Below, one piece after another: positions 1 through 62,896 of a stretch of DNA of 62,896 nt (its first letter is position 1; each line of letters begins with the position of its first letter). The notes under the pieces were generated by a model. The model did not search any database and was not told where the DNA came from. It saw only the letters and a list, made by a program, of their open reading frames with translations. Source of the stretch: Oligoflexales bacterium (GTDB lineage Bacteria > Bdellovibrionota_B > Oligoflexia > Oligoflexales > Bog-1112); assembly GCA_045105515.1 (NCBI GenBank), contig JBGCDR010000138.1:1-62896 (forward strand), read 5' to 3'. The translations under genes were made by a program, and so were the position numbers.

Positions 1-1
1 T

Positions 2-1225
2 TTTTTTCAAGCACAAATTTGTTTTGAATTCTGGACGGCAAGATTATTTTTGCATTTTCTTATTGAATTCAAGCAACCTAAAAATAATCGGGCAATACTT
101 AATTTAAAAACCCTTAAAATTACAACGATAAATCCCGCCAATCAGTTATTGAAATTCCTATACATTAAAGATTACGCAAAGTATATTAACTCGGATCTCT
201 ATAAACTTCAGAAACATCTTCGTGATATTGAAAATTTTGATGGATTTTTCGAAAAGATAGTAACTCTTGATCAATTAAATCAAGACACCCTCCGAATCGA
301 GCTACTGGGAAGTTCAAATCTTAGCCCCAGGGTAAATAAAAAATTAACCTCGCAGCTGTTAGCAATGTTAAAAGAATTCCGAGAAATACAAAATCTTGGT
401 TTAAAAGAGAATATCAATTTACCTTCCGCTTTAAAAGTACAAATGAAATATGATTTCTTAAACTACGCAGTTAGCGAATATGGATATAAAAACGAAAAAT
501 TAGAAGAAATAAGTAATCGGAGAAAGTTTTCAATCCTGTCAATTTTCATAAAAGACAATAAAAATCTGCTATCTGCAGAGGCCATCAATGAAATTTACAA
601 TGAATTTGTAAACGACAAGGAATTAGGACGTTTTAATGGTCCGCTAGAAGAAACAGCTTTTGGTGAATTTATCAAGGAAAATGTGGAAAGTTTAAAGTTT
701 GAAAACTCTAAACTATATTTGTATCAAAATCATATTAAAAATATAAATTTGGACGATGTTTACCGAGCGCTCGAAGGATTCAGCAAATACAAGCAACTTT
801 CTGGTGAATTTAAAAATGATTTGGCTAAAAAGCTTGGACCTGAAACTGATGAATTTTCCAACAAGATTCTTAATATTGCGGGCTATGAATATAATCCAGA
901 AAAAATAAGCCTTAGTGCTCGCGGTATATACTCGGAAGTGAAAGCACAGCATGAAACTTCAAAGAACAGACCGTTTGATATTGGCAAGAATCCATTTGAC
1001 GTTGAATTTTTTAAACCAACCCTCGAATTCTTTGTCAACTTGAAAAATCTCGTTGTAGAAATAAGTTCGGTTCAAGAATCGGCATATAAAACTAAAATTC
1101 GACTGAGCAATCAAAAATCCTGCCCGCAAATACTTGATACCAGCTCTTCTATCGAATCAATTTTTATGAAACTAAGGGAAAATAAGATATTTATTGATTT
1201 TCTTGCCGAACTGAAACTCGATTGA
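2..1225 (+). CDS. Hypothetical protein, probably 5'-partial
   Basis: The ORF-track frame (50..1225) stays open back to base 2; K/E/N/I-rich, no recognisable motif. Confidence 0.6.
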   Translation, partial: FFQAQICFEFWTARLFLHFLIEFKQPKNNRAILNLKTLKITTINPANQLLKFLYIKDYAKYINSDLYKLQKHLRDIENFDGFFEKIVTLDQLNQDTLRIELLGSSNLSPRVNKKLTSQLLAMLKEFREIQNLGLKENINLPSALKVQMKYDFLNYAVSEYGYKNEKLEEISNRRKFSILSIFIKDNKNLLSAEAINEIYNEFVNDKELGRFNGPLEETAFGEFIKENVESLKFENSKLYLYQNHIKNINLDDVYRALEGFSKYKQLSGEFKNDLAKKLGPETDEFSNKILNIAGYEYNPEKISLSARGIYSEVKAQHETSKNRPFDIGKNPFDVEFFKPTLEFFVNLKNLVVEISSVQESAYKTKIRLSNQKSCPQILDTSSSIESIFMKLRENKIFIDFLAELKLD

Positions 1226-1705
1226 GAATTTTATTTGAACCTCTTTTGAATTGATCGACAAGAAACGACAAGAAACTGAGTTTCTTTGGAAGAAAAAACC
1301 CTCTGGATAGAATATGCACCATGTAGGTTTTAAAAATCATGTTAAAATCAAAATACTGTAGATATACCTTTTTATCGCCATGCTTTTAAGAAAGCTTTCT
1401 TTCTCCTTTTTTTCCGCCGCACTAGTATTGGAGCGAGATATTTTTTAATTGCATCTCGATCCTCATAAAAAGTAGCACAAGGAAGAAGTCGAAATATTGG
1501 TACAACGAGAGAACTATTAATGACAAACCAGTTAAGGAAAGTTTTGTTGTCCATTGACTAAATAGAGCTAATATCTCTGATTTTGCCTCGATGTCATAGA
1601 TAAATATAGGTAGTTTTATGTATCTATTAAGCTGGCAACGATTTGAACTACAATTTGAACAGGAAGAAATTCTTCCAAAAAACTATAAAGGCTGGGTATA
1701 AAAAT

Positions 1706-2178
1706 ATGAAGGGACTAAAAGATACCCCTGAGGACTTCGAAATAAATAAAAAAGCTGCCCAAGATCTGCTGGTAGAATTAGGTGAGGTCGAGGCTTTACA
1801 AACTGCGTTTTAATAATAGAAGATGACAAAGTTGCCTCTAAGTTGTTAGAAAAACTCGTTACAAAAATGAAATATAGAGTGCGTACCTATGAAGACCCCA
1901 TCCTAGGACTTGCAGATGCAAAAAATTATATAGTTGAACTTCTATTTTTAGATATTAAATTGCCAAATATGAATGGCTTGGATTTCCTAAAAGCTCTTAG
2001 AAAGATTCAGGAAAATCCTGATTTTCCTGTGGTAGTTATGACAGGATACACTCAAAAAGAGATGGTGCAAGAAATAATGAAACATAATATTAACGGATTG
2101 TTAGCAAAACCAGTAGACTTGAAAAGAGCGATTAGCTATCTCAAAACTCTTGGCGGAAATGCACTAAATAACTCTTAG
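1706..2178 (+). pseudogene. Response regulator receiver protein, split by a probable 1-nt frameshift near 1800
   Basis: The receiver N-terminus (CVLIIEDDK) lies in frame upstream of the called TTG at 1843 with no start codon; FLDIKLP, MTG and KP motifs are present. The ATG-1706 ORF joins it if one A is added at caaac (~1800). Confidence 0.6.
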
Positions 2179-2349
2179 TTAAGCAAATAATAGAACATTT
2201 TTTCAACTAAAGACAATAACAATATTCAATTTGAGATTTTTTTATGAATGTGAGCAGTGAAGAAAACAAAGAGAAGCCAGATAAATTTTATCAGACTTTC
2301 GCATGAATAAATACAAGAAAATCAACACATTTAGCCTCAACAGATCCCG

Positions 2350-2559
2350 ATGGGACTTTTTGCTTTATCCAAAAATGCTGTAAATATTTGGTCTCTCAAA
2401 TCTGATCTTGCTGCGATGGGACCAACGGAAAAATTTCGAGTTCTACTATTAGGAGCTAGTTTTGACACTCGGTTTTATCGATTTAAAGAAATGGTTCCTA
2501 ACAATGTCCAGCTTGTGGAGGTATGCTACCTTATCCAGTATCAATACAATTTACCTTAA
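2350..2559 (+). pseudogene. Fragment of an LCM-type class I SAM methyltransferase
   Basis: VLLLGASFDTRFYRF resembles the LGAGxDTRxYR motif; only 69 aa. Confidence 0.5.
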
Positions 2560-2869
2560 AAAAAGTAAATTTTTAGTTCCATCTCTGTAAGTTTTAAGGA
2601 GAAATCAGCATGGAAATCCGAAATAAATTCTAATCCAACCAATAAGAAGTAACACCTTCACAAAAACTTCATTAGCAATAGCAAAAAAGTAATAAAGAGA
2701 CCTGGAAATACATGTTTTTTTGAGCCTTCTACCAAATTCCTTTTTAAATTTTAAAGCAGAAAAGTACTTACATCCTTCCATCAACTTTTACTTTTTTAAT
2801 CTGGAAACTACCTCCTAAATCTTATATAAGTTTTCATTCTTTTTTAACCTCCTTGATAAGGTAGTTTCG

Positions 2870-3403
2870 ATGCAAATCATAAAATCCATTGTTGTATTAG
2901 TTTTCCTAACTTTTTCTTTAAGCCCTAAGCTATATAGCGTTGACTGTTTAAGCTTTTTATCATGTACAGCCGGGACTTGTACCTGCGCTAGCGTAGTTCC
3001 ACAAGTTGTTGAAAATTGCCGTAAACAAAGTACCGAAGGTTTAGCCCTAAATCAAAGCGCTGCTGATGCAGCCGGTAATCTAGCATTAATATCGGTCATA
3101 CTTGCATCTCCTGTATCTGCACATGCTGCAATTGCTCCCTGTATTTCAGTTGCAGGCGATGCTGTCGTTCTTGCTCAAGCTTGGAAATATGATGAAAGAT
3201 GTTTTTGGCATGAATGGACCGAGCATTCCGAATATTTTGTTTATAAGTGCAATAGTTGCAGAGGATATGATCAAATTCTCAACAATAATGCTCCTACCAA
3301 TCAGGAAATAGAAAGACTGATTAAGCCATTAGAAAGACTGCCAGAAACAGAAAGTGATGATTCTGAAATTAGCGAAGATAGTTTGCATGCGACTCAACTC
3401 TAA
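2870..3403 (+). CDS. Secreted Cys-rich hypothetical protein
   Basis: Sec-type signal peptide, many Cys, acidic C-terminal tail. Confidence 0.7.
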   Translation: MQIIKSIVVLVFLTFSLSPKLYSVDCLSFLSCTAGTCTCASVVPQVVENCRKQSTEGLALNQSAADAAGNLALISVILASPVSAHAAIAPCISVAGDAVVLAQAWKYDERCFWHEWTEHSEYFVYKCNSCRGYDQILNNNAPTNQEIERLIKPLERLPETESDDSEISEDSLHATQL

Positions 3404-3472
3404 ACTTAAATTCCTCTTAGAACTAACCGATTGTACTTTAACTACCTAAAGATTTAATGAGGTTAAAGTTCA

Positions 3473-4525
3473 ATGAAACTAAAAAAAACCCTTAGTATCA
3501 CTATAATTTTATGCCTTTATATGATAACAATCATTGCTTGTGATGAAGACTTTAACAAGAAAGAAGATGAAGATAGCACCAGCAGCAATGGCGATAGCGA
3601 TAGCGACAGCGGTGATAATAGCTCAAGTACCGACTCCGATAATGATCCCATTAATAATGATCCCAACAATGAACAATTCACTCCAAACCAGGCAAACTGG
3701 GAAACATTTTCCTCAAAGCCATTTGTAAGTGATACAAACACAGCCCATGACCCCGATGGAGTCGGTTGGATAAGTGCGGAGGCTTGGGATGAATCTAAGT
3801 GGGATGGAACTGTCTACAATCCATCCCAAATGACAAAGAGCGATTTTGCTGCAGCCATATGCCCAAGCGTAGACCGAGTCAGAGGAATTAGGGAAGTTTT
3901 TTATGAGAACAATCCTTTTGCAGATAATTCTAATCCCACGAAGGCAGAAGTAGACGATTGGCATAGAATAGCAATCAATCACATTCGTGCTCTCATTGGA
4001 TACACTACTGAAGATCGTAAAGTCCAAAAAGACCATTGCATGTTTGCTCGAGCATTGTGGGGTGACGAGCGAAAATTCTCAACAGTTTGGGATACCAAGT
4101 ACACAGGGACATTAGGATCTGCTGCTGGTCCTTGCGTTGGCTCTGACAATGCACATTGCGGAGCAAGTTTTATTCTTGACCTTGCGGACCAAGCTCCGTA
4201 TCTGCCTAATGATCATCCAGGCTGCTCTACCCAGCAAGGCTCTGAAGGGGTCTTTAGTGGGCCGAAATCGAATATTCCTTGGTCATTAAAATGGTCTCGA
4301 GGACTTTGCAACACACTTATGGCTGAAGGCTTTTGGGGTGGTCATGTGGGTCCATGGTTCCACAGAGAAAAATTCGGCTTTAGTTTTTGGGACTCAGATC
4401 CAGATAATAATAATAATAATGCAATCCTACGCGCCAAGTGGACTGGAAATTTGATGCCGAACCTCTACTGCAATCCTTCTGATTCAGATTGTGACCCGAA
4501 CAACATAGGTACAGATAGTGAATAG
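3473..4525 (+). CDS. Lipoprotein with an acidic D/S/N linker and a Cys/Trp-rich domain (possibly divergent CAP-like)
   Basis: Lipobox IIAC; low-complexity linker; AINHIRALIG and GGHVGPW motifs; gaggt RBS. Confidence 0.75.
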   Translation: MKLKKTLSITIILCLYMITIIACDEDFNKKEDEDSTSSNGDSDSDSGDNSSSTDSDNDPINNDPNNEQFTPNQANWETFSSKPFVSDTNTAHDPDGVGWISAEAWDESKWDGTVYNPSQMTKSDFAAAICPSVDRVRGIREVFYENNPFADNSNPTKAEVDDWHRIAINHIRALIGYTTEDRKVQKDHCMFARALWGDERKFSTVWDTKYTGTLGSAAGPCVGSDNAHCGASFILDLADQAPYLPNDHPGCSTQQGSEGVFSGPKSNIPWSLKWSRGLCNTLMAEGFWGGHVGPWFHREKFGFSFWDSDPDNNNNNAILRAKWTGNLMPNLYCNPSDSDCDPNNIGTDSE

Positions 4526-4580
4526 TAATTAGGAGTGCTATAAAAACTTTTAACCAATAAGATTTTATACAGGGTAACGA

Positions 4581-5237
4581 ATGTCTACAAAACTAAATAG
4601 GATGCAAACTGAAGAAAAATATGGGCCAGAAGAGCAATCAGTTTTTAATGAATACAGAAATACATTCCAAACTCCCGAATGTTCCTCATTATTTTTAGCA
4701 CCAGGGGTTAAAAATAATGAAATTATTCAATCTGCATGGCTTATGACCAAAAGTGTAACCAAGGAAGGTTCATTCACGCCAACCTTGATTCAAATGATAC
4801 TTTTTGCTACCTCAGTATTCGGAGGAAATAGTTATTGTACAAACCTTCATGCAAATGCAGCTATAGCAACGGGGTCCAATATTGAACCAAAAACCTTAAT
4901 AGATCTCATTCATGATATTGCAGTGAGTAGAAAGTCAAATTTACCGAAAAAGACACTTGAAACAATTCATATAGCAATCAAAGTTTTATTTCAAGATGAG
5001 CAGATAGATCTAAAAGAAGATTTAACAAGAATAGGATACAACGAAAATGACATTGACCTTTTTACTTCGATTATCACAGCTGGAGTATTTTTTAATACAA
5101 TCTTCAAAGTGTTTGAAGTGCCAGAAGATTCTCTGAGTTCCACTCCTTTTTCAAAGGATGATTTAGATCAGATTAATTTTGCGATTCAAAACTATCAGGA
5201 TCTAAGAAATAATTCCAAATTGAGAGGCGTAGCTTAA
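4581..5237 (+). CDS. AhpD/carboxymuconolactone decarboxylase-like protein
   Basis: QMILFATSVFGGNSYCTNLHA resembles the CMD/AhpD helix-CxYC--H motif, with the first Cys lost. Confidence 0.6.
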   Translation: MSTKLNRMQTEEKYGPEEQSVFNEYRNTFQTPECSSLFLAPGVKNNEIIQSAWLMTKSVTKEGSFTPTLIQMILFATSVFGGNSYCTNLHANAAIATGSNIEPKTLIDLIHDIAVSRKSNLPKKTLETIHIAIKVLFQDEQIDLKEDLTRIGYNENDIDLFTSIITAGVFFNTIFKVFEVPEDSLSSTPFSKDDLDQINFAIQNYQDLRNNSKLRGVA

Positions 5238-5245
5238 TAAGCAAT

Positions 5246-6451
5246 ATGAATATAGACTATTATTATAGGAATTTAATCGAATATCAAGAAATATTAAATA
5301 AGCAGGAATCTATTAAAAAACTTACTAAAAGCGCTTCTAGTTTCCTAGGCACAGTTACAAAATGTCAAGGAATTTGGTTTCTGATCTATAACCCGCCAAA
5401 AATCCATGCCATTGAAATCTATCAAAATGGAAATCACGAAATTAAATTACATAGTGAGGAAAATCTGCAGAAATATTCTGTTTTAAGTGAAAGTAAATTT
5501 CTCACCTTTAATGAGGGTAGTCCGATCCTCGATTGGATAAATCCTCACAACGGATCTCGATATGCATATGCATGTTCTTCAAGCTTACTAGGATATGGAT
5601 GCAGGATTGCCTACTTTTATGATGATCTTGACAAGCAAAAATCCGACCCAGTTGTTACCCATTTTGCAAATTTTTTCCTTACGAAATTCGCATATATTTT
5701 AAAAGTCGAAAACCTTCTCGATGAAAAAGAAAAAATGACAGAAGAAATAAGATTAAGAAATCGCATTCTATGTCACGATCTCAGCAATTATATTATGAAA
5801 ATAAGGATCACATCAATTAAAGGACAAAAAGAACTTGTCCATGAAGAAAACGTTAAGATGTGGAATAAAGTAGCAAGAATTGCCAAAAACCAAGCCGAAC
5901 TCGTAAAATACGTAAGAAATTTAGAAGCTCTTTCCTCAGGAAAAAAACAATATACTCTCGAACCTGTTTGTATTAGATCTTTAATTGAAGAAGCTAGTTT
6001 TTTATTTGAAGATACATTAAAAGAAAAAGATATCGAGATTGTACATACGATGAAGCAAGAAGAAGAATATTTAGTTCTTGCAGACAAGACCTCATTAAGC
6101 AATCAAGTCATAAATAATGTTATTTCTAATGCTATCAAATTTAGTCCCAAGAATAGCAAAATCACCATCAATTTTAACCAGACTAAGCCAGGAGAAATAA
6201 AACTGAGCATTATAGATCAAGGGATTGGAATGCCAGAAAAAATTAAAAATAACTTATTCTCATTCACAGATAAAACAACTCGTTCAGGTACCATGAACGA
6301 AAAAGGAACAGGGTTTGGCATGCCTCTAGTTAAAGCTTTTATGGATTCCTTTAATGGAAAAGTTGAAGTTGAGACCAAAGAAAAAAGTGATGAAAATGAT
6401 TTAGAACATGGGACCACCTTCCACCTCTTTTTTAAGGATGGGGCAATATAA
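5246..6451 (+). CDS. Cytoplasmic sensor histidine kinase
   Basis: H-box CHDLSN, N-box NVISNAIKF, DQGIG, GTGFGM. Confidence 0.9.
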   Translation: MNIDYYYRNLIEYQEILNKQESIKKLTKSASSFLGTVTKCQGIWFLIYNPPKIHAIEIYQNGNHEIKLHSEENLQKYSVLSESKFLTFNEGSPILDWINPHNGSRYAYACSSSLLGYGCRIAYFYDDLDKQKSDPVVTHFANFFLTKFAYILKVENLLDEKEKMTEEIRLRNRILCHDLSNYIMKIRITSIKGQKELVHEENVKMWNKVARIAKNQAELVKYVRNLEALSSGKKQYTLEPVCIRSLIEEASFLFEDTLKEKDIEIVHTMKQEEEYLVLADKTSLSNQVINNVISNAIKFSPKNSKITINFNQTKPGEIKLSIIDQGIGMPEKIKNNLFSFTDKTTRSGTMNEKGTGFGMPLVKAFMDSFNGKVEVETKEKSDENDLEHGTTFHLFFKDGAI

Positions 6452-6654
6452 GGAATAAGATGTTTGGGCTATAAACTTGATTATTCATTAGAGTGATTGC
6501 TCGGAATTTTTTACCGGTTACCAGAATCAAAAATTGAAATAGAATAATACATAGATACTCGTCAAACTATTTTTCTCCTATGGCTTGTCGTTTGACAAGC
6601 CAACTTTAAAACATCACGGTCTAAGCTACCATTCCACATAAAAGGAGCACTATT

Positions 6655-7032
6655 GTGGGCCAAACAGTAATGATAGTCGATGACTCGAAAACGATAAGAG
6701 TACAAATTAAGCATGTGATTAAATCTCAAGGATTTGAGATTATTGAGGCAAGCAATGGTGCTGAAGCTTTGGAGCTTTATAGAACTCACCAGGATAACGT
6801 GTTCATGATGTTTCTCGATATCAACATGCCGGTTATGAATGGGTTAGAAACTTTAGAAAAATTATCTGAGGACGAATCGTTAAAAATGCCTAACGTAGTT
6901 ATTCTGACCACTGAAGACTCTGCAAGCTATGTAGAAAAAGCCAAAAACTTTGGTGCAAAGGGTTGGATCGTCAAACCTTACAACACCGACAAACTCCTCT
7001 CAGCCGTAAAGCGTTTCGCCCCAGCTGCCTAA
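6655..7032 (+). CDS. CheY-like single-domain response regulator
   Basis: IVDDS, LDINMP, LTTE, KP; aaaggag RBS before the GTG. Confidence 0.9.
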   Translation: MGQTVMIVDDSKTIRVQIKHVIKSQGFEIIEASNGAEALELYRTHQDNVFMMFLDINMPVMNGLETLEKLSEDESLKMPNVVILTTEDSASYVEKAKNFGAKGWIVKPYNTDKLLSAVKRFAPAA

Positions 7033-7037
7033 TCCCA

Positions 7038-7649
7038 TTAATAACGATATTGTGGTTTCCGGCATTTTACTACCGAAGAATCTGAAAATCCGTAAGAGTT
7101 CGGAGACTTAAATACAAGCCCCTCAACCCAAGAGCGTTTGTCTTGAAGGACAGCTAAGCAATCATTGAGATTTTTTAAAACGGTGAGAATCTCAACATGA
7201 GGAGAGATGAAATCCCTAGGAATCATCTTAAAACGATCTCGATAGCAATGAGAAACAAGGATCTTATCATCCCTTTTTAGATAGTCGAAAACATATAGCT
7301 TTTGCTCTTTTTTCAACCATTCAACATCTAGCACCGACCAGCCTATCTGGGGTGTAAAAATTCGCCTTAATTCAACAACAATTGAAGAATCTAATTTCTT
7401 ACTGTGTATCTTGCCAGACCGCGTATAGGCAACGGGCTCGACATTAGGATCAGCATGCAAGTGAATTTGTGCACGATGGCCATGTATTTTAGTTTGTCCC
7501 CACCACCCAAGATTTAACACTTTCTCAATAGACGGGGGGTCAGGGTTAATCTCAGTCTTTGGATGAATAGGCCTAATAAAAGCTGGAAGTTGCATCTTTT
7601 TCTTTCTTTGTAACAGCGACCATCCCATACGCATATTCCCTTTCAACAA
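7038..7649 (-). CDS. Stand-alone ATP-dependent polynucleotide ligase nucleotidyltransferase domain (no OB fold)
   Basis: Motif I TKIHGHR, III LDVEW, IIIa VFDYL, IV EGLVFK, V VKCRK at the C-terminus. Confidence 0.75.
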   Translation of the reverse strand: MLKGNMRMGWSLLQRKKKMQLPAFIRPIHPKTEINPDPPSIEKVLNLGWWGQTKIHGHRAQIHLHADPNVEPVAYTRSGKIHSKKLDSSIVVELRRIFTPQIGWSVLDVEWLKKEQKLYVFDYLKRDDKILVSHCYRDRFKMIPRDFISPHVEILTVLKNLNDCLAVLQDKRSWVEGLVFKSPNSYGFSDSSVVKCRKPQYRY

Positions 7650-7709
7650 ATAAAAAAAGGGTTATATTACACGGATGGATACTTTGCTAGTTTCTCTTTA
7701 TCTCTTAGA

Positions 7710-8315
7710 CTATTTGATATAGTTTTTTATCTTCAGTTGCTTCATAAGCTCCAAAAATTCTTCAGGAGTTTTTGTGAACTGAGTGAGTTTCTCCAAAGCA
7801 CCAGGAGCTGCTTTCATGAGCATCGGCTTAAAAAGATTATCGAGAATTTCCTCCGGCAAAACTTGCAGTGCATCAACAATCTGATCATAATGCTGTTCAA
7901 GAACTTTTGGATCAAACTTAATACTAGAAAAATCCTTATTGATAAGCTCGCTTGCTGCATTTTCTCCCCATCTTCCCTCAAATTCATGAAGTTCTTCTTC
8001 TGTTAATCCTGCACTTGAATTCTGTACCACATAGTGCACCATAGATTCAGCACCGAGAACCTTAAAAGATGAAGTTTGTCCTGAAACAGCTTTCTTACTG
8101 TATTCAGCTTGGCAATAGTTTAATACTGAATCTTTATAAATGGTTGCCTCCCCTTCAAAATGCTTGGCTTGTTCTTGCTTCTCACGAAAGCTATCAATTG
8201 CCTCCATAATTTCATCAGGTGGAGATAGGGGCTCAGCTCCAGCAGTGGCTTTTGATTTTGTCTTTCTAGTTTTAAAAGGGTCAATTTTCTTCTTCTTTTC
8301 ACCAGCCATTAGCAT
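7710..8315 (-). CDS. Hypothetical protein, possibly Mu Gam-like DNA end-binding
   Basis: Basic N-tail, helical segment, then VLNYCQAE...GQTSSFKVLG...VHY; lies between ligD and the ligase gene. Confidence 0.55.
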   Translation of the reverse strand: MLMAGEKKKKIDPFKTRKTKSKATAGAEPLSPPDEIMEAIDSFREKQEQAKHFEGEATIYKDSVLNYCQAEYSKKAVSGQTSSFKVLGAESMVHYVVQNSSAGLTEEELHEFEGRWGENAASELINKDFSSIKFDPKVLEQHYDQIVDALQVLPEEILDNLFKPMLMKAAPGALEKLTQFTKTPEEFLELMKQLKIKNYIK

Positions 8316-8396
8316 ACCTTTGTTAGAATTGAAGATTCTGGGTATTCTAAAGGCTCATCGGACGAAAGTGGCAGGTTCTCGACTAACAGAAGCGTT

Positions 8397-10679
8397 TTAT
8401 GCTACATTCTCCAAATTTTTTAGACATTCTTTGACATCAAATTGTACCTCAGTACTCGCATACCAGAGATCTCCAAGTTGGTTTAATCTTGATATCACGC
8501 TATTAATATTGAATTTTTTTGGATCTAGATCTTCATTGACCTCACTCCACCTTAAAGGAGTCGAAACAAGAGCACCGGGTACAGGCCTCACACAATAGAC
8601 AGAAGCAATGGTCTGCCCATGGTAGTTTTGCATATAATCTAAATAAATTTGATCTTTTCTTTTGCTTTTGGATCGCTCAATACTTGTCAGATTGGGCAAA
8701 CGTGCTACAGTAAGTTCACAAACTTTCTTGGCCAATGACCTTGCTTCGGTAAATGAATAATTTGGCACAATGGGAATCATGATATGTAGACCTCGCGATC
8801 CAGATGTCTTACAAAACCCTCGGATCTTGGCTTTATCGAGAATATCTCTTATGTGATTAGCCACTTCAACGATTTCTTGAAAATGATTACTCTCGCTTGG
8901 ATCCAAATCAATATAAACTTGATCAGGGCACTCAAGCTGCTCAGTTCTTGACATCCAAGGGTTCAATTCAATGCAGTACAGATTAGCTAGATACAACAAA
9001 CTATATTCGTTTTGACAGAGGGGGTAATTAATAAAACCTTTTTTTGCGGATTTGACCCTAATAGTCTTAAACCATGAAGGAATAAAGCCAGTTAAATCTT
9101 TTTGAAAAAAACTATCCCCCCTTATTCCTTTCGGATGTCTGTGCATCGATATAGGCCGATTCTTTATATATGGTAAGATTAAACCAGCTACAATCGCATA
9201 ATAATTAACAAGATCCTCTTTAGTATAAGCTTCATCTGGCCAAAGAACTTTTTTCAGTTGACTAATCAAAGGACCATTCTTAAATTGTATATTGTCAGTG
9301 CTGCGAAATTTTTCATATTGCATAGGTGTAAACTTAGGAGCACTCCAATTTTCTTCTTTTTCTAGTTTAAGCAAATCAGAGCTTGTATCAGACCGTTTAG
9401 TGTTCTCACTCGGAGATCTAGTTAAACAGCACTCGATCAAGCAAGATGAAACTCCTTTTTGGTATATACAATCTGCGTATTTTGCAAAATATTTAATTTC
9501 TCCTTGCAGATGCTGCTCTAATTCTTCTTGATGAATTTCAGGTTTTAATATGATATTTTCATCAAAGATATTTAAGCTCCTGAGCTGATTTAGTCGATAA
9601 TGGAAAGGCTTATTTCTTATATCCTCATTTTTATGAACCAAGAGATCAGTAATAAAGATCTTAATATTTCCTTGTTTAGTACGATGAAAGCTCCTTAATA
9701 ATTGTTGTGAAAGCTGCTGATTATTTTCATCAAAAACGGTAATTTCACATTCAAACACCAAGTCTTGAGAAATCTTACTAAGGTATGTAAAAGCGGGTTT
9801 AAAACTATCTTTATAAGATACCTTGCTATGGGAGTACATTCTCACATTTCCATTGTCAATGTGAGCAATTGCACGGTAACATGGGTTTTTTAAAAATAAT
9901 ATCCATGAAGAATCAAATTTATGCTTCGTACCAAGGATCGGATGCATCATCCCATAGTGAGACACACTCTTTGCTTCTTGGGAATCTCCACCCTGAGTTG
10001 CCACATCTTTTGTAGCTATTTTTGGCTGACTAAGAGTGACCACCAAGTCTTCTGCAGGCAAGGTATTTTTATCTGGTAGCCAAATATCTGTTTTTTCTTG
10101 TTTACTTAATTCTGCTAGACTCAGCCCTGACAATACTGACTTATTTTTCTCAAGGATATTTTCTCTATAGTCAGCAAGTTGATCTTGTTTTTTCATTAAC
10201 AACCAAGATCCTGAGTCTTTAAGCCGAATGAGCGCAAACTCTCCACAAAGTTTATGACCACTTAGTACGAAGGTTAGTCGACCTTTTTCAAAGCCTTTTA
10301 ACATCGCTAGCACACTATCCTCTCTGCCTTGGCTTGAGCGTTCAATATAGGTGCCTTGATCCCATAGTAAAACAGTTCCTGCCCCATAATTTCCAGGAGG
10401 AATTTTTCCTTCAAAGCGGCCATAAGCAAGAGGGTGATCCTCAACATGCACAGCCAAACGCTGATCCAAGGGGTTCAAACTTGGGCCTTTTGGCACGGCC
10501 CAGCTCTTTAGGCACCCAGCAAATTCGAGGCGGAAGTCGTAATGCATTCGTGTCGCAGCATGCTGCTGGATGAAAAACTTCAGCTGGCCAGAGGAAAATT
10601 CTAAGTCCCCTTGCGGTTCTGAGGTTTTACTAAAATCTCTTTTTTTATTGTACGCTTCTAGGTCTTTATCTTTGCTCAT
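8397..10679 (-). CDS. ligD: LigD-like protein: intact phosphoesterase + degenerate ligase + intact primase-polymerase
   Basis: PE: QQHAATRMHYDFRLE, KSWAVPKGPS, VEDHPLAY. Pol: IDLDP, KTSGSRGLH, YLDY. Ligase motifs decayed. Confidence 0.9.
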   Translation of the reverse strand: MSKDKDLEAYNKKRDFSKTSEPQGDLEFSSGQLKFFIQQHAATRMHYDFRLEFAGCLKSWAVPKGPSLNPLDQRLAVHVEDHPLAYGRFEGKIPPGNYGAGTVLLWDQGTYIERSSQGREDSVLAMLKGFEKGRLTFVLSGHKLCGEFALIRLKDSGSWLLMKKQDQLADYRENILEKNKSVLSGLSLAELSKQEKTDIWLPDKNTLPAEDLVVTLSQPKIATKDVATQGGDSQEAKSVSHYGMMHPILGTKHKFDSSWILFLKNPCYRAIAHIDNGNVRMYSHSKVSYKDSFKPAFTYLSKISQDLVFECEITVFDENNQQLSQQLLRSFHRTKQGNIKIFITDLLVHKNEDIRNKPFHYRLNQLRSLNIFDENIILKPEIHQEELEQHLQGEIKYFAKYADCIYQKGVSSCLIECCLTRSPSENTKRSDTSSDLLKLEKEENWSAPKFTPMQYEKFRSTDNIQFKNGPLISQLKKVLWPDEAYTKEDLVNYYAIVAGLILPYIKNRPISMHRHPKGIRGDSFFQKDLTGFIPSWFKTIRVKSAKKGFINYPLCQNEYSLLYLANLYCIELNPWMSRTEQLECPDQVYIDLDPSESNHFQEIVEVANHIRDILDKAKIRGFCKTSGSRGLHIMIPIVPNYSFTEARSLAKKVCELTVARLPNLTSIERSKSKRKDQIYLDYMQNYHGQTIASVYCVRPVPGALVSTPLRWSEVNEDLDPKKFNINSVISRLNQLGDLWYASTEVQFDVKECLKNLENVA

Positions 10680-10839
10680 CGCTCGCTTCTTTAAGCTATT
10701 ACAGAGGCTTATCTTATATCGACATAGTTTGCTGAAATCCTTAGATATTTTAAAATGCTCCTAAATCGGCCAACGATTTACGATTTTCAAACGTAAGTCT
10801 TTACTGGGAGGTGACACAAACTATGAAGAGAGAAACACT

Positions 10840-11412
10840 ATGACAATAAAAAGTAAAATTCTGGCCCTGGGCCTAGCAGGACAAGGAATGGTCTTAAGTT
10901 CTTGCAGTACCAGCAAACAAAGTGCTTTTGAAATAACCCAAGCAGAATTAGAGCAAAGTGATAGAAGTGCTGCAAATATAGATTCGCAAAAAGAAAAAAT
11001 AGAATCCACTATCAAGCTATTTCGTGAGTCTTTTTCAAGCTATGAAAAAGAAACCCTCCTCCCCGCACTAAAAATGATTTATGCAGAACAAGCCTTTCTC
11101 AACGACCGCATCCAGCTTCACAAGGGTATCAAGGAAATCGAAACCTACTTTGCAAATACATTCGATAAAATTGAAAGCGCTAGATTCGACATGCTAGAAG
11201 TAACCTACGGTAGCAAAGACGCATACGTGCGATGGGACATGCACATAAAGACCGAAGGCTCAGATAAACACTGGACTTTTCCTGGCATGAGCCAGCTTCG
11301 TTTTAATGAGGAAGGAAAAATAATCTTTCATTTCGACCACTGGGACTATGCTCAGTTATTAGAAAAATTCCCTGGTATTGGAGGTGTTGTGAGGTATATC
11401 CGTTCCCTGTAA
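10840..11412 (+). CDS. SnoaL/NTF2-like lipoprotein
   Basis: Lipobox LSSC; Y...A.LND...H.G...I..YF and GMSQLRF...IIFHFDHWD. Confidence 0.8.
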   Translation: MTIKSKILALGLAGQGMVLSSCSTSKQSAFEITQAELEQSDRSAANIDSQKEKIESTIKLFRESFSSYEKETLLPALKMIYAEQAFLNDRIQLHKGIKEIETYFANTFDKIESARFDMLEVTYGSKDAYVRWDMHIKTEGSDKHWTFPGMSQLRFNEEGKIIFHFDHWDYAQLLEKFPGIGGVVRYIRSL

Positions 11413-11419
11413 TTAAGAC

Positions 11420-11902
11420 CTACCCTGACAGGGTAGATGCTATCTTTTCTAGTTCCTTGGCCCAGTTATTAGGTAGATCTACCTTTGTTTTGTCGACGTA
11501 ATTGAAGCTAACTATCATAGCCGAGCCTAGAGCCACTAATTGCTTTCTAGTTTTACTGAATAGGCCGTAATCCATATTGAAACGATCTTGGCCTATATTA
11601 CTAACGCCTGACCCTGCAATGATATCATCAGGAAAGTAGATTGGATTGATAAATTTACAGTCAGTTTTTGCTAATACGGGTGCTACTTTATCACTAAGGC
11701 TTATTTCAGCTTGTAAGAAAAATTCGATTCTTACCGATTCGAAATAACGAAAAAAAACAGTATTATTGACATGCCCTAGGGCATCCTGCTCACCCCAAGC
11801 AACAGCAATCTCCTTAGTAACAGGAAATTTCTTTAAAAAAGCGTTTAAGTCGAGCATAATCTTCTTCCTCCATAGAATGTGCACTATCAATTTTAGAGCC
11901 AT
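11420..11902 (-). CDS. Acyl-CoA thioesterase (4HBT/YbgC hotdog family)
   Basis: WGEQDALGHVNNTVFFRYFESVR. Confidence 0.9.
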   Translation of the reverse strand: MALKLIVHILWRKKIMLDLNAFLKKFPVTKEIAVAWGEQDALGHVNNTVFFRYFESVRIEFFLQAEISLSDKVAPVLAKTDCKFINPIYFPDDIIAGSGVSNIGQDRFNMDYGLFSKTRKQLVALGSAMIVSFNYVDKTKVDLPNNWAKELEKIASTLSG

Positions 11903-12068
11903 GACTAAGATATCTTAAGAAAAGAAAAATGTCTGTTTAAAACAGATGCTCTTCTATCCAGCACTAGCTTTTTTAATAAGCAATAATAATCTCGATTGAT
12001 GATTGCCATACGATGAATTATAAAAATGTATTGGGATTACTTCTTCGTTCACTCAAGAAGGGAATAAA

Positions 12069-12575
12069 ATGAAAATTATTCATTATCTATGTACTACACT
12101 ATTGTATTTTAGTTTTTCTGCGCATGCTCAACCGAGTACTCTATGTGACATAAAGGAGATAGACGAAGATGCAGACCAAAAAGCTGAAACTCTAGATTGC
12201 CATGAGAATAGCAAAATAACATTGTTTGAAAATGTCCCTTCACAAGAAGAAATATCTAAACTTTTAAATTCTATCTTCCCATGCACAGGATTGAATGAAG
12301 AAAAATGCATGCAATATGATCAAGATTTTGAATTTGTCGAACATGGATCTTGCGATGATGATGGCTACTTTGTGGTGGGAGCTGCCAATAATATTGGAAG
12401 CTCTAGTATAAAGCAACTGCATGTTAATCCATTAAACATTCGCAAAGTCTATCCCACCTTGGGGCTTTTTTCTTACAAGCCCATGTTCCAAACTTTAGGA
12501 GTCCTTGCTGGAAATCCCGTGCATTTCAAGATCAATGAAGTTTTTCATGAAGAAAAATCAAATGAAAACCCTTAG
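12069..12575 (+). CDS. Secreted hypothetical protein
   Basis: Signal peptide ending AHA; several Cys. Confidence 0.7.
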   Translation: MKIIHYLCTTLLYFSFSAHAQPSTLCDIKEIDEDADQKAETLDCHENSKITLFENVPSQEEISKLLNSIFPCTGLNEEKCMQYDQDFEFVEHGSCDDDGYFVVGAANNIGSSSIKQLHVNPLNIRKVYPTLGLFSYKPMFQTLGVLAGNPVHFKINEVFHEEKSNENP

Positions 12576-12578
12576 CTT

Positions 12579-13190
12579 CTAGTGTTTCTGAGCTAGAATA
12601 ATGGTTGCAAAGTCGCAACTAGGGTCTTCGATTGCAAATTCGACAATATTAATTCCATGATTTTCTAGAATTCGGCGATACTCTGCAGGGTCCAAGCTGC
12701 TATGATAAACTTTTTCTCCACAAACATGTCCAAACACTTCTCCATCTTTGGGACCAACTGTTACCAGTAAGATCCCCTTAGAATTAAGATGTTTAGAGAA
12801 TAATGGCAGAACACTTCGCTGCTCTTCTCGGTCAAGGTGAAAAAAGCTATGCCAAGCAATAATCCCATCAAAAGTCTTTCCTAAATCTAACTGCCGCATA
12901 TCTTGCAACTTCCATATACAATTTGGAAAGCGTCTTTTTGCCATGTTTAGCATTGATTCAGCATAATCAACGCCAGTCAATTCGTACCCTTTTTCAATCA
13001 AATACCTTGCAATAGGCTCACCTGATCCACAACCTACATCAAGAATGCTAGCAGGCTTAGAACTCAGATTATCGAATTTGCTAAGCCACCCTTTTTCAAT
13101 GAGTGTTTTACCCCTTTCTGAATCAAACTGCTCTCCATTTCTTTCGTAAACGCTTTGAGTATTTGTGGCAATAAATTTCATGTCGACCAA
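12579..13190 (-). CDS. Class I SAM-dependent methyltransferase
   Basis: ILDVGCGSGEP, FDGIIAWHSFFHL. Confidence 0.9.
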   Translation of the reverse strand: MVDMKFIATNTQSVYERNGEQFDSERGKTLIEKGWLSKFDNLSSKPASILDVGCGSGEPIARYLIEKGYELTGVDYAESMLNMAKRRFPNCIWKLQDMRQLDLGKTFDGIIAWHSFFHLDREEQRSVLPLFSKHLNSKGILLVTVGPKDGEVFGHVCGEKVYHSSLDPAEYRRILENHGINIVEFAIEDPSCDFATIILAQKH

Positions 13191-13467
13191 ATCACACTCC
13201 TAATTCAACCATTTTAATTAAAACCATCCTAAAAAACCTATAAAAGCTCTGAGGACGTATTGTTTTAGTCTCAAAGAGGCCTAGTGAGGTAGGGATAATC
13301 CCTCAATTTACATTCAAAAATTGCAAAACCTCAATGTTTAAGTTAATCAAAGTGATGATTAGAATCCTCAAATTGGAGATTTCAAGGAGTCATAATCTTA
13401 ATCAACAGAGCGATGAGGAGAGGATTTGAAATATAATGAATTAGACAACAAAAGCATCTTTATAAAA

Positions 13468-13476
13468 TGCTATAAT
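13468..13476 (+). promoter_or_regulatory. Extended -10 element (TGcTATAAT)
   Basis: Exact TGnTATAAT ~40 nt upstream of the 13515 start. Confidence 0.45.
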
Positions 13477-13514
13477 AAATCTGTTAGCACAGTCAATGAT
13501 AAGGACTGCAGAAA

Positions 13515-14210
13515 GTGGAAAAGCTTCATTTTTTTAAAAAGAGAACTTGGTTACTACCTATAAGCTTACTCATTCCACTGGTTCCAATTTTTATCTACCT
13601 GTTTATCAGTCTTTTACTTTCGCTCATCCCAGTTGGCGAGTTACACTCTGCAAATCCCCCCGACCGGATACCTGTCTATTTAAGCTCGAATGGAGTTCAT
13701 GTAAATTTTATCCTTCCCGTGATGAACCCTTGGTTTGACTGGAGGCTTCATATATCTTCAAAAAAGCATAAAATATATTTTAATGAAACCAACTTTCTGA
13801 GCTTCGGCTGGGGTGACAGAGATTTTTATCTAAAAACAAGAGAATTTAGTGACCTCACACTTAGTTCCGCTTTTAGCGCAATGTTTCTTGATAGTCCATC
13901 AGTAATGCATGTGCTAGTTTACAAAAAAGAACCAATTATAAAAGAGTGGGTAAAAAGAATATTTGTCGATAAAGAGCAATACCTAAAACTTACGAGTTTT
14001 ATACTCAATAGTTTTGCGAACCCTGATGATATTACTCCGGTCCCTTGCTGCCCATATTATCCAGGTCATGATCAATTCTATCCTGCGAAAGGATCTTATG
14101 ATCTATTCTTCACCTGCAATACCTGGATAGTTGAGGGAATGCAAAAAATCGGTGCTAAAACAGCACTTTGGAGTCCCTATCCTTTAGGGATTTTCTACCA
14201 CATCCCTTGA
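13515..14210 (+). CDS. TIGR02117/DUF2459 family protein
   Basis: SNGVH, FGWGDRDFY, YDLFFTCNTW, WSP; N-terminal TM. Confidence 0.85.
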   Translation: MEKLHFFKKRTWLLPISLLIPLVPIFIYLFISLLLSLIPVGELHSANPPDRIPVYLSSNGVHVNFILPVMNPWFDWRLHISSKKHKIYFNETNFLSFGWGDRDFYLKTREFSDLTLSSAFSAMFLDSPSVMHVLVYKKEPIIKEWVKRIFVDKEQYLKLTSFILNSFANPDDITPVPCCPYYPGHDQFYPAKGSYDLFFTCNTWIVEGMQKIGAKTALWSPYPLGIFYHIP

Positions 14211-14398
14211 TCCCAACAAAATTGTCTACTTTTGGATTGCTTTAAAAAAAGAAGATGCTAACGAAGCTAGTCAATAGACTGCTGAAGTATTAATCAGCTC
14301 TAAGAGTCTAAAAATTATTATAAAATAAGCTAAATTTAATAGCTCCTTAAAAAATTCCGATAGGCTTAGAAAGAACTTGACAAAAATTCGGAAGCGCT

Positions 14399-14764
14399 AT
14401 GAATAAAACTCATTTTAGTACGAAAATTAACGAGAAAACCAAGAAAAGCACTCGGATCTCAGATGATTTTGATACCGACTTTGAGTTAAAAACACTCGAG
14501 AGCACAAGAGTTTCACAAATACTGCGAAGAATGAGGTCTAGTGACGATATAGATTTGATTTTTAAAAATGATAATAGAAAACGTTGCATGAAATTCTTAG
14601 GAACAATTACCTTATGTGCTTTATTAATTTTCGCATATAATTATGACCCTGTGCAATTATATCGCGACTCTATGGATGCAAGATTAGAAAATTTTGTTTC
14701 CTTAACAACAGAAATTTTTTATCGTGTAAGTTCAGAGATCTCTAGATTTAATAGTTCCAAGTAA
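14399..14764 (+). CDS. Hypothetical single-TM protein
   Basis: 121-aa ORF with one hydrophobic segment. Confidence 0.55.
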   Translation: MNKTHFSTKINEKTKKSTRISDDFDTDFELKTLESTRVSQILRRMRSSDDIDLIFKNDNRKRCMKFLGTITLCALLIFAYNYDPVQLYRDSMDARLENFVSLTTEIFYRVSSEISRFNSSK

Positions 14765-15031
14765 ATGAGCATAATTCTTCTGTGGAAAACTTTCTAAAAA
14801 GGGAAAAATACTGACTGTATCTTTTTCCAAGGCAGCTACAAAAACCCAATAAAATTTAGATACCCACTCGAATCAAATACATCGTAAAGATGTCTTAGAA
14901 TATAATTCTAAGGGGTTTGAAAATCATACTAAAAATTTTGATATTCAGCGCATATAAACTTCAGAATCGAAGAGATATGTTACACTAAGAAAGAATATTT
15001 TTTAGTAAAATAAAAAATTATTGGACACCTT

Positions 15032-15400
15032 ATGATCAAAAAGATAATTCCCTTCGTCCCTGCTAAGAACTACTTCTTGTGTAAGTCATTCTTCGAAGAC
15101 CTTGGATTTAAAAAACATTTAGAGACGGATGAATTTACCGAGTTCAAGTCTGGAAGCGAAAGCTTTTATCTGCAAAACTTTTATGTCAAGGAATGGGCTA
15201 AAAACTGTGTGATTAAGCTTTGGGTTCACGACTTAGATTCTTGGTCAGATAAAGGAAATTTCATCATAACGAGTAAAAAGTACCCTGAAATACAGATGCT
15301 TGGACCAAAGATGTTCCCATGGGGATTACAAGAAATTCATCTTATCGATCCATCTGGGGTACTTTGGCAATTTGCCTTGATAGCTGAAAATACTCCCTAA
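15032..15400 (+). CDS. VOC/glyoxalase family protein
   Basis: PFVPAKNY..CKSFFEDLGF, PWGLQEIHLIDPSGVLW. Confidence 0.85.
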   Translation: MIKKIIPFVPAKNYFLCKSFFEDLGFKKHLETDEFTEFKSGSESFYLQNFYVKEWAKNCVIKLWVHDLDSWSDKGNFIITSKKYPEIQMLGPKMFPWGLQEIHLIDPSGVLWQFALIAENTP

Positions 15401-15554
15401 GCGTTCACATCACAAGAAAACTTCTGCTTCTCATGCTAAAATGGTATCTAAGGAAAAAATATGTAAAAACTTGACAATTCTTAAAGAAAATAAATGCATC
15501 GTCAAATTACAATAGATCGATAGGCATCTTCAAATTTTTAAAAGCGGAGGAGAA

Positions 15555-16220
15555 GTGGTGAATAAATCAGATTTCATCGAACATCTCGCTGGCAATATGG
15601 ATACGTCAAAGTCTGAAGCAAGAAAATGGCTTAATGCCTTCATTGAGGGTGTTCATTTGGGGATCATTGAAGAGCATGGTCTCAGGTTGGCTGGGATAGG
15701 AAGTTTTACGCATACTCTACGTAGAGCTCGCATGGGTAGAAACCCACAAACGGGAGAACAAATCTCAATTCCGGAAAAGTGGGTACCAAAATTTCGAGCT
15801 GGGCTTGTGCTTAAAAAATTAGTTGGGAAAAAGAAAAACAGTACCTCTGCGAAGCCTAAGGGTTTGAATGTCAAAGTAAGTGCAAAAGGAGCCTTGTCTG
15901 TTTACGGCTTAGGTAGATTTCCTGTAACTTTGTACAAGGAACAATGGATAAAGCTACTTAAAAAAAGGACTCATATATTGAATATTATCAATATGGGTGG
16001 AGAGATCAATGAGAAGCTAGTGCTAAAAAGTAAGCAAAAACAGAAAATTGAACTGGCAATAAAACTAAGCCCCAAGGGCGCATACTCGATTTACGGTCTA
16101 GGCAGATACCCTATCTCCCTCTATAGCGAACAGTGGATCAAGCTACTGAAAATCAGAAAAAAAATTCTGGATTTTATTGAATTAAATGGCAATAAACTTA
16201 CTTCCAAAGCCGAACAATAA
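15555..16220 (+). CDS. HU-family DNA-binding protein fused to two tandem ~50-aa domains
   Basis: N-terminal HU (GIGSF...ARMGRNPQTGE...PKFRAG); duplicated KxSxKGAxSxYGLGRxPxxLYxEQWIKLL. Confidence 0.85.
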   Translation: MVNKSDFIEHLAGNMDTSKSEARKWLNAFIEGVHLGIIEEHGLRLAGIGSFTHTLRRARMGRNPQTGEQISIPEKWVPKFRAGLVLKKLVGKKKNSTSAKPKGLNVKVSAKGALSVYGLGRFPVTLYKEQWIKLLKKRTHILNIINMGGEINEKLVLKSKQKQKIELAIKLSPKGAYSIYGLGRYPISLYSEQWIKLLKIRKKILDFIELNGNKLTSKAEQ

Positions 16221-16305
16221 AGCTTATATCAGAATAGGTAGCCTTCTGCGGGAGTTTACTCAACTCCTATTTTATCGGGAAATAATCCAACACCACATTA
16301 TTCGT

Positions 16306-17052
16306 TTATGTAATCCCCGTGTGACTTAAGCAAGTGCTCATCTGTGTTAAAACCGCACTAAAGCATTTGGGAGTGGGCGCATTAATTGTTAAAACTTGCT
16401 TTTGATACGGATGAATAAACTTTAACGCACTGGCATGCAGCATAAGACGCGTGCACTTAAAACTACTACGACAATGCTGGTTATGTTTACCATCACCATA
16501 ACGGGTATCCCCGATAATCGGATGAAAAATATGCTTTAAATGACGCCTAATCTGATGTTGTCTCCCTGTCAAAGGTTTGACCCGCAACAAAGAATAGCGC
16601 GCAGATGCATATGGCCTCACCGGAAAAGGGTGTTCATAAGCACTAATTAGCTCATAATCAGTGCAAGCTTCCTGTTTGGCTCCAGTTTTTTCAAGATCTG
16701 TCAGTGGTGAGTCAATGTGCCCACAAACCTTGGTATGACCTCGGACAACTGCTAAGTATTCTTTTTGAATATCTCTTTTAGCAAAAAGTTGGCAGAGCAA
16801 ATGAGCAGAGTCACGATCAAACCCAAACATCAAAACACCTGATGTGGCTTTGTCCAATCGATGCACCGGATAAACCCACTTTCCTAACTGCTTTCTAAGC
16901 AGCGAAACCATGTTGCTCTCGGTATAAAAGTCGATATCTGTTTTATGAACCAGAAAGCCAGATGGCTTGTTGACGATAAGCAAATGCTCATCTTGGAAAA
17001 GGATTTCAATGGTTGGATTTTGTCTTTCTTCTGAGTCAAAGAATGTTTCCAA
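16306..17052 (-). CDS. truC: RluA-family pseudouridine synthase, TruC-like
   Basis: NKPSGFLVH, VHRLDKATSG, TGRQHQIRRH, HPIIGDTRYG, LMLHA; no S4 domain. Confidence 0.8.
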   Translation of the reverse strand: METFFDSEERQNPTIEILFQDEHLLIVNKPSGFLVHKTDIDFYTESNMVSLLRKQLGKWVYPVHRLDKATSGVLMFGFDRDSAHLLCQLFAKRDIQKEYLAVVRGHTKVCGHIDSPLTDLEKTGAKQEACTDYELISAYEHPFPVRPYASARYSLLRVKPLTGRQHQIRRHLKHIFHPIIGDTRYGDGKHNQHCRSSFKCTRLMLHASALKFIHPYQKQVLTINAPTPKCFSAVLTQMSTCLSHTGIT

Positions 17053-17093
17053 TATATTTCCTTAATCACACTATAAAAGACAAGATGCGATGG

Positions 17094-18155
17094 TTATAGG
17101 TTATGTTCTTCAAATATCCCTGCATGAAATGCAGGGTTTGCTTTACCTTCTTCACCATCGGATTTCAATTCATCAAATAATAATTGGTGCATTTCGGGAG
17201 ATATGATCTGCTGATGATTTCTCTGATGTTCTCTTTCATCAGAAATTTGAGCAGTCAATGAATGCATAAGTCTGAAAGTATCTTCAAGCGATCTGCCTAA
17301 AGCTCCAGACATTTCTACTTCAGTCATAGCTGGTAAAACAATACTTTGACTCATGCATTCAGCGGCTCTTCCTTCAGTTTGAACTTGGTCTGTTGAGTAA
17401 GCAATACCTTGAGCTCCTATTACTTGTGACTTGTCTTCTGGATCACGCTCGATTTGAATAACTTGTTTGAACTTACTCATTGCCTGTTCGTATTCTTGCA
17501 TAAATGTGGAGATCTTTTGTCCTGGATCTTTTTTTCTGTATTTTTGTAAATGAGATTTAACTCGCTCAGGGGTAATATTGGGGTTGTCTAAAATCATTTC
17601 AGGGATAATTAAAGAAGGAGATGCTGCCTTCATTCCTTGCTCAAAGACTGCTCTTACAAAATCTTGATGCTCACGCTCACTCCAGTCTGAACCTGATGTT
17701 CTAGCTTTCTTTTTTTGGGGGACTTCATCTCTTAAAGCTACAGCATGCTTACCTAAGACTGAAACTCTATTTTCAGACCGAAGAGGTGCTGCAATTTGTT
17801 TTAATTTTTTAGGGACGTCCAGCTCTTTCAGTTTGCTGATAATCAGACTTATCAGTCCGATTGAAGCTTCTGTTTGATTTGCATATTCGATTGTTATACG
17901 AACCGTTCGATTATATTTATGTGGAGAAACTTTTAGGAAAATTTCATCTGAATTATCCGGCATGATAATAGTAAGCCCTTCCTCTAAAGATTTAAAGGGC
18001 AGTTCTTCTAAAGCCAGAGTATGTACCGTTTCAGCGACTATTTGTGTCTTAGTCAAATTTTGGAATAAGTAAACAGTTTCTTCGCTACCACCGTAGCAGT
18101 AAGTCCCGATAAATAATGCAATTAAGGATAATAATGTATTCATAAGAAAGCTCAA
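17094..18155 (-). CDS. Secreted protein with a eukaryote-type GARP/SHAQKYF-class Myb DNA-binding domain
   Basis: Signal peptide (likely ATG 18143); PQKKKAR; WSEREHQDFVRAV...ASPSLI...ITPERVKSHLQKYR. Confidence 0.85.
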   Translation of the reverse strand: MSFLMNTLLSLIALFIGTYCYGGSEETVYLFQNLTKTQIVAETVHTLALEELPFKSLEEGLTIIMPDNSDEIFLKVSPHKYNRTVRITIEYANQTEASIGLISLIISKLKELDVPKKLKQIAAPLRSENRVSVLGKHAVALRDEVPQKKKARTSGSDWSEREHQDFVRAVFEQGMKAASPSLIIPEMILDNPNITPERVKSHLQKYRKKDPGQKISTFMQEYEQAMSKFKQVIQIERDPEDKSQVIGAQGIAYSTDQVQTEGRAAECMSQSIVLPAMTEVEMSGALGRSLEDTFRLMHSLTAQISDEREHQRNHQQIISPEMHQLLFDELKSDGEEGKANPAFHAGIFEEHNL

Positions 18156-18505
18156 GTAATTGTTTTACAACAGTTTTTTTGAATCACGACAACATACACA
18201 AGAGCTTGTAATATAGCAACGAGAAAGGTTAAAATATGCAAATCTGCTGATACAACGAGGTACCACAGCTTGGTTTCCTGGCCCAAACAGTTGATTTTCA
18301 ATGCAATAAACATGATTCACTCGATTCAACTCGGAAAATAGATAAACCATCCATCTAGATACGAAAATATTCCTGCACATTTAATCCATAAAAAACAATA
18401 TTATAGGAATTTAACTAATAAAAATTAGCTAATTGATCGATATAGAATGGCAGAGCGAAGTATATATGGACTTTAACTAGGTTATTACCAAAAGGTTGAT
18501 TTACA

Positions 18506-20133
18506 ATGATTTTTAAACTGTTTATGCTACTTACTCTTGTAATACAAGGGACTGCTTGCAGCAAAAAAAATTCTAGCGTTATTGACCCTAAAAATACAAC
18601 AGAACCTGCTAGCGAGATCAATGATGAAAATGTAGTTAAAATTGATGATACCATGGCAAATGCAGAAGATGCTTAATCAAATGCGAAGATAATTGATATT
18701 GGTTTGGAAGAATTAGTAGATGCAGGTGGCAATAACCTAACTCCTGACACCCAAATCGCCAAACTGAAGCCAGCTTTATCTACGGAATTAAATCCACAAA
18801 CAAGTTTTGTATTTCAAATCATTGAAACAGAAGGAACCGATTATGACTTCTTCATGCTCAAAGATGCTAATATTTTCTCGAAAAAAGAAATTCTCGGAGA
18901 TAGGCGCTATTTTCTAAATATTGAGGTAAAAACCGGAGATATTAGCTTCAGTAAGAACATAGTTTTTTCAATTTCAGCAGGACAGATTCCTCCTGAAAAC
19001 CCACAAGATATATTACTATCAAATACATCCATCGATGAAAATTTACCTAAAGGTAGTGAAATTGGCTCATTTGTCGTTATTGACGATGCAAGAAATCAGC
19101 ATGATTTAACACTACTAGTTTCAGAAGATGGCCAAAATGACAATGCTTTATTTTATCTGGAAGGAAACAAAATTTTTGCTAACGAAAGCTTTGATTTCGA
19201 AAGCCGCAATTCATTCAATATTGCAATGGTAGCAAAGAATACGGAGTTTGCAGATAAAATGTTAATAAAAAATATAAGCATAAGCGTTACTGACCTTGGA
19301 GAATGCAAAGATTTATCCCTAGGGGGAATTTGGGTTCAAGTGCCTGGAGATCCTGATTATGGAACTGATGACTTTTGCGTCATGAAGTATGAGGCTAAAT
19401 GTGGGCGACTGGATGGGAATAATTGTACCGCTAATATTGATACTGAAATCCCAGTTTCAAAACCTGAGGGAAGCCCTTGGGTAGAAATTATTCAACAGCA
19501 AGCCATTACCGAGTGTGCTTCCATAGGAACTGGCTTTCGCTTGATCACCAATGAAGAATGGATGACTATCGCAGCAAATATTACGAACGTAGGTGAGAAT
19601 TGGAGCGATGGGGCTGTGGGAGCAGGGGTACTTGCCAGAGTCATTCTGATAATAATCCAAGCAGCGCTTGCGCTGCCGATTCAAACGACGCTAATGCCTA
19701 CGTACAAACTGACTGTTTAGGTGGAGAAGAAGGTCCATTTAATCAGCGTAGAACCCATTTTCTTGCAGATGGCTCTACCATTTGGGATTTGAGTGGTAAT
19801 GTCAGAGACATTGTTGACTATTTCAACGATAGCGACAAACCTCAACCTGCTAGCTTTGGACGTAAAGAATTCATGGAAGTTACCGGCACTGACAGCATGC
19901 CAAAAACAGCATTAGTTCCTTCCAACAAAGCATTCTGGAGTCCTGACTGGAATTCCAGCACTCATTTTATTGGTTATTATTATGGCGGACCTAACATGCA
20001 AGGAGGGCCTCTGATGCGTGGAGGGTGGTACCTTAGCGGCGCTACATCTGGGCTTTTTTATGTCAATTTAAATGAAGATAAGGCTTTTGATATGATTGGA
20101 TTTAGATGCACGGCAGCTGTTCCCAATCTGTAA
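18506..20133 (+). pseudogene. Disrupted lipoprotein: cadherin-like domain + FGE/C-type-lectin-fold domain
   Basis: ATG 18506 with lipobox GTAC; in-frame TAA at 18674-18676; same frame resumes at 18704; -1 frameshift near 19640 (AR-G-HSDNNP); FCVMKYEAK, RLITNEEW, WDLSGNV, RGG, IGFRC. Confidence 0.8.
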
Positions 20134-20210
20134 AACTGGCCTCTCAGTACCATCGAGAAATCTTTCTTTAGCCAGATTATCTTTTTCAAACCTAGTTTAT
20201 CATCCGATAA

Positions 20211-20726
20211 ATGCAGATTATAATAAAAAAAGACCAAATTTTAGTCTGTACAGATAGAGATTTTACAAAGAGAATACAAGGGGAATTCCATTTGCTTGAT
20301 AAGAAGATTTTTATCACAGTATTCGTAGCTGTTATTGCAGCTCTATTTACGTATGAAAAGTTTTATAAAATTCGCTATAAACAAGCTGCTTATATTTCTG
20401 AAGGAATAGTACAGGCGACAAGAATAAAAAACCATGTCATGGAATACTACATGACCACTGGAAAGCTCCCCTCGACTAATAATGATTTAGGAATCGCTCC
20501 ACCTGAACAATTCAAAAGTGAATCACTCGTCAGTTTAGAGGTATCCAAAGGAGGGATCATTACCCTTACTTTTGACAGAAAATCTGGGGTTAAAAATGGC
20601 ATCATTCAATTTAGCCCGAAAGTGAGAGAAACCATGAATCCGCAGTGGGCCTGCACAACACCAAGCTATCAAAAAATTTCATCTTATTATCCACAGTGTA
20701 AATATATTGAAAATAAAGATTCGTGA
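20211..20726 (+). CDS. Type IV pilin-like protein (PilA globular domain)
   Basis: SEG...A..IKNHVMEYYMTTGKLP; C-terminal W.C...P.C disulfide; true start may be TTG ~20292. Confidence 0.7.
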   Translation: MQIIIKKDQILVCTDRDFTKRIQGEFHLLDKKIFITVFVAVIAALFTYEKFYKIRYKQAAYISEGIVQATRIKNHVMEYYMTTGKLPSTNNDLGIAPPEQFKSESLVSLEVSKGGIITLTFDRKSGVKNGIIQFSPKVRETMNPQWACTTPSYQKISSYYPQCKYIENKDS

Positions 20727-20787
20727 GAGGTGTGAATCTGACTTAGGTGAGGCTTATTTTTTTAAAATACTCGATTCGATCAGTATA

Positions 20788-21231
20788 TCACAGAGACATT
20801 TTCTTCTTGATTAAATAGTCTAGAGATAATTTTCCTGCACCTGTGGAAGCAAGAACAAGAAAGCTGAAGAAGTAGACTAACGCTAGCTCCTTCTTTGCAA
20901 ACGGATCTGCAAAGTGCCTTCCAAAGGCTGCTACGAACATAGTAATACAAACAAATATGGAACTAAAGCGGGTCGAGAGCCCTATTGCCACGAAAAAAGC
21001 TCCAATAAATTCGGCAAGACCGGCAGCGAAAGCAAATAAGCTTGGAAGGGGAAATCCTAAGGCACCAACCGCTTGAACAAAACCCTCTGAAGGTGGTATC
21101 TTACCTATACCATGGGCAAAAGCCATCATCCCACCTATTCCCAACCTCCCTAAAAGTAGAGTAAGATTAGAAATTTTAGAATTGAATTCTTCTCCACTCA
21201 CAACGAAAGAAATAATTTTCTTTAAACTCAT
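20788..21231 (-). CDS. DoxX family membrane protein
   Basis: LLGRL...HGIGK, AEFIGA...GL.TR, GAGKLSLD. Confidence 0.9.
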   Translation of the reverse strand: MSLKKIISFVVSGEEFNSKISNLTLLLGRLGIGGMMAFAHGIGKIPPSEGFVQAVGALGFPLPSLFAFAAGLAEFIGAFFVAIGLSTRFSSIFVCITMFVAAFGRHFADPFAKKELALVYFFSFLVLASTGAGKLSLDYLIKKKMSL

Positions 21232-21454
21232 ACCGCTTCCCGATTTTAGACTAAATATGGTTATCGATAATTCGCAGCGATTGCATGCCAGTTATTGCAA
21301 TTAAATTCCGGCAATGTTTTTTGGCTTTATCTCATTTTAACATATCGCCATGCTCATCTTGCTCAGTTCAAACTTAGTCTGAGGAACTTCATATTTATTC
21401 TAAAAAATAGTTATGCTGAATTTCTAATTAGATAAAAATAAAATAATTGAACAC

Positions 21455-21978
21455 TTAAGCGGCTGGTGCCGCATAAAAGTTGAAGATACGATTATACATT
21501 AGAGACAGCATTTTTGAGACTATCTTTTGCGCATCCTTCGATGAAACAAGTTCCCATTCTTGTTCTTCTCGATCATAGCGAAATAGACTAGAATCGTTAA
21601 CTTCTAGAACCAATAAAATATTTACTGGAACCTGATATTTATAAGGATAGGGAAGTGCTTCATAAATTAGGCACCATTCATAAACGAGTTTTTCAAGCAA
21701 TAAATTACCTGGATTATTTTTATAGGTATTATCTAGGATTATATCTCGTTCATTAAAGGGAGTCCCTTCGATTTCATCATTTTCTCCTTGGGATTCGAAA
21801 AAAATGGAATATCACTTTCAATATAATTTATGAAGAAATTAATTTCTCTATTTCTATATTCCTCATCATTAAAATATTCCTCTATATCAGTGCTTGCCGA
21901 CATTAAGGATGGTGTGAATAGTAAATAAAGAAAAAATATAGCTATTTTCACTGTAAAAAACCTTTGACTGAGATTCAA
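21455..21978 (-). pseudogene. Secreted hypothetical protein split by a frameshift at a T7 run
   Basis: The two short ORFs join (…DIPFF-ESQGENDEIEGTPF…NLLLEKL) if the homopolymer at 21798-21804 changes length. Confidence 0.55.
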
Positions 21979-22479
21979 AGGGCCAAAAATTAGTTAGTCA
22001 TCGATAAAATGTCAAGCGCTTTAATTTTTCAGAGCGGTTCTTAAGTGATAGGTGTAATAAAAAATACCATTTTATAGAGATATTAAATACAAGAAACAAA
22101 TTTTTTCTAAATTTTCGGGAAACCACATTTGGTTTTCCAAGGTTCATAAGAAGCGGTCTTTAGTTATTCAATATCTCATATATGAAATAAGGCAAGGAAA
22201 GATCTCCAAGAAGACAAATATTTTTAGCATAATTCATTTTGCTTAATAAACTTAGTCTTTTAGCTTACTAGACATCAGATTTAACTATTAATATTAATAC
22301 CTTATAAAAATGGCAATTGTTGAGCTGAAGAGCAAAGTTTATGTAAATATTACCCTTGGCAAATCAATTCTAAGCCTCGATATTAAATTATATTTTTAAT
22401 ATTTTTTATGAATTTTAAATTTTCTGTCAATCTTCCGATCCCCTAGAAAGATTATGAAACTACTGGGCAGGAGCCTCCG

Positions 22480-25400
22480 GTGAATGGTTTGACTCTAGGG
22501 ATTTTAATACTGCTTAATATGACATTTATTTGGTCATGTGGTGTTCAAAATCCACAGAAGCAGGACCTTAATGAAGTAAAAACAGACGATTCCACCTCAA
22601 GTCGCGGCTTAGCAGAGACCATTGGAGATTTTAAGCTCGAGTGCCAATGGGGCACTTCTAAATCCTATATACTTTGTGGACTCCATTCCGTGGAAACCAA
22701 AAAACGTATCCCTGATTTAGAGGTTAAAGAAAAATTCATCTCTTCATTTGCTATTACTCCCTATCACCGAGTTAGCTTTGAGGTCATGGAAGGAGGATCT
22801 TTCAGACCAGATTCTGTATTGACCTATGAGGAGCAGACTCTGGTAAGTTCTAGTTGGCATATTAAAATCGGAGTCAGCAATCCAGGGACTATCAGTTCCA
22901 TCGTCCTAAAAGTAAATGATGCCATCAAGAAGGAACTTGAAACAGAACGCTTTACTTTGGACCGTTCACTTATCAAAGGCGAGGATGAACTATTTGCTGG
23001 CTTTGATATTACCAAACCTAAACCCCTCACCCGCAAACAATATCCTGAGATCACTTGGTCACCGATTGGTGATAATGTTGGTTACTACCATGTAAGGTTA
23101 GCATCAGACCCAGGTTGTTCTGAGGTGCTACAAGAGAAATTTGTTGAGAATGGGCTTGAACATGCATTTTCTGGTGGACTGAATGATGGAATCTACCATG
23201 TTTGCATTAGTGCAAGGAACAATGCTGGCTATACTAAGGATGCAGATAACAATGCTTATCAATTTGAAGTTGACACCCTCCCTCCACAAGAAGCTCAAGT
23301 AAATGTTCTCGATCTTGATGGAGTTAAGACTATTCAACTATCAGCAATAGATGCTGTTGAAATGATAATATCTAAGGAAGAAACATGTGAAGGTAATGAC
23401 TGGGAAGATTTTGAACCAGAAAGAGAATGGCCATTTGGTGATTTTGCAGGAAAGATATACGCTAAATTTCGTGATGAAGTTGATAACGAAACAGAATGTA
23501 TCATTCAAGGTGGGAATAATGCTGGAAAAGAATTTGCTTGGCTCATTATTAACAATGGTGATGAGTACACCAATCAAGATCCTGTACAGCTTACCTTTGC
23601 AAAAGATCCCGAGCTAGAGGTGGATGTTAAAGAAATCAGTATCTTCAATGGCACTGAATGTGATGAAGAAACTGAAGAATGGATCCCCTATTCCCCAGAT
23701 CCAATAGATTGGGCTTTGGCAGAAATGAATAGCGAAATAAGTATTTCTGCACTTTTTAAAGACGAAAATAGCAATATTTCTGCTTGTTCAACCGCAAGCA
23801 TAACTCATGACAATATACCACCTTCAGGAGAGCTAAGGTTTAATGGTGGCAGTACCCATGTCAACGCTCTGGATGTCACTCTAAATATCCTGTCAGATGA
23901 CAGTGCTTTTATGCTTATAACCGACATTGATTTCGAGGCATGCCAAGCAATAGAGCCTTCAGAACCTTTTTCAGATATTAAGCAGTGGACCCTTGTTAAT
24001 GAAAATGCTGAAAACAGTCTACATTTTCGTCTGAAGGATCTCGCAGGAAACTTATCTGAATGCACGCTTGCCTCTGTGATTCATGATAATGTTCCACCTC
24101 AAAGCCCGAGTATCAATCTCAATGAAAATGCGACCTGGACTAATGACCTAACAGTGAATGTCTATTCTACTGTATTAGGAGCAACTCAAATCTATGCTAC
24201 CGGCGACCCTACCTGCATTGTAGGAGGGACCTGGCAAAACCTTGCTGTAAGCAACCCTGCAATCTTACAAAACGCAAACACCACAGATACCATCTATGCA
24301 GCATTCCGTGACGAAGCAGGAAATATCAGTGAATGTGTCACCGACACCATTATTCATGACAACATAGCACCTGGTGACCCCACCATTGTCATCGATAGCG
24401 GCAATGATTATACCCAAGTTACCACAGTAAGCTTAGCCTTAGCAGGGCCTGAGATCACCAACATTGATATGTATGTGACTCAAGATGCCACATGTACGGC
24501 AGGTGGAACCTGGGAAAATTATGCGGCAGGCAAAGCTTGGACTTTAGCAAATTTAAATGCGGAGAATAATATTTATGTTGCCTACCGCGATCAGGCTGGA
24601 AATATAAGCAACTGCATCTCAGACTCAATTATCCATGACACCATTGCTCCAACTTCAAGCCTTAGCTTTGAAGATGGAGCAGCAGCTATCAACACAACTG
24701 CAGTCTCACTGACCATTGATCTTGGCGATGGTGCTGAAATGTATGTGACTAACAGCTCCGATTGCACTGGGGGAAGCTGGGAAACGATAGCAGCAACAAA
24801 AGCATGGACCCTTAGCAACCTCAACGCTAACAATACAGTCTATTTCAAATTTAAGGATTTAGCTGGAAATGAAACAAGCTGTCTTTCGGACTCTATCCTT
24901 CATGACAACATTAAGCCGACCTCTGGAACTGTAAGCATAGATGCTGGAGCCACCTACGCCACTGACACTGCTGTGACCTTGAGTCTTTCAGCTGTTGAGG
25001 CTGACTATGTCTATGTCACTAATGATGCTTCTTGCACCACTGGTGGCAACTGGGTAGCCTATACCACCTCACTTGCCTGGGCCCTTGGTCAGTCCAATAG
25101 CACTGCGACAGTCTATGCGAGCTATCGGGATGAAGCCGGAAACGTTATCGATACTTGCGCCTCTGATACGATAATCCATGATGATATAGCTCCTACAGGG
25201 AGCATAGCCATAGATGACTCTGGCAATGACGGATTCACCAATGACTCCACCCCGAGTCTGACACTTTCAGCCACAGATACCAATGGGCTTGCTCAGATGT
25301 ATATTACAAACACAGCAGGCTGCGCCTCAGGAGGAACCGAAGAAGCTTATGCTACTTCTTCTGCATCTTGGCCTATAGCACAAACCAACAATACCGCAAA

Positions 25401-28400
25401 TGTTTATGTAAAATTTAAAGACAATGCAGGGGTTTGGAGCGACTGCTACAGCGATGATATTGTCCATGATAGTATCAACCCAAGTGGCAGCTTGACCATA
25501 GATGCATCGGGTGATGACAACTATACCAGTGACTCAACACCTAGTCTGACCATCAGCAGCAGCGATGCCAATACAGTCTCTGATATGTATGTGACTAACA
25601 CTGCAGGGTGCGCTTCGGGTGGATCTTGGGAAAGTTATGCAACAAGTAAATCTGCGTGGACCCTAGGAGCAACTGAGACTGGTACTACTGTCTATATTAA
25701 GTTTAGGGATATTTCCGGAAATGAGTCTGCTTGTATTGATGATGCAACTACTCACGATTCTATTGCTCCCACCAGCCCTAGCATTAGCATCTCTTCTGGA
25801 GCTACATACGCAACTTCCACCTCCATAAGCGTTGATACTAGTGCCACAGCTGCTGCTTATGTTTATATGACCAATACCCCCGGTTGTGGAAGCGGAGGAA
25901 CATGGACGGCCCTCGCTGCTTCAATGGCATGGAACTTGGCACAGACTAATTCAACGGCTACGGTTTATGCTAAATTTCGCGATGAAGCCTATAACGAGTC
26001 TTCTTGTACTTCCGATACCATCACCCATGATGACATTGCGCCTTCATCCACAGCAATCACGATCGTAAATTCAGGTGTTGCCAATTATACGAACGATAGC
26101 GCTCCAAACCTTACCTTGTCAGCAAGCGATACTAATGGACTTGCGGAAATGTACATTACTAATACTGCAGGTTGTGCGAGTGGAGGCAGCGAAGAGTCTT
26201 ATAGCACTAGTAAGGCAGACTGGACCCTTGCTCAAAATGACACAACTGCAACCGTTTATATAAAATTTAAAGATAACCCAGGAAATTGGAGTAGCTGCAT
26301 AAATGGCACCATTATCCACGATGGTACCGCACCAACTGGCAGCATCACAATTAGCAACTCAGGAAATGCAGGCTACACTAACGAAAGCGCACCAGATTTA
26401 AGCTTAAGTGCCACCGATACCAATGGCGTTACTAAAATGTACGTCACCAACACCTCAGGCTGTGCTTCAGGAGGTACTGAAGAGGATTATGCGACTAGCG
26501 AGAACGATTGGACCCTCGGGCAAAACAACACCACAGCTACGGTTTATGTAAAGTTTAAGGATATCGCTGGTAACTGGTCCAGCTGCTTCAGCGATAATAT
26601 TGTCCATGACAATATTGCTCCTACTTCCACCAGTATTTCCATCAGCTCAGGGGCTACCTACGCCACAAGCACAAGCGTGAGCCTGAGTCTAGGAGCTACG
26701 GGAGCAGATCAAATGTATGCCACCAACACAGCAGGCTGTGGTTCAGACGGAGCATACGAGTCCTATAATGCGATCAAGTCATGGACTTTAGGCCAAGAAA
26801 ATACAACTGCAACCGTTTACATTAAATTCAAAGACCTGGCTCAAAACGAAAGTAGCTGTATTAATGACACGATCATTCATGATGGTATTGATCCCACTGC
26901 TCCCACCAGTATGGATGACGCAGTCTCAGCATCTACCGATGAAACTTCATCAATGAGCTGGGGTGTTGGCTCTGATAGCGGTTCCGGTGTTGCTTCCTAC
27001 GAACTTGCCATCGGGACGGCTGCAGAAGGCACCGATATTCTTGATTGGACTGATGTGGGCAATGTCCTCAGTGTAGCCCAGTCAGGCTTAAGCCTTACTT
27101 GGAACAATACTTACTATGCAAGCATTCGTACTAAGGATGCTGCAGGTCGCGTCAGCACTGTGACCGGAGGAGATGGATTCCTCGCCGGCTTTGTCCAAGA
27201 ATCATACCTAAAATCTAGCAACCAGGATTCCGGCGATGAAATGGGAACCTCGGTGGCCATCGATGTTGATACGGCTGTATCTGGAATTCCCTATTATGAG
27301 AATAGTGCAGCCAATAACTCAGGGGCTGCGCTTGTTTTTGTAAGGAGTGGACGTACCTGGAGTGAACAGCAGTTGCTAGTACCAAGCAACGTTGATGCAA
27401 ACGATCACTATGGGTTTTCGGTAGCAGTCAGTGGTGACACCCTAGTAGTAGGGTCCCCGAAGGAAGACAGCAACTCAACAACAATTGCAGGGTCTGAGAA
27501 CAGCAATGACTCTGCTCCGGATTCAGGGGCTGTGTTTGTTTACACCCGTTCGGGCGCCACTTGGACCTTAGAAGCTTATATAAAACCATCAAATAGTATG
27601 CCAAATAACCAGTTTGGTTATTCAGTTGCCCTTGACGGCGACACTTTGGTAGTCGGAGCTCCTTATGAAGATGGAAACCAAACAAGTATCACCAATACTG
27701 ATTCCACTGCATCTCCAGCCGATTACACCAGTGAGTATGATTCTGGAGCTGTGTATGTATTTAAACGCTCTGGAACCACCTGGACGCAGGATGCCTATAT
27801 AAAGTCAGCCAATAACACCGGTGGCTTTAATTTTGGCAAACATGTTGCCGTTGACAGCTCCACCCTGGTCGTAGGAGTACCTGATGAGGACAGTAATCAA
27901 ACAAGCATCACAAACGGAACCACTGCAAGTTCTGATACATCCTTGGAAGACTCTGGTGCTGTTTTTGTATATTTAAAAGATGGGGGAGGATCCTGGGCTC
28001 AAGAGGCTTATATTAAAGCAAGTAACAACGACAGCTATGATAGCTTTGGCTCAGCGATTTCAGTATCTTCTGATACAATTGTCGTGGGAGCACCACAAGA
28101 AGATAGTAATGCGCAATCCATTTCCACAGGAACAAGTACTAATGATGATGAAAGCGCAAGTGGAGCAGCTTATATTTTTACTCGCAGCGGCACTACCTGG
28201 AGCTTAGAGGCTTATATTAAAGGCTTTAACACTGAAGCTGGAGATTTATTTGCCCATTCTGTTGCGGTTGATGGTGATGACCTTGTCGTCGGTTCTTACA
28301 TAGAAGCAGGGGATCTGACAACCGTTGATAATGGCACTCCCAGCGACAATGACAACAGTTCCCAATCTGGAGCCTGTTATATTTATGCTCGTTCAGGAAC

Positions 28401-28605
28401 TACTTGGACTCACAAAACCTTTGCTAAAGCACCCAATAATGACTCAGCCTACCATTACTGCAAGTCTGTAGACCTAGACTCTGGAAGCTTGCTTGTTGGC
28501 TCTGCTGGCGAGGACAGTGAAAGTACTAGCATCATCAATGGCACTACGGCCGACTCTGGATCTTCAAGCACAGATTCCGGAGCCTTATACATCATCAAAC
28601 GTTAA
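22480..28605 (+). CDS. Giant surface lipoprotein/adhesin: ~12 Ig-like repeats + C-terminal FG-GAP beta-propeller
   Basis: Lipobox IWSC; ~92-aa repeats ending F.D.AGN.S.C...I.HD..AP; repeated FG.SVA..GDTLVVGAP.ED...SGAVYVF. Confidence 0.9.
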   Translation: MNGLTLGILILLNMTFIWSCGVQNPQKQDLNEVKTDDSTSSRGLAETIGDFKLECQWGTSKSYILCGLHSVETKKRIPDLEVKEKFISSFAITPYHRVSFEVMEGGSFRPDSVLTYEEQTLVSSSWHIKIGVSNPGTISSIVLKVNDAIKKELETERFTLDRSLIKGEDELFAGFDITKPKPLTRKQYPEITWSPIGDNVGYYHVRLASDPGCSEVLQEKFVENGLEHAFSGGLNDGIYHVCISARNNAGYTKDADNNAYQFEVDTLPPQEAQVNVLDLDGVKTIQLSAIDAVEMIISKEETCEGNDWEDFEPEREWPFGDFAGKIYAKFRDEVDNETECIIQGGNNAGKEFAWLIINNGDEYTNQDPVQLTFAKDPELEVDVKEISIFNGTECDEETEEWIPYSPDPIDWALAEMNSEISISALFKDENSNISACSTASITHDNIPPSGELRFNGGSTHVNALDVTLNILSDDSAFMLITDIDFEACQAIEPSEPFSDIKQWTLVNENAENSLHFRLKDLAGNLSECTLASVIHDNVPPQSPSINLNENATWTNDLTVNVYSTVLGATQIYATGDPTCIVGGTWQNLAVSNPAILQNANTTDTIYAAFRDEAGNISECVTDTIIHDNIAPGDPTIVIDSGNDYTQVTTVSLALAGPEITNIDMYVTQDATCTAGGTWENYAAGKAWTLANLNAENNIYVAYRDQAGNISNCISDSIIHDTIAPTSSLSFEDGAAAINTTAVSLTIDLGDGAEMYVTNSSDCTGGSWETIAATKAWTLSNLNANNTVYFKFKDLAGNETSCLSDSILHDNIKPTSGTVSIDAGATYATDTAVTLSLSAVEADYVYVTNDASCTTGGNWVAYTTSLAWALGQSNSTATVYASYRDEAGNVIDTCASDTIIHDDIAPTGSIAIDDSGNDGFTNDSTPSLTLSATDTNGLAQMYITNTAGCASGGTEEAYATSSASWPIAQTNNTANVYVKFKDNAGVWSDCYSDDIVHDSINPSGSLTIDASGDDNYTSDSTPSLTISSSDANTVSDMYVTNTAGCASGGSWESYATSKSAWTLGATETGTTVYIKFRDISGNESACIDDATTHDSIAPTSPSISISSGATYATSTSISVDTSATAAAYVYMTNTPGCGSGGTWTALAASMAWNLAQTNSTATVYAKFRDEAYNESSCTSDTITHDDIAPSSTAITIVNSGVANYTNDSAPNLTLSASDTNGLAEMYITNTAGCASGGSEESYSTSKADWTLAQNDTTATVYIKFKDNPGNWSSCINGTIIHDGTAPTGSITISNSGNAGYTNESAPDLSLSATDTNGVTKMYVTNTSGCASGGTEEDYATSENDWTLGQNNTTATVYVKFKDIAGNWSSCFSDNIVHDNIAPTSTSISISSGATYATSTSVSLSLGATGADQMYATNTAGCGSDGAYESYNAIKSWTLGQENTTATVYIKFKDLAQNESSCINDTIIHDGIDPTAPTSMDDAVSASTDETSSMSWGVGSDSGSGVASYELAIGTAAEGTDILDWTDVGNVLSVAQSGLSLTWNNTYYASIRTKDAAGRVSTVTGGDGFLAGFVQESYLKSSNQDSGDEMGTSVAIDVDTAVSGIPYYENSAANNSGAALVFVRSGRTWSEQQLLVPSNVDANDHYGFSVAVSGDTLVVGSPKEDSNSTTIAGSENSNDSAPDSGAVFVYTRSGATWTLEAYIKPSNSMPNNQFGYSVALDGDTLVVGAPYEDGNQTSITNTDSTASPADYTSEYDSGAVYVFKRSGTTWTQDAYIKSANNTGGFNFGKHVAVDSSTLVVGVPDEDSNQTSITNGTTASSDTSLEDSGAVFVYLKDGGGSWAQEAYIKASNNDSYDSFGSAISVSSDTIVVGAPQEDSNAQSISTGTSTNDDESASGAAYIFTRSGTTWSLEAYIKGFNTEAGDLFAHSVAVDGDDLVVGSYIEAGDLTTVDNGTPSDNDNSSQSGACYIYARSGTTWTHKTFAKAPNNDSAYHYCKSVDLDSGSLLVGSAGEDSESTSIINGTTADSGSSSTDSGALYIIKR

Positions 28606-28866
28606 GAACGAAAAGCACTCAAGATGATGTACGGCCCATTTTCCATTCTTTAAATGATTCAATAGAGTTTTTTGTAAAACACCTTCTCCTCGTTGCTGGA
28701 ACAAAAACCACAGAAATGGAATCCCAGCTAAAAATACAACTATCACCGAATTGCTTAAGGAGGCACTATTAAAATAGTAGAATAAAATGGCAGCAACAAC
28801 ACCTGCTACTGCCACAGCTCGAAGAAAAGGAGCAGGCAATGGCCCTCGCATTAAGCGAAGAATCAC
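28585..28866 (-). CDS. Small membrane protein, possibly a remnant
   Basis: Two hydrophobic segments; overlaps the adhesin 3' end. Confidence 0.35.
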   Translation of the reverse strand: MILRLMRGPLPAPFLRAVAVAGVVAAILFYYFNSASLSNSVIVVFLAGIPFLWFLFQQRGEGVLQKTLLNHLKNGKWAVHHLECFSFLTFDDV

Positions 28867-29278
28867 CTCACTCCCATCATTTTCCTCGGTAACTTGACTT
28901 CTGAAACTGGTGGAAAAGTCAAGAATGAATTGGTAAGAAATAATTTTGGTGGGGACCGTCTGACGTCAAATCGAAGGTGATTACTATTAAGGTTTGCAGC
29001 TTCAGCTAATGCCCAACGCAGAATAAAATTTATCAACTGAGAGTTGAAATGAATAAAAAGAGCACTTAATTTTTTTAAAAATTAAGTTAAGGTATTGTTT
29101 TGTAGCTCAGTATCGATAACAATATAAACACACTTTACTAATAAATAAACAAGCTTACAAATTTTTCTTAGACCACATAAAGGATGAATTTATCAAGGAT
29201 AATTTGATATCTGAATCAATTTTATAAAGATTTTAGTCCAAAATATTGTAAGCAAGCATCTTGTGGTAGGCGAAAAAA

Positions 29279-29911
29279 ATGTTAGAGTTCCTGACATGCA
29301 CTTTAGCAGGAATCTTAGGTGGATTTGGTAGCTCTTGTGGAGTTGGTCCCATTAACCTATGGATGGCTGATGCTGCATTTATGCGACGCTACAAAGACAT
29401 CTATTGGTTTTTACTAGGTGTGGTCATAACGGACATTTGCTACGCCTTCTTAGCTGCTTGGGGTTATCATAGCTTATTGATCGAAAGCCCTTATCTGAAA
29501 TACATAAGCTATTTTGGCGCAATATTCATGATCCTAATTGGCATCAGTCTATTCTTTAAAAAAAATTCCGAACAGCAAAAAGAGAATGGTATTCAAAAAA
29601 AAAGTTGGAAATATTTCTTCCTAGGAACCATCCTAACAGGTTCAAATCCTGGTTTTTTGCTTTTTTGGGTTTTCGTCATTGATTTCCTCAGTGGTCACAT
29701 TGGTATTTCAGTTAATGCAAATTTATTAGCTATCTTTCTTCTTGGAGTTGCAATTGGCGATCTAGCTTGGTTTGGGATACTAGCTAAAATCGTTGCAAAG
29801 TTTGATCGCCGAGAAAACAGCAAATTCGTTCGGCATCTGCGCAGTACATTGGCACTTGTCTTCATAGCTTCAGGTCTTTGGGTAATCACCCAAGAGATGC
29901 TGAAAGCATAG
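29279..29911 (+). CDS. LysE-family translocator
   Basis: GPINL motif, G...TGSNP, ~6 TM. Confidence 0.85.
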   Translation: MLEFLTCTLAGILGGFGSSCGVGPINLWMADAAFMRRYKDIYWFLLGVVITDICYAFLAAWGYHSLLIESPYLKYISYFGAIFMILIGISLFFKKNSEQQKENGIQKKSWKYFFLGTILTGSNPGFLLFWVFVIDFLSGHIGISVNANLLAIFLLGVAIGDLAWFGILAKIVAKFDRRENSKFVRHLRSTLALVFIASGLWVITQEMLKA

Positions 29912-29933
29912 TTTCAAAGCAGGAGTCTTGTAG

Positions 29934-30902
29934 ATGGAAACATACATGAGCACGAAAAGCGTTCAAACTAACGTTCCGAGCTGGGATGAATTAATTGATT
30001 TCAGCAAATCTGATCAAGCATTTTATAAGCAGGTAGAACAACTGAAACAACATCGTCCGGAATTTAGGTTCAAATTTGGTCAATTTATCCTCAAGAATTT
30101 TTTCAATAATGCCTATTCCAAGAAGTTTTTAAACTTTTCATGGAATGAGATCATCGAACTTTTGGCAGATCAAGTCATTAGAAACCAAAAAATCGAAATG
30201 GAACCAAGCACTTCTAACCCACACTTAAATCCTCTAAATCAGATATGCGAACGTCGAAGCACTTTCGGGCAGCTCCCATGCACAGCAAAGACAGCCAGAG
30301 CAAGGGTGCAAAAAATTTCAGAATATGCAGATATTGACAGCCCCATTCTCATTCTCGGTGATGATGATATGGTTAGCTTAAGGCTACTAGAGGAAGGCTA
30401 CAAAAAAGTGACCGTTGTAGACATCGATGAGGGAATTTTAAAAGCAATAAGCTCAGCATACCCTGACGCCCCTAAATCACTTTTTAAATGTGATCTAAGA
30501 AACCCACCACCACAAGACCTGCTTAATCAAGGATTTGAATTTGTCCTCATGGATCCATATTACTCTATTGATGGAATTAAAATGTTTCTCGAATATGCTC
30601 TTGCACTTACTAAGGATAGTGAACAGACCCATTATCTATTAAACGTTCATCTTCTGTCATTAAAAAAACAAGGTTTAAAAGGATTGTCGGAACTTCTCTT
30701 TTCCCGTCGTTTGCAAATCATGGAATTCTATCAAGGATTTAATATTTACCCAGTCCCTGACAACATCAAAACTATGATTGGAATTACCAATAGATTCTTA
30801 ATGTCTTCAAAGGTACTCGCCACAAATGGCTATAGTTTTCCATATTTCTTATCAGATGCAATATTATTAAATAAAAATCAGTCATCTGATACTAGTTCCT
30901 AA
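29934..30902 (+). CDS. DUF43/BpsA-like (bis-aminopropyl spermidine synthase family) protein
   Basis: GQLPCT..T..AR, ILGDDDMVSL, VVDIDE, DLRNP, MDPYYS.DG..MFL. Confidence 0.7.
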   Translation: METYMSTKSVQTNVPSWDELIDFSKSDQAFYKQVEQLKQHRPEFRFKFGQFILKNFFNNAYSKKFLNFSWNEIIELLADQVIRNQKIEMEPSTSNPHLNPLNQICERRSTFGQLPCTAKTARARVQKISEYADIDSPILILGDDDMVSLRLLEEGYKKVTVVDIDEGILKAISSAYPDAPKSLFKCDLRNPPPQDLLNQGFEFVLMDPYYSIDGIKMFLEYALALTKDSEQTHYLLNVHLLSLKKQGLKGLSELLFSRRLQIMEFYQGFNIYPVPDNIKTMIGITNRFLMSSKVLATNGYSFPYFLSDAILLNKNQSSDTSS

Positions 30903-31666
30903 TAAAAAAACAAAGATATTCAATGGGTAATGAACCCCGGAAAAGTGAAGCAAGGCCTAGGCGAATATTTGTAATCACTGTAACTTCGACCTGAGGAGAA
31001 TTGGAGTCGCTCATTCTGAAGGTCCCTACTTATGATCTAGAAGGCAACAAAACCCTCGATATTTTACGTCATATGGTGCCAATGTATCGGGTTAAAAACG
31101 TTATAAAGAATGGATGAGAATAGAATTTGAGAAAGTAAAAGACCTAGGTCCAGTTCTTGGACCTTTGCGCCTCATGACAAAGAAGACCGATATGCAGGCT
31201 TATACTCCTCGGTATATACGCCCGATAAGGGCTTTGTTTGTTAGATAGCAGGCTCCGAATTAGATACTACTTAGGGTGTGAGAAGAATAGGAATATTAGG
31301 GTATAGGAAGAGAAAAATAGGAATAAATTAAAGTAAGAATTGAGCGTTAAAGCTTTGAATTAAAGAATAAAAAAAGAAATCTGCAAACCAAAATAATCGA
31401 GTACCTGCCTCTTACCCTTTATTTTCAGCTAAATACAAACTATTCTGGCCGAACGACCAAGAATTTAAGGTTCATCAGAATAGGTTTAAGTCCTTCCTCT
31501 TTGGTCATAGCTTATTGTAAATATAAGAGAAAAAAATCAAGCTTGAAATTTTTGTAAATTTCAGCTACTTTGGCTTAAATTTTTACAGTTTCTTTACGTA
31601 ACTCAGAAAATAAATGAACAATCTAAATGATTTAAAAATAAAACAACCTTCAATGGAGAATCCTTT

Positions 31667-32683
31667 ATGAAAAAGATGTTTATTTTTGGTTTTTTATCAC
31701 TCTTAGTCCAACCTACACTAAATGCAACAAGCCTTCAGGCTATTAGGCCTCAGGTTAAAAAGGTTTATCCAGCAATTTTTGAGGGACTTAGCTCAACCTT
31801 GTTAAGATATAAACTTGCACCGAGCGCTAAGAACTCAATTGTAAAGGCATATCCGGAACAACATAATCGAGGATTTGCAAATACAAGGTATCAAAGTACT
31901 TTTAGCAACTCCCTCCTTCCAGTTAACAGTTTCCCACAATCAACATTTCCATCGAACCAATTTAGCATCCAAAGATACTATAGCAACAGTCCAAAACTCG
32001 ACTTTTCCGCTAAGCAATCTGGTTCTTGGGATGAAGTTTATTCTTTAGCTCAGACCCTGGAGAAGCAAATTGAAAATCCAGATACTAGCTTAAGAGACTA
32101 TAAATTTTATCCAAAGTTTCTTGGATATGAGATTCCATTTTTTGGTGTTGGCTTGCCCAAATTCTTCATTGATATGGTTGAAGAAAGAACCAGTCCCCTC
32201 AATAACCGCTTCGTTGGTGAAGCTGTCTTCGAAAGGATCAAGCAAGCTAGAAACTTCGATCTTGAGGAACCCCTAGAAAGCATTAATGATATTTATGAAG
32301 CAACCCATAAAGATGGCCCTTGGGTTTTAAAAATCAATTTATCTGACCCTAAATTTACAGATGGAAAAGAACTTCCTGGACATACCTTTGTATTGGAAAA
32401 GTCTGAAGATGGCAGCTATCATCGTTTCCAATCCAACAATGGAGAGTCTCTACTAAATTTCATGAAGGAATCTCAAGAAAATGGTCTCAAGACTATTAAT
32501 AAAGAATCTATAGATGGACTTTTAGTGGGTCTGGAATTCTTACTTGATGATTCAAAAGGATGGACGAAAGAAACACGTGATCTACTTTATCTTTTTAAAG
32601 GACTTGATGTTTCGAAGGTTGAGTTTTCACCTCAGGATTTGGAAAATCCACTAGAGTTTGAAGCAAGTATTTCTTACAAGTAA
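31667..32683 (+). CDS. Secreted hypothetical protein with a transit-peptide-like segment and a His/Gln papain-like C-domain
   Basis: Signal peptide; basic Ser-rich segment ending RYYS; PGHTFVLEK...YHRFQS. Confidence 0.7.
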   Translation: MKKMFIFGFLSLLVQPTLNATSLQAIRPQVKKVYPAIFEGLSSTLLRYKLAPSAKNSIVKAYPEQHNRGFANTRYQSTFSNSLLPVNSFPQSTFPSNQFSIQRYYSNSPKLDFSAKQSGSWDEVYSLAQTLEKQIENPDTSLRDYKFYPKFLGYEIPFFGVGLPKFFIDMVEERTSPLNNRFVGEAVFERIKQARNFDLEEPLESINDIYEATHKDGPWVLKINLSDPKFTDGKELPGHTFVLEKSEDGSYHRFQSNNGESLLNFMKESQENGLKTINKESIDGLLVGLEFLLDDSKGWTKETRDLLYLFKGLDVSKVEFSPQDLENPLEFEASISYK

Positions 32684-32705
32684 AGGAAAGACCCTGTAAT
32701 TCTCC

Positions 32706-32725
32706 CGAACCCAGTGAGGGTTCGA
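32706..32725. terminator. Hairpin between convergent genes
   Basis: cgaaccc-agtga-gggttcg stem-loop. Confidence 0.5.
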
Positions 32726-32742
32726 GAATCTTCAAGCGAGAA

Positions 32743-34206
32743 TTACTCCCCTAGCAACTCAATGAGATATTCGTCTTGATGAACGATATGGAAAGTATCC
32801 TGACCAGTCCGAAGAATATTTCCCTTCTCATCAAATAGCACGACTATAGGCCGACCTTCTTTGTCAGCCACAAGCATCATCACTTCCATCTGAAATTCAT
32901 CTCCAGAATTGGTTAAGCTTAGGCCCTCGTTTTTTTGGAAATTCGCTAGAGCATCGTCTGCATCTGCTTTTACCTTTCTGAGAAATTGTCCACCTAAATC
33001 ATCCAAATCACCTCTTAAACTACGAACACCTTCCAGCATATCTGATACCTCTTTTTGGCTTATGCCAAGACCGTTGATAACTCCATCGAGGTCGTCACGT
33101 TCACGAAGTACCGCTAATTCATCAAACTCACCGTTCACCACTGATTTACCAGGATTTTTCTTAATTTCTTTTGAGACGGTTTTAAAGCCTTTCGAAAACA
33201 TGAGAGTATAAAACATTCCCGATACCATATCACTGAAAAAGTCTTCTTTAATTTTACCAGATGAAGACCTTAGCTCGGCAATAACCGGCTTAAACTCGGG
33301 GCTACCCTCCAATTGTTTTACGATTTGCGAATAGCTGCGACCAGGGTTTATAGTTCGAAGTTCAACCACTTTATTGAAAAGTCCTCGTAATTGAGGACTG
33401 TGTTTTGATGCACTCAGACTTGCATTAAACATTGCCTGAGCAGACACTCCTACCACACCACCAGCAACTCCCCCTCCAGAAGCTAAAGTAGTAGTAAATT
33501 TAACAACTCCTCCACCAATAGTTTTGGTTGCCTCCTTGCCATAAATCAACACACCAGATCCACCTTTAGTAATAGCTGTAGCGAAATCAGCTACTACAGC
33601 AGCTGAAGGATCACCAGCATCAGCGATAGTCCTGATAAAATCTAGAGACTCTCCCGCACCATCTCCGATGCCCTCAGCTGTTGATTTCTCTCCACTCTTC
33701 TTATTGATGTTTTTAACCTGATCTCTAACAGATTTAATAGTTCCTCTAAATCCATTAGCATTGGTAGTTGCCAAGCCTGATGGTAGCTGAATAACATTAG
33801 GTGTAGGGAGAGTAGGTACATTTTTTGGACCGTTGATTGGCACATGGCGAACAACTGCCGTAGGAACTTTACGTAATATCATAACTGCTTTACCTGCATT
33901 TTGTAGACTTAAACCTTCAGACCTAATTTCATCAGCATAAGCCTCAAACAATTGTATCTGAGCTAATTCGAATTCTTCATCTGAGCTAATTGATGCATAA
34001 GGAGCAAAAATCTTCGGAACACCCGTATCAAGAAGGTATAAGTTAAAAGCAGAGTTTCGTTTTTTAGCATCAACGGATTGCTTGTTTGATAAGCTTGGTT
34101 CACCAGCACTACTACTATTTGAGACAGCATCTGATGGGCCTTGCTTAGATCTACAGCCTAAGAATCCAAAAATCAAAGCTAAATATAGAGTATAAATAAG
34201 TTTCAT
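32743..34206 (-). CDS. Hypothetical lipoprotein with a Gly-rich hydrophobic segment
   Basis: Lipobox FLGC; GGGVAGGVVG stretch. Confidence 0.7.
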   Translation of the reverse strand: MKLIYTLYLALIFGFLGCRSKQGPSDAVSNSSSAGEPSLSNKQSVDAKKRNSAFNLYLLDTGVPKIFAPYASISSDEEFELAQIQLFEAYADEIRSEGLSLQNAGKAVMILRKVPTAVVRHVPINGPKNVPTLPTPNVIQLPSGLATTNANGFRGTIKSVRDQVKNINKKSGEKSTAEGIGDGAGESLDFIRTIADAGDPSAAVVADFATAITKGGSGVLIYGKEATKTIGGGVVKFTTTLASGGGVAGGVVGVSAQAMFNASLSASKHSPQLRGLFNKVVELRTINPGRSYSQIVKQLEGSPEFKPVIAELRSSSGKIKEDFFSDMVSGMFYTLMFSKGFKTVSKEIKKNPGKSVVNGEFDELAVLRERDDLDGVINGLGISQKEVSDMLEGVRSLRGDLDDLGGQFLRKVKADADDALANFQKNEGLSLTNSGDEFQMEVMMLVADKEGRPIVVLFDEKGNILRTGQDTFHIVHQDEYLIELLGE

Positions 34207-34353
34207 CGCTTTTCTCTACGTAAATGTGATATTTTACTTTCCTAATACCACTCATCGGTATTTAAGAGAACATTATGAAACTTATTTTGGACTTACCTAA
34301 GATTACTAGGTTTTTAACCACTTGATAACTACCGTAAAATTGAAATGGTAACC

Positions 34354-35442
34354 CTAAAAAAAGCTCATCGAATCTAACTCTGTAAGTAGCTTATCAGTAA
34401 ATTCGTCGGTGCTTAATGACCTTGCTCCCCTAGCTAAGTCATTAGTAACAAAGCCTTTATCAAAGCATCTCTCTAGGCCCAACTCAATAAGCTTAGCGGA
34501 TTTTTCCATTTTAAACGAATGCCTTAGCATCATTGCAACACTGAGGATCTGGGCACAAGGATTAGCGATACCCTTTCCGGCAATGTCTGGTGCCGAGCCT
34601 CCAGCAGGCTCATACAAGCCTTTACCTTGCTTATTAAAACTTGCCGAGGGCACCATCCCTAAAGAACCTGGTAACACCGAAGCCAAGTCTGACAGGATAT
34701 CACCAAACATATTTGGACAGAGAAGCACATCAAACTGGTTCGGTTTTATAACCAGCTGCATTGCTGCATTATCTACAAGCAGGTGAGTAAGTTCAACATT
34801 TGGGAATTTTTTGACTTCCTCGGTGACTATTTTTCGCCAAAGTTTTGAGGTATCTAGCACATTGGCTTTGTCTATGGATGCTAGCTTCCCCGAGCGATTT
34901 GTAGCTGCTGCGAATGCCACCCTGCAGATAGCTCTGATCTGGCCTTCATCATAAACAGCTTCATCGATAGCTACGGCACCCTGTTCAGTATCTCTGGTTT
35001 CATGCTTGCCAAAGTAAAGGTCTCCTAAGAGTTCTCTGACAATGAGAAGATCGACTCCCTTCCCAATAATTTCGTCCTTCAATGGACAAGCAAATTTAAG
35101 CGCTGAATAAACCTTTGCTGGTCTAATATTTGCATAAAAACTAAATGTTTTTCTAAGCTCCAAAAGAGCATTAGCTTCACAACGATCCCATTTCGGTAAG
35201 TGGCGCTCAGAAGCAGGTCCTCCTATAGAACCAAGTAGTATAGCATCTGCTCGCTGACAGACTTCCTTCGTGATTGATGGAAAATGATTTTGAAAAGCTT
35301 CATAGGCTTCGCCTCCTATTGGTGCTTCTAGGATCTCATAAATTTGAGTAGACTTATCCATGACGTACTTCAACACCTTAAGAGCCGAAGCCATAACTTC
35401 TGGTCCGATACCATCTCCGGGGAGTACTGCGATACGAAACAT
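34354..35442 (-). CDS. leuB: 3-isopropylmalate dehydrogenase
   Basis: LPGDGIGPEV, DKANVL, NMFGDILSD, YEPAGGSAPDIAG. Confidence 0.97.
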   Translation of the reverse strand: MFRIAVLPGDGIGPEVMASALKVLKYVMDKSTQIYEILEAPIGGEAYEAFQNHFPSITKEVCQRADAILLGSIGGPASERHLPKWDRCEANALLELRKTFSFYANIRPAKVYSALKFACPLKDEIIGKGVDLLIVRELLGDLYFGKHETRDTEQGAVAIDEAVYDEGQIRAICRVAFAAATNRSGKLASIDKANVLDTSKLWRKIVTEEVKKFPNVELTHLLVDNAAMQLVIKPNQFDVLLCPNMFGDILSDLASVLPGSLGMVPSASFNKQGKGLYEPAGGSAPDIAGKGIANPCAQILSVAMMLRHSFKMEKSAKLIELGLERCFDKGFVTNDLARGARSLSTDEFTDKLLTELDSMSFF

Positions 35443-35454
35443 TTGTTGATCCTT

Positions 35455-36063
35455 TTAAACTGTATTTTGGCTTTTTAAATAAATTTTTTGTTTTGACTTG
35501 AAAGACGCAATATCATCCATATGAGAAACCAAATAGTCAAGATCATCCATTCCTTTTAGAAGACGCTCTTTACTAAAGGTGTCAATTTGAAATTGATACT
35601 CTTCACCATTGGTAATCTGAATTTTTTGGTTTACCAGGTCAATGCCTAAAGTCTTAGAGAAATCATTGACTTTTTTTTCTATGCTCAACACTTTATCAGC
35701 GTCTAAAGAAATCAATAAGAGCCCATTCTTTGCTGCATTATTGGCAAAAATATCCGAAAATGACGGTGCAATGATTACTCTAATGCCAAAATCCATCAAA
35801 GCCCAGACTGCATGCTCACGAGATGAACCACATCCAAAGTTAGGTCCAGAAATCAAAATCTGGGAACCTATCGCCTGCTCATGATTAAAAATAAATTCAT
35901 GACTAGCAGCTCTTAACCGTTCAAAAAGCCTATCACCAAAGCCTTCACGTGAGGTGCTAGTTAAATATTGTGCAGGGATGATCATATCAGTGTCTACATC
36001 CTTTTGAGACAAACATATCACTTGACTGCAGAGAGTTTTAAAAGCTTTCATATTTTGCTCCAT
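35455..36063 (-). CDS. leuD: 3-isopropylmalate dehydratase small subunit
   Basis: DVDTDMIIP, NFGCGSSREHA. Confidence 0.97.
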   Translation of the reverse strand: MEQNMKAFKTLCSQVICLSQKDVDTDMIIPAQYLTSTSREGFGDRLFERLRAASHEFIFNHEQAIGSQILISGPNFGCGSSREHAVWALMDFGIRVIIAPSFSDIFANNAAKNGLLLISLDADKVLSIEKKVNDFSKTLGIDLVNQKIQITNGEEYQFQIDTFSKERLLKGMDDLDYLVSHMDDIASFKSKQKIYLKSQNTV

Positions 36064-36080
36064 TAAGACGAAAAAATCTT

Positions 36081-37469
36081 TTATTCTGCACTTGCAATTC
36101 TCCCTTTGATAGCACTAGCAGTGACCGTGGCAGGTGATGCCAAATGGGTATAACTTCCGGTACCCTGCCTCCCAATAAAATTTCGATTTGAGGTGCTGAT
36201 GCAACGTGCTCCCCTAGGAACTTTGTCATTATTCATTCCAATACACATAGAACACCCAGGTTTTCTGACAATAGCACCTGCTTTAGTGAAGATTTCTAAT
36301 AAACCTTCCTTGTCAGCTTGATGCTCAACCTGTTCCGAACCAGGTACAACATAAAATGTCACTCCTTCAAAAACTTTTTTCCCCTTGATCACATTTGCAG
36401 CAATGCGCAAGTCTTCAATTCTGCCATTGGTACAGGATCCGAGAAAAGCCCATTGAATGGAGGTGCCTGCAATAGTCTGTTTTTGATTGAAGCCCATGTA
36501 GTCCAAAGCTTTTTGGCTAGTTTGCATTTTATCCTTATTTTGATCATTGAGAGCTGGAATAATACCCTCAATATCAACGCATTGCTCGGGGTTAGTCCCC
36601 CAACTTACCATCGGCTTGACCTTTGTGAGGTCTAAATCAAATTCATGATCAAATTGGGCATCACCATCACTTTCTAGTTGCGTCCAAGCTACGACAGCAT
36701 CTTTCCAGTGCTTCCCACTCGGTGCAAATGCCCTACCTTTGAGATATGCAAAGGTCTTGTCATCCGGAGCAATAAGACCTGCTCTAGCGCCACATTCAAT
36801 GGACATATTGCATACAGTCATCCGCCCTTCCATACTCTGTGCCTTTATCCACTCCCCAGCATATTCAATGCAATAACCGTTTGCACCGTCTACTCCAATT
36901 TGTTTAATTAGTGCCATAATAACATCTTTAGAATAAACGCTTTTTGAGGGGAGTCCTTTAAAGTTAACACGCATAGTTTTAGGTTTTTCCTGCAAAATAC
37001 AACCTGTTGCCAAAACATGCGCCACCTCGGAAGTGCCTATCCCAAAAGCTAACGTTCCAAATGCACCATGAGTGGAAGTATGCGAGTCTCCACAGACCAA
37101 GGTCATACCTGGTTGAGTGATACCTTGTTCTGGGCCAATAACATGAACAATCCCTTGCTTTCCAGAATCTATATCAAATAGCTCAATACCATGCTCTTTC
37201 ACATTTTTTCGCAGAGTCTCTATCTGCTCTTTCGCAAGAGGATCATCAGGACTATCACGATTAAGATCAGTAGGAATACTGTGATCGACAGTACTAAATA
37301 AGCACTCTTTTTGAAAAATACTTAAACCCTTCTTACGAAGCTCAGCAAAAGCTTGTGGAGATGTGACTTCATGAAGAAGCATCACATCGATAGCAAAAAT
37401 ATCGGGTCCTGTGACTTGTCCTTTCACTACATGCGAGTCCCAAATTTTCTCAATAATATTTTTCCCCAT
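36081..37469 (-). CDS. leuC: 3-isopropylmalate dehydratase large subunit
   Basis: HEVTSPQAF, GDSHTSTHGAFG, GSCTNGR, CSMC, STSNRNF. Confidence 0.97.
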   Translation of the reverse strand: MGKNIIEKIWDSHVVKGQVTGPDIFAIDVMLLHEVTSPQAFAELRKKGLSIFQKECLFSTVDHSIPTDLNRDSPDDPLAKEQIETLRKNVKEHGIELFDIDSGKQGIVHVIGPEQGITQPGMTLVCGDSHTSTHGAFGTLAFGIGTSEVAHVLATGCILQEKPKTMRVNFKGLPSKSVYSKDVIMALIKQIGVDGANGYCIEYAGEWIKAQSMEGRMTVCNMSIECGARAGLIAPDDKTFAYLKGRAFAPSGKHWKDAVVAWTQLESDGDAQFDHEFDLDLTKVKPMVSWGTNPEQCVDIEGIIPALNDQNKDKMQTSQKALDYMGFNQKQTIAGTSIQWAFLGSCTNGRIEDLRIAANVIKGKKVFEGVTFYVVPGSEQVEHQADKEGLLEIFTKAGAIVRKPGCSMCIGMNNDKVPRGARCISTSNRNFIGRQGTGSYTHLASPATVTASAIKGRIASAE

Positions 37470-37488
37470 TGCATAATTCCCCTATATA

Positions 37489-38763
37489 TTAAGTATTCAC
37501 TGTTTTTTCAGAAGGATGATTTTGCGAACGGAACACAAGGAAAGCATGAATTAGTTCGTCATCCGTGATCCCTTTGTAACGGTGTTTGTAATACGACTTG
37601 ATGAACTGAGCAACTACTGCTTTTTCTGCATCAAGACATTGATAACCATGCTGTTCGATAATTGACTTCGCATGATTTCCTCCACTTGAGGGTCCAAAGG
37701 CTAATTTTATCTGTTTACCAACCACACGAGGATCAAAAGCTTGATAAATTAAGGGGTTTTTAAGTATAGCATTGGTATGCCCACCAGAGGTGGGCCTAGC
37801 AGCATTGTCACCAGAGATGGGCCAATGAGCCTGCCTTTTCAACATATTAACAGCAACAAAATCTGATATTTTCTGTATCATGTTAAAATTTATCTTTGTC
37901 CAATACTTCGAATCCATATCTAGCGAATCTCCAAACTGCTTTATGTACATACATACTTGCTCTATGGAAACATTTCCTGCTCTTTCACCAATGCCATTTA
38001 TACATCCCTCTACTTGAGTAGCTGGCCCATCAAACACTGCTGCCATGGTATTATCCAAAGCAAGTCCTAAGTCATTATGACAATGAACAGACCAAGTCAC
38101 ATGCTTATCTGGAAACTCCTTTTCAACTATCTTGGCATGTTCTTTCATTTGCTCTACAAAAAACTCCGTTCCTTGGCGTCTGCATGCTCCTCCTACAGTG
38201 TCAGGACAATTAATAATCGTAGCTCCCGCTTGCACAGCTGCTCTGATCAGGTCAGTGGTAAAATCAAAGTTACCTCCCATCCGAGAGTAACCTTCGGGAG
38301 AGAACTGTACTTCAATACCCTCGTCAACCACCATTTTTACGTAATGGTATAACTTCTCGACCATCTCACCTTTGCGGCCATTGGCATTTGTTCCCAAAGA
38401 GCTCATCATTAGTAATGGATCAACAGGCAAATAGGTGTGGAGCCTAGCACAGCCTTTTGAGATTAGAGGTTCTAGACTTCGTATCGTTACGTCAAATTGT
38501 TCTGACCTCAATTGACATAGCGCTGCAACTTTTGGACTAGATGATAATTTTGCATATGATTCGCTTATTTTATACACCACATCAAACTCATTCGTGCTTG
38601 AAGCAGGAAAACCAGCTTCAAGAATATCGACACCAAATTCCTGAGCGAGGCCGGCATATTCAAGGTTTTTTTGCAAGGACATTGCTGCACCCGGACACTG
38701 TTGTCCATCCCTCAATGTAGTGTCAAAAATATCAATTTTCTTGTGCTTTTCAAAGTTTTCCAT
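37489..38763 (-). CDS. leuA: 2-isopropylmalate synthase, short form lacking the C-terminal allosteric domain
   Basis: DTTLRDGQQ, HCHNDLG, GIGERAGN; 424 aa; first gene of the leu operon. Confidence 0.9.
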   Translation of the reverse strand: MENFEKHKKIDIFDTTLRDGQQCPGAAMSLQKNLEYAGLAQEFGVDILEAGFPASSTNEFDVVYKISESYAKLSSSPKVAALCQLRSEQFDVTIRSLEPLISKGCARLHTYLPVDPLLMMSSLGTNANGRKGEMVEKLYHYVKMVVDEGIEVQFSPEGYSRMGGNFDFTTDLIRAAVQAGATIINCPDTVGGACRRQGTEFFVEQMKEHAKIVEKEFPDKHVTWSVHCHNDLGLALDNTMAAVFDGPATQVEGCINGIGERAGNVSIEQVCMYIKQFGDSLDMDSKYWTKINFNMIQKISDFVAVNMLKRQAHWPISGDNAARPTSGGHTNAILKNPLIYQAFDPRVVGKQIKLAFGPSSGGNHAKSIIEQHGYQCLDAEKAVVAQFIKSYYKHRYKGITDDELIHAFLVFRSQNHPSEKTVNT

Positions 38764-38846
38764 ACTGTAAGCCCCTTTCCATCCTGTAATATTTAATAGT
38801 CCTTTGTTTTCCAGAATTATTCCGAATTTCTTCTGATTATGAATAC

Positions 38847-38874
38847 AAAAAAGCCCTGGTTAAAACCAAGGCTT
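38847..38874 (-). terminator. leu attenuator terminator
   Basis: Minus strand AAGCCTTGGT-TTTA-ACCAGGGCTT followed by a U tract. Confidence 0.85.
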
Positions 38875-38900
38875 CTATTTTGCAAAAAAAACTCTTGGTC

Positions 38901-38951
38901 TTATGTAAGGAAACACAAGAGGAGGAGGAGAAGTGATTTTGCTGCTTCCAT
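38901..38951 (-). CDS. leuL: leu operon leader peptide MEAAKSLLLLLLCFLT
   Basis: 16 codons with six consecutive Leu, directly upstream of the terminator and leuA. Confidence 0.85.
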   Translation of the reverse strand: MEAAKSLLLLLLCFLT

Positions 38952-39437
38952 TTTCTGAGAAGATTTTCTACTAAATAAAAAATTTAGAGGGAAACAATCG
39001 CAATTCATAACAATCACCAAAAAATGATAAAAACACCAGGCTTTGTTGCCTTCTTTTAATCAAGCATAACAAAGTATCACTGAAGAGACAAAGCCAACAA
39101 AATGATACTAACGACCTTTGGTATGCCGTGCTCCTAGAATATGCATTTACTAAACAAATGCAACTTATTTTTGTAGGCATAGATGTCAAAAAAATACTCA
39201 AGCTACCAATTTGTAAAAATTATAAAAACCTGGATTATCTATTGCAATGTAGGATAAAAATACCTACACTGCTTAGCAATTGGGAGTTAATATAAAATCT
39301 CTCATTTGAACGCCAAGCTGTCGCTGTGTTAAGCTATAGCTATAAATAGAACAGAGACTAAACGAGAGAATATCGTTTTCTCGTATAAGTATTTATAATT
39401 ACATGTGAACCATGTATGCAAGTAGAGCTTTAAGGTA

Positions 39438-39500
39438 ATGTTAAATATAAATGTGATTATTGTGATTCTCATCGTCCTCCTCGTCTCCGAGAGGACCTAG
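39438..39500 (+). CDS. ilvL: ilv operon leader peptide MLNINVIIVILIVLLVSERT
   Basis: 20 codons with eleven consecutive I/V/L; aaggt upstream; followed by a terminator. Confidence 0.85.
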   Translation: MLNINVIIVILIVLLVSERT

Positions 39501-39526
39501 GATCCCATTAACCATGTGTGAATGCG

Positions 39527-39560
39527 AACCCGGGTCTTTTAAAGAAGACCCGGGTTTTTT
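39527..39560 (+). terminator. ilv attenuator terminator
   Basis: AACCCGGGTCTT-TTAAAG-AAGACCCGGGTT-TTTT perfect 12-bp stem. Confidence 0.9.
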
Positions 39561-39592
39561 GGTTTTAGTTAAACGATTGAAAAAGGCTAACC

Positions 39593-49281: not shown

Positions 49282-51263
49282 ATGGCAATGAACCTGAACT
49301 GAAACTTGCTCAGCTACTAGCTGCTACTCATAGCTTACATGCTAGTCATGAAGTCACAGAGGAGCTAGAAAGAGCAAAGTGGAAGATCGAACAACTTATT
49401 GACTACTTACCTGTGGGATTTGCCATTATCACCGAGTCAGGTGAAATCTATCGTGTAAATAATATGTTGTCTAGTTTCTTCAAAACTGACATGGAAGGGG
49501 CAATCGGTTCCAATTTTAAGGAATTATTCAATCCAGATTCATGGAATATTTTTCAAGGAAAAATTGATGAATTGTTTGCTTCTAGACACGAGAAACAATT
49601 TATTGAATTTGAGCTATCAATCAATGGAGAGCACGATAAAAGCGGACAGTTTCTTTGGAACATTAGACCATACGGAGAGCTACATGGTGATTTCAAAATC
49701 TTGTATCAAATTCTTGGACAAAATATTACTGAAATTAAATCTTATGAACGTAAGCTGAGTAATATTTTTTCTTGCCTCCCACTTGGAATACTAGCAATTA
49801 ACAATGAGAGCAAAGTTGATGGACCCTATAGTAGCTTTACAGAAGAGCTACTTGAAACAAAAGACATTGCAAATAGTAGTATCCATGATGTGCTTTACAA
49901 GCCATGTTTTGACGGCATGAAACCCAAAGAAACCGAGAGCATAAAAACTATCGCGTCCGCAATTGGAGAAGAAGAAACCTGGTTCAATTCAATCAAAACT
50001 CTGTTTCCAACCCAACTAGCCTTTAATCCAAATGGTAAAAAATCTGATACGGTGAAATGGTTGCAAATTGACTACCATCCTATTATTTTTGAAGAAAAAG
50101 TTGAAAAAATTCTCTTAGTAATTGAAAACAACACCAAAGCGATGAAAGCGAAGCTTAGAAAAGAAAAGCAGCAAGAGATGGAAAGCCACGCTTCTAAAAG
50201 ATTTGTAGAAATTCAGACCTGTGACCCAATTCTCCTAGATATAACAATGGAGGAATTAGCCTCTTTCTCAGCAAATTTAAACTCAAACGAGCCTAGTCTA
50301 AAAAATTGCAAATCAATTTGCTCAACTCTTCATACTATTAAAGGCATTGCTAGGACTGCTAGCTTTACTCGTCTAAAGGATATAACTCATGACATTGAGG
50401 GTGAACTTCAAAATAAAATGACAGATATGGATTCCCTAAAAAGCACCTGGATAGATCTAAAAGTTTCCCACATCCATAAAGAAATCGCTGAGGTCGAAAC
50501 ACTGTATAGAGCCATTAAAGGTGATGACAAGAGCGCAACACTGGAAAAAAAGATCGATGAATACTCTGCAAAAGTGCAAGAAATAACTGGTAGAGCAAGA
50601 CGCCTTCTGGGAAGCATGCTTGAAGCTGAAACTCACGATCAAGGACTCATAGAAAGAGTAAAAAACTTATTGCTAATTGATGATCCCACCAGAGTAGAGC
50701 TTAGTACCTATGAACCCGTATTAAGTAAAAGAATATTTGATACAGCAAAGAGTATTGGTAAGGAAATCAATGTCAATTTTAGCTGGAATGGGGCAAAGTT
50801 AAAACAAAAAGATTTACCAACATTTAGCCAAATTGCCCTACATATTCTCACAAATGCAATAGATCATGGCATAGATGATAAAGATGAGAGGGACCGCTTA
50901 GGTAAGCCTGAGAATGGGACTATTAAGATTGTAACCAAACCTCTGGAAGATTCTAGTATCCTAGTTCAAATATCAGATGATGGTCGCGGTATTGATTCTT
51001 CGAAAGTCGCGAATTCAGCAATTAAAAAGCAAATTCTGACGGATCAAGAACTCGCCAATATGAGCGAGGATGAAATATTATCCCTCATATTCAAACCAAG
51101 TTTTTCAACCACCGATAAAGTAACCGAGCTAAGTGGTAGAGGAATAGGCTTAGATGCAGTTTGTGCTGCAATACTAGATTTGGGGGGAGAGCAGCCTGTT
51201 ATCAAGACTGCAATGACTATAGGTACTTCCTTTACCTTTAAACTATATAAGCCGAAGAAATAG
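49278..51263 (+). CDS. CheA-like kinase (PAS-like + HPt + HATPase, no CheW domain)
   Basis: LHTIKG, HILTNAIDHGI, DDGRG, FST...ELSGRGIGLD. Confidence 0.85.
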   Translation: MNGNEPELKLAQLLAATHSLHASHEVTEELERAKWKIEQLIDYLPVGFAIITESGEIYRVNNMLSSFFKTDMEGAIGSNFKELFNPDSWNIFQGKIDELFASRHEKQFIEFELSINGEHDKSGQFLWNIRPYGELHGDFKILYQILGQNITEIKSYERKLSNIFSCLPLGILAINNESKVDGPYSSFTEELLETKDIANSSIHDVLYKPCFDGMKPKETESIKTIASAIGEEETWFNSIKTLFPTQLAFNPNGKKSDTVKWLQIDYHPIIFEEKVEKILLVIENNTKAMKAKLRKEKQQEMESHASKRFVEIQTCDPILLDITMEELASFSANLNSNEPSLKNCKSICSTLHTIKGIARTASFTRLKDITHDIEGELQNKMTDMDSLKSTWIDLKVSHIHKEIAEVETLYRAIKGDDKSATLEKKIDEYSAKVQEITGRARRLLGSMLEAETHDQGLIERVKNLLLIDDPTRVELSTYEPVLSKRIFDTAKSIGKEINVNFSWNGAKLKQKDLPTFSQIALHILTNAIDHGIDDKDERDRLGKPENGTIKIVTKPLEDSSILVQISDDGRGIDSSKVANSAIKKQILTDQELANMSEDEILSLIFKPSFSTTDKVTELSGRGIGLDAVCAAILDLGGEQPVIKTAMTIGTSFTFKLYKPKK

Positions 51264-51270
51264 CCTCACT

Positions 51271-52248
51271 TCACTCCAAAGCCCCTGTACAGGAACTTCC
51301 AGCTCCAGCTGTGCAGCCTAGACAATGATCCGCGATTATAACTTTTGCACCAATTAACTCAGATAGAGAATTTAACTCTTCAATGTTTTTAGCTTTATGT
51401 CCAGTGGGAAGCTCTAACATTTGATTGAAATCGCAATCGTAAAGCTTACCATCCCAGCTAATGGATATTAGATTAGTACACATAAGAGAGGGTACAGCAC
51501 TAACGTTAAAATTTTCCGATAGAAGTTTCATATAAGTGTCGTATTGCTTACTTTTTTTCAAATCAAACAAAAACCTTTTTATTGGCATGTTAGTAATAAC
51601 ATAAAGCTGATTAAAGCTAATGCCAAAATCTTCCTTTAGTCTGTTCTTATACTCTATTTCTAGCTCTTTTTGAGCAGGTGGAAGAAAAGCTCCTCCGGGA
51701 TTATAAACCAAATCCAAACTCAAACCAGAACCATCTTTGCCATATCCCAATTCATTTAGATTTTGCAGGCCTCTAATACTCTTATCGAAGACTCCGTCTC
51801 CACGTTGTTTCTCTACATTTTCTTTAGAGTAGCAAGGTAAACTTGCAACAACTTTAACTCCTTGGGAGGCTAAAAATTGCGCTGTATCTTCTTGACCTTT
51901 TTCAAAAAGAACAGTCAAATTGCAGCGGTCAATAACCTCTTTGCCTAAGCTGCGACAATTTTCTACTAAATGCCTAAAGTTTGGGTTTAATTCTGGCGCG
52001 CCTCCAGTGATATCAACTGTATCAGTCTCTTGACTATTTTTTAGCAAATTTATTATCTTATCGACGGTTTCTCTGCTCATATTTTCACGGATTTTATGAG
52101 GCCCTGCTTCCACGTGACAATGGAGGCAAGTCTGATTGCAAAGCTTCCCTATATTGATTTGCAAAGTTGTAATAGCCTCTCTAGTTAGGGTGATTTCATG
52201 TTCTTTTAGCTTGGCACTAAATCCTGTCCATTTTGAAGCTGGTTCCAT
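51271..52248 (-). CDS. arsS: Radical SAM protein, ArsS/DUF3641 family
   Basis: CNQTCLHC, TGGAPE, DCDFNQML, HCLGCTAGAGSSCTG. Confidence 0.85.
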   Translation of the reverse strand: MEPASKWTGFSAKLKEHEITLTREAITTLQINIGKLCNQTCLHCHVEAGPHKIRENMSRETVDKIINLLKNSQETDTVDITGGAPELNPNFRHLVENCRSLGKEVIDRCNLTVLFEKGQEDTAQFLASQGVKVVASLPCYSKENVEKQRGDGVFDKSIRGLQNLNELGYGKDGSGLSLDLVYNPGGAFLPPAQKELEIEYKNRLKEDFGISFNQLYVITNMPIKRFLFDLKKSKQYDTYMKLLSENFNVSAVPSLMCTNLISISWDGKLYDCDFNQMLELPTGHKAKNIEELNSLSELIGAKVIIADHCLGCTAGAGSSCTGALE

Positions 52249-52519
52249 GGTATTACCTTTACATAAGTTTTAATCTTTCGAGTATGACGTATTAGAAATA
52301 TTTCCTAATGGCCTCTTACCTTCTTGCAAAGAATTCGATAAAGTCACACTCCTTAAGGGTGTTACAATTTTGCCGCTAAAGGCTTCGGAAAGCTATAAAA
52401 TATTATTAAGTTTGTTTTGTAAGATCGGTTATTCCAAGGCATATATTATGCTATGTTGAGGGAAAACTGAAGTAAGTCTAAATATGCTTTGGATTTGTTG
52501 GCTTAATATATCAAGAGGT

Positions 52520-52966
52520 TTAGTCTTTAAGGATATAAGTTTCCTTAAGAACGTCCTTGAAGCAGCGGGTCTTATCCTGTGTACATGAGAAGGCTTCCAA
52601 AGTGAAAGAAATTTCAGATGGCTTCTCCTTCTGATTATTGATTTTAACCTGATATCCAGGAATTTTGTCGTCCATTTCAGCCTTGGTATATATGTACTGT
52701 TTTTTATTATCTTTTTGTTTTTGTCTTGCAGCTCCTTGATATGACAGACCGGAAACTTCAAGTAGAGTAAGTTTCCAAGGTGCCTCGTAAGTGAGCTGCA
52801 TGCCAGACTGAGGTTTTACCGTAAAATTAACAAGATACAAGCCAGAACCTTCTTTCTTGGCACTAACATCTACCTTCACTCTAGGTTTGACAGCCTCTTC
52901 AGCTAAAGCAATGCTAAAACTAAAAATACCTAAGAACGTTCCTAAGAAGATCACTTTATGTAGCAT
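52520..52966 (-). CDS. Secreted Ig-like hypothetical protein (DsbD-N-like)
   Basis: Signal peptide ending ALA; APWKL; C-terminal C..D..RC. Confidence 0.6.
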   Translation of the reverse strand: MLHKVIFLGTFLGIFSFSIALAEEAVKPRVKVDVSAKKEGSGLYLVNFTVKPQSGMQLTYEAPWKLTLLEVSGLSYQGAARQKQKDNKKQYIYTKAEMDDKIPGYQVKINNQKEKPSEISFTLEAFSCTQDKTRCFKDVLKETYILKD

Positions 52967-53137
52967 AAAAACCTTTAACTATTAGATAAATTTAAAAAAA
53001 TCAGCTTCAAGACTATATCATGTGCATAGAAAACTTAAAAGCCTAAGGACCTTATCGGCTAAAACATAGGATTGCCTTACAAGTTTACAGCACTTAAAAC
53101 TTAATCTAAGTAAGAATATGTTCTGTTTGGAAAGCTA

Positions 53138-53869
53138 GTGATGGAGATAAATATGGAAAGTAGATTTTTAGAATATGAAGAAGGAGATAAAACCTTCGAG
53201 GCTTATCTAACATATGAACCATCTCAAATTCAAAAGAAGCCAGCGATTCTCATTGCTCATGCCTGGGGTGGTCGAAGCCAGTTTGAGCTTGATATAGCCG
53301 ATCAAGTAGCAAGATGGGGATATATAGGGTTCGCAGCAGACATTTATGGGAAAGGAGTCCTGGGCACAAACAAGGATGAAAACGGCAAACTGATGCAAGG
53401 GTTCATGGAAGATCGTAGCCTCATCATCAAGCGTTACACCTCCGCAGTCGAAGTACTCAAAGACCAGGAAATGGTTGCCGGTGAGCAAATTGCAGCTATA
53501 GGTTTTTGTTTTGGTGGCTTGTGCGTCCTAGATTTAGCACGTTCATGCAATCCAGATATCAAAGGGGTGGTTAGCCTGCATGGATTATTTATACCCACTA
53601 ATACAAATACAAAGGGGGATATTCAAGCTAAGGTTTTAGCTCTCCATGGCCACGAAGACCCCATGGTCAAACCAGATGCAGTCTTAGCTCTCGAGCAAGA
53701 GCTCACTGAAAGGCAGACTGACTGGCAAATGCACACCTTTGGGCAAACTATGCATGGCTTCACGCATCCAGATGCCAATGACATTGATATGGGAGTAAAA
53801 TTTCACAAAGCTAATAGCAAGAGAGCTCTAAAGCTAACTCAAGACTTTCTCAAAGAAATCCTCGCTTAG
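53138..53869 (+). CDS. Dienelactone hydrolase family protein
   Basis: HAWGG, GFCFGG, LHG..DP, HGFT. Confidence 0.92.
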   Translation: MMEINMESRFLEYEEGDKTFEAYLTYEPSQIQKKPAILIAHAWGGRSQFELDIADQVARWGYIGFAADIYGKGVLGTNKDENGKLMQGFMEDRSLIIKRYTSAVEVLKDQEMVAGEQIAAIGFCFGGLCVLDLARSCNPDIKGVVSLHGLFIPTNTNTKGDIQAKVLALHGHEDPMVKPDAVLALEQELTERQTDWQMHTFGQTMHGFTHPDANDIDMGVKFHKANSKRALKLTQDFLKEILA

Positions 53870-53969
53870 CCTTGAAATTTTGACTCATTTTTCGAACGCT
53901 CCAAAAGCTTTAAGAAAATTTTTCTTACCTGTTATCGGCCAAACTGCTTGGCCTTCTAATGGCGAGATC

Positions 53970-53978
53970 TGTTATAAT
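53970..53978 (+). promoter_or_regulatory. Extended -10 element (TGtTATAAT)
   Basis: Exact TGnTATAAT upstream of the 54005 start and its gagga RBS. Confidence 0.45.
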
Positions 53979-54004
53979 GTAGATTATAAATAAGTGAGGA
54001 CTGC

Positions 54005-54553
54005 ATGAATTATAAATTTATCTTACTTTTTATTTTCTGCATAACCCCCAAGCTATATGCAAGCGACCAAGAAAATGATTATGCAGAAGCAGAAATAGTT
54101 TTACAAGCTTCAGCGGAAACTGGCTATCCTGATAATTTTAACAATGATTCAGAACGATCAATCATCGATGACAGCCCAAGTGAAACCAGCCAAAAGAATC
54201 CTAAATTGGAAGAGTTCCAAGACAATGCCACCTCCCACATTATGTCAAGATTTGTGGGAACTTTTATTGGCTTTGGATTAGGACACCTCATGCAAGGAAG
54301 GTGGCTAAGCGGTGGGTGGATCTACACAATAGCTGACCTTGCGACTCTTCCCGTTATATCAGACCCTTGGCCATTCTATGGCAGAGATGAAAATTACAAA
54401 AAAGGTTTAGGTGCCTATCTCCTCATTAAAACCATACAGATTTTTGATGTTTGGTCCTTTGAGGAAACACCAACAAAAATAGGTCTCAAACCTGTAAGTT
54501 TTTTCCATGAAAACAGTAGGCATTATGGTTTTGCGTTGTCCACGACATTCTAA
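54005..54553 (+). CDS. Secreted/membrane hypothetical protein with a GFGLGH..QG motif
   Basis: Signal peptide, acidic linker, hydrophobic core, terminal Phe. Confidence 0.7.
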   Translation: MNYKFILLFIFCITPKLYASDQENDYAEAEIVLQASAETGYPDNFNNDSERSIIDDSPSETSQKNPKLEEFQDNATSHIMSRFVGTFIGFGLGHLMQGRWLSGGWIYTIADLATLPVISDPWPFYGRDENYKKGLGAYLLIKTIQIFDVWSFEETPTKIGLKPVSFFHENSRHYGFALSTTF

Positions 54554-54571
54554 GCGCAAGGAGTACTGTGC

Positions 54572-56029
54572 ATGATGATACGCTTAGATAAAATACTGGC
54601 ACTGCTCATAGGGTGCATTTGTTTTTGCGCCTCTTCGGCATTATCCGAACCCTGGTTAGGTTCTCGTTATGCTAGGAACTGTTCAGGCTGCCATGCACCT
54701 CAGAGGATCAATTTAAAGCCCATTGACAGACGTTGCTCCCTCTCTTGTCAAGGCTGCCACGTCAACCCAAATGGGGGTGGGCTCCGAAGTTTCTATGGAA
54801 AATGGACTGGTAATCGCTGGCTCAAAAGCTGGAGGTCAGACATATTAAAACATGACCTCAATGTGGCAACATATCCGAAGCAAATTTATGCGAAGATTCG
54901 CAAAAAATGGAAAAAAGCACCCAATAAACTTGTATTTGGTAAAGGGTTCCCATTAGTAGAGACTCGCAAGGAAATGAAAGAGGGACTCTATTATTGGCAA
55001 TATGGGCGCTATCAAACCACAGCAAAAAATAAAAAACATTATTTGTTCCAGGTACCAGCAAAAGATCCTTGGCGCCAGATGCAACTCTCGAAGTGGGATG
55101 GTGGAGCTGATGTACGCTGGTTTGCTGCAAATATGGAAACGGTAAAAGGTGAAGAAGATCCAGTCGAAAAGTGGGTAAGCTTTCCTATGTCAGTGGACCT
55201 AGGCATCCGGTATAGGCCCATCTATCGCAAAATACACGTTGTTTATGAAGGAAGGATGTTTGGATCACCAGCAGAAACTGCTACTTATGAAAACATGCTT
55301 AGACAAAGCTTTATTCGTTCCCTTTATGTCATGTGGGATGATATTCCCTACAATATTTTTGTGATGGGAGGTTATTACAGGCCTCTATTTGGTAATTATG
55401 ACCCATACCATTACGGCCTCGCTCAAAAAATGTTTTCCTATACTCTGCAAGGAAATTCACAAGCCTACAATGTTGTCTATGAAGCCATATCACTTGGAAC
55501 CGCACCTAATGTCCCTTATATGAATGTCCATAAGATTGGTAAACGAGTTGGTAGTCTGGATGATCGTACCGAGGGCTATGCGCTAAACTTAGGGTTTAGG
55601 GGGGTACGCTATGGACAATCCTTAAATTATTCCTATTGGTCGACAGTAGATACGGCTACTGATACAAAAATCCAAATGCATTCTATAGGCGCATTCTTTC
55701 TATGGAAACGTACAACTTTTAGCTACGAAGGAATGAGCTTTGCCCGTGATATCCCAGGAGCGGATTTTCGCCAGGGTGGAGTGCATACGTTGGAGGTGTA
55801 TTATAAGGTTTGGCGCGAATTTTATTGGCAAACCACACTAGCCAATGCAAATGTTAGCCAAGACCTATTACCTGGAAGCTCAAGCCAATTCCGGACCGGA
55901 GTAAAAGCATTCCTCATTCCTGGTTTTGAAGTCGGACTCCATCTTGAGCAAAATTCTAACACCAAAGAGGAAACAGAAGAAAAGATTGATAGTAGAGGGT
56001 GGGCAGCAAATATTCATGCATACTTCTAG
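54572..56029 (+). CDS. Outer-membrane beta-barrel fused to an N-terminal diheme cytochrome c
   Basis: Signal peptide; CSGCH and CQGCH; amphipathic beta strands; C-terminal IHAYF. Confidence 0.8.
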   Translation: MMIRLDKILALLIGCICFCASSALSEPWLGSRYARNCSGCHAPQRINLKPIDRRCSLSCQGCHVNPNGGGLRSFYGKWTGNRWLKSWRSDILKHDLNVATYPKQIYAKIRKKWKKAPNKLVFGKGFPLVETRKEMKEGLYYWQYGRYQTTAKNKKHYLFQVPAKDPWRQMQLSKWDGGADVRWFAANMETVKGEEDPVEKWVSFPMSVDLGIRYRPIYRKIHVVYEGRMFGSPAETATYENMLRQSFIRSLYVMWDDIPYNIFVMGGYYRPLFGNYDPYHYGLAQKMFSYTLQGNSQAYNVVYEAISLGTAPNVPYMNVHKIGKRVGSLDDRTEGYALNLGFRGVRYGQSLNYSYWSTVDTATDTKIQMHSIGAFFLWKRTTFSYEGMSFARDIPGADFRQGGVHTLEVYYKVWREFYWQTTLANANVSQDLLPGSSSQFRTGVKAFLIPGFEVGLHLEQNSNTKEETEEKIDSRGWAANIHAYF

Positions 56030-57459
56030 GAATATATTCCTAAAAAACGCCACCAAACCGGTCCAATACCAAGCCAGAGAACCAGGTAAAGAATACTCAA
56101 AATAGCCCCTAGCCCCCACCAAGCTTGAATACTCACATAATCGGCGCCATAATAAACAGGAGCTGTGCCAGTACCATAATGAGTGAGACCTGCACAAAGA
56201 TTAGATAGGAAAGCAAAGTTCAGGGCAGCTAGCAATGGTGGGCAACCCAACATGATTGCAACCCCTACAAATGCTGTGTACATTGTAGTCACATGGGCAG
56301 TGAGACTGGCAAAAAAATAGTGTCCATAAAAATATATTAAACTTAGAACAAGCAAAGCTAAATGCCAGGACATTCCATGAATATAACTATGCACCAGCTA
56401 ACTAAACCATGTCATCATCCCAAATTCAGCTAAATAGGTACTCATGGTCAAAAGGGTAGAAAGCCAAACAAAAGTATTCCAGCCATTTTTCTCCGTTAAT
56501 ATATCATCCCAGTTCAAAACTCCACTAATAAGCAATAAGCTAAGACCTATAAAAGCAGCTACTGTTGCATGTACAGAAAAATAGTCACCCAAAACCCAAA
56601 GCGACAACAGCAATAAAAAGACTCCAATCATGATCCATTCACTTTTTTGCAAAGGTCCCATAGCCTTTAGCTTGCCTTCTGCAAATTGCTTTGCAGCTGG
56701 AGTTTCTTTAGTTTCAGGTGGATATAAGAAATAGATCACAAGAGGACTAAAAATAAGACTCAAGACACCAGGAAGCATGGCAGCTTTAGCCCACAAAGTC
56801 CAGGTCAGGCTAGCACCCTGCTTTTCTGCAAAGCTTGCAATTAAGGGGTTTGCTGCCATACCAGTCAAGAACATACTGCTGGTGATACAGTTACACTGAA
56901 AGCAAACCAACATGAGAAACGATCCGATTTTCCGAGCAGTCCCATTTTCTGGAGTACTTTGATACTCCTTGCTAAGAGAAGATACAATAGGATAGATGAC
57001 CCCTGCTCCTCTTGCTGTATTACTAGGAATAAAAGGAGACAAACACAACTCTGTCAATTGAAGACCATATGCCAATCCGAGGGTACTTTTTCCTAAATAG
57101 TAAACGAAACAGTAAGCTATTCTCGAACCAAGTCCGGTTTTTATAAAACCTCTTGCGAGTAAAAAAGCAATCAAGATGAGCCAAACAGTATTAGAAGAAA
57201 AGCTTGTTAATGCTTGGTCAATGGTTAAGGTACCAGTAATGGTACAAAGTGCAATGCCAGCAATAGCAAGACTACCCATGGGTAAAGGCTTAATGATAAG
57301 CCCTAAAATATTAGTTAAAAATATCGCAAATAGGTGCCAAGCTCGAATATCTAGTCCGCTTGGTGGTGGGATAAACCACAAAATTATAAAGGTAATAGCA
57401 CAAGCTAAGAAAGCCGGAATTTTAACTTCCGCATCCTCGACTAATAAGTATTTTTTCAC
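56026..57459 (-). pseudogene. DASS-family (CitT/2-oxoglutarate-malate-like) anion transporter with an internal in-frame TAG
   Basis: PSNTARGAG, SSMFLTGMAANP, HYFFAS.TAH, LTHYG; TAG at 56398-56400 with the same frame continuing (WFS*LVHS). Confidence 0.85.
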
Positions 57460-57703
57460 TTAGAGAATTCTCCTTTTAAACCATCAGCCCAAAGAATTTA
57501 TATAAAGTTAGATACCCGAACAACAGTTATTTATACTATAAGGGGGAAATAATCTGGAGTTTATAAGAGATTGGCTCATCAATAGGATTTGATGGAAAAA
57601 ATATCCGTAATTGCTTGCTGTTACAAGATGAGAATAATGTAGAAATATCTTCTCGCGGAAGTATACCTATCAACTAAAACCATCTGAGATATGATAAAGT
57701 AAA

Positions 57704-59215
57704 TTACTTTTCACTAAAAAATTTTTGAACTATTAGGTCCCTGAATTCTTCTCTTACAAATGGCTTGCTTACCATCAGATCCGGGTGAAAGACCTTTTTT
57801 ATGTTATTTGTTTCAGTTTGATCATAATAACCGCTCATTAAAATATAAGGAATTTTTGGATCAATCTCTTTAACTTTTTGCAATAATTCCAGGCCATCAA
57901 GCTTGGGCATCCGAATATCTGATATGATCAAACTAGGTTTATGCAGTTTATATTTTTCAAAAGCTACCTCTCCATTCTCAGCCTCAATAAAATCAAAACC
58001 CATATCTGATATTACCATCTGTACTAGATATCTAATATCTTCATCATCATCAGCTACAAGAACTTTTAAATTATCAGCATCAATTGGCCTCGACTTACTT
58101 CCTTGGAAAGCATGAGGCAATTTAATTTCAAAAGTAGTTCCTTCTCCTTCTTTGCTAGTTATGGAAATCTTTCCTTGATGCATATCTGTAAATTGTTTTA
58201 CGATAAAAAGGCCAAGACCCACTCCTAATTCCTTAGCTATGCTTTGATCTCCTTGCGAGTACTTTTCAAAAAGGGTATCAATTTTTTCCTGAGGGATTCC
58301 ACGCCCCTCATCCCTTACTTTGATACAAGCGTAATCAATCTGATCAATTGTTTCAAGAGCGAGGGAATAGTGAATTTTTTTATTCCGCTGGGTAAATTTG
58401 ATAGCATTTCCAGTTAAATTCTCTATTACCTGCTGTATCTTCTTTTGATCAATTGGTGCAGTAATTTCAGTTAATTCACTGCAAACCAATTCAATCCCTT
58501 TAGAATTTGCCAAGAATTGACTATTTTGCACAGTCAATTTGAGAAACTCAGGAAGGTAAACATCCTCAACATGAACCTCGCTTGCAGTTTTACTTTTTCC
58601 TAATTCAAGCATACTCTGAACAAGCATGGTTGATCTTTTTACATTGTTTTTAATTCGCTTAACAAATTCAATATATTTATTTTTTCCTTGTGGTGTACTA
58701 GAGTTTTCTGCTAGTGACAACATATAATCACAGCAAACACTGATGATGCCTAGTGGATTACGGATATCATGGCTCAATATGCCTATAAACTCGTCTTTCT
58801 GATCAATTTGATCTTGTAGTAATTTTTTATCCGTATTTAAGTCAAAGATAAGACTCAGCACCTGGCAATTATATTCGTTTAATGGAATATACCCCCTAAT
58901 TTCTTCTCCTTGTTTCACTACCACTATGTCTGAAGCAGGAGTTCTGCTTGATAGAAAATTATCAAGATGTGCATCATCAGCTATAAAATTACAGGAACTA
59001 GCTGATTCCCAAGCTTTAGCTAAATCACCATGCTCACGAAGAAGCAAGAGCAGTTCTCTTGTATTGATCCAAGAATAATTAAAGTTTGGATTTTCAATGA
59101 AAATATAATTAGGTTTACATAAACTAATCTTTTCTGTTATTTTTTGCTCAGTATCGTCCTTACTAACCTTGATAAAGTCACAACTTATTAGGTCCGAATA
59201 ATCTGAAAGCTTCAT
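57704..59215 (-). CDS. Hybrid histidine kinase (N-terminal sensor, HisKA, HATPase, receiver)
   Basis: SHDIRNPL, NLTGNAIKF, GVGLGL, ADDD, SDIRMP, SKP. Confidence 0.92.
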   Translation of the reverse strand: MKLSDYSDLISCDFIKVSKDDTEQKITEKISLCKPNYIFIENPNFNYSWINTRELLLLLREHGDLAKAWESASSCNFIADDAHLDNFLSSRTPASDIVVVKQGEEIRGYIPLNEYNCQVLSLIFDLNTDKKLLQDQIDQKDEFIGILSHDIRNPLGIISVCCDYMLSLAENSSTPQGKNKYIEFVKRIKNNVKRSTMLVQSMLELGKSKTASEVHVEDVYLPEFLKLTVQNSQFLANSKGIELVCSELTEITAPIDQKKIQQVIENLTGNAIKFTQRNKKIHYSLALETIDQIDYACIKVRDEGRGIPQEKIDTLFEKYSQGDQSIAKELGVGLGLFIVKQFTDMHQGKISITSKEGEGTTFEIKLPHAFQGSKSRPIDADNLKVLVADDDEDIRYLVQMVISDMGFDFIEAENGEVAFEKYKLHKPSLIISDIRMPKLDGLELLQKVKEIDPKIPYILMSGYYDQTETNNIKKVFHPDLMVSKPFVREEFRDLIVQKFFSEK

Positions 59216-59339
59216 AAAACATTCCTGCTCAATCTTATTAACCGCTTATTGTACTCGGAGAATTATGGAATTCTTTAAGGAAAATTTTTTATATTCATGC
59301 TCCAAGCTGAATATTATTCTTTATATCAGCATGTTAATC

Positions 59340-59939
59340 TTAATCTACTAACCGGAAAACCAAGACATGATTATTGGCAGGCATTGCTATAGTGGCCTCA
59401 TGTTCTAGCCCAGTAATAGAAGCAGCTCCTATTACAGCACTCAAGTCACGAATTCCCCAGTTGAAGTTGCGTGTACGTAGGGACTGATCAAAAGCTATGT
59501 TACTGGGAGCTTCTTCTGAAGCTATGCCAAAATAGGGACCATAAGTTATAAGGACACCGCCTTTTTTGAGACAATTTACCCCATTTCGCATAAGCCCTAA
59601 GCTCGCTTCCCAAGGAGCAATATGAATCATATTAATACATATAAGAGCATCCACATGTAGTGTAGGCCAGTTATCTGATAATGCATCCAAGACTAGAGGC
59701 TTATTGATATTTTTTGATTTCTGCTCCAAATGTTCGAAACGAGAGACTATCACATCATCCATATCCGAGGGAGTCCAATCTAAATGGGAAAACCTGGCCG
59801 CAAAATAGCATGCATGCTGCAGGGTTCCACTTGCAATTTCCAATACTGATTTGTAGTCTTTTAAATATGATTCTATTGCATTCCCAATAGGCACTTTATT
59901 ACGATCAGCAGCTTCTGAATAGGTTCTAATAATAGCCAT
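59340..59939 (-). CDS. DUF938 (METTL26-like) methyltransferase
   Basis: A.DRNK.PI, VLEIASGT.QH, NMIHI, YGP, FD.SL, MPANN. Confidence 0.88.
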   Translation of the reverse strand: MAIIRTYSEAADRNKVPIGNAIESYLKDYKSVLEIASGTLQHACYFAARFSHLDWTPSDMDDVIVSRFEHLEQKSKNINKPLVLDALSDNWPTLHVDALICINMIHIAPWEASLGLMRNGVNCLKKGGVLITYGPYFGIASEEAPSNIAFDQSLRTRNFNWGIRDLSAVIGAASITGLEHEATIAMPANNHVLVFRLVD

Positions 59940-60003
59940 TTGGATGATTCTCCTAAGTCATGCAGGGTAATCCTGCAAGTGAGTTCCCCTTAAACTACTT
60001 TCT

Positions 60004-61482
60004 TTACCAAATACTGCTTTTACTGTGCCAGCGATATATTGTTGTACAGGTATCCGTAAAAAATTTAATCGATGCCTGGCCATGAGCCTTAATATCGCCA
60101 AAGAAAGATTGTTTACTGCCTCCAAATGAGAAATAAGCCATTGGAGCCGGGACCCCAATATTAATCCCAATCATACTCGGATCCACTTGTGAAGCAAAAG
60201 CCCGAGCATCGCCTCCAGAATTTGTAAATAAAGTGCAGGTATTCGCAAAAGGAATCGAGTTTATCCATTCTATTGCATCATCTAGAGAGTCCACTTTGCT
60301 AACTAAAATAACGGGACCAAAGACCTCTTCCCGTGCAATTTTCATTGCAGGGTTAATTTGTGCGAGCAGGCTTGGACGCAGGAAATAACCTGGTAAATGA
60401 TCGACCCCCTGCCTCCCGTCAATTAAAACCTCGGCACCTTCAGTAACGGACATCTCTATCAAGCCAGCCACACGATCCTTAGCATCCTGAGAGATTAGAG
60501 GTCCCATGTTAGTCTGGTCGTCGAGACCATCTCCAGTTTTCATAGTATTTACTGTAACCATAGCCTCAGATTTAAACTTCTCATAGGTTTCATCTCCGAC
60601 ACAAAGGACTAACGAACCTGCCAAACAACGCTCACCAGCACAACCAGTGATTGACTCTACAGCCGTGGTAACCGACTTTTTTCCTAACTCCCCTTGCATA
60701 GCATCGGGGAGCACGACCATAACATTTTTAGCTCCCCCGAGAGCCTGCACTCGTTTTCCTTCACTACAGGCAGTGCTATAAATATGCTTTGCAACTGGGG
60801 TGGAACCCACGAAGGAAATGCCTTTAACGAGAGGGTGCTTACACAAAGCATTTGCAACCTCCTTTCCACCATGCACTAAGTTGACTACCCCTGGAGGAAA
60901 ACCGACCTCTTCTATCAGTTCAAATATCCTAAGAGAGGTTAGAGGGACCCTTTCACTAGCCTTCAATACATAGGTATTTCCGCACGCAACTGCAAATGGC
61001 CAAAACCAGAAAGGGATCATTGCTGGAAAGTTAAAAGGGGCTACACATGCAAATACTCCCATAGGCCTATTAACAGTAGAGCAGTCAATCCCTCTGGCAA
61101 TATCTTCGAAATTCTCACCCATCATAAGGCTCGGAATTCCACAGGCTGTTTCAACCATCTGGATTGCTCGCCTTATTTCACCCATGGACTCAGCAATAGT
61201 CTTGCCATGCTCCTGGGTAATGATGTGACTTAAGTCTGAACAATGCTCTTCCATTTTAGATTTTAGTTTGAAAAAATACTGAATCCTGTCCTGAGCAGGA
61301 GTTTTCTTCCATGCTTCGAACGCGTCTGCTGCAGCTATTACTGCTTCATTAGCATCATCATACGTTCCCAGCGGAGTACTTGCGAGCAGTTCCTTATTTG
61401 CCGGATTAAGTACTTCTACCGACCCCTGTCCATGAGACTCAAGCCACTTACCAGCTATATAATTTTTCAGCAAATTTCCCAT
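60004..61482 (-). CDS. mmsA: CoA-acylating methylmalonate-semialdehyde dehydrogenase
   Basis: PFNFPAMIP, SFVGST, GGAKN, GCAGERCLA, EEVFGP. Confidence 0.92.
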   Translation of the reverse strand: MGNLLKNYIAGKWLESHGQGSVEVLNPANKELLASTPLGTYDDANEAVIAAADAFEAWKKTPAQDRIQYFFKLKSKMEEHCSDLSHIITQEHGKTIAESMGEIRRAIQMVETACGIPSLMMGENFEDIARGIDCSTVNRPMGVFACVAPFNFPAMIPFWFWPFAVACGNTYVLKASERVPLTSLRIFELIEEVGFPPGVVNLVHGGKEVANALCKHPLVKGISFVGSTPVAKHIYSTACSEGKRVQALGGAKNVMVVLPDAMQGELGKKSVTTAVESITGCAGERCLAGSLVLCVGDETYEKFKSEAMVTVNTMKTGDGLDDQTNMGPLISQDAKDRVAGLIEMSVTEGAEVLIDGRQGVDHLPGYFLRPSLLAQINPAMKIAREEVFGPVILVSKVDSLDDAIEWINSIPFANTCTLFTNSGGDARAFASQVDPSMIGINIGVPAPMAYFSFGGSKQSFFGDIKAHGQASIKFFTDTCTTIYRWHSKSSIW

Positions 61483-61669
61483 ATTTTTTATACACTCCTA
61501 CGTGCAGACCAACTAATTCTCAATTAAAGACTATAAGAATATAGTATAGCTACCACGCCCAAAAAGGCTAGAGCATATTGACTGCTTAGTCTGAAAGAAG
61601 GTAAAAATAAAATTAGGATTTTTTTGGTCCGAGAATAAATTTAGGTATATTTGCAAGAATAGGTTTTTA

Positions 61670-62788
61670 CTATTTCTTTAAATTTACTACAGGTAACAAA
61701 TTCTGTCTTAAATTTAGTTTTTCCGATATAAAATTTTTAACTTCAACTGTATCAGAGTGAATTTTTTTCTTCTTAGCCTTTATCGCTTTATAGGTAAACC
61801 TAATTTGTTTTATACCATTCGGATTATTTAACATCGAACTATAAAAATTCTGAGTTTCAGAACGATTTAATTTACCAAAAAGCCGTGTAAAATTTTTAAA
61901 AAAGTCTCTCTTCCACTCCATCACCTGATAAAACACAATTTTTTCAAGACTCAAAGCCTCTATGAACGATTGATCTCCTGTGATACCCACAAATGTATTG
62001 CTGTTAACTATTAACCTCTTCATATCTTTGCGAGCAAGTGGAAATGGATTAAGTATTTTTATTTTTGAGTCACTCTTATAAAAAGCATCAATATCTTTAG
62101 CACTAACTTTTTTCGATAACTTTAAGTAAGCAATAGAAGGATCTTTGACATCAAGTTTTGTAAGTACCTTTTTTAGTTCTTTGACTTCTTCTTCACCCAT
62201 ATTTACTATTAGGTTTGTATTTCGAGAACCGGAATTTTCAAGTAATATACAGATAGAAGCAAATGTAACCTTTGAATCTATCGAATTTTTTTTATCTATT
62301 TTAAAATAGTAAGACCAATCATGCCTATTCAAATATCCGAGATAAAAATCTTTATCACTAAGATGCTTCGATAAAATATAATCCAATCTTTCATCAATAA
62401 ACGAGTTGCCCTCCTCTTCTTTATTCTCATCTCCTAAAAAAACTCCTAGGGAGTTTTCTCCTAGACCAGTTTTAAACAACTTAAAATCTTTGTATTTTGA
62501 AAGATCATCTTGATAATCATACTCGGTCAAAAGAACAGTTTTTTCTGAGAATCCCTCGTAAATATCTTCGTTTAGATATTTAAACATATCATTTGAAAAA
62601 TAGTGAAAAGTTGGATAAGCAATATGTACATCCATGTTAGCAAACAGCTCCTTTAATGGTTTATAAAGCATCAAAGAATCAAAAGAACCTACAACAACAA
62701 CAGCTATGTTTTCAGGGATGAAGCTATGCTGAACGAAATCTCCATGCTCTTCGGAAATCAGGGTTGATTCAAGTAAGCTTTTAACCAA
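61670..62788 (-). CDS. Hypothetical protein with a GT-B glycosyltransferase-like C-terminus; start uncertain
   Basis: GLG...LGVF, YLGY, VGITGDQSFIEALS..KIVFYQ..WK. Confidence 0.55.
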   Translation of the reverse strand: MVKSLLESTLISEEHGDFVQHSFIPENIAVVVVGSFDSLMLYKPLKELFANMDVHIAYPTFHYFSNDMFKYLNEDIYEGFSEKTVLLTEYDYQDDLSKYKDFKLFKTGLGENSLGVFLGDENKEEEGNSFIDERLDYILSKHLSDKDFYLGYLNRHDWSYYFKIDKKNSIDSKVTFASICILLENSGSRNTNLIVNMGEEEVKELKKVLTKLDVKDPSIAYLKLSKKVSAKDIDAFYKSDSKIKILNPFPLARKDMKRLIVNSNTFVGITGDQSFIEALSLEKIVFYQVMEWKRDFFKNFTRLFGKLNRSETQNFYSSMLNNPNGIKQIRFTYKAIKAKKKKIHSDTVEVKNFISEKLNLRQNLLPVVNLKK

Positions 62789-62896
62789 ATTTTGAAGTAC
62801 GTTAAAATGGGTTCAGCATATTTTTTTAACAAAATTTTTGTTGTCAAAAATATTTGAGATGTATTTTTTTGACTATTCAAGCATAATCTAACAATG

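Follow-up and report, generated by a model that had tools for sequence, protein, structure and literature searches.

A conserved LigD-type operon of Bdellovibrionota with a predicted dead ligase module, a stand-alone ligase adenylation core and a putative ligase partner

Locus organization

What seals DNA ends beside a LigD-like protein whose own ligase module appears to be dead, and what do the two small genes that accompany it contribute? The locus that raises this question was analysed in a stretch of 62,896 bp from an Oligoflexales bacterium (the window). It consists of three intact ORFs, all on the minus strand, and the co-orientation reported in the first-pass annotation was thus borne out. 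The LigD-like gene (8397..10679) is a single ORF of 760 aa with the order PE, dead ligase remnant, Pol; the middle gene, here called MID (7710..8315), encodes 201 aa with a probable start at Met3 and belongs to no known family; and SLIG (7038..7649) encodes a stand-alone DNA-ligase adenylation (NTase) domain of 203 aa. Judged by sequence and by its relatives, the locus is one copy of a conserved, presumptive DNA-repair operon of three genes in Bdellovibrionota, a module of which we found no description in the literature.

PE and Pol domains of the LigD-like protein

The PE (3'-phosphoesterase) domain (10098..10679, minus strand, about aa 1-194) matched LigD_N (PF13298) over residues 38-152 with an E value of 1.5e-39 and scored 199.3 bits on NCBIfam TIGR02777 (cut-off 144). 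Its catalytic strings, HAATRMHYDFRLE (aa 40-52) and VEDHPLAYGRFEG (aa 79-91), are intact and match the P. aeruginosa-type PE structures 2lj6 and 3n9b residue for residue in the alignment, and the His/His/Asp/Arg and His/Tyr residues described as catalytic in PMC8656161 are present as in bacterial LigD. The Pol (primase-polymerase) domain (8463..9224, minus strand, aa 486-739) matched LigD_Prim-Pol (PF21686) with an E value of 6.4e-85, scored 240 bits on TIGR02778 (NCBIfam; cut-off 214.7), and is the sole LigD_Prim-Pol match in the assembly. It was aligned to 5op0, 2iru and 5dmu, being most similar to the last (E 1e-54), and the strings DLD (aa 591-593), SGSRGLH and LDY are intact and align with 5dmu residue for residue; we take the catalytic Asp residues to be those of DxD together with a third Asp. 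Pfam and NCBIfam matches and structure alignments therefore agree with the earlier statement that the PE and Pol motifs are intact. The protein as a whole stayed below the cut-offs of the full-length NCBIfam models, with 520.8 against 895 for PRK05972, 291.7 against 373.2 for TIGR02776 and 367 against 989 for PRK09632, and it further departs from LigD in ligase motifs I, III, IV and V and in the OB fold with motif VI.

The ligase remnant

Between PE and Pol lies the remnant of a ligase NTase domain (9426..9953, minus strand, about aa 243-418), of which the DNA_ligase_A_M model PF01068 covers aa 267-370 only (E 4.6e-6; 26.9 bits, cut-off 26.2); on TIGR02779 it scored 39 bits against a cut-off of 227.75. 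Motifs were placed by alignment to the canonical 883-aa LigD of a relative. FLKNPCYR (aa 262-269; 9873-9896) falls on motif I, VFECEI (aa 308-313; 9741-9758) on motif III, and IKYFAK (from aa 395) on motif IV, where FAKY stands without E-G, so that KNPCYR, FECEI and FAKY of the window face KLDGVR, LDGEI and EGLIAK of the canonical protein. The D and G of motifs I and III and the E-G of motif IV are replaced; motif V and approximately 110 residues of the OB fold are gaps, and the latter were gapped in all four trio-type LigDs aligned. A family profile (A4) matched the LIG domain of M. tuberculosis LigD (1vs0) with an E value of 9.2e-21, over chain residues 9-180 of 310 only, which is the NTase part. 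The ligase module is thus predicted to be catalytically dead and devoid of an OB fold.

The remnant strings for motifs I, III and IV listed in the first-pass annotation were all found, and motif V and the OB fold are absent as it had indicated. Its description of the domain as decayed holds in so far as the domain appears dead, but the decay is not recent, and the motif I Lys is still at the catalytic position in the window copy, only the D and G having given way to P and C. Of 28 copies of the remnant, two have K in the catalytic Lys column, and 24-27 still show DGEI in motif III and the G and R of motif I. As K is found in only two copies, this is an old pseudo-domain, retained across the clade, and not a case of fresh decay. 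In two lineages (L025, which is genome G012, and L052) the dead domain has been deleted outright, so any scaffold role would be dispensable.

SLIG, a small ligase core

SLIG scored 29.7 bits on PF01068 (cut-off 26.2) and 27.4 bits on RNA_ligase PF09414 (cut-off 27). The motifs of NTase domains have consensus strings (KxDGxR for motif I, for example), and SLIG carries motif I as KIHGHR, III as DVEW, IIIa as FD, IV as EGLVFK and V as VKCRK, with Lys54 (codon 7488-7490) as the predicted AMP acceptor. Across the 41 homologues aligned, K54, G57, E110, F121, D122 and E176-G177-L178 never vary, and D108 and V179 hardly do. Motif V reads mostly RCRK in the family, with R or K at positions 195 and 197; most homologues have R-x-R and not K-x-K, which counts against the activity proposed below.

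The SLIG profile barely matched solved ligases by sequence (best 3qwu, E 3e-4; Lig1, E 1e-3). Foldseek with an AF2 model (pLDDT 92.3) returned the NTase domain of human LigIV (6bkg) first, with an E value of 1.6e-11 and a TMq of 0.65, and also Lig1, Lig3 and archaeal ligases. SLIG shares this fold and motifs I, III, IIIa, IV and V with the NTase domains of the covalent nucleotidyltransferase superfamily. The last element of the model is a strand (193-197), the chain stops approximately five residues past motif V, and homologues are 165-220 aa long; neither an OB fold with motif VI nor a DNA-binding domain was found in the sequence or the model. The protein is basic (pI 9.8). SLIG had been annotated as a separate intact ligase with all five motifs. 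The adenylation active site does look complete, but the protein is an NTase core with no OB fold, and "intact ligase" is too generous a term for what appears to be an intact adenylation core. An NTase core of this kind may self-adenylylate poorly.

Linkage and distribution of the trio

Synteny across relatives, a check proposed in the first-pass annotation, was followed in 38 genome loci, all from Bdellovibrionota-type MAGs, and the genes proved to be linked. SLIG comes after MID in 37 of them, and the contig of the 38th ends inside MID. Of the 35 loci with upstream DNA, 32 have LigD Pol upstream in the same orientation, two have it divergent (L022 and L051) and in one it is absent. Both PE and Pol occur in 27 plus-strand loci, and in each of these the two share a single ORF. 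In a set of 131 genomes of the phylum, MID was found in 18, with SLIG adjoining or near it in every case and LigD Pol present in 17; the remaining genome, G039 (96% complete), has MID-SLIG and no LigD Pol match. This distribution is patchy, and the trio was not found in a genome of the same genus (G001). The pair also occurs on a phage-like metagenome contig (L061), where a MID homologue only 24% identical, P0337, has a SLIG homologue directly behind it (hhalign probability 99.9, E 9.3e-34) and no PE or Pol lies beside the pair. Since MID-SLIG occurs without LigD in both G039 and L061, its coupling to LigD is not obligatory.

Ku and canonical LigD

No ku gene is present in the window, as had been noted before. 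The search was extended to the host assembly (6.29 Mb in 461 contigs, 4.8% contamination), in which PF02735 matched nothing, a Ku profile built from relatives matched nothing at E <= 1, and a second LigD polymerase domain was likewise not found; as the assembly is 90.9% complete, this does not prove that Ku is absent. A Ku paired with an intact LigD elsewhere in the assembly, a lack of conserved linkage, or a LigD ligase domain that had stayed active would have told against the earlier annotation, and none of the three was found.

Ku was detected in six of 28 trio genomes, namely five of the 18 in the phylum set and one of ten further ones. In all five of the phylum set, a second LigD Pol match is situated no more than 3 kb from Ku; this match is contained in an ORF of 793-883 aa in four genomes and falls into two short frames in G066. 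The one Ku-adjacent LigD that was read through (883 aa) has KLDGVR, LDGEI, EGLIAK and the OB region, and is canonical. Because Ku stands beside a separate second LigD in five of five cases, the trio is a separate system and is independent of Ku. Nor is the trio a rewired NHEJ pathway, given that it coexists with a Ku-LigD locus in these five genomes.

MID, the middle gene

MID has no Pfam or NCBIfam match. It has 367 relatives, about 60% identical, which form 103 clusters at 50% identity and are nearly all of about 200 aa, the exceptions being some fragments and two long proteins. The protein is built of a basic N-terminal tail, an acidic alpha/beta body and a C-terminal KIKNYIK; the tail holds an invariant P-F-K...K peptide (aa 11-20), and the protein overall is acidic (pI 5.5). 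With a mean pairwise identity of 68%, against 52% for SLIG, it is the best conserved of the trio. An AF2 model (pLDDT 81, pTM 0.66) was searched as a whole chain, giving a best E value of 2.1 with Foldseek against the PDB and a best Z of 3.3 with VIA-align over 48,161 chains, and no Ku or Gam chain is among the fold matches listed for it. MID was also tried as a relative of Ku and rejected, a profile of 67 MID sequences and one of four Ku sequences from relatives giving an hhalign probability of 0.3%.

Prediction of a MID-SLIG complex gave a median ipSAE of 0.56 (runs of 0.55, 0.59 and 0.56), the best of three controls scoring 0.00; the runs share at least 73% of their contacts and partner pLDDT is at least 73. 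Of 157 solved complexes 116 attain the ipSAE mark, as do 2 of 215 mismatched pairs, and the band of passing pairs up to 0.60 contains only 18 of the 157 but both mismatches; these counts apply only roughly here because our own alignments were used. The prediction hints weakly at contact between MID and SLIG. No fusion of MID to a ligase was found, which is weak evidence, and the role given to MID below is read solely from genomic context.

It had been proposed that MID supplies end binding, so that the trio would perform three-component end joining in which MID replaces Ku in end binding and synapsis, the LigD-like protein processes the ends and SLIG seals the breaks. We consider this unlikely. 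It would suit the 22 of 28 trio genomes in which Ku was not found, the high conservation of MID and its basic tail with an invariant peptide, as expected of an arm that binds DNA or a partner. Mu Gam is Ku-like, and Pfam matched two of 67 MID family members faintly to Mu_Gam/Sipho_Gp157-TOTE, but at an E value of 0.034 this is far below any threshold. Neither the profile comparison with Ku nor the fold searches, which matched MID to nothing else either, favour an end binder, and the body of MID is acidic. Where the module is split (G039 and L061), MID stays with SLIG and not with LigD. Given this retention of the pair without LigD, the lack of Ku likeness and the acidity of MID next to a basic SLIG, a ligase partner fits MID better than an end binder does, and MID looks like a partner of the ligase and not a substitute for Ku.

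A second explanation, to which we likewise give little credence, is that the MID-SLIG pair came from phages as a mobile unit and has its own function, which could be that of an adenylyltransferase or of a ligase for RNA or another polynucleotide, that it lies near LigD as a matter of convenience, and that MID may be a regulator or DNA-mimic inhibitor of SLIG. An acidic MID next to a basic SLIG would suit this explanation, and SLIG scores on PF09414; for the SLIG homologue of L061, RNA_ligase (E 2.9e-8) is a better match than DNA_ligase_A_M. On that contig the pair adjoins a 1435-aa SprT-like protein, and genes for a head-tail adaptor (phrog_211, E 9.1e-14) and a 2'-5' RNA ligase are present on a sister contig. 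The Atlas clusters nearest to MID are also viral, with scores of 0.95-0.96 for unnamed ones and 0.92 for DUF7307. However, searches of 50,697 GenBank phage records and of IMG/VR gave no match, and the SLIG model matches the NTase domains of DNA ligases first. Same-strand linkage to LigD across several orders, accompanied by loss of the LigD ligase in all, is hard to explain without coupling.

That the locus is a decaying, functionless remnant in this genome is very improbable, for although the window pseudo-ligase is the most divergent of the 28 copies (core identity 24% to the others, against 36% among the others) and alone has Cys at both conserved Gly positions, and although the trio is visibly decaying elsewhere (stop-codon remnants in G007 and G014, a broken copy in G089), the three ORFs are intact, the PE and Pol strings and all SLIG motifs are conserved, and MID is 86% identical to its nearest relatives.

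Proposed mechanism

The reading that we prefer, and give slightly better than even chances, is that of a Ku-independent LigD-type operon in which the LigD-like protein would process ends, and SLIG and MID would seal them in trans as a two-protein ligase. PE would heal 3' ends and Pol would fill or extend them, and the central ligase module would be a non-catalytic vestige, at most a scaffold. Sealing has probably passed from LigD to SLIG, which would be adenylylated on Lys54 and move AMP to the 5' phosphate. MID would replace the missing OB fold and DNA-binding domain, and its basic N-terminal peptide may tether SLIG to the LigD-like protein or to DNA. The trio may act on double-strand ends or, like mycobacterial LigC/Prim-PolC, on nicks and short gaps whose 3' ends are damaged. 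The MID-SLIG pair may be an older, self-contained unit that was recruited beside a LigD whose ligase then died. More tentatively, and at somewhat less than even chances, MID and SLIG could form a heterodimeric ATP-dependent DNA ligase of a new class and of phage or mobile origin, which displaced the LigD ligase module in Bdellovibrionota and serves a Ku-independent break or gap repair parallel to Ku-LigD NHEJ. In such a heterodimer MID, as a protein of novel fold, would complete the bare adenylation core, taking the place of the OB and DNA-binding domains that published classifications count in every ligase core.

As set out in PMC7470946, the ligase classes Lig B, C, D and E all have at least an NT plus OB core. 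If the proposed mechanism is true, a conserved NT-only core with a fixed partner would be a different ligase build, compact and possibly of use as a tool, and LigD-type end processing would be separable both from its own ligase and from Ku. Surveys that grade genomes as "LigD only" or "NHEJ-minus" by domain content, as described in PMC7719229, would misread trio genomes. A dead but conserved ligase within LigD also offers a clean natural case of a pseudo-enzyme, in which the loss of function could be dated against the arrival of its replacement.

Comparison with known systems

The closest likeness is to the LigD of Ku-LigD NHEJ with the order PE-LIG-POL (P. aeruginosa type; PRK05972, TIGR02776). 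The domain order is equal, PE and Pol are homologous with catalytic residues kept, and the central domain of the trio protein is recognisably derived from the LigD LIG NTase. The trio differs in that its LIG appears dead and has no OB fold, Ku is mostly not found, and MID and SLIG are always attached; where Ku-LigD is present in trio genomes, it sits at a separate locus. Archaeal split NHEJ sets, in which Pol, PE, Lig and Ku are each encoded by a gene of their own, likewise distribute the LigD functions over several genes, and the best PDB matches here, 5dmu ("NHEJ Polymerase") and 5dmp, are presumably from Methanocella paludicola (compare PMC8656161). These archaeal sets keep Ku and a complete ligase, and they are not known to have a MID-like gene or a dead ligase domain.

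SLIG resembles the minimal ATP-dependent ligases (Lig C, Lig E and viral minimal ligases) in being small and accessory and in having the NTase motifs, but in the account of PMC7470946 even the "minimal" ligases consist of NT plus OB, whereas SLIG, at 203 aa, is NT only. The mycobacterial LigC/Prim-PolC system likewise combines an AEP polymerase with a small ATP-dependent ligase that has its own gene (PMC5663958). It differs from the trio in that LigC has a full NT+OB core (PMC7470946), whereas SLIG is NT-only with an obligatory partner and the Pol of the trio is fused to PE and a dead LIG. LigC/Prim-PolC acts without Ku on damaged single-strand breaks, as PMC5663958 describes it, and is a plausible model for the trio.

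Organization of the locus

The three genes lie on the minus strand. Gene 1 (8397-10679) encodes a LigD-like protein of 760 aa, gene 2 (7710-8315) a 201-aa middle protein, MID, that matches no Pfam or NCBIfam family, and gene 3 (7038-7649) a 203-aa small ligase core, SLIG, that scores above the gathering scores of both DNA_ligase_A_M (29.7 against 26.2) and RNA_ligase (27.4 against 27). The genes are separated by gaps of 81 and about 60 bases, and a terminator scan found no terminator-like site between them. Promoter and terminator scans of the region gave fewer sites than shuffled sequences, an outcome that is compatible with an operon and is not evidence for one. On the plus strand, a histidine kinase (401 aa) and a single-domain response regulator (125 aa) are encoded at 5246-7032, converging on the 3' end of the SLIG gene; this pair is not conserved beside the module in relatives. 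Positions 24001-28000 have a G+C content of 0.46-0.47, compared with about 0.36-0.40 in the rest of the window.

The LigD-like protein and its ligase domain

Pfam searches of gene 1 identified a 3'-phosphoesterase (PE) domain (PF13298, E 1.5e-39) and a primase-polymerase (Pol) domain (PF21686, E 6.4e-85), the catalytic strings of which match those of solved structures residue for residue. Between them the ATP-dependent ligase model was barely reached, over residues 267-370 only (E 4.6e-6), and the protein scores too low for all of NCBIfam's full-length LigD models (PRK05972, 520.8 against 895; TIGR02776, 291.7 against 373.2). As a reference for the motifs, gene 1 was aligned with a canonical 883-aa LigD encoded directly behind ku in a relative (G075). 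Motif I reads KNPCYR in place of KLDGVR, motif III FECEI in place of LDGEI and motif IV FAKY in place of EGLIAK, while motif V and the OB fold of about 110 residues are gaps in the window's protein. The first-pass annotation had described a LigD with intact PE and Pol motifs and a decayed ligase domain without an OB fold, and the alignments to the G075 protein and to solved structures agree. That description therefore holds, with one correction: the D and G of motif I are replaced, but the lysine is still there. Residual activity from this lysine was considered and rejected: the D and G beside it are replaced by P and C, motifs III to V have gone as well, and just one of the other copies of the domain shares the lysine.

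The interval between PE and Pol was collected from 27 related loci and the window. A profile of these 28 sequences matched the ligase domain of Mycobacterium tuberculosis LigD (1vs0) with an E-value of 9.2e-21, over chain residues 9-180 only, which is the adenylation (NTase) part; the window's single sequence gave only a chance match against the PDB, and the family profile was needed. The catalytic lysine column holds K in two copies (the window and L021) and otherwise F, L, Q, D, Y, A, H, N, E, V, R or a gap. The Asp of motif I is present in four of the 28 copies, its Gly in 27 and its Arg in 26, and motif III retains D in 26, G in 27, E in 24 and I in 24. These columns show that the internal domain is a conserved pseudo-ligase throughout the clade and that its decay is old, not fresh. 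Of the 28 copies, that of the window diverges most: its core is 24% identical to the rest, which share 36% with one another, and it is the only one with Cys at both of the conserved Gly positions. In two lineages, L052 and L025 (genome G012, of the window's own family), the domain is reduced to a linker of about 60 residues; it is thus dispensable. In G012 (L015, contig C2), a pretoxin-HINT/intein-splicing ORF (PF07591, E 2.8e-14; 5163-5951, plus strand) is located about 600 bases upstream of the PE-Pol gene that lacks the dead ligase domain.

The small ligase core

Alignment of 41 SLIG homologues showed that K54 (in KIHGHR), R77/G79, E110/W111, F121/D122 and E176-G177-L178 are invariant and that D108 and V179 are nearly so, with motif V mostly R-C-R. 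The AlphaFold model (pLDDT 92.3, pTM 0.85) was placed by Foldseek on the adenylation domain of human LigIV (6bkg; E 1.6e-11, TMq 0.65, 21% identity), and further on those of Lig1, Lig3 and archaeal ligases. By sequence profile SLIG is distant both from solved ligases (3qwu, E 3e-4; Lig1, E 1e-3) and from LigD's own ligase, and the latter distance means that it did not split off from LigD recently. The protein had initially been taken for an intact ligase; its adenylation-domain motifs are indeed conserved, but the OB fold and the DNA-binding domain are absent. The minimal ligase core has been described as the adenylation (NT) domain plus OB (PMC7470946). SLIG is probably an active enzyme. In many homologues the N-terminal 15-25 residues, ahead of the NTase domain, carry a conserved short peptide with an L-P-G-I-F-E-x-T-I-F-S-like consensus, which may be a docking motif. 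This region (7580-7649) has diverged in the window's SLIG, whose true start codon is uncertain.

The middle protein

Of the three proteins, MID shows the highest conservation. Among the searched candidates 367 relatives, about 60% identical, were found; where they are named they are hypothetical proteins, and their NCBI records are tagged as organisms of Bdellovibrionota type. At 50% identity the family forms 103 clusters reaching down to about 20% identity, nearly all about 200 aa in length; the exceptions are a number of fragments and two long proteins. No longer proteins containing MID in fused form were found, which speaks weakly against their existence. One long protein, P0343 (1156 aa), has five tandem repeats of about 65 residues that weakly resemble MID residues 38-116 (E 5e-4 overall); the likeness could be due to chance, or the repeat could derive from the helical hairpin of MID. 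The basic N-terminal tail of MID includes invariant P13, F14, K15 and K18; the body is acidic (pI 5.5), and K-x-K-N-Y-I-R/K is conserved at the C-terminus.

The predicted model (pLDDT 81, pTM 0.66) had no match in the PDB by Foldseek (best E 2.1) or among 48,161 chains by VIA-align (best Z 3.3); the best match in BFVD was an unnamed viral protein (E 8.4e-3), and the MID profile reached no better than E 0.26 against PDB sequences. All Pfam matches of 67 family members were sub-threshold: DUF7376 in 12 (best E 4.2e-4), DUF7307 in four and Mu_Gam/Sipho_Gp157-TOTE in two. None of these families was matched by the 15 most distant members, two of which had unrelated faint matches (E 0.0075-0.03). 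A search of PHROGs gave phrog_2362 in five of the 67 (best E 7.2e-4) and no match for the window's own MID. Atlas leads to viral clusters and to DUF7307 ("Pam3 gp33-like") were dropped, as no alignment confirmed them, and a literature search on Pam3 gp33 yielded nothing of use. It had been proposed that the middle gene supplies end binding in place of Ku. No test supports this, and a profile comparison of MID with the Ku proteins of relatives gave a probability of 0.3%.

A pairing of MID with SLIG is favoured, weakly, by complex prediction. The median ipSAE was 0.56, compared with 0.00 for the best of three controls. Of 157 solved complexes 116 pass the mark, as do 2 of 215 mismatches; at 0.60 or under, only 18 of those 157 complexes do so, along with both passing mismatches. 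Since custom alignments were supplied for the prediction, these counts apply only approximately. Contact agreement between runs was at least 73%, and partner pLDDT at least 73.

The two genes also occur together without LigD. The metagenome contig L061 (6.4 kb) encodes a distant MID (P0337, 24% identical) and, 8 bases beyond it, a 205-aa protein with the motif I lysine retained, for which comparison with the SLIG profile gave a probability of 99.9 (E 9.3e-34). Neither PE nor Pol adjoins the pair; next to it is the gene of a SprT-like protein of 1435 aa. The same sample yielded a 23-kb contig that breaks off in the start of a MID with 95% identity and also has genes for a head-tail adaptor (phrog_211, E 9.1e-14) and for a protein resembling 2'-5' RNA ligases. 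A possible phage link of MID is supported only by this one case, the metagenome contig pair L061/L062. Tblastn of MID, SLIG and a distant MID against GenBank phages gave no match, and scans of IMG/VR with two distant MIDs and both family alignments revealed no relatives; the broad alignment, A3, was too divergent for pattern search.

Gene order in relatives

Scanning one genome per species yielded 38 loci, and the neighbouring genes were placed by tblastn. The record titles are nearly all of Bdellovibrionota-type MAGs, labelled Silvanigrellales, Oligoflexales, Bdellovibrionales, Bacteriovoracia, Pseudobdellovibrionaceae or, in older records, "delta/Proteobacteria". The proposed linkage of the small genes with ligD was borne out. 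SLIG is downstream of MID on the same strand at 37 of the 38 loci (the remaining contig ends inside MID), within about 400 bases at 35 of the 37 and at about 0.9 kb at two. LigD Pol lies upstream on the same strand at 32 of the 35 loci with upstream DNA, accompanied by PE wherever the contig reaches; the LigD gene is divergent at two (L022, L051) and there is none at L050. In all 27 plus-strand loci holding both, PE and Pol form a single ORF.

In a few genomes MID and SLIG are separated by an insertion of about 0.9 kb (L046, 5579-6485; L054, 2325-3191; G046 contig C399; G047 contig C202). A DUF72 gene follows SLIG at 17 of 35 loci with DNA beyond it. It was rejected as a fourth operon gene of the window's copy, as it was not found in this genome and is therefore not part of that copy. 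In one relative of the same family (L018, on G010 contig C342; 1661-3316, plus strand), the SLIG gene is immediately followed by that of a 551-aa protein with a Ser/Thr protein kinase domain (E 2e-38) and a cyclin N-terminal domain (PF00134, E 6.3e-10), a eukaryote-like combination that is unusual for a bacterium.

Distribution and relation to Ku

The source assembly, 6.29 Mb in 461 contigs with 90.9% completeness and 4.8% contamination, has a single LigD Pol domain, that of gene 1, and no additional match to PF01068. Ku was found neither by Pfam nor with a Ku profile built from relatives. The absence of Ku noted for the window thus extends to the assembly, at 90.9% completeness, and no second, intact LigD was found there. 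Among 131 genomes of the phylum, 9 have Ku, 18 have MID and 5 have both. SLIG is beside or near MID in all 18, and LigD Pol is present in 17, the exception being G039 (96% complete; locus L050), which has MID and SLIG only. In each of the five genomes with Ku and MID, a second LigD Pol match lies less than 3 kb from Ku and the trio is elsewhere. In four of them this match lies within an ORF of 793-883 aa, and in G066 it is divided between two short frames; one such Ku-associated LigD, when read through, was fully canonical. Ten further trio genomes include one with Ku, 575 kb from the trio. Since Ku was found in 6 of 28 trio genomes, and has its own LigD where it is present, the trio is a separate, Ku-independent system.

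The trio is patchy in distribution and is sometimes decaying. It was not found in a genome of the same genus (G001). A broken copy in G089 (contig C70, 16207-19664) has an in-frame TGA in SLIG and Pol split in two frames; an intact Ku-LigD locus is also present in that genome. Short SLIG or Pol fragments with stop codons occur in G014 (C5:72244-72471, four stop codons) and in G007 (C50:6864-6956 and C86:3879-4169), where the module is decaying.

Comparison with known systems

Domain content, the state of the motifs, gene linkage, co-occurrence and independence from Ku follow directly from the sequence comparisons. In the best-supported reading, MID and the NT-only core SLIG form a self-contained ligase of two proteins that was recruited next to an end-processing enzyme of LigD type, and the ligase of that enzyme died during or after the recruitment. 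MID would bind and complete SLIG, and the two probably work with the LigD-like protein. Full-text searches of main texts returned no account of a LigD whose internal ligase is dead, of a ligase that consists of NT alone and has its own partner protein, or of proteins of the MID family, nor do the excerpts of PMC8656161, PMC7470946, PMC7824862 and PMC7719229 contain one. It is possible that the trio carries out true end joining. For the recruited-ligase arrangement, the nearest functional model is the mycobacterial LigC/Prim-PolC excision-repair complex, as outlined in PMC5663958, which is likewise Ku-independent; by likeness to it, the trio may act on a comparable substrate.

What the first reader, a model, noticed from the sequence alone, without database searches (positions are those of the whole stretch)
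17094..18155. Secreted bacterial protein with an NLS-like motif and a eukaryotic GARP (SHAQKYF-class) Myb domain: candidate nucleomodulin
Seen: a Sec-type signal (MNTLLSLIALFIGTYCYG), an unknown ~100-aa domain, PQKKKAR (aa146-152, ~17700-17720), then WSEREHQDFVRAVFEQGMKAASPSLIIPEM...ITPERVKSHLQKYRKK (aa158-209, ~17530-17684). Known: W...H..FV.AV...A.P..I...V.SHLQKYR is the GARP/SHAQKYF Myb-like domain of plant and algal transcription factors (PHR1/PSR1, GLK, B-type ARR) and is essentially eukaryotic; PQKKKAR resembles the SV40-type NLS PKKKRKV. The ASP..I and downstream LP..T..E....LG.SL segments recall diatom/stramenopile members (from memory, unverified). Inference: a captured algal transcription-factor domain exported to reprogram a host or prey nucleus. 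A DNA-binding domain behind an export signal has no obvious role inside the bacterium.
Basis: partly seen in the sequence, partly recalled or inferred. Interest (0 to 1): 0.9.

Follow-up and report, generated by a model that had tools for sequence, protein, structure and literature searches.

The report
Diatom-type transcription factor in a bacterium
A bacterium whose relatives all import nucleotides carries an intact copy of a gene regulator otherwise seen in diatoms and other eukaryotes, with an export-like leader and a new front domain added, so it is probably sent into an algal host to alter the host's gene expression.

Summary
Window 17094-18155 (-) is an intact ORF of 349-353 aa with a SHAQKYF/GARP Myb domain (TIGR01557 44.8 bits, cut-off 29.3). 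The similarity to eukaryotes covers the whole C-terminal 200 aa, not just the domain. It shares three collinear blocks with a eukaryotic family: Myb, a basic extension, and a P.LTEEE..SPLG helix. All six organism-named members of that family are diatoms.

The contig is bacterial and not chimeric. Its composition is typical of the genome, IlvD is 87% identical in the congener, and three per-run assemblies bridge the gene.

Only one close homolog exists, and it lacks the hydrophobic N-terminus. None was found in 130 other genomes of the phylum. All 16 genomes of the bacterial family carry NTT nucleotide importers. Three of them hold further eukaryote-type Myb ORFs. Of these, three have canonical Sec leaders (two 3R-type, one 1R-type). 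A fourth, with a lipoprotein-type leader, lies in another family of the order.

Best reading (about 0.45): a captured algal regulator, exported by Sec and a type II system, that mimics host factors in an algal nucleus. Export and nuclear action are inferred, not shown.

This scan found the same design (Sec leader plus Myb) earlier on other DNA. Print reports Myb-like genes in protist endosymbionts. I class this as a new variant of a known kind.

The parts
17094..18155 (-). Whole ORF, 353 aa from TTG 18155. The likely start is ATG 18143 (349 aa). Stop codon at 17094-17096.
18090..18143 (-). N-terminal hydrophobic segment, aa 5-22, a signal-peptide-like or anchor helix. No K/R in the n-region. 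A possible C-Y-G/G cleavage context.
   Evidence: KD 2.18; helix 2-20. Only 2 of 149 eukaryotic relatives have any hydrophobic N-terminal window >= 1.8.
17736..17993 (-). Conserved core of the added N-terminal domain (aa 55-140), predicted as three strands plus a helix. It is shared only with P0003 (41% identity).
   Evidence: KA1-like structural lead at TM 0.60 only.
17700..17720 (-). Basic patch PQKKKAR (aa 146-152). It fits the monopartite NLS pattern K-K/R-x-K/R (pattern recalled). K149, K150 and A151 are invariant in P0003.
17529..17690 (-). SHAQKYF/GARP-class Myb DNA-binding domain (aa 156-209) with recognition helix VKSHLQKYR.
   Evidence: pLDDT about 90
17460..17528 (-). Family-specific extension after the Myb (aa 210-232, ..ISTFMQEYEQAMSKF..), helical.
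17388..17417 (-). Weakly conserved block (aa 247-256, GAQGIAYSTD) that matches the family's GG..AA.L.Y.
17223..17333 (-). Family-specific downstream motif (aa 275-311, PAMTEVEMSGALGRSLEDTFRLMHSLTAQISDERE), a long helix with pLDDT about 90.
   Evidence: 31.5 bits; collinear in 126 of 148 relatives
17097..17222 (-). Poorly conserved acidic/hydrophobic C-terminal tail (aa 312-353, ending ..GEEGKANPAFHAGIFEEHNL). G346 and F348 are shared with P0003. It could be an activation-domain-like tail; this is inference.
16306..17052 (-). TruC-like pseudouridine synthase gene, 41 nt downstream on the same strand. This is the bacterial flank.
18156..18703 (.). AT-rich 548-nt upstream intergenic region, divergent from the next + strand ORF. 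It holds only spurious-looking short ORFs.

Best explanation
The gene is a xenolog of a eukaryotic (diatom-type) SHAQKYF/GARP transcription-factor family. It was captured by a low-GC bacterium of a family whose members all carry NTT nucleotide importers. Earlier scan notes call this an uncultured Oligoflexales MAG; I did not verify that name.

The bacterium kept the factor's basic patch, DNA-binding Myb, extension and conserved downstream helix. In front it added a hydrophobic leader and a new domain of about 120 aa.

Most likely mechanism:
1. The protein is exported by Sec.
2. It is released across the outer membrane, for example by the type II system present in the genome.
3. This happens while the bacterium lives on or inside an algal (probably diatom or other stramenopile) cell.
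4. The protein enters the host nucleus through the retained basic patch.
5. It binds the cis-elements of the host's own family members, competing with or replacing them. It would use the retained downstream helix to engage the same partners.

Shown: the gene is real, bacterial in location, eukaryotic in ancestry, intact and conserved in a second homolog.

Inferred: export, host identity, nuclear entry, DNA target and effect.
For: Ancestry:
- TIGR01557 scores 44.8 bits against a cut-off of 29.3.
- 459 relatives at E <= 1e-3.
- 6 of 6 organism-named clusters among the 30 looked up are diatoms.
- The eukaryote-only HMM gives 134.8 bits, including 31.5 bits for the downstream motif. Four plant GARPs match on the Myb only.
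- The motif is collinear in 126 of 148 listed relatives.
- In trees the bacterial pair sits inside the family clade, split from plant GARPs with support 99 (FastTree, 159 rows) and 98 (IQ-TREE quick, 53 rows).

Bacterial location:
- Tetranucleotide correlation of contig C138 to the rest of the genome is 0.995, rank 63 of 76 from the least typical.
- IlvD on the same contig is 87% identical in the same-genus genome.
- Gene GC3 is 0.269, inside but at the low end of the genome's range.
- Logan contigs of three runs (24.5, 30.6 and 17.1 kb) cover 14000-20105 or further with 0 differences.

Selection:
- P0003 is 47% identical overall, 57% in the Myb and 50% in the motif, and all of SHLQK is kept.

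Lifestyle:
- 6 full NTT/TLC genes in this genome.
- 16 of 16 genomes of the bacterial family have them, against 0 of 14 control genomes.
- Two GspD secretins score over the cut-off.
- Ankyrin ORFs and one F-box-like hit are present.

Recurrence of the design:
- PF00249 hits 4 of 131 genomes of the phylum.
- The complete ORFs G010:C497 (3 Myb repeats; c-Myb 1h88 E 2.8e-37), G002:C33 (3 repeats), G010:C384 (1 repeat) and G033:C7 all start with leader-like hydrophobic stretches, with K/R before them.
- They lie between bacterial genes.

Print:
- An Oligoflexales bacterium replicates inside the stramenopile alga Nannochloropsis (PMC12865303, passages read).
- Endosymbiotic Clostridia with an ATP/ADP translocase carry Myb-like genes, and at least 20 of their 42 eukaryote-like genes have signal peptides (PMC10579323, passages read).
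Against: - The leader has no basic n-region, and no signal-peptide predictor was run.
- ATG 18143 has no Shine-Dalgarno. The internal ATG 17963 (M65) has AGGAAGG 13 nt upstream, so a leaderless 289-aa product is possible.
- The only close homolog, P0003, has no hydrophobic N-terminus. Residues 1-54 are 9% identical between the two.
- No type III secretin over the cut-off and no TssC were found, so no injection machine is in evidence.
- The genome is large (6.3 Mb) and has full ilv/leu pathways, unlike classical obligate endosymbionts.
- The position of the bacterial pair inside the family is unresolved and its stem is long (1.1-1.5). The donor lineage is therefore unknown.
- Only 6 of 30 clusters could be named.
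- The gene is absent from the same-genus genome and from 130 of 130 other genomes of the phylum searched.
- The name Oligoflexales rests on earlier AI notes.
Confidence: 0.45

Rival explanations
1. A domesticated intracellular regulator. The captured Myb helix-turn-helix now binds the bacterium's own DNA. The protein would be either leaderless (translated from M65) or tethered to the inner membrane by the N-terminal helix.
For: AGGAAGG lies upstream of ATG 17963 and there is no SD before ATG 18143. The n-region is not basic. P0003 has no leader. The gene sits 41 nt upstream of truC on the same strand, like an ordinary chromosomal gene.
Against: Conservation and predicted structure extend upstream of M65: F31, H45, L52, K55 and E58 are shared, a strand is predicted at 61-64, and Atlas structural matches span 21/26-112. 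With an N-in anchor the Myb would face the periplasm. The eukaryote-specific downstream motif and basic patch are retained. Four other Myb ORFs in related genomes have clear export leaders.
Confidence: 0.2
2. The protein is exported but acts outside a host nucleus. It could bind extracellular or prey DNA, or organellar DNA of the host, or have another non-transcriptional role.
For: The same export-leader evidence as above. Bdellovibrionota include predators of bacteria (recalled; the review PMC10225642 was seen only in the listing). No injection system was found.
Against: The protein keeps a whole eukaryotic transcription-factor architecture, including a non-DNA-binding conserved helix and an NLS-like patch. 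These would be needless for plain DNA binding.
Confidence: 0.15
3. A neutral passenger: a transferred gene with no present function.
For: Patchy distribution, with 1 of 131 genomes of the phylum. It lies in a stretch not found in the congener. GC3 is low.
Against: The 353-codon frame is intact. A homolog at 47% identity still keeps the DNA-contact helix and the motif. Composition is fully bacterial, so the gene is not a recent arrival.
Confidence: 0.1
4. An assembly chimera or eukaryotic contamination of the bin.
For: The genome is a MAG with 4.8% estimated contamination. The three runs that hold the stretch come from one study and may be the source of the MAG.
Against: Three separate per-run assemblies bridge truC, the gene and the upstream region at even depth with 0 differences. 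Contig composition is typical. Housekeeping genes on the contig match the congener. The gene has no intron and carries a bacterial-only N-terminal part.
Confidence: 0.02

Closest known systems
Diatom SHAQKYF-class Myb proteins, e.g. Thalassiosira pseudonana XP_002287795.1 / B8BU81 (P0032) and Mayamaea pseudoterrestris GKY95306.1 (P0010). Both are uncharacterised.
   Same: Myb with ASPS and a loop two residues longer than in plant GARPs. The K.KSK.EFM.EYD-type extension, the GG..AA.L.Y block and the P.LTEEE..SPLG helix follow in the same order, and a basic patch lies upstream.
   Different: The window's protein is encoded in a bacterial contig. It has an N-terminal hydrophobic leader and a domain of about 120 aa found in no eukaryotic relative. 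It has no homopolymer runs. It sits on a long branch.
Plant GARP DNA-binding domains: ARR1 (8xas), ARR10-B (1irz), LUX (6qec, 5lxu), PHR1/PHR2 (6j4k, 7d3y)
   Same: Three-helix Myb-like fold and the SHLQKYR recognition helix.
   Different: No receiver domain and no MYB-CC coiled coil (no Pfam hit at E <= 0.1). Plant proteins lack the downstream motif.
Eukaryote-like genes of endosymbiotic Clostridia of termite-gut protists (PMC10579323; passages read, supplement unreadable)
   Same: Bacteria with an ATP/ADP translocase that carry protist-derived regulatory genes, among them 'Myb-like transcription factors'. About half of those genes have Sec signal peptides, and the authors propose they manipulate the host.
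   Different: A different phylum and habitat. This is the GARP/SHAQKYF class with the whole C-terminal family region, not an R2R3 domain. The donor family is diatom-type. An extra N-terminal domain is present.
TAL effectors of Xanthomonas and Ralstonia (recalled, not searched)
   Same: The concept of a bacterial protein with an NLS that binds host promoters and acts as a transcription factor in a photosynthetic host.
   Different: TALEs use their own repeat code and type III injection. This protein is a copy of a host factor family, and no type III system was found.
PtPSR / PSR1 phosphate-starvation regulators of algae (PMC13701856, passages read)
   Same: SHAQKYF-class Myb factors with a characterised function in a diatom. 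These are the kind of host regulator such a mimic could copy.

Membership tests
SHAQKYF/GARP-class Myb domain (TIGR01557) | Profile score over the curated cut-off | tested here: met
   44.8 bits against 29.3, E 1.1e-11. 48 bits in the six-frame genome search. P0003 scores 37.9 bits.
SHAQKYF/GARP-class Myb domain (TIGR01557) | SH[AL]QK[YF] motif in the third helix and a conserved W/H/F in helix 1 | tested here: met
   W158, H163, F166 and SHLQKYR at 201-207 are read directly and align to ARR1.
SHAQKYF/GARP-class Myb domain (TIGR01557) | Three-helix fold | tested here: met
   AF2 gives helices 160-177, 180-186 and 196-208 with pLDDT about 90. Foldseek rows for ARR1, PHR1 and LUX have E 0.1-0.6 only, because the model covers the whole protein.
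SHAQKYF/GARP-class Myb domain (TIGR01557) | Sequence-specific DNA binding | not testable with these tools
   Needs EMSA or DAP-seq.
General Myb_DNA-binding (Pfam PF00249) | Gathering score | tested here: not met
   17.9 bits against 24.4. The diatom member P0010 is also missed, so the model does not cover this class well.
Diatom-type SHAQKYF family with a downstream helix | Collinear downstream motif P.LTEEE..SPLG.S......LF.SMT | tested here: met
   31.5 bits (conditional E 6e-11) against an HMM built without the bacterial pair. Present in 126 of 148 relatives.
Diatom-type SHAQKYF family with a downstream helix | Branches inside the family, apart from plant GARPs | tested here: met
   Support 99 and 98. 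The position within the family is unresolved.
MYB-CC (PHR1/PSR1 type) | LHEQLE coiled coil (PF14379) | tested here: not met
   No hit at E <= 0.1.
B-type response regulator (ARR) | N-terminal receiver domain | tested here: not met
   No Response_reg hit. The N-terminal domain has no detectable relatives.
Sec signal peptide | Basic n-region | tested here: not met
   0 K/R before the hydrophobic window.
Sec signal peptide | Hydrophobic h-region of about 10-15 residues, followed by small residues at -3/-1 | tested here: inconclusive
   TLLSLIALFIGT has KD 2.18, followed by C-Y-G|G. No trained predictor was available. 36% of 3309 crude ORFs reach KD >= 2.0.
Nucleomodulin (bacterial protein acting in a host nucleus) | Delivered out of the bacterium | tested here: inconclusive
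   See the Sec rows. Type II secretins are present. No T3SS secretin over the cut-off and no T6SS sheath were found.
Nucleomodulin (bacterial protein acting in a host nucleus) | Nuclear localisation signal | tested here: inconclusive
   KKAR fits the recalled K-K/R-x-K/R pattern and is conserved in P0003 as KKAK. No NLS predictor or import assay was used.
Nucleomodulin (bacterial protein acting in a host nucleus) | Nuclear localisation and an effect on host chromatin or transcription | not testable with these tools
   Needs expression in an algal cell.
Nucleomodulin (bacterial protein acting in a host nucleus) | The producer lives with or in a eukaryotic cell | tested here: inconclusive
   6 NTT genes here and 16 of 16 family genomes with NTT. 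Ankyrin and F-box-like hits. Host unknown.

The most novel reading that the evidence does not exclude
A family of algal endoparasitic or predatory bacteria (Oligoflexales-type, all with NTT nucleotide importers) keeps a varied set of host-derived Myb transcription factors: GARP/SHAQKYF, three-repeat c-Myb-like and single-repeat. Each has a bacterial export leader and is released into the algal cell to rewire nuclear transcription. The window's protein would be the first GARP-type 'host transcription factor copy' effector. It would bind the same promoter elements and partners as a diatom factor family. That would be a TALE-like strategy reached by theft of a host factor rather than by invention.
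Probability: 0.35. Interest if true: 0.85.

Novelty: new variant of a known kind. Interest (0 to 1): 0.66.

Why it matters
GARP/SHAQKYF factors are described from plants, algae, stramenopiles and Amoebozoa (PMC4827209). My searches found no paper that names a bacterial one. Those searches were 'SHAQKYF'+'diatom', 'SHAQKYF'+'bacteria'+'horizontal' and 'nucleomodulin'+'Myb'.

If the protein works as proposed, it would be a ready-made probe for a large, uncharacterised diatom transcription-factor family. It would also point to a hidden bacterium-diatom (or other alga) parasitism. And it would show that copying host regulators and adding an export leader is a general route to host control in NTT-bearing bacteria far from Chlamydiae, Legionella or the termite-gut Clostridia.

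The target DNA motif and the partner of the conserved downstream helix become directly testable.

Tried and rejected
- Legionellales/Dot-Icm effector idea. This was my first guess, from the Glu-rich C-terminus. I dropped it after the earlier notes and the genome searches pointed to a Bdellovibrionota-type MAG. Dot/Icm genes themselves were not searched.
- Scans of genome contigs and metagenome contigs with the two-protein alignment. 127 and 171 pattern matches, none a relative.
- Word-based search with the 34-row alignment. It gave only 11 hits because candidates saturated.
- Search with the N-domain alone. Only the protein itself was found. There is no paralog in the own genome.
- AF2 of the N-domain alone. 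pLDDT 39.5, unusable.
- Foldseek against the PDB with the whole model. No match at E <= 1e-3.
- VIA-align wide search. Only trivial helical-hairpin matches to residues 1-56.
- ESM Atlas. KA1-like and other small alpha/beta matches at TM 0.54-0.61 for aa 21-123. This is a lead only.
- Complex prediction, two copies of aa 155-320. No verdict: score 0.17 against a mark of 0.42.
- RNA evidence. No RNA holder is listed among the runs.
- Naming the bacterium. The IlvD scan of genome contigs returned only relatives at <= 68% identity from many phyla, with near genomes left out. The order name therefore rests on the earlier notes.
- Synteny with the congener. The truC ortholog and the DNA of 11000-20900 were not found in G001, whose matching contig begins inside the DoxX gene. 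No empty-site comparison was possible.
- Papers. DOI 10.1093/femsre/fuac012 and PMC6369783 are not held. The supplement of PMC10579323 is unreadable. I therefore could not check whether the Myb-like genes there and in Legionella carry leaders or are GARP-class.
Full report
**1. What is there**

Window 17094-18155 on the - strand is one open frame of 353 codons from TTG, or 349 from the first ATG at 18143. The database form of the protein, P0002, starts at that ATG.

- NCBIfam TIGR01557 (myb_SHAQKYF) matches aa 156-209 with 44.8 bits against a cut-off of 29.3.
- The same model finds this one place in the 6.29-Mb genome and nothing in 14 control genomes.
- Pfam's general Myb model stays under its threshold (17.9 against 24.4 bits). 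This counts against a plain 'Myb' label. The model also misses a diatom member of the family.
- All 11 PDB sequences with E <= 1 are plant GARP domains: ARR1, LUX, ARR10, PHR1/2.
- AlphaFold2 with a 34-row alignment gives pLDDT near 90 for the three Myb helices and for a long helix at 279-317. It gives about 79 for a small sheet-plus-helix unit at 61-111, and low values elsewhere.

**2. Where the sequence comes from**

An exhaustive phmmer run over 1.84 billion representatives found 459 proteins at E <= 1e-3 and 80 at E <= 1e-10. Only two reached E <= 1e-30: the protein itself and P0003.

The weaker hits do not stop at the Myb. The bacterial pair shares four things with them, in the same order:
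- a Myb with an ASPS motif and a slightly longer loop than plant GARPs;
- a basic extension followed by FM.EY;
- a GG..AA.L.Y block;
- a P.LTEEE..SPLG.S......LF.SMT helix.

By pairwise phmmer, 126 of the 148 listed relatives align to that last block after their Myb.

I built a profile from 34 eukaryotic relatives with the bacterial pair left out. It scores the window's protein at 134.8 bits (104.9 for Myb plus extension, 31.5 for the downstream block) and P0003 at 119.9 bits. Four plant GARP proteins reach 46-54 bits on the Myb alone.

Of 30 clusters looked up, six carry an organism name, and all six are diatoms: Mayamaea, Cyclotella, three Thalassiosira and Rhizosolenia. An identical 'Alexandrium' record sits in the T. 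pseudonana cluster. The ESM Atlas adds an oomycete-rich cluster as a lead only.

Trees place the two bacterial proteins together (support 98-99), inside the family clade that is split from plant GARPs (support 98-99). The pair sits on a long stem, and its position inside the family is unresolved.

The exact donor is open.

**3. Is it really bacterial DNA?**

The window is the whole of contig C138 of a MAG (461 contigs, 90.9% complete, 4.8% contamination).

- Its tetranucleotide profile correlates at 0.995 with the other 75 contigs of 20 kb or more. That places it among the most typical, rank 63 of 76 counted from the least typical.
- IlvD on the same contig is 87% identical in the same-genus genome G001.
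- The gene lies 41 nt upstream of a TruC-type pseudouridine synthase gene. Near it are an HU-type gene, a pilin gene and ilv/leu operons.
- Its GC3 is 0.269, the 4th percentile of 1860 long ORFs (mean 0.340). It is AT-rich like accessory bacterial genes.
- Three DNA runs from three samples of one study hold the stretch; they may be the MAG's source. Their separate Logan contigs (24.5, 30.6 and 17.1 kb) cover 14000-20105 or further with no difference and even depth.

I find no sign of a chimera.

**4. Distribution**

- One close homolog exists, P0003. It has 333 aa, is 47% identical, and lies on a 96.5-kb contig that I could not fetch.
- No homolog was found in the other 130 genomes of the phylum held, including the congener.
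- The stretch 11000-20900 and the truC ortholog were not found in the congener, whose assembly is fragmented.
- Identity between the two bacterial proteins by region:

| Residues | Identity |
|---|---|
| 1-54 | 9% |
| 55-140 | 41% |
| Myb | 57% |
| 233-274 | 52% |
| Downstream motif | 50% |
| Tail | 23% |

- The N-terminal part has no other relative and no paralog in the genome.
- None of the eukaryotic relatives has a comparable hydrophobic start. Two of 149 reach a window of 1.8, and neither looks like a leader.

The leader and the N-domain are therefore bacterial additions to a captured eukaryotic gene.

**5. Export: for and against**

For:
- The best 12-residue window has a hydropathy of 2.18, followed by C-Y-G/G.
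- The predicted structure and the weak conservation extend upstream of M65.
- The design recurs in related genomes (section 6).

Against:
- No K/R precedes the hydrophobic stretch.
- No Shine-Dalgarno precedes ATG 18143, while ATG 17963 has AGGAAGG 13 nt upstream. Housekeeping genes on the contig usually show such a motif.
- P0003 as called has no hydrophobic start.

No trained signal-peptide predictor was available. I put export at roughly 0.6.

**6. The wider pattern found on the way**

Pfam Myb_DNA-binding hits 4 of the 131 genomes of the phylum. Three are in the window's own bacterial family of 16 genomes.

| Place | ORF | Myb content | N-terminus |
|---|---|---|---|
| G010:C497 | 230 aa | three repeats; c-Myb R1R2R3, PDB 1h88, E 2.8e-37 | MLKKSIYFIALFSLLATSGATYS |
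| G002:C33 | about 268 aa from MKKLFF.. | three repeats and a KKRAR patch | MKKLFFIFYFLFGFFSFYIFA |
| G010:C384 | 149 aa | one repeat (48.7 bits) | MAIRTRILLIVSILFATYFTNA |
| G033:C7 (another family of the order) | more than 429 aa | weak Myb (26.4 bits) | lipoprotein-type ..LSGC |
| Own genome, C151:131-664 | open frame without a clear start | two repeats | not clear |

The flanking genes are bacterial: Hsp20, DUF4256, GidA/TrmFO-type, rhodanese, deaminase, FtsK and an S41 peptidase. The two three-repeat proteins are only 32% identical and sit in different contexts.

All five complete Myb ORFs, the window's included, have an N-terminal hydrophobic window of at least 2.18. Among 3309 crude ORFs of the genome, 36% reach 2.0. 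That background is rough.

**7. Lifestyle clues**

- The genome has six full-length NTT/TLC nucleotide transporter genes.
- All 16 genomes of the family have one to six of them; none of 14 control genomes does.
- Two GspD secretins exceed the type II cut-off.
- No T6SS sheath gene and no type III secretin over the cut-off were found.
- Ankyrin-repeat ORFs (12 matches in at least 7 frames) and one F-box-like match (26.2 bits) occur.
- Against a classical obligate endosymbiont: the genome is 6.3 Mb and encodes full branched-chain amino-acid synthesis.

Earlier notes of this scan call the MAG a marine Oligoflexales bacterium. I could not verify the name.

In print, an Oligoflexales bacterium attaches to the stramenopile alga Nannochloropsis, multiplies inside it and empties it (PMC12865303, passages read).

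**8. Mechanism proposed**

Shown: a eukaryote-derived, intact, conserved GARP factor gene sits in a bacterial chromosome, with an added hydrophobic start and an added domain.

Inferred:
1. The protein crosses the inner membrane by Sec.
2. It leaves the cell by the type II system or by vesicles.
3. It reaches the cytoplasm of an algal host that the bacterium has entered or is attached to.
4. It is imported into the nucleus through the retained K-K-A-[KR] patch. That patch is conserved in P0003, and basic patches lie at the same place in eukaryotic relatives.
5. It occupies the promoter elements of the host's own family members.
6. It engages their partner through the retained helix 279-317.

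The acidic/hydrophobic tail may act as an activation region; this is pure inference. The role of the N-domain is unknown. A KA1-like fold is a weak lead.

**9. Comparison and novelty**

- A nucleomodulin review mentions Myb only as a host target (PMC7819608, one passage).
- A 2016 survey lists MYB-SHAQKYF for plants, green algae, stramenopiles and Amoebozoa (PMC4827209, passages).
- Myb-like transcription factor genes are reported among the eukaryote-like genes of translocase-bearing endosymbiotic Clostridia. At least 20 of the 42 such genes have signal peptides. Legionella and Chlamydiota are cited for such domains (PMC10579323, passages). Its supplement and the two cited papers could not be read.
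- This scan also noted a Sec leader plus R2R3 Myb on other DNA (e1-4258785).

The kind is therefore known by genome inference. The variant here is new in five respects:
- the Myb class (GARP/SHAQKYF);
- the extent of the capture (the whole family-specific C-terminal region);
- the donor type (diatom-like);
- the bacterial lineage;
- the added N-terminal domain.

**10. Verdict**

- The algal origin is supported.
- Export and nuclear action are plausible but unproven.
- Interest 0.66.

Noticed in passing
L089:1363-2052 (-) = G010:C497; L090:1141-1980 (-) = G002:C33; L088:1396-1842 (+) = G010:C384; L092:1-1287 (-) = G033:C7: Four further ORFs in related genomes combine a canonical N-terminal export or lipoprotein leader with eukaryote-type Myb repeats (three-repeat c-Myb-like, single-repeat). 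Bacterial genes flank them.
   Followed up: partly
G000:C151:131-664 (+) (L091): The window's own genome holds a second Myb ORF with two R2R3-like repeats (68.1 bits). It has no clear start codon and lies next to a large - strand ORF on a 5.3-kb contig of typical GC.
   Followed up: partly
G000: C74:14248-15699, C181:16531-17970, C166:4667-6130, C40:45082-46533, C393:20543-22006, C190:9435-10832: Six full-length NTT/TLC nucleotide transporter paralogs. All 16 genomes of the bacterial family have 1-6 copies; 0 of 14 control genomes do.
   Followed up: partly
window 15555-16220 (+): An HU-type DNA-binding domain (81 bits) fused to a C-terminal half that holds two copies of a unit of about 45 aa (..YGLGR.P..LY.EQWIKLLK..).
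   Followed up: no
window 18704-19720 and 19600-20133 (+): Two overlapping ORFs in different frames. They may be one gene with a frameshift or an assembly slip. The first has a sub-threshold cadherin hit (20 bits). Three run assemblies show the same letters.
   Followed up: no
window 22480-28605 (+): A 2041-aa ORF with FG-GAP repeats and a Big_13 domain, in a stretch of raised GC (0.43-0.48 against 0.38 for the genome).
   Followed up: no
window 8397-10679 (-) and 7038-7649 (-): A LigD-type NHEJ ligase/polymerase/phosphoesterase gene, followed by a separate small ATP-dependent ligase-like ORF.
   Followed up: no
window 11000-20900: This stretch, including truC, was not found in the same-genus genome G001 by DNA or by the TruC protein. 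The ilv genes further along are 87% identical there. It may be a variable region, or a gap in a fragmented assembly.
   Followed up: partly
G000:C250:1925-2047 (+); G000:C56:5635-6858 (-): One F-box-like match (26.2 bits, none in 14 controls) and a 792-aa frame with at least five ankyrin-repeat matches. These are further eukaryote-like domains in this genome.
   Followed up: no
window 17736-18095 (-), aa 21-140: The added N-terminal domain has no sequence relatives. The ESM Atlas's own model matches KA1-type and other small alpha/beta domains at TM 0.54-0.61. This is a lead only.
   Followed up: partly
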